Positions 1-64,000 of a DNA stretch of 64,000 nt are shown piece by piece (the first letter of the stretch is position 1; each line of letters begins with the position of its first letter). The notes below the pieces were generated by a model. It worked only from the letters and a program-made list of their open reading frames with translations, was not told the DNA's origin and ran no database searches. Position numbers and translations under genes: made by a program. The stretch comes from Amphiscolops sp. MND2022 (taxonomy: Eukaryota): positions 35,280,001-35,344,000 of the forward strand of contig OZ076409.1 of assembly GCA_964187785.1 (NCBI GenBank). The letters run 5' to 3'.

Positions 1-2206
1 TGTCGATGCAGACTCCCAATACTTTCGTTGCTGAGGTAAATTGTATACTATTGCTCCCAAGAGGTATGGGATTCAACGGTTGTTGTTGTTGTTTTGTCGC
101 CGGCGAAAAATGAATGAGTTCTGATTTGTCCTTCTGACAGTTTACCACCATTCTCCACCGTTTCGTCCATATATCAATAGTTTTCATCACACTTTTCTTT
201 TCTGACATTGGCTCTTCCATTTTGTTTTCCGAAACTTTGACTGTTCCGTCGTCAGCGAATATGTATATGGCTATGTTATTCCGATAATCAAAACGTTCCT
301 CAAAAACATGTAAGAAGAACTTGAAGAGAATTTAGGATATCACTGATCCTTGTGGGAGCCCGTATTCCCCACATTTTTGGTTTGGGCCCTTCATTCCGTT
401 TACTTGCAGCGGTATCTCCCTATTGTTCATGAAGCCGTCCAAGAGGTTCATAAACTTCCCCGTTACTCCTTTTCCTCACAACTTGTCAGCTAAGCCCTTC
501 TTCCATACCGAGTGATAGGCCTTCTCGAAGTCAATAAAGAGGCATATCGTCTCTCTTTTGCTTTGTTTCTCGTCCTTTATCTGATTCACTAACCTGTTAA
601 GATACCGGATTTTGTTTCTGTTCCTGGAAAACCCTTCTTGATATTCGTCCCAGACATTGACTCGATTTAGGTGTTTGGCTAATCGTTCCGTTTATATTTT
701 CTCAAGCACCTTTGCAATGAAAGAGTTATTGAAATCGGCCGGTTCGCACCGTCACTTGCATATGAGGTTTTATCTTCCTTTCTAAAAAATATTTTTTTTC
801 GCTGCACGCCATACCCATGAGCCTGTTTCGATGCATCCATTGAATAAATGCGTTAGTGCCTGTATAGCGTTCGCGCCCGACCTCCTCAGCATCGAGGGAT
901 GGAAACCAGCATTATCGAAGCTTTTTGCGTGGCATTTGTACTTTTGGAGGGCTTGCGAGACTTCCCCGCCCGTTATCGTGTCGTTCAAGTCACTAATAGT
1001 ATCTTCTAAGCCTTTAAAGTCGTTCAACTTCAGGTCCTTGTATCGACTATTGGTTTCAATGAAGAAGTCTTTGTCGAAGTCTTTCTCGTTCTGCTTTATG
1101 TGTTTTGCTTCGAAAAACGTTTCGAGCGTTTCGTGTTCAATTTCTACATTTCCTGACAGTATTTCTTTCCGGTCGTTCCAGAGTGATTCAATTTGATTGC
1201 TTGTAATAGACTTCGTCATACGCTTCAACTGCCTCCAGAAACCCTCTGCTTGCGCTCGGTTGAGTTTGGACGTTTTCTGTGACAAGTGATCTTCTAGAGC
1301 CTTCTTCCTGGTATTCTCAAAAACTTCTTTCCACCTCCTATATTCCTCGAGGTTGTTATCCGTGTTTCTGGTCAGGTGGGATTTTAAAGCTTTCCGCCTT
1401 TTTCTTGAGATAACTGAAAGTTCCTCGGTCCAGTACGGTTTGGAATGAGGAGAAATTCGTTTTGTCTGACAATTTCGGGTAGGTGAGTTTTCAATTACCA
1501 ATCGAAATTTGTCATACAGCTTGTAGCATTCAGCTTCGTTTTTCGGTTCTTCGATACCTTTTGCTAATTGCTCCTCTATTTCTGCCGTCCAATTGAGCCA
1601 ATTCATCGATTGAAGATCCAGTTTCTCGACTACAGGATTTGCCTTTCTGGACTTCCTACCAAGGAGGGTTGCCCATACAGGTACGTGTCCCCTCGTCAGT
1701 GCACCCGTAGCAAGGTTGGCCAGTTTATCGGTGCAAATGTTTGTTATCTTGCCTGTAAGATTGCTAGATATCACCATGAAATCGATTTTACTTCATCGAT
1801 TTGCCGCTATGAAGGTTGGCGTTTCTGTTGTAATGATTGTGAAATCTTCCCAGTTCAGGTTATTCGTCAAAATTTCGCCATAAGTGTTTGTCTTCTCATC
1901 CCACGATAGATGTCGAGCGTTGAAGTCCGCCATAGTGATTATCCTTTTGCACCAGTGAAACTTCGCCATCTTTTCCGCACATTTCAACATCTTGAGGAAT
2001 TCCATAACCCCTTTTTCATACCCCAGTTTCAAATACGTATTACCAACCAGGAGCCTATCTCTGTCCCATTCCAAAACCCCGCATGCGGTGTCTATGCTTT
2101 TTGATTGCTCGGATTTTTCAACCAGTTGGATGAAGCTCAGACCATTCTTCACGAGAAATGCACATCCTTTGTTCTGTTGTTCATTGGTGTCTTGATAAAT
2201 GGCCAT
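1..2206 (-). mobile_element. Decayed non-LTR retrotransposon (LINE) ORF2: APE endonuclease + reverse transcriptase, frameshifted, runs off the left edge
   Basis: ORF 1793..2206 has the APE-type motif ADFNARHLSWD...TPTF. ORF 782..1777 has the linker PYWTEEL and the start of RT. Manual minus-strand translation gives FIDFEKAY (~520-540), GLPQGSVIS (~337-362), IFADD (~248-262) and KVLGV (~11-25). Confidence 0.9.
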
Positions 2207-2223
2207 GTTATAGATGTTTGCTT

Positions 2224-2283
2224 TCTCGAAGGTCCCCGTTTCTTGCAGGCAAATCTCGAAGGTCCCCGTTTCTTGCAGGCAAA
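2224..2283. repeat. Perfect 30 bp tandem duplication (tctcgaaggtccccgtttcttgcaggcaaa x2)
   Basis: Read directly from the sequence, at the 5' end of the LINE fragment. Confidence 0.95.
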
Positions 2284-2309
2284 TCCAGGTTGTGATGGAT
2301 AAAACTCAA

Positions 2310-3532
2310 AAGTAGTGGAATAAGACCTAAAAACACGAATAAGACCTAAAACGCGGAATCAAACCTAAAAAACGGAAATAAGGCCTAAAATAGGAACGGG
2401 AACAAGGTCTAAAATAGAGAATAGGACCTTAAAAGTTAATTAAAAAAACATTCAATTCCAAATTTTATTCCAAAATTTTGCAAAACATGAAATTATTGAA
2501 AGATGACACTTGGGGCAATTCAGTCGCTCAATGCAAATTGTACAAAGCATGTGCCCACACGGAGTGGCACAAAGCTCAATTTTTAGGTTCTCGCAAAAAC
2601 TGCAGTAGGTAAAATCTGTCAAGTCCATCTCGTCACAGTCGAGACCGATATTAAATTCATCAGGAGACACATCGGTTTCTTCATTTTCTGAATCATGATT
2701 CTCTTTTTCCTCCGATTGACTTTTGTCAAATGATTGCTCTGTGACATGTGCCACAACCTTCGAATATTCCAGGCTGGTGTACCTGCCTTCTTCTACTTTT
2801 TGTTCAGCTTTGCTGATATAACGATCGACTCTTTTGCTTGATTGGCGTTTATATTGGCGAGTCAGAATACCTTCACCGAGTTGAATTGTTTCCAAATGAT
2901 ACGCTTTCGCAACAGATTTCAATTTAGTCAGAAAGTACCAAAAGATTGGTCGTTTTTGGGCCATACGCTTCCCGACATTACTGTGAAATCCTTTTAATTC
3001 CAAATTTTTTCGCATAGTTGATGACAAATTTGGATACGGACTTATTTGAGCGTTGGAATCTTCGACATGGTTGTTGAATATATCACGAAGTGCCAGTGGA
3101 GTTTCTTCGGAATCCTCTTTTATTTTGGCTCCAATTTTTAGTTTTTGGATAGAATTCGAGTCTCCATCATGGCAATGTGACCGATTTTCAAAAAGTTGTC
3201 CATTCTCGATGCTGGCGGTACCTGGGCATTTTTTCCGATAAAATTGGCATCTAAGGTTCATTCTTCCATTATATTCATTGTTTTTTATATAAATATACCC
3301 ATTCGAGCAGTAAACCTTCGAACCTTTCCTCTTTCCTTCAATCATTTCGTATTCCATTCCGACTGAAAAACTCAGAAAACCAATTTTACCAATGTATCGA
3401 AAAATACCTAAACTCAGGAATAAGACCTAAATTTTCGGGTCTTAATCCTGAAAATAAATTTCATTTTACATTTTAGGTCTTATTCTCGTTTTTGATTTAG
3501 GTTTTTTTCCTTAGGTCTTATTCCGTTCCCCC
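2310..3532 (-). mobile_element. Mutator/MULE-like DNA transposon derivative with repeated subterminal motifs
   Basis: About six GGAATAAGACCTAAAA-like copies at 2316-2432 and inverted copies (TTTAGGTCTTATTCC-like) at ~3470-3524 ending ...gttccccc. They flank a FLYWCH-containing ORF. The left terminus is not recognisable. Confidence 0.7.
2452..3357 (-). CDS. 301 aa FLYWCH zinc finger + MULE transposase C-terminal remnant + acidic tract + C3HC4 RING finger; DDE core apparently deleted
   Basis: FLYWCH-like NGYIYIKN...LRCQFYRKKCPGTA...HCH. NLELKGFHS resembles the TNNxxEGWH motif that follows the MULE DDE domain. RING: CSFC...PCGHMLCTIC...CPKC. Confidence 0.7.
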   Translation of the reverse strand: MEYEMIEGKRKGSKVYCSNGYIYIKNNEYNGRMNLRCQFYRKKCPGTASIENGQLFENRSHCHDGDSNSIQKLKIGAKIKEDSEETPLALRDIFNNHVEDSNAQISPYPNLSSTMRKNLELKGFHSNVGKRMAQKRPIFWYFLTKLKSVAKAYHLETIQLGEGILTRQYKRQSSKRVDRYISKAEQKVEEGRYTSLEYSKVVAHVTEQSFDKSQSEEKENHDSENEETDVSPDEFNIGLDCDEMDLTDFTYCSFCENLKIELCATPCGHMLCTICIERLNCPKCHLSIISCFAKFWNKIWN

Positions 3533-3611
3533 GTCTTCTCCCGTCAACATGATGATACACATGGCACTTGATTGATGACGAGGATCCATGATATCTGATA
3601 GAGGGAAAAAA

Positions 3612-5420
3612 ATTTACGCCCTCCAGCCTGGGTGGCAGTGGTTCCCGGGTTGCATAAAGAGCCTTGATTCAGGCGATTGGGTGCGAGAGCATCCACAATC
3701 GTGATATCCCACACCAGCTGTTTACCCATTTCCCAAGGAATCATGGTAACACCGTCTGGGCGTTTGCCATCAGTTCGGTACAGTTACCAGGCGGTTCGAG
3801 CATTGAAGGCAAGTCGAGAGATCCCAACATCAGCTTTATGAGAGAATTGAGAGTAGCATGACGTGAGAAGCAACCAGTACTCTTGGTGCAAGAAAGACCG
3901 TGTAAGCCGTCCCGTTCTACTCTTTTACCACAGTGGCACGTATGCGCAAGGCAGATGTTGGCACCGAGACGCAAACCAATTGAAATTCGAAGTTGCTGAT
4001 CATCAAGTTTAAGGTCTAGGTTCTTGCAAGGAACGACATTCGGCCATTGAGACCCGAATTTGCCTTGATGAGCGTCAAAATCTTTCGAACGTTTGTCATC
4101 TATTCTATCTTTTTCTGAGTTCCATCGAGAGGACTTTCCTGTTCATTCTTAAAACTCAACCGTTTCTCAAGAGCTTTTGTAAACGAAACATCTTCGAATG
4201 TTTCCGAGAAAATCGTCGTGAGAAAGTCATTTGCACCAAAAGCAGAGGTTAGAAAGGCGGGAAGTGCTAATAATGATGCGGATGAAACCCAAGACCACCC
4301 ATTTCAGCGGGCAGAGCCAGCTGAGTATTCGAAATAACGCCGAAGTTAACGTTACACACTTTGGAAAGCCCGTCGCGCACGGTTTTGTCATTTTTTTCCA
4401 AGAGAGCTGGATGATTAAAACACGTACTGGTTCTCAGGAAGTACAACAACTTTGGCAAACTGAAGCAATTTTTCAACATAAAAAATCATAAAGCGCATCT
4501 AGTTTTTCAACAACCCCGCTAACTTTTTCCAGTTCAAAAACTTTCTTTTCCGAAAGGTCTGCTTGTGATTTCGTGCCGAGCGGTGATCCAAGGTTGATAA
4601 TTGCCTACAGCGATAAGACGAAGTCCTCCATCGGGCTTTTTTAGCGCAATAAGTTTCGTACCGAAGAAATACGGCCGAAGTTCAGAAGATACTTTTCGTA
4701 CGAGAATCACACTGACAAGATTTGTTAAGGCTCTGAGAAAATTCAGTCCAGTTTGCCCGTTCGACTTGGCGGTCAAATCTTTCAAAATTGGGGCGAAATG
4801 CCATCCAACCCTGCACTAGAGCCGTTGGGGAAGGACATGAGAGCCTTGTGGGCGAAAAACTCCGAGGTTGAAAAACAATTAATATCTGTGGGGTCCGGAA
4901 CAGAGCAAGTTTCCCTCTGCTGATGTTTCAGCTTAAGGGCAGCGTAGTTGTCGACCGTGAAATCTGCAAACTTGTCGTCGCCTACTGCCATTCTGATTCC
5001 GGCCTCAACATTACTTTCGTCTTATTTAGTGCAAATGATACGCAGTCGGCGATCTAGCTCGCTTTTCTGCTGCGGTTTTCTGTCGCATTTCGGTTTTTTG
5101 GTTAATGACACCTTCCCGACTAAGCTTGTTGATAATTGCACTAAGTGATGACTGCTGACGTTTACCTCCTTGAGGTGGTTTTTTTTAAAAAAAACTTAGA
5201 GAGGAGAGCAGTAAGCACCACAAGGCAATATTTGACGGGGTTTCACAAACATCATTAATTTTGGGTGTTAATTTTTCAGCTAGGGGGATCCGTGAACTTT
5301 TAGGAATTCTTTTCAAGTGAACAACGTCTGATTTCAAAGGGTGTCTGGTCTAAAGTTATCATCCTGACACTGACGGATTGTGTTCACTAAAGAGCACCTA
5401 CTACATTTAAATTCGCCAAG
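3612..5420 (-). mobile_element. CRE-like non-LTR retrotransposon (restriction-like endonuclease type), decayed, RT core deleted
   Basis: SSAGLDGI, LIALKKPDGGLRLIAVG (RT start), LALPAEMGGLG, CHCGKRVERDGLHGLSC...RHATLN (zinc knuckle), [12 protein letters not shown] (RLE nuclease). LRLIAVGN at ~4600 abuts LGSPLG in another frame, so the RT centre is missing. Confidence 0.8.
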
Positions 5421-5875
5421 ACTCCAGGCTTCCGTTCTTGATAAATTGACACATTTTATGTAAACTCATCCGTTGCAAAGCCTACAATTCATCCAATCTA
5501 TCAACCCTGAGGGCTTCAGACACTTCGGAGCGTGAAGCAATCCGTATATAGATCAAAACCTTGAATTGTTAAAATGAAATAAAAATGGAATTACTTCACC
5601 GGGTTGTGATGGCTCTTTCAGCCCAAGTGCAGCGACAAACCGACAAAACAGCGTCAATGATGTTGTCCAGTTGTCTCAAATTCAAATCATTGCCATCTCT
5701 GAAGCTATTTAACGAGCCCATCACAACAATTAGGCACAAGCTAAACAGGCATGGCTATTATGCGCACACTCGACGTTCAAAAAACGAAGCTTCCGCTAGG
5801 TTTTCTTCCTGCCCAGCCTCATTTAGTAAGACATCCACATGGATTCAATCCTTAATCTGGATTGAATCTCGGATC

Positions 5876-6548
5876 CAAGTTGAGTTGAGTTGAGTTGTAT
5901 TGGCATACAGGCTATTGCCTCTGCACCAGCTCCTCTAGTTAAAGGGTCTTTCCGTTTCTGTTTAACATAGTCTGAATTGATTATTCTTCAAATGGTCATC
6001 CAGTTTCTTCTTGAAGTCACATAAATTGTTAGCGGAAACTACTGATGCTGGTAGATGATTTCAATCATTGGCTACACGCACTGAGAAGAATGTCTTTCTG
6101 AGTTTTAGCTTTGCATTCCTTGTCTTTAGTTGGATGTTATTCCCACGGTGAGTTCTATGAGAGCTCTTTCAGTCCGTTCGATGCTTTTTTGTCATAGAGG
6201 AAGTTCATGTTTGTATATCTCAATCAGAGCACCTCTCCTCCTTCTAAATTCCAGAGTGGGACGCTTCAGAGTCTCTAATCGTTCCTCATATGACAAGTTT
6301 CGAAGAGTTGGTATCAGTCGAGTTGTTCTGCGTTGAATGTTTTCAATTTGGGTTTTCTGTCTTTGGTATCTTGGAAACCAATTTTGTTTACAGTATTCTA
6401 GGTGCGGGCGGACTAATGATTTATACAGATTGACAACGATTTCCGTCAAGGTCGAGAAAGATTTCTTGGTGAGGCCAAGAAAGGTGTTAGCGTTTTTTGT
6501 TTTTGGCACTAAAGGTCTGCCGAAGTTCAGTTTTTCGTCTTTTTCCAC
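5876..6548 (-). mobile_element. 3' end of a CR1-type LINE with a (CAACT)n microsatellite tail
   Basis: YKSLVRPHLEYC...IENIQRRTTRLIP.LRNLSYEERL...TLEFRRRRG.LIEIYK, then FFSVRVAND...LPASVV...FKKKLD. (gagtt)n repeat at ~5878-5897. Confidence 0.9.
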
Positions 6549-6565
6549 TCCGAGATCCTTTTCCG

Positions 6566-7190
6566 GCTACAGGTCACTTGCTATACTGGGCATTTCCTAT
6601 AATATAGACAGGTCACTTCCTATAATGTCGACAGGTCATTTGCTATTATAATATAGATTAAAGCAAGTGACCTAGAAAATTATCGCAAGTTACCTGATAT
6701 GGTGACTATTCAAATCGTAGAATATTCAAATCGGCAATAAAACCAATGCAATTTAAAGCGTCGAAAGAAATCCATAGCAGCGAATATTTTCAGGTTAAAA
6801 TTTGTAGAGGTTAGCATATTTGTTGTATGGCTCGGTCGCTTCGCTTCCTGCGCCAAGTAGCAACATTGAGGCATGGCCTTGTGGCACGTCGCTTCGTTTC
6901 GTTTCGCACCTACTGTTAAGGCACTAGGGGTATGTGAACATATCTGACTACGTTATCGTAATTAGTTCGTGGCTTGTGCAGTATTCATTTTATTGAATTT
7001 GATTGGCTCATTGAATGACAGTTTGGTCACGTGACTATACGAGCAGGACCAGGTCATTTGCTATAATTTAATGAAACAATAGACGGTCACTTGCTATAAT
7101 CTTTTATAGCAAGTGACCGAAAAGGTATAGACAAAACCAGAAAGTCACTTGCTATAATATAGCTTTTTGTAGATTTTGACCGGCTCCCCC
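6566..7190. mobile_element. Non-autonomous DNA-transposon-like element with GGTCACTTGCTATA subterminal repeats
   Basis: About nine copies of the motif in both orientations, clustered at 6571-6696 and 7051-7156. No coding capacity seen. Confidence 0.6.
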
Positions 7191-7199
7191 TTTTCCGTG

Positions 7200-8259
7200 C
7201 TGGGTGTTCTACAATTAGCTGATGTCTTTGAGAACTTTGTGCAAACATCCACTGAAGAATACGGCATCAATATGTTATACTCATACTCAGGTGCTGGATA
7301 TACCTGGAAAGCTGGTTTAAGAATGACCAAAATCAAATAAGATTTTATAAAAGATAAAGATTTATTACTTTTTTTAAAAAACAATATACGTGGAGGAATT
7401 TCGAGTGTTATGGGTGATAGGCAAGTTGTATCGGATGTCAACAAACAAACCTTATGCATTGATGCAAATACTCTATATGGACGGTGTATGAGTCAATATA
7501 TTCGTACTGGCGAATTCGAAAAATTACTTTTAATTCCGAATATTTACACAGATACCGCGTGATTAAAATCTAGAGCAATTAGTTGAAGATTTATTACAAA
7601 TAGCAGATGATAATGAAAATGGATTCTTTATAGAATGTGATTTAGAATATCCACAAGATATCAAAGAAAAAAGTGAAAATGTCCTTATGTGTCCTTATCA
7701 AGTAGAAGCTAGTTGTGAGTTGTTCTCAGATTATATGAATTTTATTAAACAACCGAATTATAAACTAACCCAACAACTCGTGTGTGACTTAACAAACAAA
7801 CAAAAATATATGATGCACTACAGGATGTTCAAATTTCACATCAACATGGGTAAGAAAGTAACAAAGATGCATACAATCTACCGCTTCAAACAAAGTAAAT
7901 CTTTAGCAAGATACATTGATCATAACACCCAAAAACATACCAAAGCAGAAACAAACTTTGAAAAAGACTTGTACAAATTAATGAACAATGTTTCTTTGGT
8001 GAGACTGTGGAAAATCTAAGAGCTAGAACCAATCTAGATTTCATTGATCTTTCGCAAATACAGCAAATAAAAAAGAAGACAATCCGAGTTAGGTTTCAAA
8101 GGTTTTGCGGATCACTACTCCACGTTTAGCGTGTACAAGTTTGATAACGAACAAACCGTTTTTGATAAACCTGTAATATTGGGGTTCCGTGTGTTAGAAT
8201 TAAGTAAACTGTTACTGTATGAATTTAATTATAATAGTTTAGAACCGTATTGGCATGAC
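7200..8259 (+). pseudogene. pPolB: Protein-primed family B DNA polymerase, central part
   Basis: LADVFENF...NIRGGIS...IDANTLYG..MSQY (motif A), FFIECDLEY, KDLYKLMNN (motif B), FDKPVILGF.VLELSK.L.YEF.Y. Several frameshifts. Stops abruptly after ...PYWHD. Confidence 0.9.
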
Positions 8260-8789
8260 TGCGATCAAGTTTAATAATTACAGGAGAGACTACTTCTTTA
8301 GCATTTTTTTTCTTTTCGTTCATTTAATAATTTGGAAGTTTTCATTAGGAATTGAAGTTGCAATTATATGTAGTACTAAATTGTATTGTTAACAGTTGAC
8401 ATTTTTACTATTTTCTCAAGGGTTTTTCAACTACTTTAACATCTTTTCTACATACTATAAAGTATTTTTCAACTACTTTAACAGTCTTTTTACCACTAAG
8501 AAAGTAGTCGTTATACTTTATAGAGTATCTATAGAGTACAATATAAATAACTTCCAAAGAATAAATACTATATAAATAAAGAATTTTCAAAGAAAAATTT
8601 ATGAAAGTTGTGATGATGGTGAACAAGAAGTTTCTTGTGAAGAGTGTTTAAAAGTACTACCATCGACTGCTTCTCATATCTACACACACACGGGTAAGTT
8701 CGATAAAAAAATGTATATCATGTTTTATTGCTGATGTTGAGGGTAATTGTGGGAAGTTAGTTATTCGCACTAATTTGAATAAACACTTC

Positions 8790-9479
8790 ACTTGAAAATC
8801 TGTGTCCAGAAAATAAAACAAAAAGTAAATAATACAATTGATACAATTGATATTACAGTTGATACAATTAAAACAAATATTTTCATAATTGATACAGAAA
8901 CAAATTACAAATTAAATCGAACATTATTAGTTGGTCCAAAATTTTGTGATAAGACCCATTTGTTAGTAAACAAATTTCAATTATTTCGCTTGGATAATCC
9001 TGAACAACTAATAAAAATGAAAACTATATCTCCGGAACAGTACGGCAACGCTGGCTTTGCATTAGAACATAGAAGACGTTTCAGTGGAAGAAGATCTAGA
9101 AGATAGAACAATACAAGATTTTCAAAATTGTTGTGTTGTATTTGATGATATGTTGGATAGTAATCAAAACCCAATAGATCCATTTTTTTTACTAGAAGAA
9201 GACATAATGATTTATATGTTTATTCTTTATCACAGTAAAACTTTGATTTGCCTAAAAGAACAATTAGAAACAATTCGATATAAAAATTTTATTCCAACAA
9301 ACCTTGAAAAACATAGAACATATTCATACAGGCATAGCAGCTTTTAGTATGTCTTGGGATGAATTTAAAAGTCTTTGCGTAGAAGCATGGAAAGAAAAAT
9401 ATACTTAAATATTGATAAATAGGGTAGAAGATAAAAATGGTTAAAAAAATATAAGATTTGTAATGAATCTATGAATCTA
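8790..9479 (+). pseudogene. A32/FtsK-like DNA-packaging ATPase, copy 1
   Basis: Degenerate Walker A LLVGPKFCDKT, Walker B CCVVFDDML; frameshifted. Confidence 0.85.
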
Positions 9480-10215
9480 CAAATTTACATTATATCTACA
9501 CTGACCGTTTTGTTCTTAGTTTTGATTCAAACAACCAACAACTTTTTCCAACGAAACAAAATTGAATTTGATTTTGGTGAATTAGTGCTTTAAGTGATTT
9601 TAGTAAATCTCAGGAATTATACGATCCTATTACCAACAAAATTATAGGAAAAATGAAAGTTGAAACAAGTCCGGTATTAGTATTAGATAGCTTCACAGCC
9701 TTACGATCAAAGTCATATTTTTCTTCATACCAAAGGCACGAAGCGTATGATAACGCTATAGTACAAAAAGCAAAACAAAAAGGATTACAAAAAGCCCCCC
9801 AAATGTGAAGATTACAAGAATTTATTGTTTATGTCCGAAACGCCAAATGCAACAATGTATTCAATTCGTTCAAACTTACATCAATTATCAGTTGAAAAAC
9901 AAAACAAACTAGCTTTTAATCCTTTTGACGTTAAACGTATGTACTTAAATCGAATACAATGTTTAAAATAGAACAAACACACACAGCAAGGCGATTGTCC
10001 TTGTCTATTTTGTTTGAAGTTTATACTTTTATATCAGAACAAATTATTCGATGCCAGCTTTGTTGTAACTGAAAATTGTAAAACAAATGAAACAATACAG
10101 CAAAGCTGGCTTCATATACCGAAGGCGCTTCGCGTATGCTTAAATGATTGGTATTGGAAATAAAAATTAACCCATCAAGAGCTTTTAAAGCTGATAAGTG
10201 ATCGAGCACATCCTT
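9480..10215 (+). pseudogene. pPolB: pPolB C-terminal part, copy 1
   Basis: NLHYIYTDRFVLSFD (decayed YxDTDS motif C), IIGKMKVET, ALRSKSY, KAKQKG, FNPFDVKR. Confidence 0.85.
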
Positions 10216-10416
10216 TATAATTTTAAATCATTTAAAATAATATTTTTAATAAGGAATCTCTGATATCCTTAGATGATAAGTATATTTTATTACATTTATG
10301 TATATTTTTTAATATTCATATATATATAAATATCATATTGTTGTCATTAATAATTATATCAATATTATCATTTTAAATAAAATTATTATAAATTCATTCA
10401 TTATAAATTTTGTTTC

Positions 10417-11480
10417 TCATATTAAATCAAAATGCCTTTGTCCGTCACTACTGATAAGTATCAACTTGGGTTTTAGTACAAAGGCGTAAGCTATTAAATC
10501 TGCTACATTATTGGCAGCGCTAAATTTATATTCTAATCTGATAGGTTGACTCGCAAAATGATCTTTTTGTTTGGATAAGATAAATACATAGAAATTATAG
10601 TTTGTCCTGAGTTTATGCAAATCAAAAAATGGCCTCAATAGGTTAGTTTCATTTTTTAACCAAATGAGTTTTTCTATTTCTTGATATGCTTCACGGTAAT
10701 TGCATCTATCAGAGTCACCTTCACCTCCATCAATACGATATTTTTCTGATCCTATTTTACAAACAGCATTTGAAATAGATAAACGATCAAACATTGCATT
10801 ATCATGTGTTTGTGAATCACTTTTATCTCTAGCTTGAAATCCAACTATTACGAAAGATGGTGTTGATTCTCCACTTTTTCCCAGGTCAAAGGTCCAATTA
10901 TTGTTAGTGTTTACATCTTTTCTAAAAACATTCCGTTCCATGTAATACAATTCATTTGGATCTTTATTCTGTAATTCATCCATCTTAATTTGTTGGTTTT
11001 CTAAGCTAGGTGTAAAGTGTGGAATATTTTTGGAACCAACCAAAATTTTTGCTAACATTTTTTGCAGCATCACTTGTCTTTTGATAGCGACTGATTCCTC
11101 AAACACATACATCAATTCACTGACTTGTTGTTGGGAAGTTTATGCAATATACTCATTATAATATGGAGGTTGTCAACTTTTTCCAAAAAGTTCCCCGAAC
11201 TGGTTGTCAGCTTAGCTTCACTAAAAAAGCAACAGGCCCAAAATTTACTAGTGCTATTATCATTACTACTATCATTATCCACATGTCTTATATCGTCAGT
11301 TTCAAAATCTAATGATATTTAAAAGTTTTGTAAACAAATATATGCATCTTCTTTCGGCAAACTGATTGAAACATTTGAATTATTATTATTGATTGTACCG
11401 AAACTATCTGGAATTTATTTTATAAAATCAATTTTATGAATAGGTCTAACAAGAGCATACTTATTTTTCAAAGAAAATAT
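10417..11480 (-). pseudogene. Polinton/adintovirus major capsid protein (double jelly-roll), copy 1
   Basis: C-terminal pattern PSFVIVGFQ...DNAMFD...CKIGSEKY...YREAY...YNFYVF.LSKQ...IRLEYKF...AYAFV. N-terminal IHKIDFIK...ISLPKEDAY. In-frame stops and frameshifts. Confidence 0.75.
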
Positions 11481-11624
11481 TTCCAATTATAATAGAAAAA
11501 AGATTTGAAATCAGTTTTTAAAATTTATATTTATTTGCAAAGCCTAGACTTTCTTTCTAATATTATTTTTACAGAACAAACCTTTTTTTAAAAAATAAAC
11601 TTAGAAGTATTTTAGTTTAATTGT

Positions 11625-12110
11625 TTTTATTCACATCGTATCTTTGTTTTAGTTTGTTGTGTTCATTCAGATCTATTTTTTGTCTTCTAGACACTTTGTG
11701 TGTAGCTTTTGGAAGTTGTTTAAAGTTCCACCAGCATGTGTATATTTATTAAAATTGTGTTGTTCTTTTCTTTCCAGATACTCACCAATAAACTTACTGA
11801 AAATGCATACTCCAGCACGTATACCACTCGCGATGGGGACAACAACCTTTCCAACTCCGGTAACACTTAACAAGATACTTGTTGAAGAAACAGCCGATAC
11901 TAAATTTCCATCAGTAGATTGAAGTAAACAGTTTATAATTTTATAAGTCTTATATTTCTTTTTATACTTTTTAGCTTCATGATTATGAAAAAGTTTTATT
12001 ATATCTTTTATATTTTGAAATGAATTAAAAAAACTATTTATTTCATCCAGTCGTATATCTAAACCATCTGGATGCGCTTCGCTTAAACAAGAAAATAATT
12101 TTTCACTCAT
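11625..12110 (-). pseudogene. Conserved Polinton-type protein with a hydrophobic hairpin (KKYKK...SVTGVG..VVP...CLEDNKID), copy 1
   Basis: ORF 11673..12110. The motif layout resembles a small membrane-associated protein common in invertebrate Polintons; function unknown. Confidence 0.55.
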
Positions 12111-12895
12111 TTCTTTTATTTGATAACTTGGTTTTTAATTTACATTTATTTATATTTTTACAAGTTTAGTTTTCAAAAAGTATGAAAGTGAGCACAGTAT
12201 CAGTTGGTTTCATTCTATAATTAAGGTCAACAATATCATTGTACTGGTCTTTCTTCAAACTATTCAACACGGTTTATTAAGTTGAATAGTCTAAGACTCA
12301 TAAATAATACACACCATCTGATGTTTGTATTTCTGTTCCGTATTTCTCCAACAATTATTGGTTTGTTAAAGTTGGATACTCAATAAAAATTTGGAGTTTA
12401 TTTTCAAAGTCAAACAATCCTTTATTATATAGTAATTGAACAGTATCTTTGACTGCTTCACTTTTACATTTTTCCAATTCCAAAATAAGGTTTCTCTCGA
12501 AGTGATTACGTAAAATGGTTTGTTGTTCCTCTCCTAATTTGGCAGCATCCAAAATATATTCTTTCTTCTTTCTAATATTTTATTTTTTAATTATCTTGTT
12601 CTAAATACTTCAAATTCGTTTTTATATTTTCTACAATTTTATTGTATCTAAGAAATACTTCGCATTGACTACTACCTTGGTTTCACCGTCGACAAATATA
12701 ATTTCCTGTATAATTTCTAATTTATCAGACATAGTGCTTCGCATAGTGCTTCGAATTTCAATAACTTTTATGTTAAACAAGATAATTTTTAATTCCAATT
12801 CTTTTTCTAAATTCTCAATTTTATCTTTTTGCAAGCTCTCGGCTTATAACCAATTGTATGAATTGCCTTTATTTATCTAGGTTTAATAACTCAAA

Positions 12896-13800
12896 TTAGT
12901 GGAAACTATTCATACTTTTTAACACCTTCTGGTTAGATCCAAAGTTGAATACACTTCTTAGAAGTTCTTGCTCATAATATTTTCCTTGAATAACTTCTCC
13001 ATTTCCATATTCTAGAGTATAAGGTACTGGCTTCGTTTTGTTAATTTTGTGTGTTTTAAAAAGTTTCAATTTGTTGTATAACCTCAACTATACAATTTGC
13101 GTTTGTAAGGAACTCTTACAACATCCCCCACTTGAAACTTAGGTAAATCAGAATTATTGCAAGGTATTAGACTAGAAATTGTTTTGTCAATACTAGCTTC
13201 AAAAGGTGTGTTGTGCTTCATACGTGTTGTGGTGTGCACACGATCATCATAAGTTCCCAAAGCAGCGTCAAGATGATTCAACCAACAAGCTTTACCTTCA
13301 AAATACATTGGTTCTTCAAGAAGTTTTAATATTGTTCTATTGAAGCGTTCAACAAAAACAGCTTTCAAATCTGAATTAGTTGAACAAACCTGAATGTTTT
13401 CCTCTTAGGAATATTTAAAAAAGTTTTATTTTATAACTTTTTACCATCATCCGACCAAATTTCAAGTATCTTTCTTTTTTGCTTCTCCAATAGGACGTTT
13501 TAATGCAGTTGTTGTACTTTTTCCTGATTTATCTTTGAGAGGAATCGCCCATGCATTTTGTATGATTGTCAGTTATTGTAAAAACAAACTTTAAGTTTTG
13601 TTGTATTTTGCTAAGCTAGACTGGTCTATCAGATCAATACTCCAACACTCATCTTCATAATGGGGAATTATTTCATTGCGATCAAGTTTAATAATTACAG
13701 GAGAGACTACTTCTTTAGCATTTTTTTTCTTTTCGTTCATTTAATAATTTGGAAGTTTTCATTAGGAATTGAAGTTGCAATTATATGTAGTACTAAACTG
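12896..13800 (-). pseudogene. int: Retroviral-like (rve) c-integrase, copy 1
   Basis: WSIDLID, AWAIPLKDKSG, IWSDDGK, KAVFVERFNRTI, KFQVGDVVRV, IQGKYYEQELL; frameshifted. Confidence 0.93.
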
Positions 13801-14208
13801 TATTGTTAACAGTTGACATTTTTACTACTTTCTCAAGGGTTTTTCAACTACTTTAACATCTTTTCTACCTACTATAAAGTATTTTTCAACTACTTTAACA
13901 GTCTTTTTACCACTAAGAAAGTAGTCGTTATACTTTATAGAGTATCTATAGAGTACAATATAAATAACTTCCAAAGAATAAATACTATATAAATAAAGAA
14001 TTTTCAAAGATAAATTTATGAAAGTTGTGATGATGGTGAACAAGAAGTTTCTTGTGAAGAGTGTTTAAAAGTACTACCATCGACTGCTTCTCATACCTAC
14101 ACACACACGGGTGGGTTCGATAAAAAAATGTATATCATGTTATATTGCTGATGTTGATCGTAATTGTGGCAAGTTAGTTATTCGCACTAATAGTTGAATA
14201 AACACTTC

Positions 14209-14897
14209 ACTTGAAAATCTGTGTCCAGAAAATAAAACAAAAAGTAAATAATACAATTGATACAATTGATATTACAGTTGATACAATTAAAACAAATATT
14301 TTCATAATTGATACAGAAACAAATTACAAATTAAATCGAACATTATTAGTTGGTCCAACATTTTGTGATAAGACCCATTTGTTAGTAAACAAATTTCAAT
14401 TATTTCGCTTGGATAATCCTGAACAACTAATAAAAATGAAAACTATATCTCCGGAACAGTACGGCAACGCTGGCTTTGCATTAGAACATAGAAGACGTTT
14501 CAGTGAAGAAGATCTAGAAGATAGAACAATACAAGATTTTCAAAATTGTTGTGTTGTATTTGATGATATGTTGGATAGTAATCAAAACCCAATAGATCCA
14601 TTTTTTTTACTAGAAGAAGACATAATGATTTATATGTTTATTCTTTATCACAGTAAAACTTTGATTTGCCTAAAAGAACAATTAGAAACAATTCGATATA
14701 AAAATTTTATTCCAACAAACCTTGAAAAACATAGAACATATTCATACAGACATAGCAGCTTTTAGTATGTCTTGGGATGAATTTAAAAGTCTTTGCGTAG
14801 AAGCATGGAAAGAAAAATATACTTAAATATTGATAAATAGGGTAGAAGATAAAAATGATTAAAAAAATATAAGATTTGTAATGAATCTATGAATCTA
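14209..14897 (+). pseudogene. Packaging ATPase, copy 2
   Basis: ORF 14211..14765 with GPTFCDKT and VVFDDML. Confidence 0.85.
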
Positions 14898-15633
14898 CAA
14901 ATTTACATTATATCTACACTGACCGTTTTGTTCTTAGTTTTGATTCAAACAACCAACAACTTTTTCCAACGAAACAAAATTGAATTTGATTTTGGTGAAT
15001 TAGTGCTTTAAGTGATTTTAGTAAATCTCAGGAATTATACGATCCTATTACCAACAAAATTATAGGAAAAATGAAAGTTGAAACAAGTCCGGTATTAGTA
15101 TTAGATAGCTTCACAGCCTTACGATCAAAGTCATATTTTTCTTCATACCAAAGGCACGAAGCGTATGATAACGCTATAGTACAAAAAGCAAAACAAAAAG
15201 GATTACAAAAAGCCCCCCAAATGTGAAGATTACAAGAATTTATTGTTTATGTCCGAAACGCCAAATGCAACAATGTATTCAATTCGTTCAAACTTACATC
15301 AATTATCAGTTGAAAAACAAAACAAACTAGCTTTTAATCCTTTTGACGTTAAACGTATGTACTTAAATCGAATACAATGTTTAAAATAGAACAAACACAC
15401 ACAGCAAGGCGATTGTCCTTGTCTATTTTGTTTGAAGTTTATACTTTTATATCAGAACAAATTATTCGATGCCAGCTTTGTTGTAACTGAAAATTGTAAA
15501 ACAAATGAAACAATACAGCAAAGCTGGCTTCATATACCGAAGGCGCTTCGCGTATGCTTAAATGATTGGTATTGGAAATAAAAATTAACCCATCAAGAGC
15601 TTTTAAAGCTGATAAGTGATCGAGCACATCCTT
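14898..15633 (+). pseudogene. pPolB: pPolB C-terminal part, copy 2
   Basis: Near-identical to 9480-10215. Confidence 0.85.
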
Positions 15634-15834
15634 TATAATTTTAAATCATTTAAAATAATATTTTTAATAAGGAATCTCTGATATCCTTAGATGATAAGTA
15701 TATTTTATTACATTTATGTATATTTTTTAATATTCATATATATATAAATATCATATTGTTGTCATTAATAATTATATCAATATTATCATTTTAAATAAAA
15801 TTATTATAAATTCATTCATTATAAATTTTGTTTC

Positions 15835-16898
15835 TCATATTAAATCAAAATGCCTTTGTCCGTCACTACTGATAAGTATCAACTTGGGTTTTAGTACAAA
15901 GGCGTAAGCTATTAAATCTGCTACATTATTGGCAGCGCTAAATTTATATTCTAATCTGATAGGTTGACTCGCAAAATGATCTTTTTGTTTGGATAAGATA
16001 AATACATAGAAATTATAGTTTGTCCTGAGTTTATGCAAATCAAAAAATGGCCTCAATAGGTTAGTTTCATTTTTTAACCAAATGAGTTTTTCTATTTCTT
16101 GATATGCTTCACGGTAATTGCATCTATCAGAGTCACCTTCACCTCCATCAATACGATATTTTTCTGATCCTATTTTACAAACAGCATTTGAAATAGATAA
16201 ACGATCAAACATTGCATTATCATGTGTTTGTGAATCACTTTTATCTCTAGCTTGAAATCCAACTATTACGAAAGATGGTGTTGATTCTCCACTTTTTCCC
16301 AGGTCAAAGGTCCAATTATTGTTAGTGTTTACATCTTTTCTAAAAACATTCCGTTCCATGTAATACAATTCATTTGGATCTTTATTCTGTAATTCATCCA
16401 TCTTAATTTGTTGGTTTTCTAAGCTAGGTGTAAAGTGTGGAATATTTTTGGAACCAACCAAAATTTTTGCTAACATTTTTTGCAGCATCACTTGTCTTTT
16501 GATAGCGACTGATTCCTCAAACACATACATCAATTCACTGACTTGTTGTTGGGAAGTTTATGCAATATACTCATTATAATATGGAGGTTGTCAACTTTTT
16601 CCAAAAGGTTCCCCGAACTGGTTGTCAGCTTAGCTTCACTAAAAAAGCAACAGGCCCAAAATTTACTAGTGCTATTATCATTACTACTATCATTATCCAC
16701 ATGTCTTATATCGTCAGTTTCAAAATCTAATGATATTTAAAAGTTTTGTAAACAAATATATGCATCTTCTTTCGGCAAACTGATTGAAACATTTGAATTA
16801 TTATTATTGATTGTACCGAAACTATCTGGAATTTATTTTATAAAATCAATTTTATGAATAGGTCTAACAAGAGCATACTTATTTTTCAAAGAAAATAT
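15835..16898 (-). pseudogene. Major capsid protein, copy 2
   Basis: ORF 15835..16533 translates identically to 10417..11115. Confidence 0.75.
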
Positions 16899-17042
16899 TT
16901 CCAATTATAATAGAAAAAAGATTTGAAATCAGTTTTTAAAATTTATATTTATTTGCAAAGCCTAGACTTTCTTTCTAATATTATTTTTACAGAACAAACC
17001 TTTTTTTAAAAAATAAACTTAGAAGTATTTTAGTTTAATTGT

Positions 17043-17528
17043 TTTTATTCACATCGTATCTTTGTTTTAGTTTGTTGTGTTCATTCAGATCTATTTTTTG
17101 TCTTCTAGACACTTTGTGTGTAGCTTTTGGAAGTTGTTTAAAGTTCCACCAGCATGTGTATATTTATTAAAATTGTGTTGTTCTTTTCTTTCCAGATACT
17201 CACCAATAAACTTACTGAAAATGCATACTCCAGCACGTATACCACTCGCGATGGGGACAACAACCTTTCCAACTCCGGTAACACTTAACAAGATACTTGT
17301 TGAAGAAACAGCCGATACTAAATTTCCATCAGTAGATTGAAGTAAACAGTTTATAATTTTATAAGTCTTATATTTCTTTTTATACTTTTTAGCTTCATGA
17401 TTATGAAAAAGTTTTATTATATCTTTTATATTTTGAAATGAATTAAAAAAACTATTTATTTCATCCAGTCGTATATCTAAACCATCTGGATGCGCTTCGC
17501 TTAAACAAGAAAATAATTTTTCACTCAT
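17043..17528 (-). pseudogene. Conserved hydrophobic-hairpin Polinton protein, copy 2
   Basis: ORF 17091..17528 translates identically to 11673..12110. Confidence 0.55.
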
Positions 17529-18313
17529 TTCTTTTATTTGATAACTTGGTTTTTAATTTACATTTATTTATATTTTTACAAGTTTAGTTTTCAAAAAGTA
17601 TGAAAGTGAGCACAGTATCAGTTGGTTTCATTCTATAATTAAGGTCAACAATATCATTGTACTGGTCTTTCTTCAAACTATTCAACACGGTTTATTAAGT
17701 TGAATAGTCTAAGACTCATAAATAATACACACCATCTGATGTTTGTATTTCTGTTCCGTATTTCTCCAACAATTATTGGTTTGTTAAAGTTGGATACTCA
17801 ATAAAAATTTGGAGTTTATTTTCAAAGTCAAACAATCCTTTATTATATAGTAATTGAACAGTATCTTTGACTGCTTCACTTTTACATTTTTCCAATTCCA
17901 AAATAAGGTTTCTCTCGAAGTGATTACGTAAAATGGTTTGTTGTTCTTCTCCTAATTTGGCAGCATCCAAAATATATTCTTTCTTCTTTCTAATATTTTA
18001 TTTTTTAATTATCTTGTTCTAAATACTTCAAATTCGTTTTTATATTTTCTACAATTTTATTGTATCTAAGAAATACTTCGCATTGACTACTACCTTGGTT
18101 TCACCGTCGACAAATATAATTTCCTGTATAATTTCTAATTTATCAGACATAGTGCTTCGCATAGTGCTTCGAATTTCAATAACTTTTATGTTAAACAAGA
18201 TAATTTTTAATTCCAATTCTTTTTCTAAATTCTCAATTTTATCTTTTTGCAAGCTCTCGGCTTATAACCAATTGTATGAATTGCCTTTATTTATCTAGGT
18301 TTAATAACTCAAA

Positions 18314-19218
18314 TTAGTGGAAACTATTCATACTTTTTAACACCTTCTGGTTAGATCCAAAGTTGAATACACTTCTTAGAAGTTCTTGCTCATAATATTT
18401 TCCTTGAATAACTTCTCCATTTCCATATTCTAGAGTATAAGGTACTGGCTTCGTTTTGTTAATTTTGTGTGTTTTAAAAAGTTTCAATTTGTTGTATAAC
18501 CTCAACTATACAATTTGCGTTTGTAAGGAACTCTTACAACATCCCCCACTTGAAACTTAGGTAAATCAGAATTATTGCAAGGTATTAGACTAGAAATTGT
18601 TTTGTCAATACTAGCTTCAAAAGGTGTGTTGTGCTTCATACGTGTTGTGGTGTGCACACGATCATCATAAGTTCCCAAAGCAGCGTCAAGATGATTCAAC
18701 CAACAAGCTTTACCTTCAAAATACATTGGTTCTTCAAGAAGTTTTAATATTGTTCTATTGAAGCGTTCAACAAAAACAGCTTTCAAATCTGAATTAGTTG
18801 AACAAACCTGAATGTTTTCCTCTTAGGAATATTTAAAAAAGTTTTATTTTATAACTTTTTACCATCATCCGACCAAATTTCAAGTATCTTTCTTTTTTGC
18901 TTCTCCAATAGGACGTTTTAATGCAGTTGTTGTACTTTTTCCTGATTTATCTTTGAGAGGAATCGCCCATGCATTTTGTATGATTGTCAGTTATTGTAAA
19001 AACAAACTTTAAGTTTTGTTGTATTTTGCTAAGCTAGACTGGTCTATCAGATCAATACTCCAACACTCATCTTCATAATGGGGAATTATTTCATTGCGAT
19101 CAAGTTTAATAATTACAGGAGAGACTACTTCTTTAGAATTTTCTTTTTTTCGTTCATTTAATAATTTGGAAGTTTTCATTAGGAATTGAAGTTGCAATTA
19201 TATGTAGTACTAAACTGT
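18314..19218 (-). pseudogene. int: c-integrase, copy 2
   Basis: ORFs 18314..18505, 18502..18786 and 19009..19197 carry the same motifs as copy 1. Confidence 0.93.
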
Positions 19219-19623
19219 ATTGTTAACAGTTGACATTTTTACTACTTTCTCAAGGGTTTTTCAACTACTTTAACATCTTTTCTACCTACTATAAAGTATT
19301 TTTCAACTACTTTAACAGTCTTTTTACCACTAAGAAAGTAGTCGTTATACTTTATAGAGTATCTATAGAGTACAATATAAATAACTTCCAAAGAATAAAT
19401 ACTATATAAATAAAGAATTTTCAAAGATAAATTTATGAAAGTTGTGATGATGGTGAACAAGAAGTTTCTTGTGAAGAGTGTTTAAAAGTACTACCATCGA
19501 CTGCTTCTCATACCTACACACACACGGGTGGGTTCGATAAAAAAATGTATATCATGTTATATTGCTGATGTTGATCGTAATTGTGGCAAGTTAGTTATTC
19601 GCACTAATTTGAATAAACACTTC

Positions 19624-20312
19624 ACTTGAAAATCTGTGTCCAGAAAATAAAACAAAAAGTAAATAATACAATTGATACAATTGATATTACAGTTGATACA
19701 ATTAAAACAAATATTTTCATAATTGATACAGAAACAAATTACAAATTAAATCGAACATTATTAGTTGGTCCAACATTTTGTGATAAGACCCATTTGTTAG
19801 TAAACAAATTTCAATTATTTCGCTTGGATAATCCTGAACAACTAATAAAAATAAAAACTATACCTCCGGAACAGTACGGCAACGCTGGCTTTGCATTAGA
19901 ACATAGAAGACGTTTCAGTGGAAGAAGATCTAGAAGATAGAACAATACAAGATTTTCAAAATTGTTGTGTTGTATTTGATGATATGTTGGATAGTAATCA
20001 AAACCCAATAGATCCATTTTTTCACTAGAGGAAGACATAATGATTTAGATGTTTATTCTTTATCACAGTAACACTTTGATTTGCCTAAAAGAACAATTAG
20101 AAACAATTCGATATAAAAATTTTATTCCAACAAACCTTGAAAAACATAGAACATATTCATACAGACATAGCAGCTTTTAGTATGTCTTGGGATGAATTTA
20201 AAAGTCTTTGCGTAGAAGCATGGAAAGAAAAATATACTTAAATATTGATAAATAGGGTAGAAGATAAAAATGGTTAAAAAAATATAAGATTTGTAATGAA
20301 TCTATGAATCTA
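19624..20312 (+). pseudogene. Packaging ATPase, copy 3
   Basis: GPTFCDKT and VVFDDML; retains the codons for TRGRH. Confidence 0.85.
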
Positions 20313-21048
20313 CACATTTACATTATATCTACACTGACCGTTTTGTTCTTAGTTTTGATTCAAACAACCAACAACTTTTTCCAACGAAACAAAATTGAAT
20401 TTGATTTTGGTGAATTAGTGCTTTAAGTGATTTTAGTAAATCTCAGGAATTATATGATCCTATTATCAACAAAATTATAGGAAAAATGAAAGTTGAAACG
20501 AGTCCGGTATTAGTATTAGATAGCTTCACAGCCTTACGATTAAAGTCATATTTTTCTTCATACCAAAGGCACGAAGCGTATGATAACGCTATAGTACAAA
20601 AAGCAAAACAAAAAGGATTACAAAAAGCCCCCCAAATGTGAAGATTACAAGAATTTATTGTTTATGTCCGAAACGCCAAATGCAACAATGTATTCAATTC
20701 GTTCAAACTTACATCAATTATCAGTTGAAAAACAAAACAAACTAGCTTTGAATCCTTTTGACGATAAACGTATGTACTTAAATCGAATACAATGTTTACA
20801 ATAGAAAAAACACATACAGCAAGGCGATTGTCCTTGTCTATTTTGATTGAAGTTTATACTTTTATATCAGAACGAATTATTCGATGCCAGCTTTGTTGTA
20901 ACTGGAAGTTGTAAAACAAATGAAAAAATACAGCAAAGCTGGCTTCATATACCGAAGGCGCTTCGCGTATGCTTAAATGATTGGTATTGGAAATAAGAAT
21001 TAACCCATCAAGAGCTTTTAAAGCTGATAAGTGACCGAGCACATCCTT
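20313..21048 (+). pseudogene. pPolB: pPolB C-terminal part, copy 3
   Basis: Diverged copy that keeps the canonical LNPFDDKR. Confidence 0.85.
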
Positions 21049-21249
21049 TATAATTTTAAATCATTTAAAATAATATTTTTAATAAGGAATCTCTGATATC
21101 CTTAGATGATAAGTATATTTTATTAAATTTATGTATATTTCTTAATAATCATTTATATATAAATATAATATTGTTGTCATTTAAAATTATATCAATATTA
21201 TCATTTTAAATAAACTTATTATAAATTCGTTCATTATAAATTTTGTTTC

Positions 21250-22307
21250 TCATATTAAATCAAAATGCCTTTGTCCGTCACTACTGATAAGTATCAACTT
21301 GGGTTTTAGTACAAAGGCATAAGCTATTAAAGCTGCTACATTATTGGCAGCGCTAAATTTATATTCTAATCTGATAGGTTAACTCGCAAAATGATCTTTT
21401 TGTTTGGATAAGTTAAATACATAGAAATTATAATTTGTCCTGAGTTTATGCAAATAAAAAAATGGCCTCAATAGGTTAGTTTCACCTTTCAACCAAATGA
21501 GTTTTTCTATTTCTTGATATGCTTCACGGTAATTGCATCTATCATAGTCACCTTCACTTCCATCAATACGATATTTTACCTGATCCTATTTTACAAACAG
21601 CATTTGAAATAGATAAACGATCATACATTGCATTATCATGTGTTTGTGAATCACTTTTATCTCTTGCTTGAAATCCAACTACTACGAAAGTTGGTGTTGA
21701 TTCTCCACTTTTTCCCAAGTCAAAGGTCCAATTATTGTTAGTGTTTACATCTTTTCTAAAAACATTCCGTTCCATGTAATACAATTCATTTGGATCTTTA
21801 TTCTGTAATTCATCCATCCTAATTTGTTGGTTTTCGAAGCTAGGTGTAAAGTGTGGAACATACCAACCAAATATTTTGCTAACATTTTTTGCAGCATCAC
21901 TTGTCTTTTGATAGCGACTGATTCCTCAAACCCATACATCAATTCACTGACTTGTTGTTGGGAAGTTTATGCAATATACTCATTATAATATGGAGGTTGT
22001 CAACTTTTTCCAAAAGGTTCCCCGAACTGGTTGTCAGCTTAGCTTCACTAAAAAAGCAACAGGCCCAAAATTTACTAGTGCTATTATCATTACTACTATC
22101 ATTATCCACATGTCTTATATCGTCAGTTTCAAAATCTCATGATATTTAAAAGTTTTGTAAACAAATATATGCATCTTCTTTCGGCAAACTGATTGAAACA
22201 TTTGAATTATTATTATTGATTGTAGCGAAACTATCTGGAATTTATTTTATAAAATCAATTTTATGAATAGGTCTAACAAGAGCATACTCATTTTTCATAG
22301 AAAAAAT
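21250..22307 (-). pseudogene. Major capsid protein, copy 3
   Basis: ORFs 21563..21817 and 21745..21942 are homologous to copies 1 and 2. Confidence 0.75.
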
Positions 22308-22443
22308 TTCCAATTATAATAGAAAAAAGATTTGAAATCAGTTTTTAAAATTTATATTTATTTGCAAAGCTTAGTCTTTCTTTCTAATATTTTTTTTACA
22401 GAACAAACCTATTTTTTAAAAATAAACTTAGAAGTATTTTAGT

Positions 22444-22802
22444 TTAATTGTCTTTATTCACATCGTATCTTTGTTTTAGTTTGTTGTGTTCATTCAGATC
22501 TATTTTATTGTCTTCTAGACACTTTGTGTGTAGCTTTTGGAAGTTGTTTAAAGTTCCACCAGCATGTGTATATTTATTAAAATTGTGTTGTTCTTTTCTT
22601 TCCAGATACTCACCAATAAACTTACTGAAAATGCATACTCCAGCACCTATACCACTCGCGATGGGGACAACAACCTGTCCAACTCCGGTAACACTTAACA
22701 AGATACTTGTTGAAGAAACAGCCGATACTAAAACTCCATCAGTAGATTGAAGTAAACCGTTTATAATTTTATAAGTCTTATATTTCTTTTTATACTTTTT
22801 AG
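22444..22802 (-). pseudogene. Hydrophobic-hairpin Polinton protein, copy 3 (5'-truncated by deletion)
   Basis: ORF 22444..22701; deletion junction at ~22803. Confidence 0.55.
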
Positions 22803-22957
22803 CATTCGAATTTCAATAAATTTTATGTTAAACAAGATGGTTTTTAAATCCAATTCTCTTTCTAAATTCTCATTTTTATCTTTTTGATAAAGATAAGCTC
22901 TCGGCTTATAACCAATTGTATGAATTGCCATTATTTATCGAGGTTAAATAACTCAAA

Positions 22958-23818
22958 TTAGTGGAAACTATTCATACTTTTTAACACCTTCTGGTTAGAT
23001 CCAAAGTTGAATACACTTCTTAGAAGTTCTTGCTCATAATATTTTCCTTGAATAACTTCTCTATTTCCATATTCTAGAGTATAAGGTACTGGCTTCGTTT
23101 TGTTAATTTTATGTGTTTTAAAAAGTTTCAATTTGTTGTATAACCTTTACTATACAATTTGCGTTTGTAGGGAACTCTTACAACATCCCCCACTTGAAAC
23201 TTAGGTAAATCAGAATTATTGCAAGGTATTAGACTAGAAATTGTTTTGTCAATACTAGCTTCAAAAGGTGTGTTGTGCTTCATACGTGTTGTGGTGTGCA
23301 CACGATCATCATAAGTTCCCAAAGCAGCGTCCTTCAATAAGTTTTAATATTGTTCTTTTGAAGCGTTCAACAAAAACAGCTTTCAAATCTGAATTAATTG
23401 AACAAACCTGAATGTTTTCCTCTTAGGAAAATTTAAAAAAGTTTTATTTTATAACTTTTTACCATCATCCGACCAAATTTCAAGTATCTTTCTTTTTTGC
23501 TTCTCCAATAGGACGTTTTAATGCAGTTGTTGTACTTTTTCCTGATTTATCTTTGAGAGGAATCGCCCATGCATTTTGTATGATTGTCAGTTATTGTAAA
23601 AACAAACTTTAAGTTTTGTTGTATTTTGCTAAGCTAGACTGGTCTATCAGATCAATACTCCAACACTCATCTTCATAATGGGGAATTATTTCATTGCGAT
23701 CAAGTTTAATAATTACAGGAGAGACTACTTCTTTAGAATTTTCTTTTTTTCGTTCATTTAATAATTTGGAAGTTTTCATTAGGAATTGAAGTTGCAATTA
23801 TATGTAGTACTAAATTGT
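22958..23818 (-). pseudogene. int: c-integrase, copy 3
   Basis: ORFs 23128..23337 (KFQVGDVVRV...SKGYTTN) and 23609..23797; about 44 bp deleted near 23330. Confidence 0.92.
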
Positions 23819-24208
23819 ATTGTTAACAGTTGACATTTTTACTATTTTTTCAAGGGTTTTTCAACTACTCTAACATCTTTTCTACCTACTATAAAGTATT
23901 TTTCAACTACTTTAACAGTGTTTTTACCATTAAGAAAGTAGTTGTTATACTTTATAGAGTATCTATAGAGTACAATATAAATAACATCCAAAGAATAAAT
24001 ACTATATAAATAAAGAATTTTCAAAGATAAATTTATGAAAGTTGTGATGATGGTGAACAAGAAGTTTCTTGTGAAGAGTGTTTAAAAGTACTACCATCGA
24101 CTGCTTCTCATACCTACACACACACGGGTAAGTTCGATAAAAAAATGTATATCATGTTATTTTGCTGATGTTGAGGGTAATTGTGGGAAGTTAGTTATTC
24201 GCACTAAT

Positions 24209-24945
24209 TTGAATAAACACTTGAAAATCTGTGTCCAGAAAATAAAACAAAAAGTAAATGATACAATTGATACAAATGATAATACAGTTGATACAATTAA
24301 AACAAATATTTTCATAATTGATACAGAAACAAATTACAAATTAAATCGAACATTATTAGTTGGTCCAACATTTTGTGATAAGACCCATTTGTTAGTGAAC
24401 AAATTTCAATTATTTCGCTTGGATAATCCTGAACAACAAATAAAAATAAAAACTATGTCTCCGGAACAGTACGGCAACGCTGGCTTTGCATTAGAACATA
24501 GAAGAAGTTCCAGTGGAAGAAGATCTAGACGATAGAACAATACAAGATTTTCAAAATTGCTGTGTTGTATTTGATGATATGTTGGATAGTAATCAAAACC
24601 CAATAGATCCATTTTTTACTAGAGGAAGACACAATGATTTAGATGTTTATTCTTTATCACAGTCACACTTTGATTTGCCTAAAAGAACAATTAGAAACAA
24701 TTCGATATAAAAACTTTATTCCAACAAACCTTGAAAAATATAGAACATATTCATACAGACATATCAGCTTTCAGTATGTCTTGGGATGAATTTAAAAGTC
24801 TTTGCGTAGAAGCATGGAAAAAAATATAATTAAAAATTGATAAATAGGGTAGAAGATAAAAATGGTTAAAAAAATATAAGATTTGTAATGAATCTATGAA
24901 TCTAATCCGGAGTATGAAATCAATAATCCACAAACGTATTTTTTT
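24209..24945 (+). pseudogene. Packaging ATPase, copy 4 (native position, continues into its own 3' end)
   Basis: GPTFCDKT, CCVVFDDML, FTRGRHNDLDVYSLSQSHFDLPKRTIRNNS (A32-type arginine-finger region). Confidence 0.9.
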
Positions 24946-25354
24946 AAACCTAAAATAAATAATTGTTTTCAATCTTTTGAATACAAAACATTTTAATCTT
25001 TTATTTCTTCGGCTATTTTTCAAAAATTGTTGTCTAGTTTCTCTCCGAGTTGTTAAGAGCAATTCGAAATCATTTCTGATAGACCTTCCAACTTTAATTT
25101 AAAACGAAAGTTTTTCTTTTCTCAATTCTTGAATTTCTTTTTTCAGTTCATTGAATTGATTATCTTTAGATGGATTATCATTTTCTTTTCTCATATCAAA
25201 AACTTGATCATCTATTTGTTTATAAACAGTTTCCTAATTAAATAATATTTTTAGATTGAAACAAGACCAAGGTGCTTTGCATACCGAAGGTGCTTTGCAT
25301 AACGAAGGCGCTTTGCATATTTTGATGTTGGGAAGGTGTAATGCATTGCTATTG

Positions 25355-26149
25355 TTATAGTTTATCAGCAATTGCTATGATTTTTTCACTTAGCGTAGGA
25401 TTATCATTTCTTCCTACTTTTTCCAAGTAAAGCAATCTTAATTGATCTACAAGCTCATCTGGATCAGTTGGAAGAAAAATATACTGATTGAAACCACTGC
25501 CTAATTGGGATTCTCGATATTGATATTGAATAATCAAATCTTTATTGAAATGATATCTCTTTGATTTTTTATCTCCTGGAATGTTGATAATATACTTCAT
25601 GTAATTTAAAAAAGTATAAATTACATCCACGTTTTGTGGTTTTTTATCCAATTGTGTATTAGTTATAAAATTTTGAAGATCCTGATCATTTAAATTATAT
25701 GTGTTACCAATCTTGAATGTCATCGTTGAATCTTTGATTTGTACTAGTTGCGGAATAGTGTGGTTAATTGTGAATAAACTTGAATTACTTTCTTCAGGTT
25801 CTAAACTGAATTGACTTTTGTTTTTGTCATTAAGCAAATTAGAAACTGTCTTAACTATACTAGAATCAACGGTATTTGAATCAACTAAGTTTGGAAGAAC
25901 TTGATTTTTACAGTTTGTAAATTTATCATATTCTTGTATTCCTTCTTTAACCGATTTTTGTAAACTTTTATTATGAATGGTACTAGAGTCTTGAAGAGCT
26001 TGTGTTGTTGTTTGAGAAAAATCACGAAGGGTTTGTAGTTGCTTTTCAGATAATTGTTTCTGGTTTTCAGTAGCTTCAGCCTGCTTTGCAGTATCGGGTT
26101 CAAAACGTTTTCTTTCAATCTTTCTTAGCGGAAAAAGATCATGTTTCAT
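25355..26149 (-). CDS. Polinton/adintovirus-type conserved protein: coiled-coil N-terminus, C-terminal GSG...LPxDPxELxxxLxLL motif
   Basis: 264 aa ORF ending QLGSGFNQYIFLPTDPDELVDQLRLLYLEKVGRNDNPTLSEKIIAIADKL, a motif I recognise from invertebrate Polinton ORFs; function not established here. Confidence 0.6.
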   Translation of the reverse strand: MKHDLFPLRKIERKRFEPDTAKQAEATENQKQLSEKQLQTLRDFSQTTTQALQDSSTIHNKSLQKSVKEGIQEYDKFTNCKNQVLPNLVDSNTVDSSIVKTVSNLLNDKNKSQFSLEPEESNSSLFTINHTIPQLVQIKDSTMTFKIGNTYNLNDQDLQNFITNTQLDKKPQNVDVIYTFLNYMKYIINIPGDKKSKRYHFNKDLIIQYQYRESQLGSGFNQYIFLPTDPDELVDQLRLLYLEKVGRNDNPTLSEKIIAIADKL

Positions 26150-26639
26150 ACAATTAGTTTAATTTTTCTAAATCATCTCGATTATGAATTGAGTACATTA
26201 ACTAATTATGATACTTTTGAACTTAAAGCTCAATAATGAAATTTACCCAAATATAAACTTTTTCTTGATGACCAATTTTCAGAATATCAGGAGCATTCGC
26301 AGCAATAAGGTATGCAATTTTACTTGCTGCTGCAGTACCAATATTTGCCTCAATCTTTAGTGCTCTACACGGATTGTGTAACAAAAAAATCACCCAATCC
26401 TTCTGCTTGTTTAGTTTCATCTGATACTATAAGGGGTTTATTTCTTTTAAAAATGGAACAAGTACCTTTTAATAGTGTAACTGGTTAGCCAGTAATTTAT
26501 TTTCTTATTTTGAGTAAAACGTCCACGAATATTTTGGCAGCGGATTATTGTTTTCCATCAACACAATATGAAAACTTCTTAAATTTATTGAAGCTCATAT
26601 TTTGAGAAAAAAAAACAATTAATTAATTTATATCTTAAT

Positions 26640-27660
26640 AATTTGAATTGTAAAGGTTTTGTCTCGTTGGTGAAATATACTGGATTATGACTGCTCTCCT
26701 CAAGGAAAAATTGGATCTTGTATAACCTTGTTTTGTTCATCTTTTTGTACAAATTAATATTGGGTTCTTTTAAAATGATATATCCCGGAAGTGCGCTTAA
26801 ATGTTAAAACTAAAGAAAAAGTGTTCTTGTTCGCCGTTGACAATTGAGCCATCTACACAATCACAATTCAGATGATTTTTGTCTTTCCTTGTTATCATAA
26901 CTGGTTTTTCTGATTTATGAGTTCTTTCTGAGTAGTCGGTCTTTGTAAATCCTAAAAGAGTGTTAAGTTCAGAATTAAAATGTATGTTATTAGAAGTTGT
27001 TAAAACTGTTTTCATTGATTTTGTATCTGCTTGTATGTTGAGTTCCAAATCAGAATCAAAATGTTTTGTATTCGATTGATGATATTGTTTATATAATCTA
27101 TTTCATATACTCCTGGTGTTAACTCAATTTCAAAGAACTAATTTTGAATTCCAAATTCAGTAACACTTTTTTTAGCTTCATGCGAAGCCAGCGTTGCTGT
27201 ATCCTTGTTAATTTGATCAATTATTTTCTTTAAATAGTCAAAAAAACTTTCTAGTAAGTTTCTTGATTTTAAAATAACTATTGGATAAAAGTTTACAAGT
27301 TTCTTCTATTTATTAACGGAGGTTTTAGATAAATACTCACCATTCATTATTAATTGAGTGTCAATGTTAAATGATTTGAGTTGTTCGTCTTTTAGTCTTT
27401 TAGAAGAACCTCAAGTTTGTTATTCTTTTCAGTAATGTTATATACAGTGTTGTATACTTCAAAACTTGTTGCTCCCATCATCCATTGTTCTGGCAGCTCC
27501 AAGGGAACATCGAATGAAAAAGATTCTTTTTGTTTATTCATTTCAAATTCTAAAACTCCTGAGGTTTGGATGAGGTGTTTTCAACAATATCTAAATTAGA
27601 TTTTGCAATACTCAGCAAAAGAGATTCTTGTTTATCATAAGTTAGAGAGTTTGATAGATC
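26640..27660 (-). pseudogene. Minor capsid (penton-like, single jelly-roll) protein
   Basis: SFSFDVPLELPEQWMMGATSFEVYNTVYNITEKNN at the N-terminus; LNTLLGF...HLNCDCVDGSIVNG...FFSF...PGYII.KEP at the C-terminus; frameshifted. Confidence 0.75.
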
Positions 27661-27934
27661 TATTTATTAGGAAAAAAGTCCTTTTTTATATAGCAGAGCT
27701 GGGTTTGCACATTTGCAATTGCATTTTTGTGTTTTATGAAAGTGTTTAAATCCATTAGCTGATATGTTTTTTTACGAATTCTTGATTTTGTTTTGAATTT
27801 TTTGAAAAACCATTCGTATTTTTTTTGTTTTCATATTTCTCAGACTCATTCGGATAGTCTGGTTTCACATGATTCTGTATAATTTTATATTGAGCTGAAT
27901 AAGTAATAAATTTCTTCATTTATTATTCATGAAT

Positions 27935-28357
27935 TTTGGTAGTATAAAATTTTTGGTGCATATTTGAAGCCTATTATATTTGGGAGATATAACACATAAA
28001 CACAATACGCTGTACAATAACTACCATTTTTCTGACTTTGATATTCTGATGAAAACCTATATAATTTGTTTTGTTATGTTTACTGGTGGTGGACAGCCAT
28101 AAGAATCGAAACGATACTCGTTATTAAACATAATCCAATGTGTTCCTACTGAGGGTAAAAACTTAAATATTCCTGCCGTTATTGTAAAAGTATCATCTCT
28201 CAAATACACTTCACAAGGAATAGTTATTTCATTAAGGATTTCTTTTTTTTACATTAGAAGTTCCTTCATTTTTTATTCCATATTTTTAGACAAATTCTTT
28301 GAATGATAAATACAGCTTTGCTGGCTTCGCAAACCGAAGGCGCTTCGCGTATTCCAT
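27935..28357 (-). pseudogene. Adenain-like cysteine (maturation) protease
   Basis: Manual translation gives VGTHWI (~28130-28150), RFDSYGCPPP (~28084-28113) and YQSQKNGSYCTAYCVY (~27997-28045), giving the His-Asp-Gln-Cys catalytic layout. Not in the ORF track because of stops and frameshifts. Confidence 0.88.
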
Positions 28358-30154
28358 TTAGGGAAAAAATTTTGTTCAAATTTTTTTCCAAGCTTTGTTT
28401 GTATTAGTTATTTTTCCATGAATATGTCTCATCGATTTCAATGTTTTTTTACGTTAAAATGAAAAAAAAACTCAATTTTCTCACCTGTTTTGGCACCTGG
28501 TAGTAGTGGGTTATATCAAAAGAAGAGGAAACGTTCAGAAATAAAGTGTGTGCATCTTTTAGTTATCTTTAACTTCTGTTTTTGTGGATTTTCTCTAAAA
28601 TCTTCTCCCGTTGAGATAATGAGCAAATGATATTTACCATGTATTAATAATATACAATAAATAGAACAACTTCATTCTCAACGGTTGTAAAAAAGAGCCA
28701 AAAATTTGTCTGTGATGAAAATTTTTTGCCAAAATTTTTGCCAGCAAAATTATTTTCGTCAAAATTTTTGCCAGGTTGGCACGAAGTCTGGCACATTTGC
28801 TGTGATGTTTCTCTCATACAGCAAAGCTGGCTCCGCATGTTTCTCGAATGCGAAATGTCAATGACACTTCAATTTTTGTCCTAACTGGAAGCTTCACTGC
28901 ACATTGCAAATGAAATGAATTGAATTGCACATGTTACACCTTTCATTTCCTCGATTTTCAATATTACCATACAGCAGAGCTGGCTTCGCATACATGGAGG
29001 TTAGTGAGTTGTTCCTTGTGACAAACATTTTCACCGAAGGCGCTTTGCGTATTGAAATTCTTTTTTCAGTGATTTTTGATTTTGTCAATTTTCTAGTTGC
29101 TAATTTTTGATGATTTGTCTTGAAAAAAAGCCTAATTTTGATCTGACTGATTAGTGTTTTTGGAAAAATGGTAATTTTTATCTTTCAAGTTTCATTGTAA
29201 AAAGCGGTACTTTTGATGGTTTATTCGAAAATATGCTTTATAAAGATTGACGAGCAATCGTTCAAAATTACCATTTTTCACAAAAAATTAATCAGTCAGA
29301 TCAAAATTAGGCTTTTTTTCAAAGGAAATCATCAAAATTAGCGTCTTTTCGCAACTAAAACATTAAGAAAATCAAAAATCACGGAACAAAAATTTTCATT
29401 ACGCAAAGCGTCTTCGCTGAAAACGTTTGTCACAAGGAAAAGTTTACTATCCTCCATGTATGCGAAGCCAGCTCTGCTGTCTGGTAATATAGAAAATGGA
29501 AGAAATGAAAAGTGTAACAAGTGCATTTCAATTAAAATAATTTGCAATGTGCAGTGAAGACATAATGTGAAGTGTCATTGACATTTCTCTCTCGAGAAAC
29601 ATGCGAAGCCAGCTTTGCTGTATGAAGGAAACATCAAAGGAAATTTGCCAAACTTCGTGCCAGCCTGGCAAAAATTCAGTCAAAATAATTTTTGCTGGCA
29701 AAAATTTTGGCAGAAAAATTTCAACACAGACAAATTTTTGGCTAGTTTTTACAACAGTTGAGAATGAAGTTGCTCTAGTTCTTGTAATTTTTTATTACAT
29801 GGGAAAAGATAATTTGCTTAATATATCAACGAGAAAGGATTTTTGAGATATTCCACAGAATCAAAAGTTGTAGATAATTGAGAGGTACACACATTTTATT
29901 TCTGAACGTTTTCTCTAAAATTAACCCATCAATTACCAAGTGCCAAAGCACGTGTGAAAATTGGGTTTTTTCCATTTTACTAGTAATAAAAAATTGAAAT
30001 CGATGAGACATATTCATGGAAACATAACAAAAACAAGCAAAGCTTAGAAAACAATTTCAACAAAGACTTTTTCCTTAAATGAAATACGCGAAGCGCCTTC
30101 GATATGCGAAGCCAGCAAAGCTGTATTTATCATTCAAAAATTCTGTTGAAAAAT
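28282..30154. repeat. Large imperfect inverted repeat (arms 28282-29179 and 29264-30154, spacer ~85 bp): abutting terminal repeats of two Polintons
   Basis: Examples: gaatgataaatacagctttgctggcttcgc (28301) vs gcgaagccagcaaagctgtatttatcattc (30106); cctaattttgatctgactgatta vs taatcagtcagatcaaaattagg. Similar ORFs on opposite strands (28644- and 29601+). Roughly 80% identity by eye. Confidence 0.95.
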
Positions 30155-32715
30155 TTTAATACAATAAACCCACAAAATAATAAGTATTTTTCACTAATTT
30201 TTTAAAAAACATTTATTTTCAAACAGAAATGGAAAATTGTAGAATTTCAATTTAGATTTTAAAAAACCCTTCAAATCCGATGATCTAAAATCCGTAAAAC
30301 AACTCGAAAAACTAAGTCAATAATATTGTAACAAAATTAATTTGTATAAGCCTCTATCAGATAAAGATTCACATTTAAGTTCAGATGATAGCAAGAATAA
30401 ATTTAAACAACTACTTGTTTAATGCGAAGGTTGTGGTAAATATATATCTGATAAAACAAGTCATTTCCAAAGTGAAATTCAATTACAGAAAATTTAACAT
30501 AGATATTTTAGTCAAGAAACGCAATCCGGTATGCGAAGCACCTCCTGTGTAAAAATAATTGTGAATGAAAATACATATATGAAACTTGAAACGAATCCAA
30601 AAATGAATAACCTTGAATATCACAAAAAGTTTCCAAGTTCTAGAAATAGAAGAAGCCGTATTAGAAATATATAAAGTTTATGCTATTAAAGCATCTTCAT
30701 ATTTTGAGTTACCACCAAAGTATAAGAATAGCCAATCATTTATACATACAAAAAATGATGATCAATTTTGTTTTTAATTGTGTATATTAGCATCTTTAAT
30801 TCCAGTTGAGAATAATAAAAATTAAACATCAAGGTATGTTATTCATTTGTCTACTTTGTGTTTGTGTGTTTGGAAGGTTTAGAATTCCCTATGAAATAGA
30901 TATACCTAAGTTTGAAAGACTTAATAGATTAAATATATATGTATTTGAATTAAACGGAACAGTTTTAACATCAGTTTATATTAACAAAAATTACTCACAA
31001 CCACAAATAGATTTGTTATTGTTTGAAAATCACTATTGTCAAATAACAAAGTTGCATTGTTCAATAATAATAATTCACGCAATAATCATGTATGTAGAAG
31101 ATGTTTAAGTGCATTTAGTTCAGAACTGGTTCTAATTGATTATATAGAAGGATGTATAAAAAAGCAACCAACTAAAATCAAGTTCAGGTAGAAGGATCAG
31201 TTAAAGTGCGAAGATCATCACATAAAAATACCTTTACTTATTAGATTGTATGCAGATTTTGAATGTTTTAATCAACCCCAAATTGATCCAAATTATCCTA
31301 CGTGTTATTTAAACAAATTCCAAGTGCAGTAGGATGACGTATACTTTCACCATTCAGATATAATTACAGTTCATACTTCGGTGAAGGATGTGTGAGTTGG
31401 TTTGTAAATGAAATGTTGACACTGAGAAAAGTTGGTAAGAACTATTTTAAAACAATTATACCACTACAAATAACACCACAAGTAGAAGTGGAATTCCAAC
31501 AATCCGAGGTGTGTTGGTTATACGAGAGCCTTTTTCACATGATACCGAAGGCGCTTCACGTAAAGTTCGAGATCACGGTCATCTTACTGGACACTACCGA
31601 GGAGAAGGCCATTCTATATGTAACAAAATTGTAAAGCAAAAGCAATCAAGTTTTGTTCCTATACTTTTCCACAACTTTTCTTGGTATGATTGTCATTTTA
31701 TTTTAGAACAACTCTTAACACAAGCTTTCAAAATGTGGTATGAACCATAAATAATTCCAATGTCAAGTTAAAAATATGATAAACTAAAGTAGGTTGTTTG
31801 AGTTTTATAGATTCATACCGTTTTCTTTCTTCTAATTTTTTCCCAATTACACAGGGCGCCTTCGGAATTGATAAAAATTGTCTAGATGATGAAATACTAA
31901 AAAAGAAATTGGCTTATCTTTATGAATACTTTACGCAAAGCGCTTTTTGGTAATTCCCAAGAACCATTAAATCTAACAAAAGAAGACTTCTGTTCAACAC
32001 TAAAACAAGAAATCCCTCAAAATGAAGAAACTAACCGTACACAAGAAATTATTAAAAAGTTTAATATGAAGAACGGACAAAAATTAACTATGTTATACTT
32101 AAAAAAGGGTGTTCTACACTTAGCTGATGTCTTTGAGAATTTTGTGCAAACATCCACCGAAGAGTACGGCATCAATCCATTATACTCATACTCAGCTCCT
32201 GGATAAACCTGGAAAGCTGGTTTAAAAATGACCAAAATCAATTTAGATTTTATGAAAGTAAGAATTGGTATTACTTTTAGAAAACAAAATAAATGGGGGA
32301 TTTCAAGTGTTATGGGTGATAGGCATAATGTATCGGATGTCAAAAAACAAATCTTATACATTGATGCAAATATTCTATATGCATGAGCTATGAGTCAATA
32401 TCTGCCTACTGCGATTTCGAAAAATGTTTCTTTAATCCGAATAATTACACAGATACCGAAGACGCTTCGCGTGATTACAATCTAGAGCAATTAGTGGAAG
32501 AGTTATTACAAAGACCAGATGATAATGAATATCGATTCTTTATAGAATGTGATTTAGAATATCCACAAGAAATCAAAGAAAGATGGAAACAGATGAAGAA
32601 ATTCACCGAAGCTGGCTTCACATACCGCATATACTTAAATGTTTGGTATTGGAAAGAAAAACTATCCCATCAACAGCTTTTAATACCGATAAGTGATCGA
32701 GCACATCTTTTATAA
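30079..32715 (+). pseudogene. pPolB: pPolB N-terminal, exonuclease and polymerase start, with a large internal deletion at ~32585
   Basis: DIPKFERLN.LNIYVF, ENHYCQI, YADFEC (Exo I), KVRDHGHLTGHYRG..HSICN, FHNFSWYDCH (Exo II), FIDSYRFL, LADVFENF, YIDANILY. Confidence 0.9.
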
Positions 32716-32915
32716 TTTCAAATCATTTAAAATATAATTTTTAATGAGGAAACTATTATATCCATATATGATATGTGCAATATTTTGATTTTAAGTATAT
32801 TTTATTTTAATCATTTTCATATAAACATTATATCTTTTTCATTTAGATATAAATATAATAAAATATCATTTTATGTACAAAATTTGATAAAATTAATTAT
32901 TATGAATTTATTTTG

Positions 32916-33025
32916 CTTATTAAATCGAAACGCCTCTGTCCATCACTACCAATAATTATCAGCTTGGGCGTTAGTACAAGGGCATAAGCTATATAATCTA
33001 CTACATTAATGACAGCGCTAAATTT
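32916..33025 (-). pseudogene. Major capsid gene 3' remnant (element 2)
   Basis: Homologous to 10417-10530 (IAYALVLTPKLIIIGSDGQRRFDLI). Confidence 0.75.
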
Positions 33026-33224
33026 AACCCATCAACACCTTCTGAAACTGATAAGTGATCGAGCACATCTTTTTAAATTTTATTTCATTTAGGATATAAT
33101 TTTTTATTAAGGAATCTCTGATATCATTATATGATATGTATACAATTTTATATTTATGTATCTTTTTATTTTAACGTTCATATATAAAATGACAAATAAG
33201 TTTCTTTTTTTTTGTATGCTGAAC

Positions 33225-33570
33225 CCTTGTAGGCTGGGGTGACATTGAACTGAATCCAGGTCCTGAGTTGCGCTACGAATGCTTTTCAAAGATTCAGAGT
33301 AATATAAAATCAACCTACGGTTTGGTCAGTTGACTTTTCAAGATGTATCTAAAAAGCATATGCAATTGATGTCTTTTATCATTACCATGGTCAAAAACGC
33401 TATCATAAGAATTTCTGAAAGCTGGCTTACTTCCAACGCTAAAATGACTTCTGGAAGTAGCTCGGAAAACTCAGAAACGACATGAAGATACAACAGAAGT
33501 TCAAATAACTGTAAGACGAAAGGCGGAGTAGAAATGCTTTCTGTACCCTTGAAAATAGCCCGGCTACTGC
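33225..33570 (-). other. Possible exons of an unidentified host gene
   Basis: Non-repetitive helical-looking open frames (PPFVLQLFELLLYLH...; LILYYSESLKSIRSATQDLDSVQCHP) separated by a plausible short GT-AG intron (~33315-33387). No family recognised. Confidence 0.25.
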
Positions 33571-34764
33571 AAATCATTAAAGTAACAACACCCTTACCGG
33601 ACTTTGTTCTCAAGTGGAGTGAGGTAATGCAAGTTAGAGTCACCCATAAGCGTTGTTCCCATGATTGATTCACTCACAAGATGCATTATCAATGTTTGTC
33701 ATTATTTATTAGAGGAGCTCAACTTGGTATTGATTCAAGGGATTGTAAGTTGTTTTCAAATTTATTTTGGACTTGAGGAGTTTCGAAACAATACAGCGAC
33801 ATTCTACCCATAACGATTCAAAAATTGAGTTCTCAAAAAAATCATCACCTTTGCTGGTCTGCATGGTTACCAACCCGAGTATGCAAGTCCACAGAAACCC
33901 ACATTGAATACTTACTAGCTGAAAACATCGATGATAAAAAAAGTTTTTTTCGACAGCCCCTTCAAAACTGATTAATTCTGTTTTGTTTTGTTCACAGAAG
34001 TACAGAAGTAAGTGCGGGTGAACAAATGTGCATAAGGCTACCCAAATTTGATGAGACAAAATACGTGAAAGATTCCCAGTGCCAAACATTGTCAGTTATT
34101 CTCTGGTCAAAAACCTATGCTCATGTGCTGATTATAAGTTCAATATCTTTGTTTATCTGCTATGATGTGCCCTGGAAAAGCATGCTTCCATCAGAAAAAT
34201 GTTCTTGAAGAAACCAAAGCTAAAACTTTTCAGAGAGACTTGTTTTGACGAGGAATGAAAAAACTTCCTACTCGAACGGCAGCTGGAAAGATTTCGTCAC
34301 GCGGAAATGGACCTGCTTATAGTGAACTACGATCGAAATTATTGTCTGTCAGGAACAAAAAACAATAATTATTTCTTGGCATGGTTTTATCTCTCCCAAA
34401 ATGTTAAAAGGCCACTGGAACTTAATGAACAACGTAAGGGGTCAAAGAATATCAGTCAACACTGCAGCTGTGAAAAGTTATTTGGTTACTTGATTGTCGA
34501 TGTTAAGAAAATTGCGGAACCCTCCAACTTCATCGTCTCAAATCTAAGTCAGTATCGTAGCAGAGAGTATGAAAGTGCTCCTTTATAGAAAGCAACTGAT
34601 GAGTCCTTCAGCCTTTAGCAGAAAAATTTCGTAATGATTTTCTAAACTTATAAATCCTCACAAACCAATTGGTCCTTACGAAGTACATGCATCGGCAGTT
34701 TCATATAATCGTGTATGTATAGTCGCAAAAATATTGTCGCAGATACTTTGTCGCTACCGTAATA

Positions 34765-34898
34765 TTGCACTAGACTCATGGAGCAGTCCTAAGAAAGCAA
34801 AACAACAGTCGAACTCACGTCATCAAATACTAGTGATAATAAAAACTGCTTGCTTTATTTGTTAATCGAAGTCCTGTTAATCGAAACCACAAACCCCA
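34765..34898 (+). repeat. 5' LTR of the outer Gypsy (3' part only)
   Basis: agtcctaagaa...aactca.gtcatca...aaactgcttgcttt shared with 50183-50254; ends in CA before the PBS-like site. Confidence 0.7.
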
Positions 34899-35590
34899 AA
34901 AATGGTACCCAACAAGACCCTCAGAAATGATCGATGCCGTTACTGCAAAGATGAATCACACGGTGACTGACTGCCCCGATCTAGCTAAACGGAGCAAACT
35001 CAAAGAAGACGCAAACACAAAAAATGTCAATTGTGCAACACACAAGGACATGACGGTGAAAACTGTTTCTTCGGTGGTAACTTTGGAAAACGCCCACCGA
35101 TGTGCAACTTCACAGAAGCTCGAAAGAACGTTATTTAAACCTATAAACAAGCTGGGAATCAATAATACCGAAAATAGAACGACAACAGCAACAACCCGCT
35201 TTCAGAGATTTAAACTAGAAACGTCACGCCTTTAAAAAACACCCGAGGTACAAATACACAATCACAAGACCACTGGCAGCGTCAAGTGGACACGAAAAAC
35301 AACAAGACGCCCGCTAAGAAGCCGGATATTTTCCGCGACACGCTTATTGTAAAAAAAGTATGGTTAAGGAGAGGATGGAACCCTCGACCTTTTGGCTGAG
35401 AAACACGAAAAATTTCAAGCACCAGCCCGGGTTCGATTCCAAGACCTACTGGCTGGCAAAGCAATAAGTGAAGTGCACTTCACTCCATGCAGTGGAGATA
35501 AAGTGGAGTTTTGGCAGAATTTGTAAAAAAACGCGTCACAGATCATGATTTTCCTCCCCCATTTGTGTGGACGGAAAATAATAAACATAC

Positions 35591-38500
35591 TGTTTATTTC
35601 TCAGTTAGTTTAATAAAACAGGTTCGAACTAAGACTGTTTTCAATGGTATGTGATCTGTCAATGTGCGATAAAAAGTCTAACTTTTTTTCTGATTCAAAT
35701 GATATAAATAAAGCACAGTACAATAGCATGGTATTTACAAACAGAAAACATCATTTGAAACGAAGTTCTTGGGCTGATTTTTTGATCGAAAGGAGTTTGA
35801 TTGAAAGTGTCACCGTAAGATTCGGTATCAGTATGTAAACCGTATTACATTCCATCTTCTGTGGTCTCCTCGGCTTACATTCCGGGTGCTGGGGTTTTTT
35901 TTCTTGCAATGTCCGATGGTTTGGGAAGCGGTTGTGGCGTTCTTTTCGGTTGTTCCAATGGTGGCCTGTAACATTTCAATATTATTATTTCATACCCAAA
36001 TGTTTCGAGTGATCGTAACCCCCGTATCTATTCGGTTGTTTGCTGTCACGGTTAGACCGTCGAACACTATTTTTGGTTGTTATATTCTCTGTTTTACTCT
36101 CACCGGCACACTCACATCGGTACACTCATTTAATTTTCTGTCCGTGTGGTGGTTTAACTAATCTTCGGGGGAAGTCGTAATTGGCCGGTAGCAGCCGTCC
36201 TGTTCGGTGGTATCGTGCTTCTCTAAATCATTTTCTTCATCCTCTATTTCTCCTTCCTCACTTTTGGAGTGTGATTCCGTTGTTTTGTTTAGAACGTTTT
36301 TTAGCTTTCCGTTCAGTACATCTCTCAGGATTTTGTTCCATTGTATGTACTTTCCGTCAATCCCTCTGAGACAGTGACTGTTTTTCGGACCTATTGTGTC
36401 TCCGCTCTTCGGTGCTGCTTTTCTTTCTTTCTGACATGTAATTGGACCCGAAATGAATTTTCGGTGAAATTTTTTCCGGAATAGGTGGTTTCAGTGTGTT
36501 CCGAATTTTTTTTGCTGTTTGCAAACTTTTCTGAAATCTACCTTCGACTGATTTCTTGTTGGTGTTCTTTTCCAAGAAATGAAAATGGTAGTTACTAACC
36601 GAAAATCTTCTTCTTCGCTTTTTCTTCGGGCCAAATTGATGTGGTTGGAAATACCCGTCTCCTTTTCTGGTATCGTAGATAGGTATCTCCGGTCGGGTAT
36701 CTGCTGCAATAAACGTTTCCGACCAAGTAGACACATTGATTTTCCGGTTTTCATTACCTTCGTTACTTCGGTTTTTGGTTTGCGACCTAATGTGAATCAG
36801 TAATTCAAACGGTGTGATTTTCAGTACCGTGTGTATTGAGAAGCGCATTACGTTACGTTTAATGCTCTATTAACGCAATCGGTCAAGCATAAATTATCTT
36901 CCATGTTAGCAACTATTAGATTCTTCAATCTTCGTATTGCACGTTCTACTGTTCCCGAACCGATATATAATCTCGGTGCACTATAATCCATCTCAATACT
37001 TTTCGATTTACAGAAAATTTTGTTTTGAAATGAATGCCCCGTTCTTTTCCGTTTTTATTTTTGCCAGGAGTCCGTATAAATCAAATTTTTATTTTAGGAA
37101 GTGCAGTACTTCTTTTGTTTCCGACGATTTACAAATCTGTACGGTTGGCCGTTTGCTAAATCTATCAACGGCAATTAAACTTTGGTGTTCTCCCTTTAAT
37201 TTTTTGTGGTTTAAATTTCCGAAAAAATCAGTTTGGTTTTCTTGTCCCGGTTCCTTTAGTGTTTTCAATTTTCCGAATGCATGTTTTGGCATTTGATAGT
37301 TTAGATTCTTACCCGATGCCATGCAGCCTACGCAGTTTTTGGTCTTCTTTTTTGACATATTCGGCCATCAGAATACTTTGGCTCCCTTGGTCATCTTTGT
37401 ATCTTTGTTTCTCCGGCATGTCCGAAGTGCAATGTGTTCAGTAACTTTTGTCTCAACTCGGTCGGTACAATTATCCGGTCTTCGTTGAATGTCAACCCTC
37501 ATTTGTTCGAAGACTTTTCGAATGCCGGTGGGTAGAATTCTAGGGCTGCATTTTTTTCGGCTCGTCTCATTGCGTCCCTGACTCGGTTCAATTCAGGATC
37601 TGTTGCAGACTTGGCGATAAGTGTTTTCAAGTCGAGCATGAAACTGAACTCGGCCTTTTGGATCGCATCTTCCATGACCTTTTCGTCTCCCACCATTTTC
37701 TCAATGACTTGATTTATGTGTATAAACTGAGCCTCTCTTCCTTCGGTGTTATATGCCTTCGGGTCCACAATCGTGAAGTTGGCCCCCTGTACTATTTGGC
37801 TTTCGCCCTCATTTTCCGGTTCTTTTTCTTCTTCCAAGAACTCCGGTTTTTGCTGGTTGTTATTGTTGACAAGGTCTTCGTCTTCTACAATTCGTTCGTT
37901 CAATGGTTGGTAGCCTCCGCCGAATCGGTTTGCCCGTGATAGCAATTCGCCGTCGATTTCAGCGATTTTTTCTCGACTTCTTTGTTCGGTCTCGAATGGA
38001 TCCCGATATGTTGTTGACATGTCAAACAAGCAGCGCATTGTTCCCGGTCTTGAGGCTTCTAGTATCCATTCTACCAATCTGAGGGCTTCTGGACTCTTCC
38101 TACTCCGTCTGATGATCTCGGCAGTTGCGCCCCAGCTGAAAAAACCCCGGTCCATTTCGTTTTTGAATAATGGTATTCCCGGTGAGTAATTTTAATTAAA
38201 CTTTGAATTTGAGTTTAGAATTACGTTTCGGATTTAACTTTCCGGTTTGAACATGTTTCGGCGCTTGGTCGATGTAAATTTCGCTTGATCGCAATTTTTG
38301 TTCACGTCTCGATTTTCTCTAAAGTTCTAATTCCTTTTGATTGGTTGTCTTTTGAAGTTTAGTTTGTTTTATTTCTTTCGGGTGCGGTTTGAGATTGGTC
38401 GACGAATAGTGATCGATATTTGATGTTTAATGCGGAATGATCTGAGAGGATGATAACTACATATTGCTCGTCGTCTTCTGTCGTTGGGTTCTCTACCGGA

Positions 38501-41402
38501 TTTCATTTCAAGAACTTGGTAAACTTTAGACAGCTACCGGCGATGTGTTGTATAGATATATCAAAGTGCGCAAGTCAATCTATTTAGCTTTGCGCTGTAT
38601 TGCCGGTTGAAACTGTTTCTTTTGATCAATGGTTCAAGTGCTTGGTGGTCTGTGTAGAACAAAAAGTTTTTCCGTAATTCTAGTTCCCCAATTGATGTTT
38701 GTTCACTTCCGTGTAAGTATCGGCTGCCGGACGCTATCGATTTTACTTGTCCCTCCGATTGCTGTTTTTGCCATAGTGTGATTTCTAGTCCGGTTTCGCT
38801 TGCATCAGTTGTTACAATGTTATCTTTGCCTTCTGCGTGAAATGCTAGTCAGGGTTCTTCGGTCAGCAAGATCTTTATGTTATTGCAATCTCCATCTTGT
38901 TTTTTCCCCAGTTTCATTTAGAATCTTTCTTTAGGAGTTTTCGGAGTCTTTTGGTTCTTCCCGATAATCTCGGGATAAACTTTGCGAAGTATTGTAATGC
39001 ACCGAGAAACGATTTCAGTTGATTCTGTATCTCCCTACGGTTCAATTCCGGTATTGTTTTTACCTTCTCTGTGTTCGGTTTGATTCCCGTTTCGTCAATT
39101 GCATGTCCCAACCATTTGGTTTTAATGAAGAAGAAATCCGATTTTTTTTTCGATTGCTCGATATCCTGCATGTTCTATTTTTTCCACCAAGTCAAATCAT
39201 TTTTTCCTCAACTCCAATCCGGTTTCCTCTTGTGACCACTATTATATCGTCCAGCCAAGGCTGTGTAAAATAATCTAGAGGTTGGTCAATGTTTTCTTGA
39301 AATATTGTTGGGATTTCGGCAAGACCGTAAAATCCCTTTTTGAATGGGTAATATACACTGAATTTCCCTCCGGTTATCGCAAATAAGCCTTGTCGACTTT
39401 TTTTTGATAATTACATCTGACCCTACGCGTAATCCAGGTCGGTTTTTGATATCAACAGCTCTTTTGTTCGGTCGCTCGTTTTCTCTATTGAAATCTAATT
39501 CAACAGTTCTTCCATGTTCGGCAAGTGGGGTCTGATTTTTACGCTGGTGTCATTTAATTTTCTCGAGTCTAATGCAATTTTAACCGATTTACCAATTTTT
39601 ACATTACTACCGGCGAAACGAAACTGTCTTCATCCACATGTTTTACTTTTTTGGGTGTCCGGTTTTTAATATCTTCTCCAATTCTTCACCGACTTCTTCA
39701 TGTAAAAGTAGATAGGTCTTGCTTTTTCTTTCACTTGATAATGTTTCAATTTTAGCTGGATGTTAATTTCGGTATCGTTTATTGGTGTTTTGTTCTTGAA
39801 TGAGTATGGGAATTTTTCGATTCCTCGTTTTTTTCTGATTGGTTATATTTTTGTCTGTTCGGATGTTTCTGATTGTTAAGTTAAATTTCTTCATCCAGTC
39901 CATTCCGAGTAGTGGTCTTAAGTCATCTTTTCCGGTAATTAATATTTGCATTTTCTGTTTGTTGTTCTCGTTTTCGATATCCGTCTGTATTCGTCCTCAA
40001 GTTTTTACTCAGTGTTGTTTACATATTGATACCGATGTTCTACTTTTTGATTTTCTGTTTACTCCAGTATGTTTTCATCTGCCGGCATTACTAAAATCGT
40101 TGATCCTGTATCTACTATGAATTTTTTCTCAAAACCATTCACTTTGACATTTGCTGTCAGGTATGTAATTTTATTGGTGACGCTGTTCATCCTTTCAATT
40201 CTGTAGATACTCGATTCTGATTCGTCGGATTCTCCGCCAATTGCAGTAGTTTCTTCCTCGGTTACATTTTGCACTTCGCGTTTGTAAATCTCTTTCTGTC
40301 TGCATACCCTGGCAAAGTGTCCTTTCTTTCCGCAATTGTTGGAGAGTTTATTCAATGCCGGGAATTTATGAGTTGGGTTCCTGTTTGGTGCGTTACAAAA
40401 TTTGTAAGGGTGTCGTTTATCATTTAATTTCTCAGTCATGTTCCGTTTTCTGTCTTGGTTCTTCTTTTATTTCTTTTTCTCGGTTGCTGATTAGGGCTTC
40501 CGGTATTGTGTTCTTTCGATTTTTTCTTTCATATGTGTTCTGTTTGATCAATTCGATTCGATTGTTTTCTTCAGTTCGGGGTTCTTTTGTTTCATTAACT
40601 TGTCTCGTAGTTTTGTATCCGTAATTGCGGTCATAAATTTTGAGATGAGTAGGTCTTCCGCTGTACCTCCTCCAAATGCACATCCTTTTCTATTTCTCTC
40701 TTTCTCTCCCGGAAATCTTTGGGTGTTTTGGGTTCGGTCTGTGTCGTCCAAAAGAATTCTTCACAGTTGTGAAATGGGTTCGTTTTGGTAAGAAGTATTC
40801 ATTAAAAAGGCGGATCAAATCTTGCACTGCTATTTTGTCTGGTTCGGTTTGTATTCCGCCGGTGTCATCTGATACAATGCTTCGAGGGCTATGCCTCAAA
40901 TGAAATCTTCTTGTTTTTCCATTTCTTTTTCGGTCCAAGTGGTTTCTGTCATTTCGGCTCCCCGTGTTAGTTCGGATTTGTATTTTCTCTTTACGTTTTG
41001 GCGAAATCTTTCGAGCCATTGTTTCGGTGTAAAAATGTGATTCCCGTCTGATGTGACCTCGAGATTATGTACTTTGATTTGTTTTGCCTCAGTTGTCATA
41101 TTCTTTGTTTCGATAAAATTCAGCGGGTTTTGAAAATGCTGACCGTGACATGTTCTATATCTCGGTTGCGATGATAAAACGAGATCTAACTAAGACTTTT
41201 TTCTTTGAGATGTGATCTGTCAATGTACGATCTGAAGTCCAAATATTTTTTTTCTAGTTCAAATGTTACAAATAACGTACACTACAATAGCATAATCTTT
41301 ACAAACAGAAAGCATCGTTTAATCAGGCTAGATTTTGATCGATACGAAATTGATTGACAGTGTCAACGTAAGATTCGCTATCGGTATTGGCACCGTATTA
41401 CA
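35591..41402 (-). mobile_element. Nested Ty3/Gypsy element (Mag/K02A2.6-like) with a full but decayed gag-pol; LTRs 35591-35849 and 41151-41402; TSD CATAC
   Basis: Both LTRs are TG...CA and share actaagact...tgtgatctgtcaatg...tttacaaacagaaa...ccgtattaca. CATAC at 35586-35590 and 41403-41407. PPT AGAAGATGGAA (minus strand). Gag CCHC (CGKKGHFARVC), protease FIVDTGS and LLGMDW, RT WLDDII and WLGH, RNase H TTDAS, integrase CVGC...IAVDRFSK. Confidence 0.93.
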
Positions 41403-41699
41403 CATACGACTTAAACAACTGACTACAGAGCCAGACTCAACACCTCAAAAGCCTGCACACTCTGACGAAAGCGAATCCCCACAAGAGTTATACTATGAAC
41501 ACTTGCTAGATGCTCCTGATAACTAGATTACAAACACCACACAAAAAACCACTTCAAACCCAGAAATCACACCAGAAATTCACTACAGAAAACCCTTTCT
41601 TGCAATGATCAAAATCAACTCTAATTAGATGAAGACGTCAATAATCACATACAGTTAGTTAGGCCGGGAACAAAACCTGTCTTAGCTACCAACTTCAAC

Positions 41700-44600
41700 C
41701 TCTTGAACTTTGAAACGAAAACAAGACATGTACTGTGGGCCAATGGACTTCGAAAAACTCACACTTGACATACTCATAGACACATGAGTCCTGACAAGTG
41801 CAATCTCTGAACAGGACCTCAACAAAATCAAATTGCTAGCAAATGAAGCAATAAAAGACACTTGCCCACCGCCTAATTTCCGATTTACGATGGCAAATGG
41901 CCAATTAAAGGAACCCATCAACACAGTACGCTTTGAATTTGAGGTGGCTGATTCAATGCCACGAGAGAACGAAATCATCATCAAAAACCTACCAAACCCA
42001 CTATATTGGTTTTAAGCTTCCCGTGACAAAAAACGCCATTTTTGATATCACTCACTGCATCCTAACTTTCGCGGACCTTTCAATGGAACTAAAACTAGAC
42101 ACACAACTAGCATTACGTCAAGCAACATCATTGTTTGCAGGAAACACATAAACCCTACAACGTGGCAAAACTCTCGCCCTAGCAATCAAAATACCCACCT
42201 GTAATACGCCAAAGGAAAAGTAACACCTTCACCACAATTTGACCACCACCATAGCATTTTCATCCCATCATCTCTTAGCTCCATCAACAAAAACGCTATA
42301 TTTCTCAAATAAACAACTTTTCTAAACTGCCATATACCATTACCCTTGATACCAATTTAACGGATTTTAAGATACCGACCAAAGAGCAGAGAAAAATATT
42401 TAACCAATAGGTCCAGCGATGCTATCCTTCTATGATAGAAAACGAAGATATAACCGAGATCTACATAAACGAGCTCTTCAAAGTACCAACACAGAGCGCA
42501 GAACAAGATTCCAACTGGTTCCCAAAACCAGAGGGTCCAATTGACCCCAAAACATATACACCAATACAACAACCAATGTACACTGAACTTTTCGAACTCA
42601 AAGAATTCGAGAAATTAAATGCACAAGATGATAAAACCTCCTGAAAATTGTTCATCACTTTGACTGGTCTGATACGACACCCAGCCCACAACAACAACAA
42701 CAAAATGAAGGAATACGTTTCGAATTCCAAGATTTTTTGCCAGACAACGTTTCGATATTGGCACAAATCGTGAATTCAAGGTAAGATCAACGCCTAATGA
42801 TATCAGGCCTGGATAAAGCCAAAGAATACTAACACAAATCAAATTCAAAGATGATATCACAGTGGAACTCGCACTTCTACACAAATACGGAATTATATTA
42901 ACTCTACCTTTTTCAAAACACGCGAGCCCCATTTTTGCACTTGTAAACCTAACGGGTGTCTCACACCCCTCGTGGAGCGCAGCAATTTCAATAATCTAAT
43001 TACCGAAGCTTACATCAACAACAACAACCACCCGGTATGCACCTTATTGGATACAGCAAACACATGGCGGGATTTTTTTTTGCAAATTAGGCTGCTTCCA
43101 CGCTTATCAATGCCTACAACTGGCATATTACCAATCCACACAAATGCTCGCGCCCAACTTTGCGAGCAGAATCTTTGCTCATCGTCGACTTGCCCAAGGA
43201 TTAACACCTTCGCAATCACTCTCAGCAATCTCATACTTTACGAGAGAATACCTTGACAGAGCAATCAAGACAGAACAATGCGCACATTACGAAGACTACC
43301 TTGGCATTGCAGCAAACGACACAAAACAATCATGTGCAAATATCAGGATTGTTTTTGAATGTATACGAAATGCCCGCCTGAAACTCACAATGTCAAAATG
43401 CTATTTCAGTGGCAAAAAGTCAACATCCTAGGCGGAACAACTACAACCAGCGGTGTCGCCCATCAAGCTGACAATGGTAGGAATCTAAAAGTGCACTTTA
43501 ACGTACATGGGTTTTCTAAACGTTTACCGGAAGGACACTCCAAGACACCCTGAAGAGTTATCTCCATTCTCCAAAAAAATCTTCGAGAAAACATCCAAAA
43601 TCTTTGTATCCACAAATTTGGTTAAAGGTTGCAACAATCTGGAAAAACGTCTTGAAAACTCTTGGCTTCTAGCTTTGAGGTAGTTCTTCAGAGATAAACA
43701 AGTCGACGTCATGTCTGACGTAAGCTTCGCAGCAGCAGGAATGCCATAATCATAGAGAACGACCCGAACAAAAAACTCGAGTCCAAACGCAAGACGTACT
43801 CACCCATAGCGTTTGGATCCAAAACCTTCAACCCGACACAAACAAAATTGTCCATAGACGCAAAAGAATTTCTATCGATCTATTTTGATATCGTCGAACT
43901 TGAACGCCTCATGTGGAGCAGAACTTTCCGAGCCAACGTGTTCACCGACGAAACAATTTTGTAATCGCCCATGTTGCTGGTTAAATGGATACTGAATCCA
44001 TTTTCCTAACAAGAGCTTAATACATTCCAACTAGGAAACTCGTACTGAGCATACGAAACGATATCCAAACATTAGGCATAGAAGTCAACATCCAATTATC
44101 AGGTATTTTGGAGGAAGAAAAAACTTACATACTGCCGGATGATGCAATTGACGAAAACATTTTCTGGAAGAAAAACCAAACGTCCAAATTGAAGCCCAAA
44201 ATGAAACACACAAGGCCCTAGAGAACAATGTAACTGAACTCCAACAATTCCGAAAACCTACATCTGTCTTGAACAATTGCTCAGAAGGACACTTCAGAGA
44301 TATTGCCACAATCAGATCTGAGCAAAATACGATACAGGTCTCAGAAATCAGAGAGCCAAAATCGAAGGAAACCCCTTTAACGAAAACGAATTGGCATTCC
44401 ATCCGGTTATAGGTTCCAGCAATATATCCAAAACATCGCAAGATTCGAAACTAAACCAGGCGTTCTTACACGAAAATACTACACGGACACGCGATCCACT
44501 TCGCGTTACAAGATTTTATAATCAATACAGCTCTTAGGAGAATTTTCTTCAAGTCCTATATTCTTACAACTCGAACCATCTAGCGATTACAAAGCTGGTA

Positions 44601-45200
44601 CAGGAAGCCAGACAGAAACATTACTACCCATTGCCAAATAGATCAAAAAAGGGTTAGATCAGAAAATGTCATCAGAAAACACAAGTATTTGCTGCAGTTC
44701 TAGAAAATGAGCCTAAACAAGCAACAATGAAACGTACTCAAACAATGGGGCTCCTGGTAAGAACTCAGGCATCATGGAAAACACACCTGAAAACTGCAAA
44801 GGCTATTTTAGAAACAATTGGCATAAACTTCTTCCTCTCGCAGTGCTAAATCATAATACATTCATCAGTTGGTTGCGAATTACAGTTTCGTGAGTTTAGA
44901 TGGCACGGTTCTAATGAAATCATAATAAGTCTCCCTAAAAATAATTATATCGTTAGAAGGCTTGGAACTAATAAAACACAACTAGTGCACGGCATTTGTT
45001 CGCTCCACAAGCGTCCTTAGCAGACATCTTCGTCCACGAGACAGATTGGCAGGAAGATGCTCAAATGAAAGTGACACAAGCTGATCTATATGCTCAATCG
45101 TTGGATACAATTTTTGATCCTAACCCATATGAGGACAACCCCCAGATTACTTACAACAATTAGAAGGCATTGAATACGTCACAATTAAAGTACCAGGAAT
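41700..45200 (+). pseudogene. Gypsy pol (protease-RT-RNase H-integrase), heavily decayed
   Basis: LIDT..LTSAISE (protease), ASPIF, FASRIFAHRRLAQGL, HYEDYLGIAA (decayed YVDD box), LKLTMSKC, MSDVSFAAAG (RNase H). Confidence 0.85.
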
Positions 45201-45444
45201 TAACCCAAACTACTCAAATTCATTTAGATACTAAAAAGACTGACAGACGAAACCTTTTTTCAAACTTTCTTCCGTGGAGCCTCCGTGTGTTTTATACTGT
45301 TTCACTCAACAAGTGCTCCACTAACATCATCTGCCAATCATCATCAGAACAACAACAGTAATAAACACAAAGCACATTAAATACGAAATATACAAAAATT
45401 AAATGCAGAAACCAAATTACACAAGGAGTAGAGATCACAATTCA

Positions 45445-46418
45445 ATTATTCTTGACTTTACCTCTCTCCTTATCCATCTTCACACCCCCAGCAGCTCCTT
45501 CATCAGTGCAGCGTGAAACAGTCACAGATACACAACCCAGATTGGGGCCCGAACTCGGACAGCTACTGGTACTGGGTGATTGGCTTGCACTAGAAGTAGA
45601 CATATCCAGAAATAGAGATAAACCTTCACCTCGCAGATCGGACTTTTTTGTGCAGTTTCCATACCGAATAAACCGACTCGACGAGGTCCACTTCCCTTCA
45701 AGGAGTTCCAGATTGAAAATCTTTAATGATGGAAAAATCCAGGCTCACAACTCGATGAGCGAAAAACACGACAGATAGTCTTAGAATTTCTATGCAAACT
45801 GAAAACGTGGGGTACGGTGAGATAAGACCTCTGTAAACTCCGGACTGCAAAATAGTATAAATTTACATCGGACATCCATATTTAGGTGGATCCGAGACCA
45901 CTGGTGGTAAACGCAAGCAAGCATATCTGAATAACTGCAGAATTTCAGGTCGGCAATGCACTTGGAAATGGGAATAACAAAAGTGTTTCCATTCGTCCCT
46001 GGCATCTCGCTGGTAGAACATAGCTTAACAGCGGACAAGTTTACTGACTCACTGACTCACTGACATGGTTTCTACTTACAGTCATTCATCTCTCGGTAAC
46101 AAAGTGGTTGTAAAATTTTCGACAGAGATTTGAGACATAGTTTTGACATCCAACATGACAGAGTAGTTGAACGCTGATAGCCCTCGGATGAACGGATTTT
46201 ACAACCTCATGTGAAAGCAGGGCTCAACAAAATACTTTGCAACATAAAAATGATTGCTCCACACATTCACTGGGCCGGGGTAGGGGGCTCGATGTAATCA
46301 ACTGAGCAGGGGTCTCGAAAGGCAGATTAGATTTTAGGTCATTTATAACGATTTTTAAATATGCATCCCAATCAGACACGTCTCCGTGAAAACTGTCTGG
46401 AAACAAATTTTGAAGCAT
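45445..46418 (-). pseudogene. Decayed orphan ORF(s) antisense to the outer Gypsy pol
   Basis: ORFs 46224..46418 and 45790..46038 plus a continuing, mostly open frame to ~45445 (IFNLELLEGKWTSSSRFIRYGNC...). Higher GC than the flanks; no family recognised. Confidence 0.35.
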
Positions 46419-47149
46419 ACTCTACAAAAAATCGAAAATTGGTGATACAGCCTAGACCTGTTTCCGACGTGACAGTGGACTTGAGAAAACGCTGAGTTAT
46501 CTAAATCAGAAAGAAGTAGATCGAAACAACCAAAGCCAGAGCTGATAATTACCTAACAAAGTGCAAATAATGAGGAGTAAGCGTCAGTATACGTTTATGA
46601 ACAAACAATCACGCATCACAGTACGCAACTACAATCCTGGAAATGTGTCGATACACGCTGTCCGAGCATACATCACTATGCGGAAATGGAATTCCGAGCA
46701 AACGTAAAAATGCGGATTTCTTTACAATGAACATACGACAGCATGCGGATTTCACTGAGACGCGTATACGTCGGCGGTCGGTGGCTTTAACTGGGACTCT
46801 AAGTATGCGTATGCGTCACTATGCAAAATCTGATGGATCTTATATGTATATATACATATTATTTGACACATGATTTTTTTTGACACATGTTATTATCTCT
46901 ATCGGGAAGGCCAAAGATCGAAAAGATGGACTCTGATGAATTTATTGAATATCGAGTTAACAGATGCGGAAAAAGAACCTAACTAATGAACTAATGAAAG
47001 TTGAAATCGGAGTCGAAAACTAGGTGTGATGCATTAGGAGTTTTTACAAATTTGTTATAAGTCATACTAACAGTGGTCGATGACACAATGGATGATGAAT
47101 AATAGCGCCAGGTAGGCAGTGTCCAACCAAAAATGCTCATCTAGAGTGT

Positions 47150-49267
47150 TGGGCTAGAAATAATTACCACATCTTAGTATGGTGGAAGCCAAGGAAACCA
47201 ACTGGGAAACTGGAGACGTACTTCTCTCGTATGGAATCGGTGAGCTGGGAGTCAAGCACTTTGTGAGAGATGTTCCCTGATGGTACGATCCCAATTCCGG
47301 AAAGGGCAGTCGATAAACTCGGAAGCCTCATTCAAAGTATCTTGCAGAGATCACGCACTGGAAGCAAAAACAAAATGAGATAAATGGACAAAGCGGACAA
47401 CGCAATAAAGGTAAAATGATGTTGTGCCTTACGGGGAGGATCTATAGATTTCAGCCAGTCCCTGTCCAATGCTGTGCGCAACTTCACCAACAGAAAGTTT
47501 ATGATAGTGCGAAAGTCATGTCTCTCAACAATCGTGGCAGTTGTGAGAGCCAAGCACTGTTCGGACTCGCCGGGCCAACGTTTTTAACAAAACTAAACCC
47601 GGGCGATGCTGTCCAAACACCGTAAACGTAACGCACACACTCAACTTTTCATCTACTCCATTAAAACTGACACAAGGTGAAGGGATTTCAAACAAATTGA
47701 TCAGCGATGCAATCAGGGTCAGGATTTTCCGGGGAATCAGTATTACGCGTTGGCCAGTTCCAATGTACTCTGGATTCGAGTCGTTGCCGGACCAAACGCT
47801 AATGAACAAGTGAGTTTTAGTGACTGAATGAAGCATTGATGATGAGTAAGATGCACTGGAAGCCGAGTTTGTCACACAATAACTGGCCAATTCGCGAAAC
47901 ATGTGGACGGTGATTCCCTAAACAATGAGAACATTTCAATTTTGTATACCGGGATTTGCGAATCCACGAACCTAAAGACTACCCATGAGGTAGAAAGAAG
48001 AAACATGAACGAGAACAAGAAAGTGAGTACCTAATCGGTAGAAAATGACGTGAAAGCGGAATACTTGAAAATAATCGGCAAGGACTCCAATTGAAGGAGA
48101 CAGCACATCCACTTTCGTTCGAAAAACGATCGACCTCTTGGTAAAGATCAGTCAAACAAGCAATTTGACCACCATGCAGCAACCCAATCCCAAGCACACA
48201 GATTTGAGTGATGACCGTTTCAATGGGACTTTCATCAGTTCCTGAAGTGGGGAGTGCATCTTGGTCAACCAACAATCGACACCAATCCAGTTGCGGGGCA
48301 ATTGGATAAGCCTCCTTTGCGGTCTTCCTGGCGTCCTGTAAAGTTACACCTTGGAGCTCATATTCGTTCTTGTCATACAAGGGCATCTCCGGGGTTTCCA
48401 TACGGATTTGATAAACTTTGATCAAGTGTGAGTTGATCTTGTATTGAGCCATGAGCTCTAGAATTTCTCGGCTCATAAGGGAAAATGAATGCTTGCAGAC
48501 ACGACACCACCATTCATATGGTCTAAGGGTACGGTGGCTGAGAATTTCAGGACTGGGTGCTTTCAAAATACATTCCCCTTGAGGGAATCCCTTTGAGGGC
48601 CTGTGTCAATTATTACGTACGACGGGAAGTTAACCACATCAATGCTCCAACTGACTCTCGAACAGATAAGTTTCAGCCTGTTCGCTAGTTCCCAGCTAGT
48701 TCCCATCAAGTGATGAAGAGGCCTCGGGGTCCTCAAGTACAACCACATACAAGTCAGCATTTACCTCTGCGTTAGAATCCAATTAAAGCGATTGGGGGAC
48801 TCGTCCAAGAGCGTTGATGAGAGCAATAATCTCGTTACTGGTAATACTGATGCTAGGAACGTCCAATTCCGGCTGTTCATTCTCTTCAATCGATGAAAAG
48901 TCACGTTCGAGCGGGTGCCATCGTTTGAAGGTGTGAAGCGATGAAGGAGTTTGTAATTTGAAACATTGTAATAAAAGTCCCTTCGGCGACCGTGCTCTGA
49001 GAATTAACAATATGCATTGTTGGGATTCCTGAAACGAGGGGGACTACAAGACTTTCAAGAGTCTATGGAGGCGCTGCAAACAGTCCCTCAACAGGCTCGA
49101 CGAGTCTTTGATATCACCTTGAACTTCTGCATTTGGGCTTTCGGTGGTGATCACACTGATATGATCGGGGTTAGCTATCAAGGTTGGCTCGGGTAACTGA
49201 GCTGGCAGAATGACTCTAAAGGAGTACAGATCTTCGTGGGTGAACGGGCGGAGACTTCACAGTCCAT
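47150..49267 (-). pseudogene. Tightly packed, intronless orphan ORF cluster antisense to the outer Gypsy
   Basis: Abutting or overlapping ORFs 48783..49010, 48563..48760, 47979..48566, 47525..47902 and 47332..47553. Single frameshifts join them into ~160-260 aa proteins. AATAAA on the minus strand at ~46941-46946. Confidence 0.5.
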
Positions 49268-50000
49268 CCGAATTTAACAAAAACAAATGAATTTGTTGCC
49301 GTCTATTTAGGAAGAAGCACGTTTAAAAATAGAGTAAATTTCCTCAAATCGGACGCGTTGGTTGGAAATTCAAGACAGGCGGGAATCGTCAAATACGGGC
49401 GAGAGGATTATACTGATGATATGAGGAATGTACGAAGTGGATTCGGAAGACCGAGGTGAAAACGGAGAAACTTTTTTTTACAATTTTAAAAGGACTTTGA
49501 AACACTTTTGCAAATTACAGCAATAATTTGGATAATAATGCAAAAAGTGTGGCGTACAAGGACAATGCATTAAGCAAATGATAAGTTCAAATAATAAACA
49601 GCCGAGTTTTGAGCTCAACGCTGATTGGTCAATTATAGACATCAACCTCTTCCCGACATACCCGCCGATCTTTCAGCCTGAAACTACAAGCCCTCACCAA
49701 GTCCAAATCAGTGAACCGAGAAACCCACAAGTAGTGTCTCACACTATGACATTATTTGAGACAACCAGAATATAGTGACTATGAGTGACTATGAACAATG
49801 TAACACCATGGGATTCAAATACCACTACGGGGATCGCTTGACAGGAAACCACAAGTCGTCGTTCCAACCCATTCACTAAACAAAATTGGTTTCCCCTTCA
49901 ATGTCGTCCATAGCAAAAAACATTTACTCATCCAAGTAGACAAAAGACAGATGTTTCGAATAGCCGACTGTTACGGGCTACTATGATTGGTTGAGAAGTG

Positions 50001-50278
50001 TGTCGACCAAATTGCCTTGGAAACGTTGGGAGAGTACCTGGTGGCGACGGCCTATGACGGCGAAACAGTGCGCGACAGAGGGGTACTTTCCATAGTGATC
50101 ATAGACAGCTTTGAGGCTGCCATGTTCGGCTCTGAAAATGCCGGACTCTTGCACCCATACTTGTGCGCTGGACCCATAGAGAAGTCCTAAGAACGTTGAA
50201 CAATAGCCAAACTCAAGTCATCAGACAGTATTGATTCAATAAACTGCTTGCTTTGTACTGTAATTGAAGTCTTTGTAA
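50001..50278 (+). repeat. Putative 3' LTR of the outer Gypsy (3'-truncated)
   Basis: Starts tgtcgacc after the purine-rich gagaagtg; distal ~110 bp homologous to 34772-34880. Confidence 0.65.
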
Positions 50279-50282
50279 AAAT

Positions 50283-52354
50283 TGGGTCTGTGATAATTTT
50301 CTTTAAATACGATTTTCTATGAGTATAATGGTGCTTAGTCATTTGTACTCACTCAGTTCCATTCATAGTTTTTACTGGATAGTCATTCAAATTTGCTAGC
50401 CTTAATCACCTTGGGATTAAAATGTTCATATTGTGTCACTCTCCATGTTAATGCGTCACATATATGCAGTTTTGACATATTCAATAAACTGAGTCATACG
50501 TATTTGGATAATAGGTATGCATATCATTATGAGCTTTTTGAAGTAGTGAATGTACGTTGTAAAACGTTTTTGTCTTATGCGCCAATATACGTTTTTCAAA
50601 AAACTGAATATACGTCATTATACGTATAATAATAATACATATATACCCTATCGCCGAAGAAACCGGAAAGTTTTGTCCACAATCTCCTATAGGAAACTTC
50701 CACGGTAATAGCATCAATTTTTATACCAGGATAATTGAAGATTGCATGCAACTGCACAAGTAGTTGCGGTAAGCGAGTGCGGAAAATGACTATGGGGTCA
50801 CTCTAATCTCTCTGGGACTATTACGTAATCAATTTCCCGCGATACATTTGATTGCGCTGGTAACAGTGCAACTAATTATAATTTTCCGACACTGCCTCGA
50901 TATATGGTTGCCAAACTTCAAATGGCTGTTGGCAATTGCATGCGTTTTGAAAACATTTTTTCTAAAAGTTTAATTTTCATATACTTACACTCTCTGTATT
51001 CTACATTTTAACTAGACATCCATTGGCACCTGCTCTTCGATCGCGTGAAATTGTAGACAAAGGTGGAAAAAAGATAATCCAGAACAAAATTTACCTAGCA
51101 ACGATAGCCCTAACCAGTTTGATCCAGACAGCAGCTTCAGTTTACCACCCCAGGACCAGCTACCCAGGCTCTTATCGAGCAATTAGTGGCTTCCGAATCA
51201 GAGATTGAAGATTTACATGACTTCCCCGAATGTGATCATTTCGTTGAAAACAATGAAATTTCGATCCCCCAGACTGTCAGAAACAGGTAATTGTTCTTTA
51301 TACGGTAATTGAAATTATTGTTATTTTTGGGTCTTCGATGAGTTTTTTAAAATAGGATTTTCTATGAGTATAATGGTGCTGAGTCATTTGTACTCACTCA
51401 GTTCCATTCATAGTTTTTACTGGATAGTCATTCAAATTTCCTAGTCTTAATCACCTTGGGATTCAAATGTTCAAATTGTGTCACTCCTCTCCATGTTAAT
51501 GCGTCACAAAGAAGAACATATATGCAGTTTTGACATCTTCAATATTCTGAGTCCTACGTATTTAGATAAAAGGTATACATGTCATTATGCGCTTTTTGAA
51601 GTAGTGAATGTACGTTGTAAAACGTTTTTGCCTTATGCGCCAATATACGTTTTTCAAAAAACTGAATATACATCATTATACGTATAATATTAATAATACA
51701 TATATACCCTATCGCCCAAGATACCGGAAAGTTTTGTCCACAATCACCTATAGGAAACTTCCACGGTAATAGCATCAATTTTTATACCAGGATAATTGAT
51801 GACTGCATGCAACTGCACAAGTAGATGCGGTAAGCGAATGCGGAAAATGACTATGAGGTCACTCTAATCTCTCTGGGACAATTACGTAATCGATTTCCCG
51901 CGCTACATGTGGTTGCGCTGGTAACAGTGCATCTAAATATATTTTTCCGACACTGCCTTGCTATAAGCTTGCCAAATTTCAATTAGTTTTTGGCAATTGC
52001 ATGCGATTTAAAACCTTTTATCAAAAAGTTTTATTTTCATTTACTTACACTGTCTGTATTCTACATTTTAAGTAGACATCCATTGGCCACTGCTCTTCAA
52101 TCGCGTAAAACTGTAAACAAAGGTGGAAAAAAGATAATCCAGAACAGAATTTACCTAGAAACGATAGCCCTAACCAGTTCGATCCAGACAGCAGCTTTAG
52201 TTTACCACCCCCAGTACCAGCTACCCAGGCTCTTATCGAGCAATTAGGGGCTTCCGAAAAAAAGATTGAAGATTTACATGACTTCCCCGAATGCAATCAT
52301 TTCGCTAAAAACAATAAAATTGCGATCCCTAACCCCTCAGACTGCCGAGAAACA
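50283..52354. repeat. Direct tandem duplication, unit ~1045-1065 bp, about 90% identical by eye
   Basis: gattttctatgagtataatggtgct at 50311 and 51356. Paired similar ORFs 50393/51478, 50481/51554 and 51023/51990. Confidence 0.95.
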
Positions 52355-54217
52355 GTTGCCCGCCAAACAAATATCCCCACAGAAAATAAAACAAAAAATT
52401 CAGATGGCCAAGAAATGCAGAAAACGAAAAAGAGGGGCAAACGACCTAATCAAAATTTGGACAAGCAATGCCCATTTTGTCCGAAAATTGTGAAATTTTA
52501 TTTGTCAACATTAACAAATGCCATGGCTGGGAAATATCACAAGCTTACATTGCACAGAGGTTTGCGGCTCACGCAAAGCGAGATAGATGCCTTCGTGCTG
52601 CACTACGATTTGTACTTTTTTGATCTTCGTCACATTCGTGATATACACTTTCCAATTGAAAGCAATCAAATTTTGGTATAAACTTCGACACTTGAAACTG
52701 TTTTTTTCCCACCTTGTGTTCAAACATGGGGCAGCATCATACATATTTTGGCCTTAAGAAAGTTGAAAACTGGTTGAAACATAATGTTTATTCTTAAAAA
52801 ATACTAAAGGATCAGTGCAGTCCATTATATTGCCAACCACGAAGTTTGGTCCCTGTGAAAAAATTAGTTTTTGAAATATGAAACTGGTGATCTAATTCGA
52901 CCATTTTTTTGGAAAAAAGAATCATAATCGACAAAAAATCTTTGAAAAATTCTTTTTTTTGCTTCAATTTTTTGCCTCGATACGTCTTAAAATCATAGTC
53001 ATGCACGTTCCAGCGTTCGATACTTTAATATTCAACGTCTCCTCAGAACCCTAGAGGCACCATCAGGTACAATAAACAAAGTTTCTGTTGCATCATGAAA
53101 ATCCGTTTGCTGATAAACATGCGCTTCATTTTTCTCTGTTTGCTGTCTTGATGAAAAACCGTTCAAGCTTTCGAAAACGTAGCTTTTTGTTAAAGCACTA
53201 CAAAGGTAAACCCCCGGCTTTGATTGAAAACTGTTTTTTTCCTAAGGTAACAGACAAACTGGAGCAAAAATAACTTTTTACTCGAAGCATCGATGGCCTA
53301 CTCAGCACTCGTTTCCGGGTACTTTTACTTCGGCTGTTTCTACAGTGTAGAGAAATCGTTTTGGGTATAAGTTTCACATGCAAAAACTCAGTACAAGAAA
53401 GGTACCTAGAGCAAAAAACTGAAACTGAAGTTCCTCAACCAAATGAAAATGAGACAGTCCAAAGAGTTGTTAATAGGTCATCAGAAAAGTTTCTCAGATT
53501 CAAAAGGTTGAAATTGCATCAAGTAATGTTGTTTTGTAAGTTGGCCTTTCATAACGAAAACAATTCATGCCCAAAAATCATTTCCTTTTTGAACAAATCA
53601 CAAACTAGCCATCTTGACTTTTTATCATAGTCTTTTCTTCCTTCGAGATGGTAGCGTAGCAACTCTCACAACTGTGTAAATAACTGAATTGAAGAAATCC
53701 TGGAACAAACATCAGACGGCCGACAATGCTTCGTTTACTATGATATTGAAAAAATCTAGCATTCACATGTAACTAAATGTCTCAAAATTCATGGGCCAAA
53801 TCGTCGTTGTCAGATAGATTGACATTTTTATATCATCCGTGAAAATTTTCTGTAGTTTACACTAATCGAAAACAATCTGTATAAAGTTGAATGATTTTAT
53901 TGTGCTGCTAGACGCCAATAACGTCGACACGTTTGACGATGCGTTTAATTGTCAAATTTATCACTAACTTTTAACTGTGTTTCCGTCTGCCTTCATTGGA
54001 ACATCCAGTGAACCCTTTTTGAAATTACAACAGCTGAAATGGCATTGAACATCGACATTTGTACAGATATGAATCGCTTGGCACCGAAGGAGCATGAACG
54101 AAAAACTTCTGGATGTTTAGTTGTCTAGTTGTTTAGTTGTTTAGATGAAACCATCCACCACTTGTCAAACTACAAGCTGAAAGTATCAGATTGTATACTT
54201 CTGGACAAATTAAGAGT

Positions 54218-57200
54218 ATGAGCAACAAAAACCGCCTAAGTATTTCGTGGAAAAAACTGGGTTATTCAGTTTCGTCATGGGGAAGACAGCTTACATTGTT
54301 AAGCGATAACTGGGGTCTCGTTTTGCCTGGAGAAACACTGGCTATCATGGGTCCATCCGGAAGTGGGAAAACAACCTTGCTGAACATTCTGGCGGACAAA
54401 GTGTCTAGTGGGAAACTAGAGGGTGAGGTATTGGTCAACGGAAAGCCAAGAAAACAAGTAAGCTTTATTTTGAGAAGTTGCTTTTCTAGAATTGAAAAAA
54501 CTATCTTGGCAACCAAACTTTCCAGTCAAATTATTGGATTTCATGAGCGACACTCTATTGGACCTGCAAAGTTTTAGTCAGAATGTTTACTTCGTTAAGT
54601 TGAAGCACATAACTTGCATCGTTGTTTCAGAATTTTAGAGGCAACGCGGCCTATGTGTGCCAAGAGAACCAATTCATGGAAGTTTTCACAGTTCGAGAAA
54701 CGCTCGACTTCCAAGCAAGTTTGGCGCAGCCTCATTTGGACTCTTCAGAAAAGGAGCAATTAGTGCAGAAGCGTTTGGAGGACATGGGACTGGTTTCGTG
54801 CAAAGATGCTTTGATCGGAAATATTGAGCTGGGTATTCGCGGAATTTCATCTGGACAAAACAAGCGACTGGCTCTTGCCATGGCTTTCATTTCCAACCCT
54901 AGTATCATTCTGTTGGACGAACCGACCTCCAAAGTTGACAGTTCTGCGGCCTTACATGTGATGAAAACTCTCAAGATTCAAGCTGAAAACGGTTAGCGTT
55001 TTATCACTTGTGTCACTGGCAGAAAAATAGGTCATATCTGGAGACATAAATTTTTCATCTCGAAAGTACTTTGTAAAACGTGTGACATCAAGGAAGGTGA
55101 TTGCTTGTTAAAGTAAACGAATTTCTTTTTTAGGAGTTCTCTACTAACAGAACTTGTCTAAAAAGGCTACAAACAACATTGTTCCCTGCAACAAAATAAA
55201 TGGAATGCCTTACCTTTCCATCATCTGGGTCAAAGCGTTATTTTCGCTGAGAGGTCTTATCTCAAAAGCATGCCTTTCAAGAGGGCCTAATTTTAATTTA
55301 AAACGTTTCCAACCAATTTTGGTGATTAATTTGGTACTTTCAAGACCATTCAGATTTGGAGTTTACAAAGAAGTTTGGTTCGAATTTATATCGTTTTTGA
55401 TTATTCGGACAGCAAACATCTTTTCCCCATTCGCTTGTTCTTTTTTTTATTCATTCAGTTTTTCTGCTTTCATTTGCAGTTGTGTGCAGAGTTTCATTCT
55501 CTCTGAGTTTCCTTCAAATTTTTCCAGACAAAACAGTCGTCTTCAGCATTCACCAGCCATCGTCTGAAGTGTTCGTGTTGTTCGACAAACTTCTACTACT
55601 CTCTGAAGGAAGAATGGCTTTCTTCGGCAAAGCTAGTGAGGCTTCAGTTTACTTCCAGAAACACAATGGCAACTTCACTCGGTATTCTAACCCTGCCGAT
55701 CAAATGTTGCTCCTCGTCAACTCGGACTTCATTGGCCACGAAAGCGTTCGGGCTATATTGGATAGCTATGATGAAAGCGCTGAGAAGCAAAGTTTGACAG
55801 ATTCGGTTGAAAGTCTGAAAGAAGATGACTACCCCACGGTCCATGAAAAAGTTTCTTTTTTGCAACAGTTTGCAACACAAACAGTTCGACTTTTCAAATA
55901 CGTTACAAGGAGTCCCCACCAGTTGCCTTGTTACTTTATCGGCTTGATAACTAGTACTTTTCTATATTTGTCTCTGCTTATAAAATACGATAACAAATAT
56001 GACATGCCTTTGACTGTTCTCGTAAATATCTTGATGTTCATAATGATGACTTCAGCACCCCTCGCAACGGCGATTGCAATAGTGCACAGGGAGGGCATTC
56101 AACCAACCTTTCTTAGAGAGAGGTTCAGTGGTTTGATAGATTGCCTTCCCTTCTGTTTGGCCATGTTTGTAGTTCATGCTCCGACTGAGCTGTTAGGTGC
56201 ATTCCTTGTAGCTTTTATGGAGTACTACTTTCTGGGAATCAACAACGTCATCTGGTTTGGTGTTATTCTAGCCGGATCCATGATTACTCTGGGATCAGGG
56301 ATGTTGAAGATGAATGTTACACTACCAACGTCTTGAAATTGAACATTATGACATACATTGCAAAAAACAACCACTTAGGTATGTGACGAAGATTCCCAAA
56401 AACTACAGGAAAAATAATTTCGAACAACTGTTTTTCGATTCAGAAGTTCAATTTTTGGAAAATCTGATGTATAATATGATAAAGTGGTACAACGATAATC
56501 TTTAACATCCCCACTTCGGCACAGCATTCAGATGCCTACCTTTTATAACCACCAACCAGACATCAATGATCTGTCTGTATCTTGTTGCTTTCTCAATCCA
56601 GATGTTCTCTTCAGGCTTCGTTATAAGTGTCTCAGAACTTAACTTCCCTTACAAACGGTTGAGTGAGGTGAGTCTGTTCAAATATGTCATGAAAGGCCTG
56701 CTCTATAGTGAGTTCGCGGGGGAAAGAGAGAACGAGACAATTGACAGGAACGTTACTTCGTACCTGGAAATTCACGAGTGCCTAGATGAGGACAGGTTGG
56801 GCAGGGTGTCATGTTCTTCACTAAAAAGTAATTATATGGAAAATTCAAAACGTAAGCTGCGAAAGCAGTGATTCATGAAAATGAAAAAACATGAAAAGGT
56901 AATAACATTTTTCATATGGAATGTCTTGAAGAAGTTTGGGTACATTGCTACTGTCCAAGTTTATCCAAACAAACAAAATTATAAAAAGGTAAAGATAATA
57001 ATAAGTGGAGCAACAGCAAATAGACAAAATATTGATGTAACCAGAATAGAGAACAAACTGCTGAAGGAAATTGGAGGTGTATAAATATCTGCTTGAAAAA
57101 AACTGGTGTAACGTGTAAAAATGAAACATGAGAGGAGGAAGAAAGTTTCGTCAAAAATATATTGAGTACATTCATCAGTTGCTCACACTTGATATGATTC

Positions 57201-57807
57201 AGGTAAGTACATTATAGCCGCAGGTCCACACGCCTGTCATTATACACGTCTGTCAAAATTTTCCAAGAAACTGATGAAGGAATTTTGAAAAAAATTGCAT
57301 CAACGGTTGATATATAATCTTTTGAGATCAAACGGTGGTCTTCATGGCTTATTCATGCCCATCAGAAAAAAACAGTTACACATCAGTTATGTGCTCTTAA
57401 GGAAAGCTAAGGCAAAAACAAAAATTGATTAAATGGTAGAAACATTTCCTCTATTTCTCAAAACGTTTTGCTAATTCAATTCGACATGCTTTGACAGGAA
57501 ACTTTGAGAGCTCAAAATTATTACTTGCTACTGAAAAAAATGTTCGCTGATCTTCATTGTCGATATATTTGAATTGCATTGGTTCAGAATAATCAGTGAA
57601 AGTTCTGTTTTAAAACTCAAACTACATTATTCTACAATACTCAATTGAAGTATGCATTTGAAGAGGTTTCAATGAAGCTGATAAAATAACAATATTACAT
57701 GACACATTTGTAGGTATCTGGATATGTATGTTATGGGTGGCTTCACTGCTTTCTTCCAATTGTTGTATTTTCTACTCCTCTTTTTTCGCCACGATGGAAA
57801 ACAGTAG
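54218..57807 (+). CDS. ABCG (White-family) half-transporter, 5 exons: 54218-54457, 54631-54991, 55528-56298 (or 56302), 56525 (or 56532)-56795, 57714-57807; ~577-578 aa
   Basis: Walker [11 protein letters not shown]-loop YVCQE, signature [10 protein letters not shown], Walker B ILLDEPT, H-loop SIHQP, NPAD, FLRER, then ABC2 membrane helices. Introns 1, 2 and 4 are phase-consistent GT-AG. The last exon [31 protein letters not shown] was found manually. Confidence 0.92.
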
Positions 57808-59637
57808 TTCGATTCGGGACCTAACAATGACTCAATTCGAAATAATAATTTATGTAGCTCAATAATTTGTAAAGGAGGAAAGTGTTTCTAAATGGGTTTC
57901 TCAATTTCAAAGGGATTGAAAGTTTCAAAAAAAGTTTTCAGAAAACATGAATTGAACTATGTTCTTTTTAACACGCAGTTTTATCAACAATATCAGGTTA
58001 AAAATTGAAGCCCAGTTTTCATTCGGCACGTATTATAACCCAAGTTGATCTAACGCTTAGCTCTTACATGTTTCCAGGTTTGAAATCTAGTTGCCATATA
58101 TGAAAAAAAAACATTTTATGGTCATGCTTCGACTGGGATGGTTTCATGTATGGTCATTGTATGAGCGGACGTTTTATATTGGAGTTTTGATCACCAAAAA
58201 TATAAAATTCTCGTCGGAGATTTCGTCGTCAGTAATCACGTTCTGGAAAATTTAAAAGAAATCGTAAGTGAATCATTTCTTTTTGATCTTAGTAATCGCT
58301 GTTAATTGTACCAAAAATGTTTTCGTTATCACTACTTTTAGTTATGGTTTACAGAAAAAAAAGTTTGCAAATCAAAACTCTATTAGGAAAAAAATTAGGA
58401 TTACCAGTTTAACGCATCACTGTTGTTTAAAGCATTGCTTCTTTTAAAGCAAACCTTTTGTGCAAGCTTGGAAGAGATTATGAATGCATGTTGGTAAAAA
58501 GTTCAGGGCTGAAAATATCCGTTCAAAAGATTAACGTCTCGGTAAGTTGATTGAATGCAATGAACTTTTTGATTCAAAATTGGTGTCAAACTGAAGATCT
58601 CAGTGGAATACCTAAAAGTTTGATTGATTCAATTGATGTTTTTCCGTGAATGCTGTTAAATTTAATGAATACGACTGCCTCCACTCCCGTACTTTTTGAC
58701 TTGCATGTTTACCATAAATCACTGCAGTAGAGATGAGTTCCTTTTCTACGGAATGTTTCGAATATTTATAGCCTTCGGCTGTTTAGACTGAAGGACTGAA
58801 GGTGAAACCGGCGACCAGTTCATCTTAGTGTCCGGTATCAAACACAGATAAATTGAAGACTTTCGTTGACGCAAACTATGTAACAAAACTGTTCTATTAC
58901 CTTTTGTGTTAGAATTGACTCGTTTCTTACAGTCTTACCCAATTTTCGGGATGTTTGTGCTTCGTTCAAAACCAAAACCTGATAAGCCAGTAGTAGATGT
59001 CAGAAATTGCTTAGTGCGATGATTCTAACACACTTTCGTTAGCAATTGGTTAATGGTTAAGGCACAGCCAACGAATTAATCAAATTGCAACTTTATGAAT
59101 GGAAAACATTTAGTGAATAAAAGAACCATGGTCATCATATAAGTTGAATGCTTTTTTCGTATAGTCATTGTCCGATTGAACAGTCCTCATACGTCACCTT
59201 ATACATCATCAACGTTTCATGATCTAGGTGTTTTTAGTCGGCGCTTTTTGTGAAGCAAAAACTACCCGACTCTTACAATGACTTTTTTCTCCAGACTATA
59301 GGCCTCACACTGAAAGGTCCACTTTTACGAGAAACTACTAAAACTACTATGGCCAAGTCCGGCCAGCGGAAACTTGGTGCAAAGGGTCCTTTCTTTCATT
59401 TCGACTACTTTTTTCCTACTCGACTGGTTTTCAAAAAAAAATCCGAAACCTCAAAAAACCCTTGAATTTTGTCCAGCTCGAGAGCTAGCTCTGTTTCAAC
59501 AGCCAGTAGACGACGCAGGCTCGATAGATGGAAAGAAACAACATCTCGTTGTTGCCCAAACAGCAAAACATGATAGTGCCGAACAACACCAGCTAGCCCG
59601 CATGACAAGGAAGTCATGCATAAAGTCCCGGGAGTGA

Positions 59638-60390
59638 TGTAGCGGCATCCTCTGTTACAGCAGATTCAGTCGATTTTTGAATTTAGACTTTGGACATGTT
59701 CAGAAAAATTTCGAAATATTCTAATTCGATTTTCGACGTGGCACTGAGCCAGTGATTGCTCTTTTCGCTGTTTCCACAAACTTGGCAGGTACTTCGACAA
59801 CAAAAAGCAAGAACGAGCAAAAACATGAGGACAGCCGCCACAACAGACGCCAGAGACGGCAAAAACCTCTGAAAATAGACTCATATACAGGTGCTAACCT
59901 TGATTTCAGCAGTTTGCTATCTTAAATAGCGAAAACAGTAAAGATGAGTCTTTTCGTCTAGCTCACGAATTCGTGCTCGTGGTGCCCCAGCTGGCGAGTT
60001 GATTGTGGACAGTGCCAAATATTTGTTATCAACGAGATTGTTGCATTTTGTTGTGATTTTATGGCTCCCTGTAAATTTTATATGTTGTTCCCCAAGTAAC
60101 CCTGAATGGCGAAATTTACATTTATACTTCCTTTCGGAATGTTTTTAAAGGCTAAATAAGCGGTGGTTCCGAAGACAAAGCGAAATGCCCGTTACTGGTA
60201 GCAATAAAAGACTGGATAAAGTTGGCGAGGGCTCCTTAAGAGACGACTACCCCCTCCTGACAGGACAACTTTTATCCAGGAGGTAAAATGGGCCTGTGGC
60301 CATGGGCGCCTGTCCCGGGCAAACACCCATGTCATAGGTTCCTCCTTCTCTATGACGAGATGACGACAATGGTGAGAGCTTGTCGTTACA
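59638..60390 (+). repeat. LTR (~750 bp), probably a 3' LTR
   Basis: TGTAGCGGCA...TTGTCGTTACA; preceded by purine-rich gggagtga; collinear homology with 61863-62634. Confidence 0.8.
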
Positions 60391-61862
60391 CACTATGTCA
60401 CAGGTACGAAAGACAACAAACTAGAACTTCAGAACGCACAGCGATGAAAAACAGACTTGAATAACTATACTAACAATTGAAAAGAAGCCCCTTTTCACAA
60501 CAGCGGTAAGATTTCAAAAAGCGTCTAACGAACTAGGACTAACTCAGTCTTTCAAAGACAACCAAGCCAACACAAATATCGAACTCCCCCACTCAGACTT
60601 GAGAACAAAAATTCCTAGAAACAAACAAAATGGGAAAGTTTAACACCGAATATTTCCTGTGATACATTACACTGAACTTCAACTTCGCCTCTGGTGGTCA
60701 ACAAAATTTCCGATTGACAATCTGGATCATCGTCATGAAAACCACGAACCTATTCGGGAAAGAACTCGGAAGATTCTCGACTACTTTTGCGATAGCAGTC
60801 TCTGATTACTAAGTAAACAAAACTCCTCTACTCTATGAAAATCATTTTCTGTAAACCACATCGCCCTTCAATCAAAGCAAGATTATTCCAAAATGATTTT
60901 TGACGTAAGAGACCTTGACAAAAGGACAAACAGAACAAAATAATCTTGGCCCTGAGTAACGATTCAAAAAATGATAACACTCAAAATTTGCACAATCTTC
61001 TCAAACCCATAATAGCTACCGGCGTTTTTCGACTTAAAGGACTGCTCAGCTCTTTCAGGTCTATAATTTCGAACCCCTCATCTAGAAACAAGCGATAACT
61101 TACACAGTTGACAATTCGATGCAAGCCATGCAAAAAAGTTAATACAAGAGATGTTCGTCGTAACCCAAGAAAATCATAACTTGGGAAAAAGATGACCGTA
61201 GGACACTCCGATAAAACTCTTCCGTGATACTCTTCTGGGGCACGTGATAGCGGCGGAGGGTATACAACCAGTTCCAAAAAGCGTAAAACATCTGTACAAC
61301 CTCAAACCGCCTAACACCGAATTCAAAAAGCAAAGTTCCCTCAAAGTTTTAAGATTTTGCAGTTGTTACTGCTAGAATTTACGAACCGTTGGCCGACTAT
61401 TTTACGAACTCACTAAGAAGGACTTATTTTTATTGCTGAAATCAAGATTAAGAAGAAGACATCTTTTAGGAAAGATGAAAAAAATTGGCGAAGTGACTGT
61501 CTTTGCAGTAACCTAAACAAAATACCCTTTTCACATGCATGACGCCTACCATAATGTAGGAGCGGGATGCAAACTGACAAAACAAATCCTCGAAAGGAAT
61601 CGAATCATTTCTTTCATTTCACAAATCTTTGCAAAATAACAGAAAATGTCAACACTACTAAGAGAACTTTGAATCACAATCTTTGCCCGCGCTCGTCCAG
61701 ATGCCATTAGCACAAACCCTCAGAGACATCAGTATGTTATCATTACAAAACGAATAATGCCTCCGAAAGAACAAGAAGCTCCCATGCACAGACTGTGGCA
61801 TCATCTCGCCAGAAAAGCATACACCGGTAGCTCCGAAGACGCATGATCTACCACCCACATTT
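60391..61862 (+). pseudogene. Highly decayed Gypsy pol remnant (RT / RNase H region)
   Basis: Fragments such as LLGHVIAAEGIQPVPK (~61230-61280) and DAYHNVGAGC (~61540-61570); many stops. Confidence 0.6.
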
Positions 61863-62634
61863 TGTAACGGCAAGCTCTGGTACAGCAATATCAACCGATT
61901 TTGCAACTTTGACATGTTTAGAAATTTTGTCAAAAATTCTAATCCGATGTGTGACGTGGCACTGAGCATGTGATTGCTCTTTTCGCTGTTTCCACGAAAT
62001 TGACAGGTACTTCGACAACAAAGAGCAAGAACGAGCAAAAACACGGGCGCGCTGCCATGACAGAAGCCAGAGACGGCAAGAACATCCAAAAATAGACTCT
62101 TTTTGAGGTGCTAACACCGGTTTTATCGATTTTCAGCATTATGCTACCCTATGTAGCGGAAACCGTAAAAATGAGTCTTTTCGCCTAAAGATCCTTGTTT
62201 GGTGCTTGGAGCCCCCGCGCCCCAGCTTGTAGCTGTGTGGTTTGCCATATTCGTGCTTGTTTTCATGTATTTTCAGTGATTTTGGCTGTATTCAGTAGCG
62301 CTAGCGCTAGTTTAGATCTTAGTCCCCAATTTTAGATCTTATTCACATGTCACTCTGGAACTGAAAATTTACCTTATTCGTGGCATTGTTTTTATATGCT
62401 AGTTAAGCGGTGGTCTTTAGAGAGTCAGAAAGATGCCCGTTATTATTAGCAATCAAAGACTAGGACCGGTTGGACAGTATTCGTCGAAGCACTCGCGGCC
62501 CCGGGACGTATTTCACCCCTGGAGGCAAAATGGATCTGTGGCGATGGGCGCCTGTCCCGAGCGATTCACCCATTCCTGCAGGTTCCTCCACCTCTGTTAA
62601 CGCGTTAAGCGACCGATAACAGCTTGCCGTTACA
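61863..62634 (+). repeat. LTR (772 bp) with a 14 bp perfect terminal inverted repeat, followed by a PBS: 5' LTR
   Basis: TGTAACGGCAAGCT ... AGCTTGCCGTTACA; TGGCGACCACAG PBS-like sequence at ~62650. Confidence 0.85.
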
Positions 62635-64000
62635 TGAGACCTCATTTTTTGGCGACCACAGAGGGATCGCTTCCGATTACTGCCCTATTATATGGTTTTG
62701 AAATTTCCGACCCCCTGGTATGGGACGCCAAGAACGATTGGACTCTGGAAGGAGACGTTTACCCTGAATTTTTCCAAATTTTTTAGATGTTATGACGTTG
62801 TATTTTGGTGTTTTTCCAGTCTTTCAGGGGATTTTTCCGAGTACTTTTGGTATGTTTTGATAACAGATACTTGTTGACAGATATCGTCTAAAATTGCAAG
62901 GTTCCCATCAGCGGGTATCTTTTTTGCAGGTGAAGAGGACCGTAGCACGTGGCTACGGGTGTTTAACAGGTTTTTTGAGCTATTTTTAGCCATTTTATGC
63001 CATGCAAGAAGGTGACTGGTGGATGGTCAGCCACGAGCCAGCGAGGCGGCAGAGGGGTCAAATCGTGTGTTGCCTACTTCCTACTCCCATTTCTCGTGGA
63101 TACGTACTAGAGGTATGGTTTTTAGTGGACAGCAAGTACAAGAGCAGACGATGCTAATGGTCTAAACCGCGTGTCTCTATCTGGTCCAGATGTGGAGAAA
63201 AAGCGTGGTGAACATGTACCCCCTGTGACCAGAAGTGTAGCTCAAATGGCCCATGGTTGGCCAAAAAGTTTGAAAAGACACCTTTTTCGACAGGGAATTG
63301 TTTGTTCAGCCTTGTTTTCCTTTGTTGCAGCTCAGTGTGTGCTTTTGCACCTGTTTTCAGTGAAAAAAGTGCGATTTTTAGTGCAAAAGTCGCAAAAACG
63401 TCGTTTTTGGCATTTTTGAGTACTTTTCTTGGTACGAGCGCGAGCGCTCGAAGTATTAGCCACAGCAGTTGCAAAAATGAATAGAAAGCAGCCCAAAACC
63501 TTGAGGGTTTTGCTACATATTGTAACGACAACCGGAAAGACCGTTGGAGACCTTTTTGAGACACATTTTGCATGAAAAAACCCGGTTTTTGGCGAAATTG
63601 GCAAAAAACCACTATGAAATGCCACTGGGAGAGTGCTGGATTGTGATGTAAATGCCTCTTCCGTGCTGCTATTAGTTTGGAGCACACTCCACACTACCGA
63701 AAAGAGGATTTAAGAGAGTTTGTAACTTCTTGGTGAGAACAGGTCGAAAAACCTTGATTTTTGGCGAGTTTCAGGAGTGCCAGAGTACATCATTAAAACC
63801 TCTGGGGCACTCAGTGTTTTCGAGACCTGGGAGCCCTCGCGCTCTCATTTTCTGTTTTTGTAGTGAAAATAACGCGTGGTGGTGAAAACCGCGTGTAAAA
63901 ATTCCCATTCAGTGCTGAGAAAAGTGGAAAAACGCACTGAATTTGATCAATTTTCCACAAAACCGGACTGTCTCTGAGCTAGGGTCGGTTCATCGATTCC
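62635..64000 (+). mobile_element. Internal region of a probably non-autonomous LTR element, runs off the right edge
   Basis: Follows LTR + PBS; no convincing gag-pol ORF, only a faint DANGLNR remnant (~63150). Confidence 0.45.

Follow-up and report, generated by a model that had tools for sequence, protein, structure and literature searches.

How did a degraded Polinton come to carry a tandem array that begins inside its own polymerase gene? In the 64,000-nucleotide stretch analysed here (the window), the first-pass annotation had described an element amplified internally as A-B-A-B-A-B'-A. Self-BLAST and k-mer diagonals of the window, from which the boundaries in Table 1 were taken, reproduced this layout, and the repeats are 94-99.95% identical over kilobases, much more than chance would give. 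The four A copies all begin at one and the same base. Upstream of A1 lies sequence of the polymerase gene pPolB, and upstream of A2-A4 the end of B; downstream, A1-A3 are followed by the start of B and A4 by unique sequence. Divergence among the copies falls into tiers of 0.05% (B1/B2), 1.7-2.6% (A1/A3 1.7%, B1/B3 2.55%) and about 3% (2.7-3.2% between the other A copies and A4). Codon-position tests on B1/B3 and A1/A4, which have low power, gave no significant signal.

Table 1. Features of the Polinton relic and its internal array, in window coordinates
Feature	Position	Strand	Remarks
pPolB, middle part	7200-8259	+	about residues 675-1025 of a 1250-aa relative; 2 stops, 3 frameshifts; left edge of the relic, adjoins host-like DNA
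A1	8260-9479		1220 bp; ectopic copy within pPolB: integrase 5' tip (minus), intergenic DNA, 3'-truncated ATPase (plus)
B1	9480-13676		4197 bp; pPolB 3' end, major capsid, small ORFs, integrase body
pPolB, 3' end	9485-10217	+	starts just before motif C; 5 lesions common to B1-B3
Major capsid protein fragment	10417-11139	-	double jelly roll-like; PF21738, E 8.9e-6, 25.6 bits, curated cut-off 27
rve integrase	12911-13734	-	broken; read across the B1/A2 boundary
A2	13677-14897		apparent recombinant: first ~0.7 kb A3-like except A positions 43-53, then A1-like
A3-to-A1 switch interval in A2	14360-14437		A positions 682-759; window coordinates via alignment offsets
B2	14898-19094		2 substitutions against B1 in 4197 bp; youngest unit or assembly duplicate
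A3	19095-20312		first 99 aligned bases as in A4, sister to A1 thereafter
B3 (B')	20313-23694		3382 bp; 2.55% from B1; 773 bp deleted after 22803, 44 bp after 23331
A4	23695-24904		native copy; integrase continues past the 5' edge, ATPase past the 3' edge (to ~24936)
Open frame, 267 codons	25355-26158	-	part of the element; no convincing family
Broken gene	26806-27556	-	similar to a 261-aa ORF of related element L003
Broken protease-like gene	27987-28248	-	matches an L002 ORF (E 1.9e-5), itself weakly Peptidase_C5 (E 0.056)
Palindrome	28282-30154		1.9 kb; two ~0.9-kb arms, 15.3% substitutions, ~75-bp spacer
pPolB, N-terminal two thirds	30249-32589	+	residues 8-833; second or permuted copy
pPolB, C-terminal tip	32587-33197		after ~1.2-kb deletion; downstream DNA matching 10081-10528, short tandem copy; right edge of the relic

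The relic and its genes

Several genes by which Polinton/Maverick elements are recognized are present: an A32-like packaging ATPase, an rve integrase and, on a fragment, a double jelly-roll major capsid protein. All four integrase relatives scanned matched PF00665 above the cut-off, and relatives align to the window. For the ATPase, PF04665 was matched by one of three close relatives scanned, and the ATPase of L003 matches both PF04665 and the window. The assignment of pPolB as a protein-primed family B polymerase is indirect. Direct searches with pPolB gave no Pfam PolB match and no hit among PDB sequences; full-length relatives of 1250-1293 aa map along the window, and PF03175 is found in 24-35% of the members of its ESM Atlas neighbours. 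Judged by its position, the broken gene similar to the L003 ORF probably encodes the minor capsid protein. Direct searches with the protease fragment found nothing, and a homolog search yielded none out of eight candidates. An ABC-transporter frame flanks the relic.

No inverted repeat was found joining the outer ends of the relic. Nor is there a 6-bp target-site duplication: each outer end is cut off within the element, and the two share only 5-nt T-rich chance words. Such an absence is expected for a relic; it bars the term "intact", not Polinton descent. Among viral contigs, the search by protein for DNA of intact close relatives gave four pattern matches, none of them confirmed, and the 22-nt palindrome motif gave none. 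Metagenome contigs contributed 24 loci, 29-57% identical, whose resemblance at the DNA level is confined to short parts of pPolB; these relatives are too distant for the ends of the element to be defined from them. An Rfam search returned no matches.

The same four ATPase lesions occur in each of A1-A4, and the same five pPolB lesions in each of B1-B3, in both cases with one relative as reference. These shared frameshifts and stops show that the Polinton had been inactivated before A or B was copied. The idea that the insertion inactivated a live pPolB was rejected on account of the earlier lesions.

The A copy within pPolB

With A1 skipped, pPolB is nearly contiguous, as had been proposed. 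In three of five full-length relatives the left tblastn match stops at 8259 and the next one starts at 9485, four residues on; in the other two the matches overrun the edges of A1. The first-pass annotation had noted that its reading would fail if relatives carried a substantial pPolB segment between WHD and LHY. Among 120 relatives examined for the LHY-region motif, 78 had it and 42 did not, and the distance from the aromatic residue to the L of LHY was five residues in 69 of the 78, nine residues in six, and unparsed in three. This common spacing equals 15 nt, compared with 11 nt in the window, which leaves about 4 nt unaccounted for.

The source of A1 can be traced by reading genes through the edges of each copy. 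ATPase matches extended at least 30 nt beyond the 3' edge of A in 75 of 120 relatives at A4, as against 6, 0 and 5 of 120 at A1, A2 and A3, respectively. Integrase matches crossed the 5' edge in 0, 20, 19 and 17 of 150 relatives at A1, A2, A3 and A4. Read-through of both genes thus identifies A4 as the native context of A. The earlier description of A as integrase 5' end plus ATPase is right in that both are present, but the integrase accounts for only about 60-80 nt, the remainder being intergenic DNA and an ATPase truncated by its last 11-14 codons; both ends of A lie within genes. A1 differs from A4 by 3.1%, whereas the other family copy in the window is at a distance of 11.7%, so the donor was this element.

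At the edges of A neither inverted ends nor a target duplication beyond 1 duplicated nt was found, and microhomology between the A1 junctions and the native flanks of A is zero at both junctions. Taking into account that pPolB is nearly contiguous across A1 and about 4 nt short of its relatives, the best reading of A1 is that of a templated insertion made where pPolB had broken. The shared lesions, together with the missing target duplication and inverted ends, point to host repair rather than the integrase of the element as the maker of A1; "self-insertion" in the sense of an activity of the element is therefore not upheld.

Growth of the array

We consider it probable that the array arose in a dead Polinton through DNA repair and recombination by the host. 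After decay of the element, which is visible in its lesions, a break in pPolB would have been filled with 1.2 kb copied from a site of that element about 4.2 kb distant, either by a template switch out and back or through capture during end joining, at a net cost of about 4 nt. The product, pPolB-A-B-A, would date from the time now represented by copies about 3% apart. An unequal exchange between these A copies, close to where A begins, would then have duplicated B (1.7-2.6%), and a second exchange, within A positions 682-759, where its footprint is preserved, would have added one more A+B unit (about 0.1%).

The proposal that an ectopic A in pPolB created direct repeats around B, and that unequal recombination between A copies then expanded the array, finds its support in the mosaic structure of A2. 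At A positions 101-720 there are no substitutions between A2 and A3 over 620 sites, 12 of which distinguish A1 from A3, whereas at positions 721-1220 A2 has 2 substitutions in 499 sites relative to A1, in a stretch where A1 and A3 differ at 7 sites. The 23 informative sites fall into four runs (P = 2e-4 by shuffling; P = 1e-4 for the longest run), a pattern that marks A2 as an apparently clean A3/A1 recombinant at the site of exchange. A3 and A4 differ at 0 of 99 sites at the start, after which A3 groups with A1 (weakly, on 3 sites), as would be expected had the first crossover taken place close to where A begins. The model does not match every detail. At A positions 43-53 the states in A2 are of the A1 type, although a single crossover should have left the A3 type there, and an extra conversion tract is needed to explain this patch. 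Equal A1/A3 and B1/B3 divergence is expected, as against the 1.7% and 2.55% observed (Fisher p = 0.11).

The patch would find another explanation if the older steps were real and the newest unit false, the true order being pPolB-A-B-A-B'-A with one A+B unit duplicated by the assembler. B1 and B2 differ at only 2 of 4197 sites, an assembler jump from A3 back to A1 yields the same A2 mosaic, and polishing with mis-mapped reads could have left the A1-type states. The B1/B2 differences are transitions and not homopolymer indels, however, and A2 has a private 2-bp insertion, 1-bp deletion and substitution; we regard a false newest unit as unlikely.

Branch counts bear on the order of events and slightly favour (likelihood ratio 2.0) a course in which tandem duplication of B+A, forming the A|B junction, came first and was followed by expansion and then by loss of the first B, forming the pPolB|A junction. 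With this order B1/B3 divergence should lie near that of the A copies from A4, with A1/A3 lower, as is the case. It also demands that the left end of the deletion fell within about 4 nt of the earlier duplication breakpoint, a coincidence of roughly 1 in 500 over some 5 kb by a rough estimate, unless the break point is recurrent. It is this coincidence, not divergence, that places insertion first and makes the duplication-first course decidedly unlikely.

Rolling-circle copying, which the first-pass annotation had offered as an alternative to unequal recombination, is most improbable as a single event in which a B+A circle gave rise to a concatemer that was re-inserted. The three A|B junctions at one position are those of a concatemer, but identical junctions are also expected from unequal exchange, and units of the same age are predicted where at least two clearly different ages are seen (B1/B2 against B1/B3) and A2 is apparently recombinant. 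The divergence hierarchy largely refutes it, later B1/B2 conversion over 4.6 kb being needed to rescue it; growth of the array is stepwise.

It is hardly credible that the integrase or polymerase of the element inserted A while active, or that A is a small mobile unit: A includes the 5' tip of the integrase and lies within the element, and a large family with intact relatives (1088 ATPase matches; an 81-member pPolB cluster) makes supply in trans possible, but the shared lesions are older than the copying and A, with both ends in genes and no target duplication or inverted ends, was rejected as a mobile unit.

By its geometry the array could release a 5.4-kb circle, which would be inert, with broken genes and no element ends. 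The array is a real structure but routine decay of junk DNA, and a function is unlikely.

The downstream palindrome and known systems

Overlooked in the first-pass annotation, the N-terminus of pPolB lies downstream, beyond the 1.9-kb palindrome, whose 0.9-kb inverted pair is internal, between the protease and the pPolB start. This palindrome resembles two joined Polinton ends and is probably a fusion of one copy's right end with the left end of the following copy; (AG)3 or (AGT)2 motifs were not found at its centre. Because of this arrangement the locus appears to be an older head-to-tail dimer or permuted copy. Derivation of the array from two deletions in an older dimer was rejected: A1 and A4 would be 12-15% apart, not the observed 3%.

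The downstream pPolB overlaps the upstream one at 7202-7678 with 11.7% substitutions and no lesions in common, and 20 of 45 differences fall on the third codon position (p = 0.08, or 0.11 and 0.20 against a further two reference proteins; a comparison of low power). The two pPolB overlaps, without common lesions and near-neutral (third-position share 0.42-0.44), behave as if the copies had been identical on arrival. On this basis the 7.2-33.2 kb locus might be the fossil of an end-joined Polinton replication form, circular or concatemeric, with its ends fused at 29.2 kb, captured by the chromosome without integrase and circularly permuted, pPolB being terminally redundant over about 2 kb. We hold this to be quite unlikely; two near-identical family members inserted at one site, both outer ends then being lost, explain the same data. 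If the end-joined reading were true, the locus would testify, from a genome, to end-joined intermediates of Polintons in animals. The junction at 28.3-30.2 kb would gain importance if it recurred across the family, as it bears on circular or concatemeric intermediates.

Most Polinton/Maverick copies are broken by stops and frameshifts, as described in PMC8097293. Degraded elements of this kind (PMC8097293, PMC10748475) have the same genes as the relic (pPolB, rve integrase, A32-like ATPase, double jelly-roll capsid, protease-like remnants), whereas the relic differs from the descriptions given there in its internal 5.4-kb array, a gene order permuted around an internal palindrome, and the lack of outer ends and of a 6-bp target duplication. 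The pPolB may belong to the "Beta" adintovirus-type PolB class as outlined in PMC8502044; its relatives have no PF03175 match but adjoin PF03175 clusters.

A1 is like class 2 templated sequence insertions (PMC5110952) and MMBIR-type templated insertions (PMC8421209), as these are characterized there, in its copied patch, its micro-deletion and the absence of a target duplication or poly(A) tail. It is larger (1.2 kb; experimental inserts of 73-414 bp are quoted in PMC5110952), and its donor is not distant but within a few kb, inside the same element. Because A extends over two divergent genes, DNA suits it better than RNA as the template.

Templated insertion and unequal exchange are both known already, and the element was already dead, so the array tells little about Polinton biology. 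It is of interest as a datable series (about 3%, 2% and 0.1%) in which one repair patch supplies LTR-like repeats and unequal exchange adds units. McGurk and Barbash (bioRxiv 10.1101/158386) describe tandem arrays derived from transposons and growing by unequal exchange, and they also report internal-to-internal tandems as well as dimers of DNA transposons that are arranged head to tail and lack terminal sequence where they meet; the term "polinton" is absent from the main text of that report. As in the shared-LTR tandems presented there, direct repeats flank an internal segment and one repeat is shared between units, but here the direct repeat comes from a repair insertion and is not intrinsic, which makes the locus a worked example of a tandem array starting inside an element without intrinsic direct repeats.

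Structure of the array and identity of the element

Self-comparison of the window revealed a 5417-bp period starting at 8260, with a shorter last unit, and showed all segments of the tandem array, in which copies of A (about 1.2 kb) alternate with copies of B (about 4.2 kb). The outline in the first-pass annotation was thus mostly right. The excess over one B plus one A amounts to 11,238 bases.

Segments of the array, numbered left to right (window positions)
Segment	Position	Remark
A1	8260-9479	
B1	9480-13676	
A2	13677-14897	
B2	14898-19094	
A3	19095-20312	
B3	20313-23694	without 773 bp and 44 bp
A4	23695-24904	

G+C content is about 29% in the array region and about 40% in the flanks, which carry LINE-like, FLYWCH-RING and ABC-transporter frames; such frames indicate a eukaryotic host, probably an animal. 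The FLYWCH-RING frame (324 codons, 2452-3426, minus strand) adjoins LINE-like endonuclease/RT remnants (782-2305 and 6192-6566), and a 311-codon frame at 55401-56336 (plus strand) has an ABC-2 (ABCG-type) membrane domain. Host-like DNA also holds a tandem duplication of about 1.0 kb with 90% identity (50251-51268 / 51296-52329).

Database matches numbered 280 for the protein-primed polymerase pPolB (identity up to 73%), 1088 for the A32-like ATPase (up to 91%) and 197 for the integrase; the element belongs to a large family with close relatives. The rve domain was matched by all four integrase relatives scanned and Pox_A32 by one of three ATPase relatives, and the capsid fragment matched the double jelly-roll model with a score just below the model cut-off. 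None of six pPolB relatives scanned matched a Pfam PolB model; the polymerase label is indirect and comes from PF03175 in Atlas neighbours. The predicted protease and minor capsid genes are weakly supported. Around residue 500, four of the six pPolB relatives (P0010, P0029, P0061, P0071) have a domain resembling endonuclease VII. In the otherwise heavily broken element a 267-codon frame (25355-26158, minus strand) is still open; it has a weak ApoO match only.

Origin and growth of the array

ATPase matches overran the right edge of A by at least 30 nt in 75 of 120 relatives for A4, and in 6, 0 and 5 for A1, A2 and A3, respectively. The left edge was spanned by integrase matches in 0, 20, 19 and 17 of 150 relatives for A1 to A4. 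By these counts A4 is native on both sides, A2 and A3 on the left side only and A1 on neither side; judged by such read-through, A4 is the native copy, as had been proposed. Both edges of A fall inside genes, the integrase part within A being the first 20-25 codons only.

At A1 the pPolB match ends at 8259 and restarts at 9485, four residues later (three of five full-length relatives). Of 120 relatives examined, 78 bear the motif, and in 69 of these the spacing at the break corresponds to 15 nt; in the window it is 11 nt with A1 skipped. As only about 4 nt of pPolB is unaccounted for, no substantial segment is missing, and the near-contiguity first noticed by eye holds. The A1 site has no target duplication beyond 1 nt, the A1 junctions show no microhomology with the native flanks of A, and A has no inverted ends.

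Frameshift-aware alignment with one intact relative per gene identified four ATPase lesions that all A copies have and five pPolB lesions that all B copies have, which shows that insertion of A1 did not inactivate a working polymerase. The donor of A1 was this decayed copy, since A1 and A4 differ by 3.1%, against 11.7% for the other family copy in the window. The "self-insertion" of the first-pass annotation is therefore correct as to a copy of A within pPolB, but not as element activity, since the shared lesions predate copying. The array arose through host repair and recombination, in a Polinton that was already dead.

Substitution distances are 0.05% for B1/B2, 2.55% for B1/B3, 1.7% for A1/A3 and 2.7-3.2% between A4 and the other A copies. 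If A was copied into pPolB before B was duplicated, A1/A3 and B1/B3 should be equal, and their difference (p = 0.11) counts against this order. Tandem duplication of B+A followed by deletion of the leading B is favoured by branch counts by a factor of 2.0, but requires that two breakpoints fell independently within about 4 nt of each other (a chance of roughly 1 in 500 by our own estimate). For this reason we prefer insertion of A first.

At 23 sites distinguishing A1 from A3, A2 has, in order along A, three A1-type, twelve A3-type, seven A1-type and one A3-type; four or fewer runs occurred in 2 of 10,000 shuffles. The main switch from A3 to A1 lies at A positions 682-759. Pairing of A3 with A1 and a crossover in this interval would duplicate B, with the A2 mosaic as the expected footprint, although the first three A1-type sites require an extra conversion tract and count against a single crossover. 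The newest A+B unit may also be an assembly duplicate, because an A3-to-A1 jump during assembly would yield an identical mosaic. The first 99 bases of A3 are identical to those of A4 and the remainder groups with A1 (three sites only), a pattern that fits a previous crossover close to where A begins. Of the two routes originally suggested, unequal exchange agrees with the mosaic, while a single rolling-circle event, which predicts one unit age, is rejected by the unequal B distances, and growth was stepwise.

As the first-pass annotation says, loop-out between adjacent A copies would free a putative 5.4-kb circle. With neither the element ends nor most of pPolB, and with only broken pieces of the ATPase, integrase and polymerase genes, it should be inert.

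Palindrome and second pPolB piece

The pPolB reading from 7200 sets in only at about residue 675. Residues 8-833 are found at 30249-32589, and a deletion of about 1.2 kb separates them from the C-terminal tip. This second or permuted Polinton piece (30249-33197) thus holds the N-terminus missing from the left piece, overlaps it by about 2 kb and has, besides the deletion, a tandem copy of about 170 bp at its right edge. No lesion is common to the two overlaps (3 and 5 are private), and third codon positions hold 20 of 45 differences (p = 0.08). The overlaps were therefore intact when they arrived, and probably near-identical.

Between the protease-like gene and the pPolB start lies a 1.9-kb palindrome (28282-30154; arms 15.3% apart, spacer about 75 bp). 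All 15 matches of a 12-nt motif in the window fall in 7200-33200, six in the palindrome and nine elsewhere (three independent sites), which ties the palindrome to the element. In the simplest reading it is probably the junction of a right end with a left end, within a head-to-tail dimer or permuted copy that has lost its outer parts, and we infer that its arms are terminal repeats. It may instead be an unrelated foldback insertion; no canonical end motifs were found at its centre.

Short GC-rich motifs occur at 9050, 10105, 25285, 25303, 27181, 31546 and 32457 and in the palindrome arms, with hardly any in the flanks (15/15 and 11/12 matches inside 7200-33200). In-frame peptides of 4-5 residues, maybe the same motifs, are present in some intact relatives (12 and 7 of the database proteins compared), and the pPolB spacing is 4 residues longer in 6 of 78 relatives, which may match such inserts. 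This is suggestive of small mobile inserts that coding sequence can tolerate.

Relation to known systems

Neither an internal array nor an end-to-end junction in a Polinton appeared in titles and abstract openings of the top matches in a largely non-subscription literature, and the array at this locus may be unreported as a particular case. The mechanisms behind it are already known. Passages of McGurk and Barbash (bioRxiv 10.1101/158386) describe shared-repeat tandems, internal-to-internal tandems and head-to-tail DNA-transposon dimers, and growth of such tandems by unequal exchange. Degraded Polintons (PMC10748475), adintovirus-type PolB (PMC8502044) and MMBIR-type templated insertions (PMC8421209) are treated in sections of other comparison papers. 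The gene set of the element is that of Polintons as outlined in parts of PMC8097293, and in junction features (no target duplication beyond 1 nt, no microhomology with the native flanks, no inverted ends) A1 matches the class 2 templated insertions of the corresponding sections of PMC5110952.
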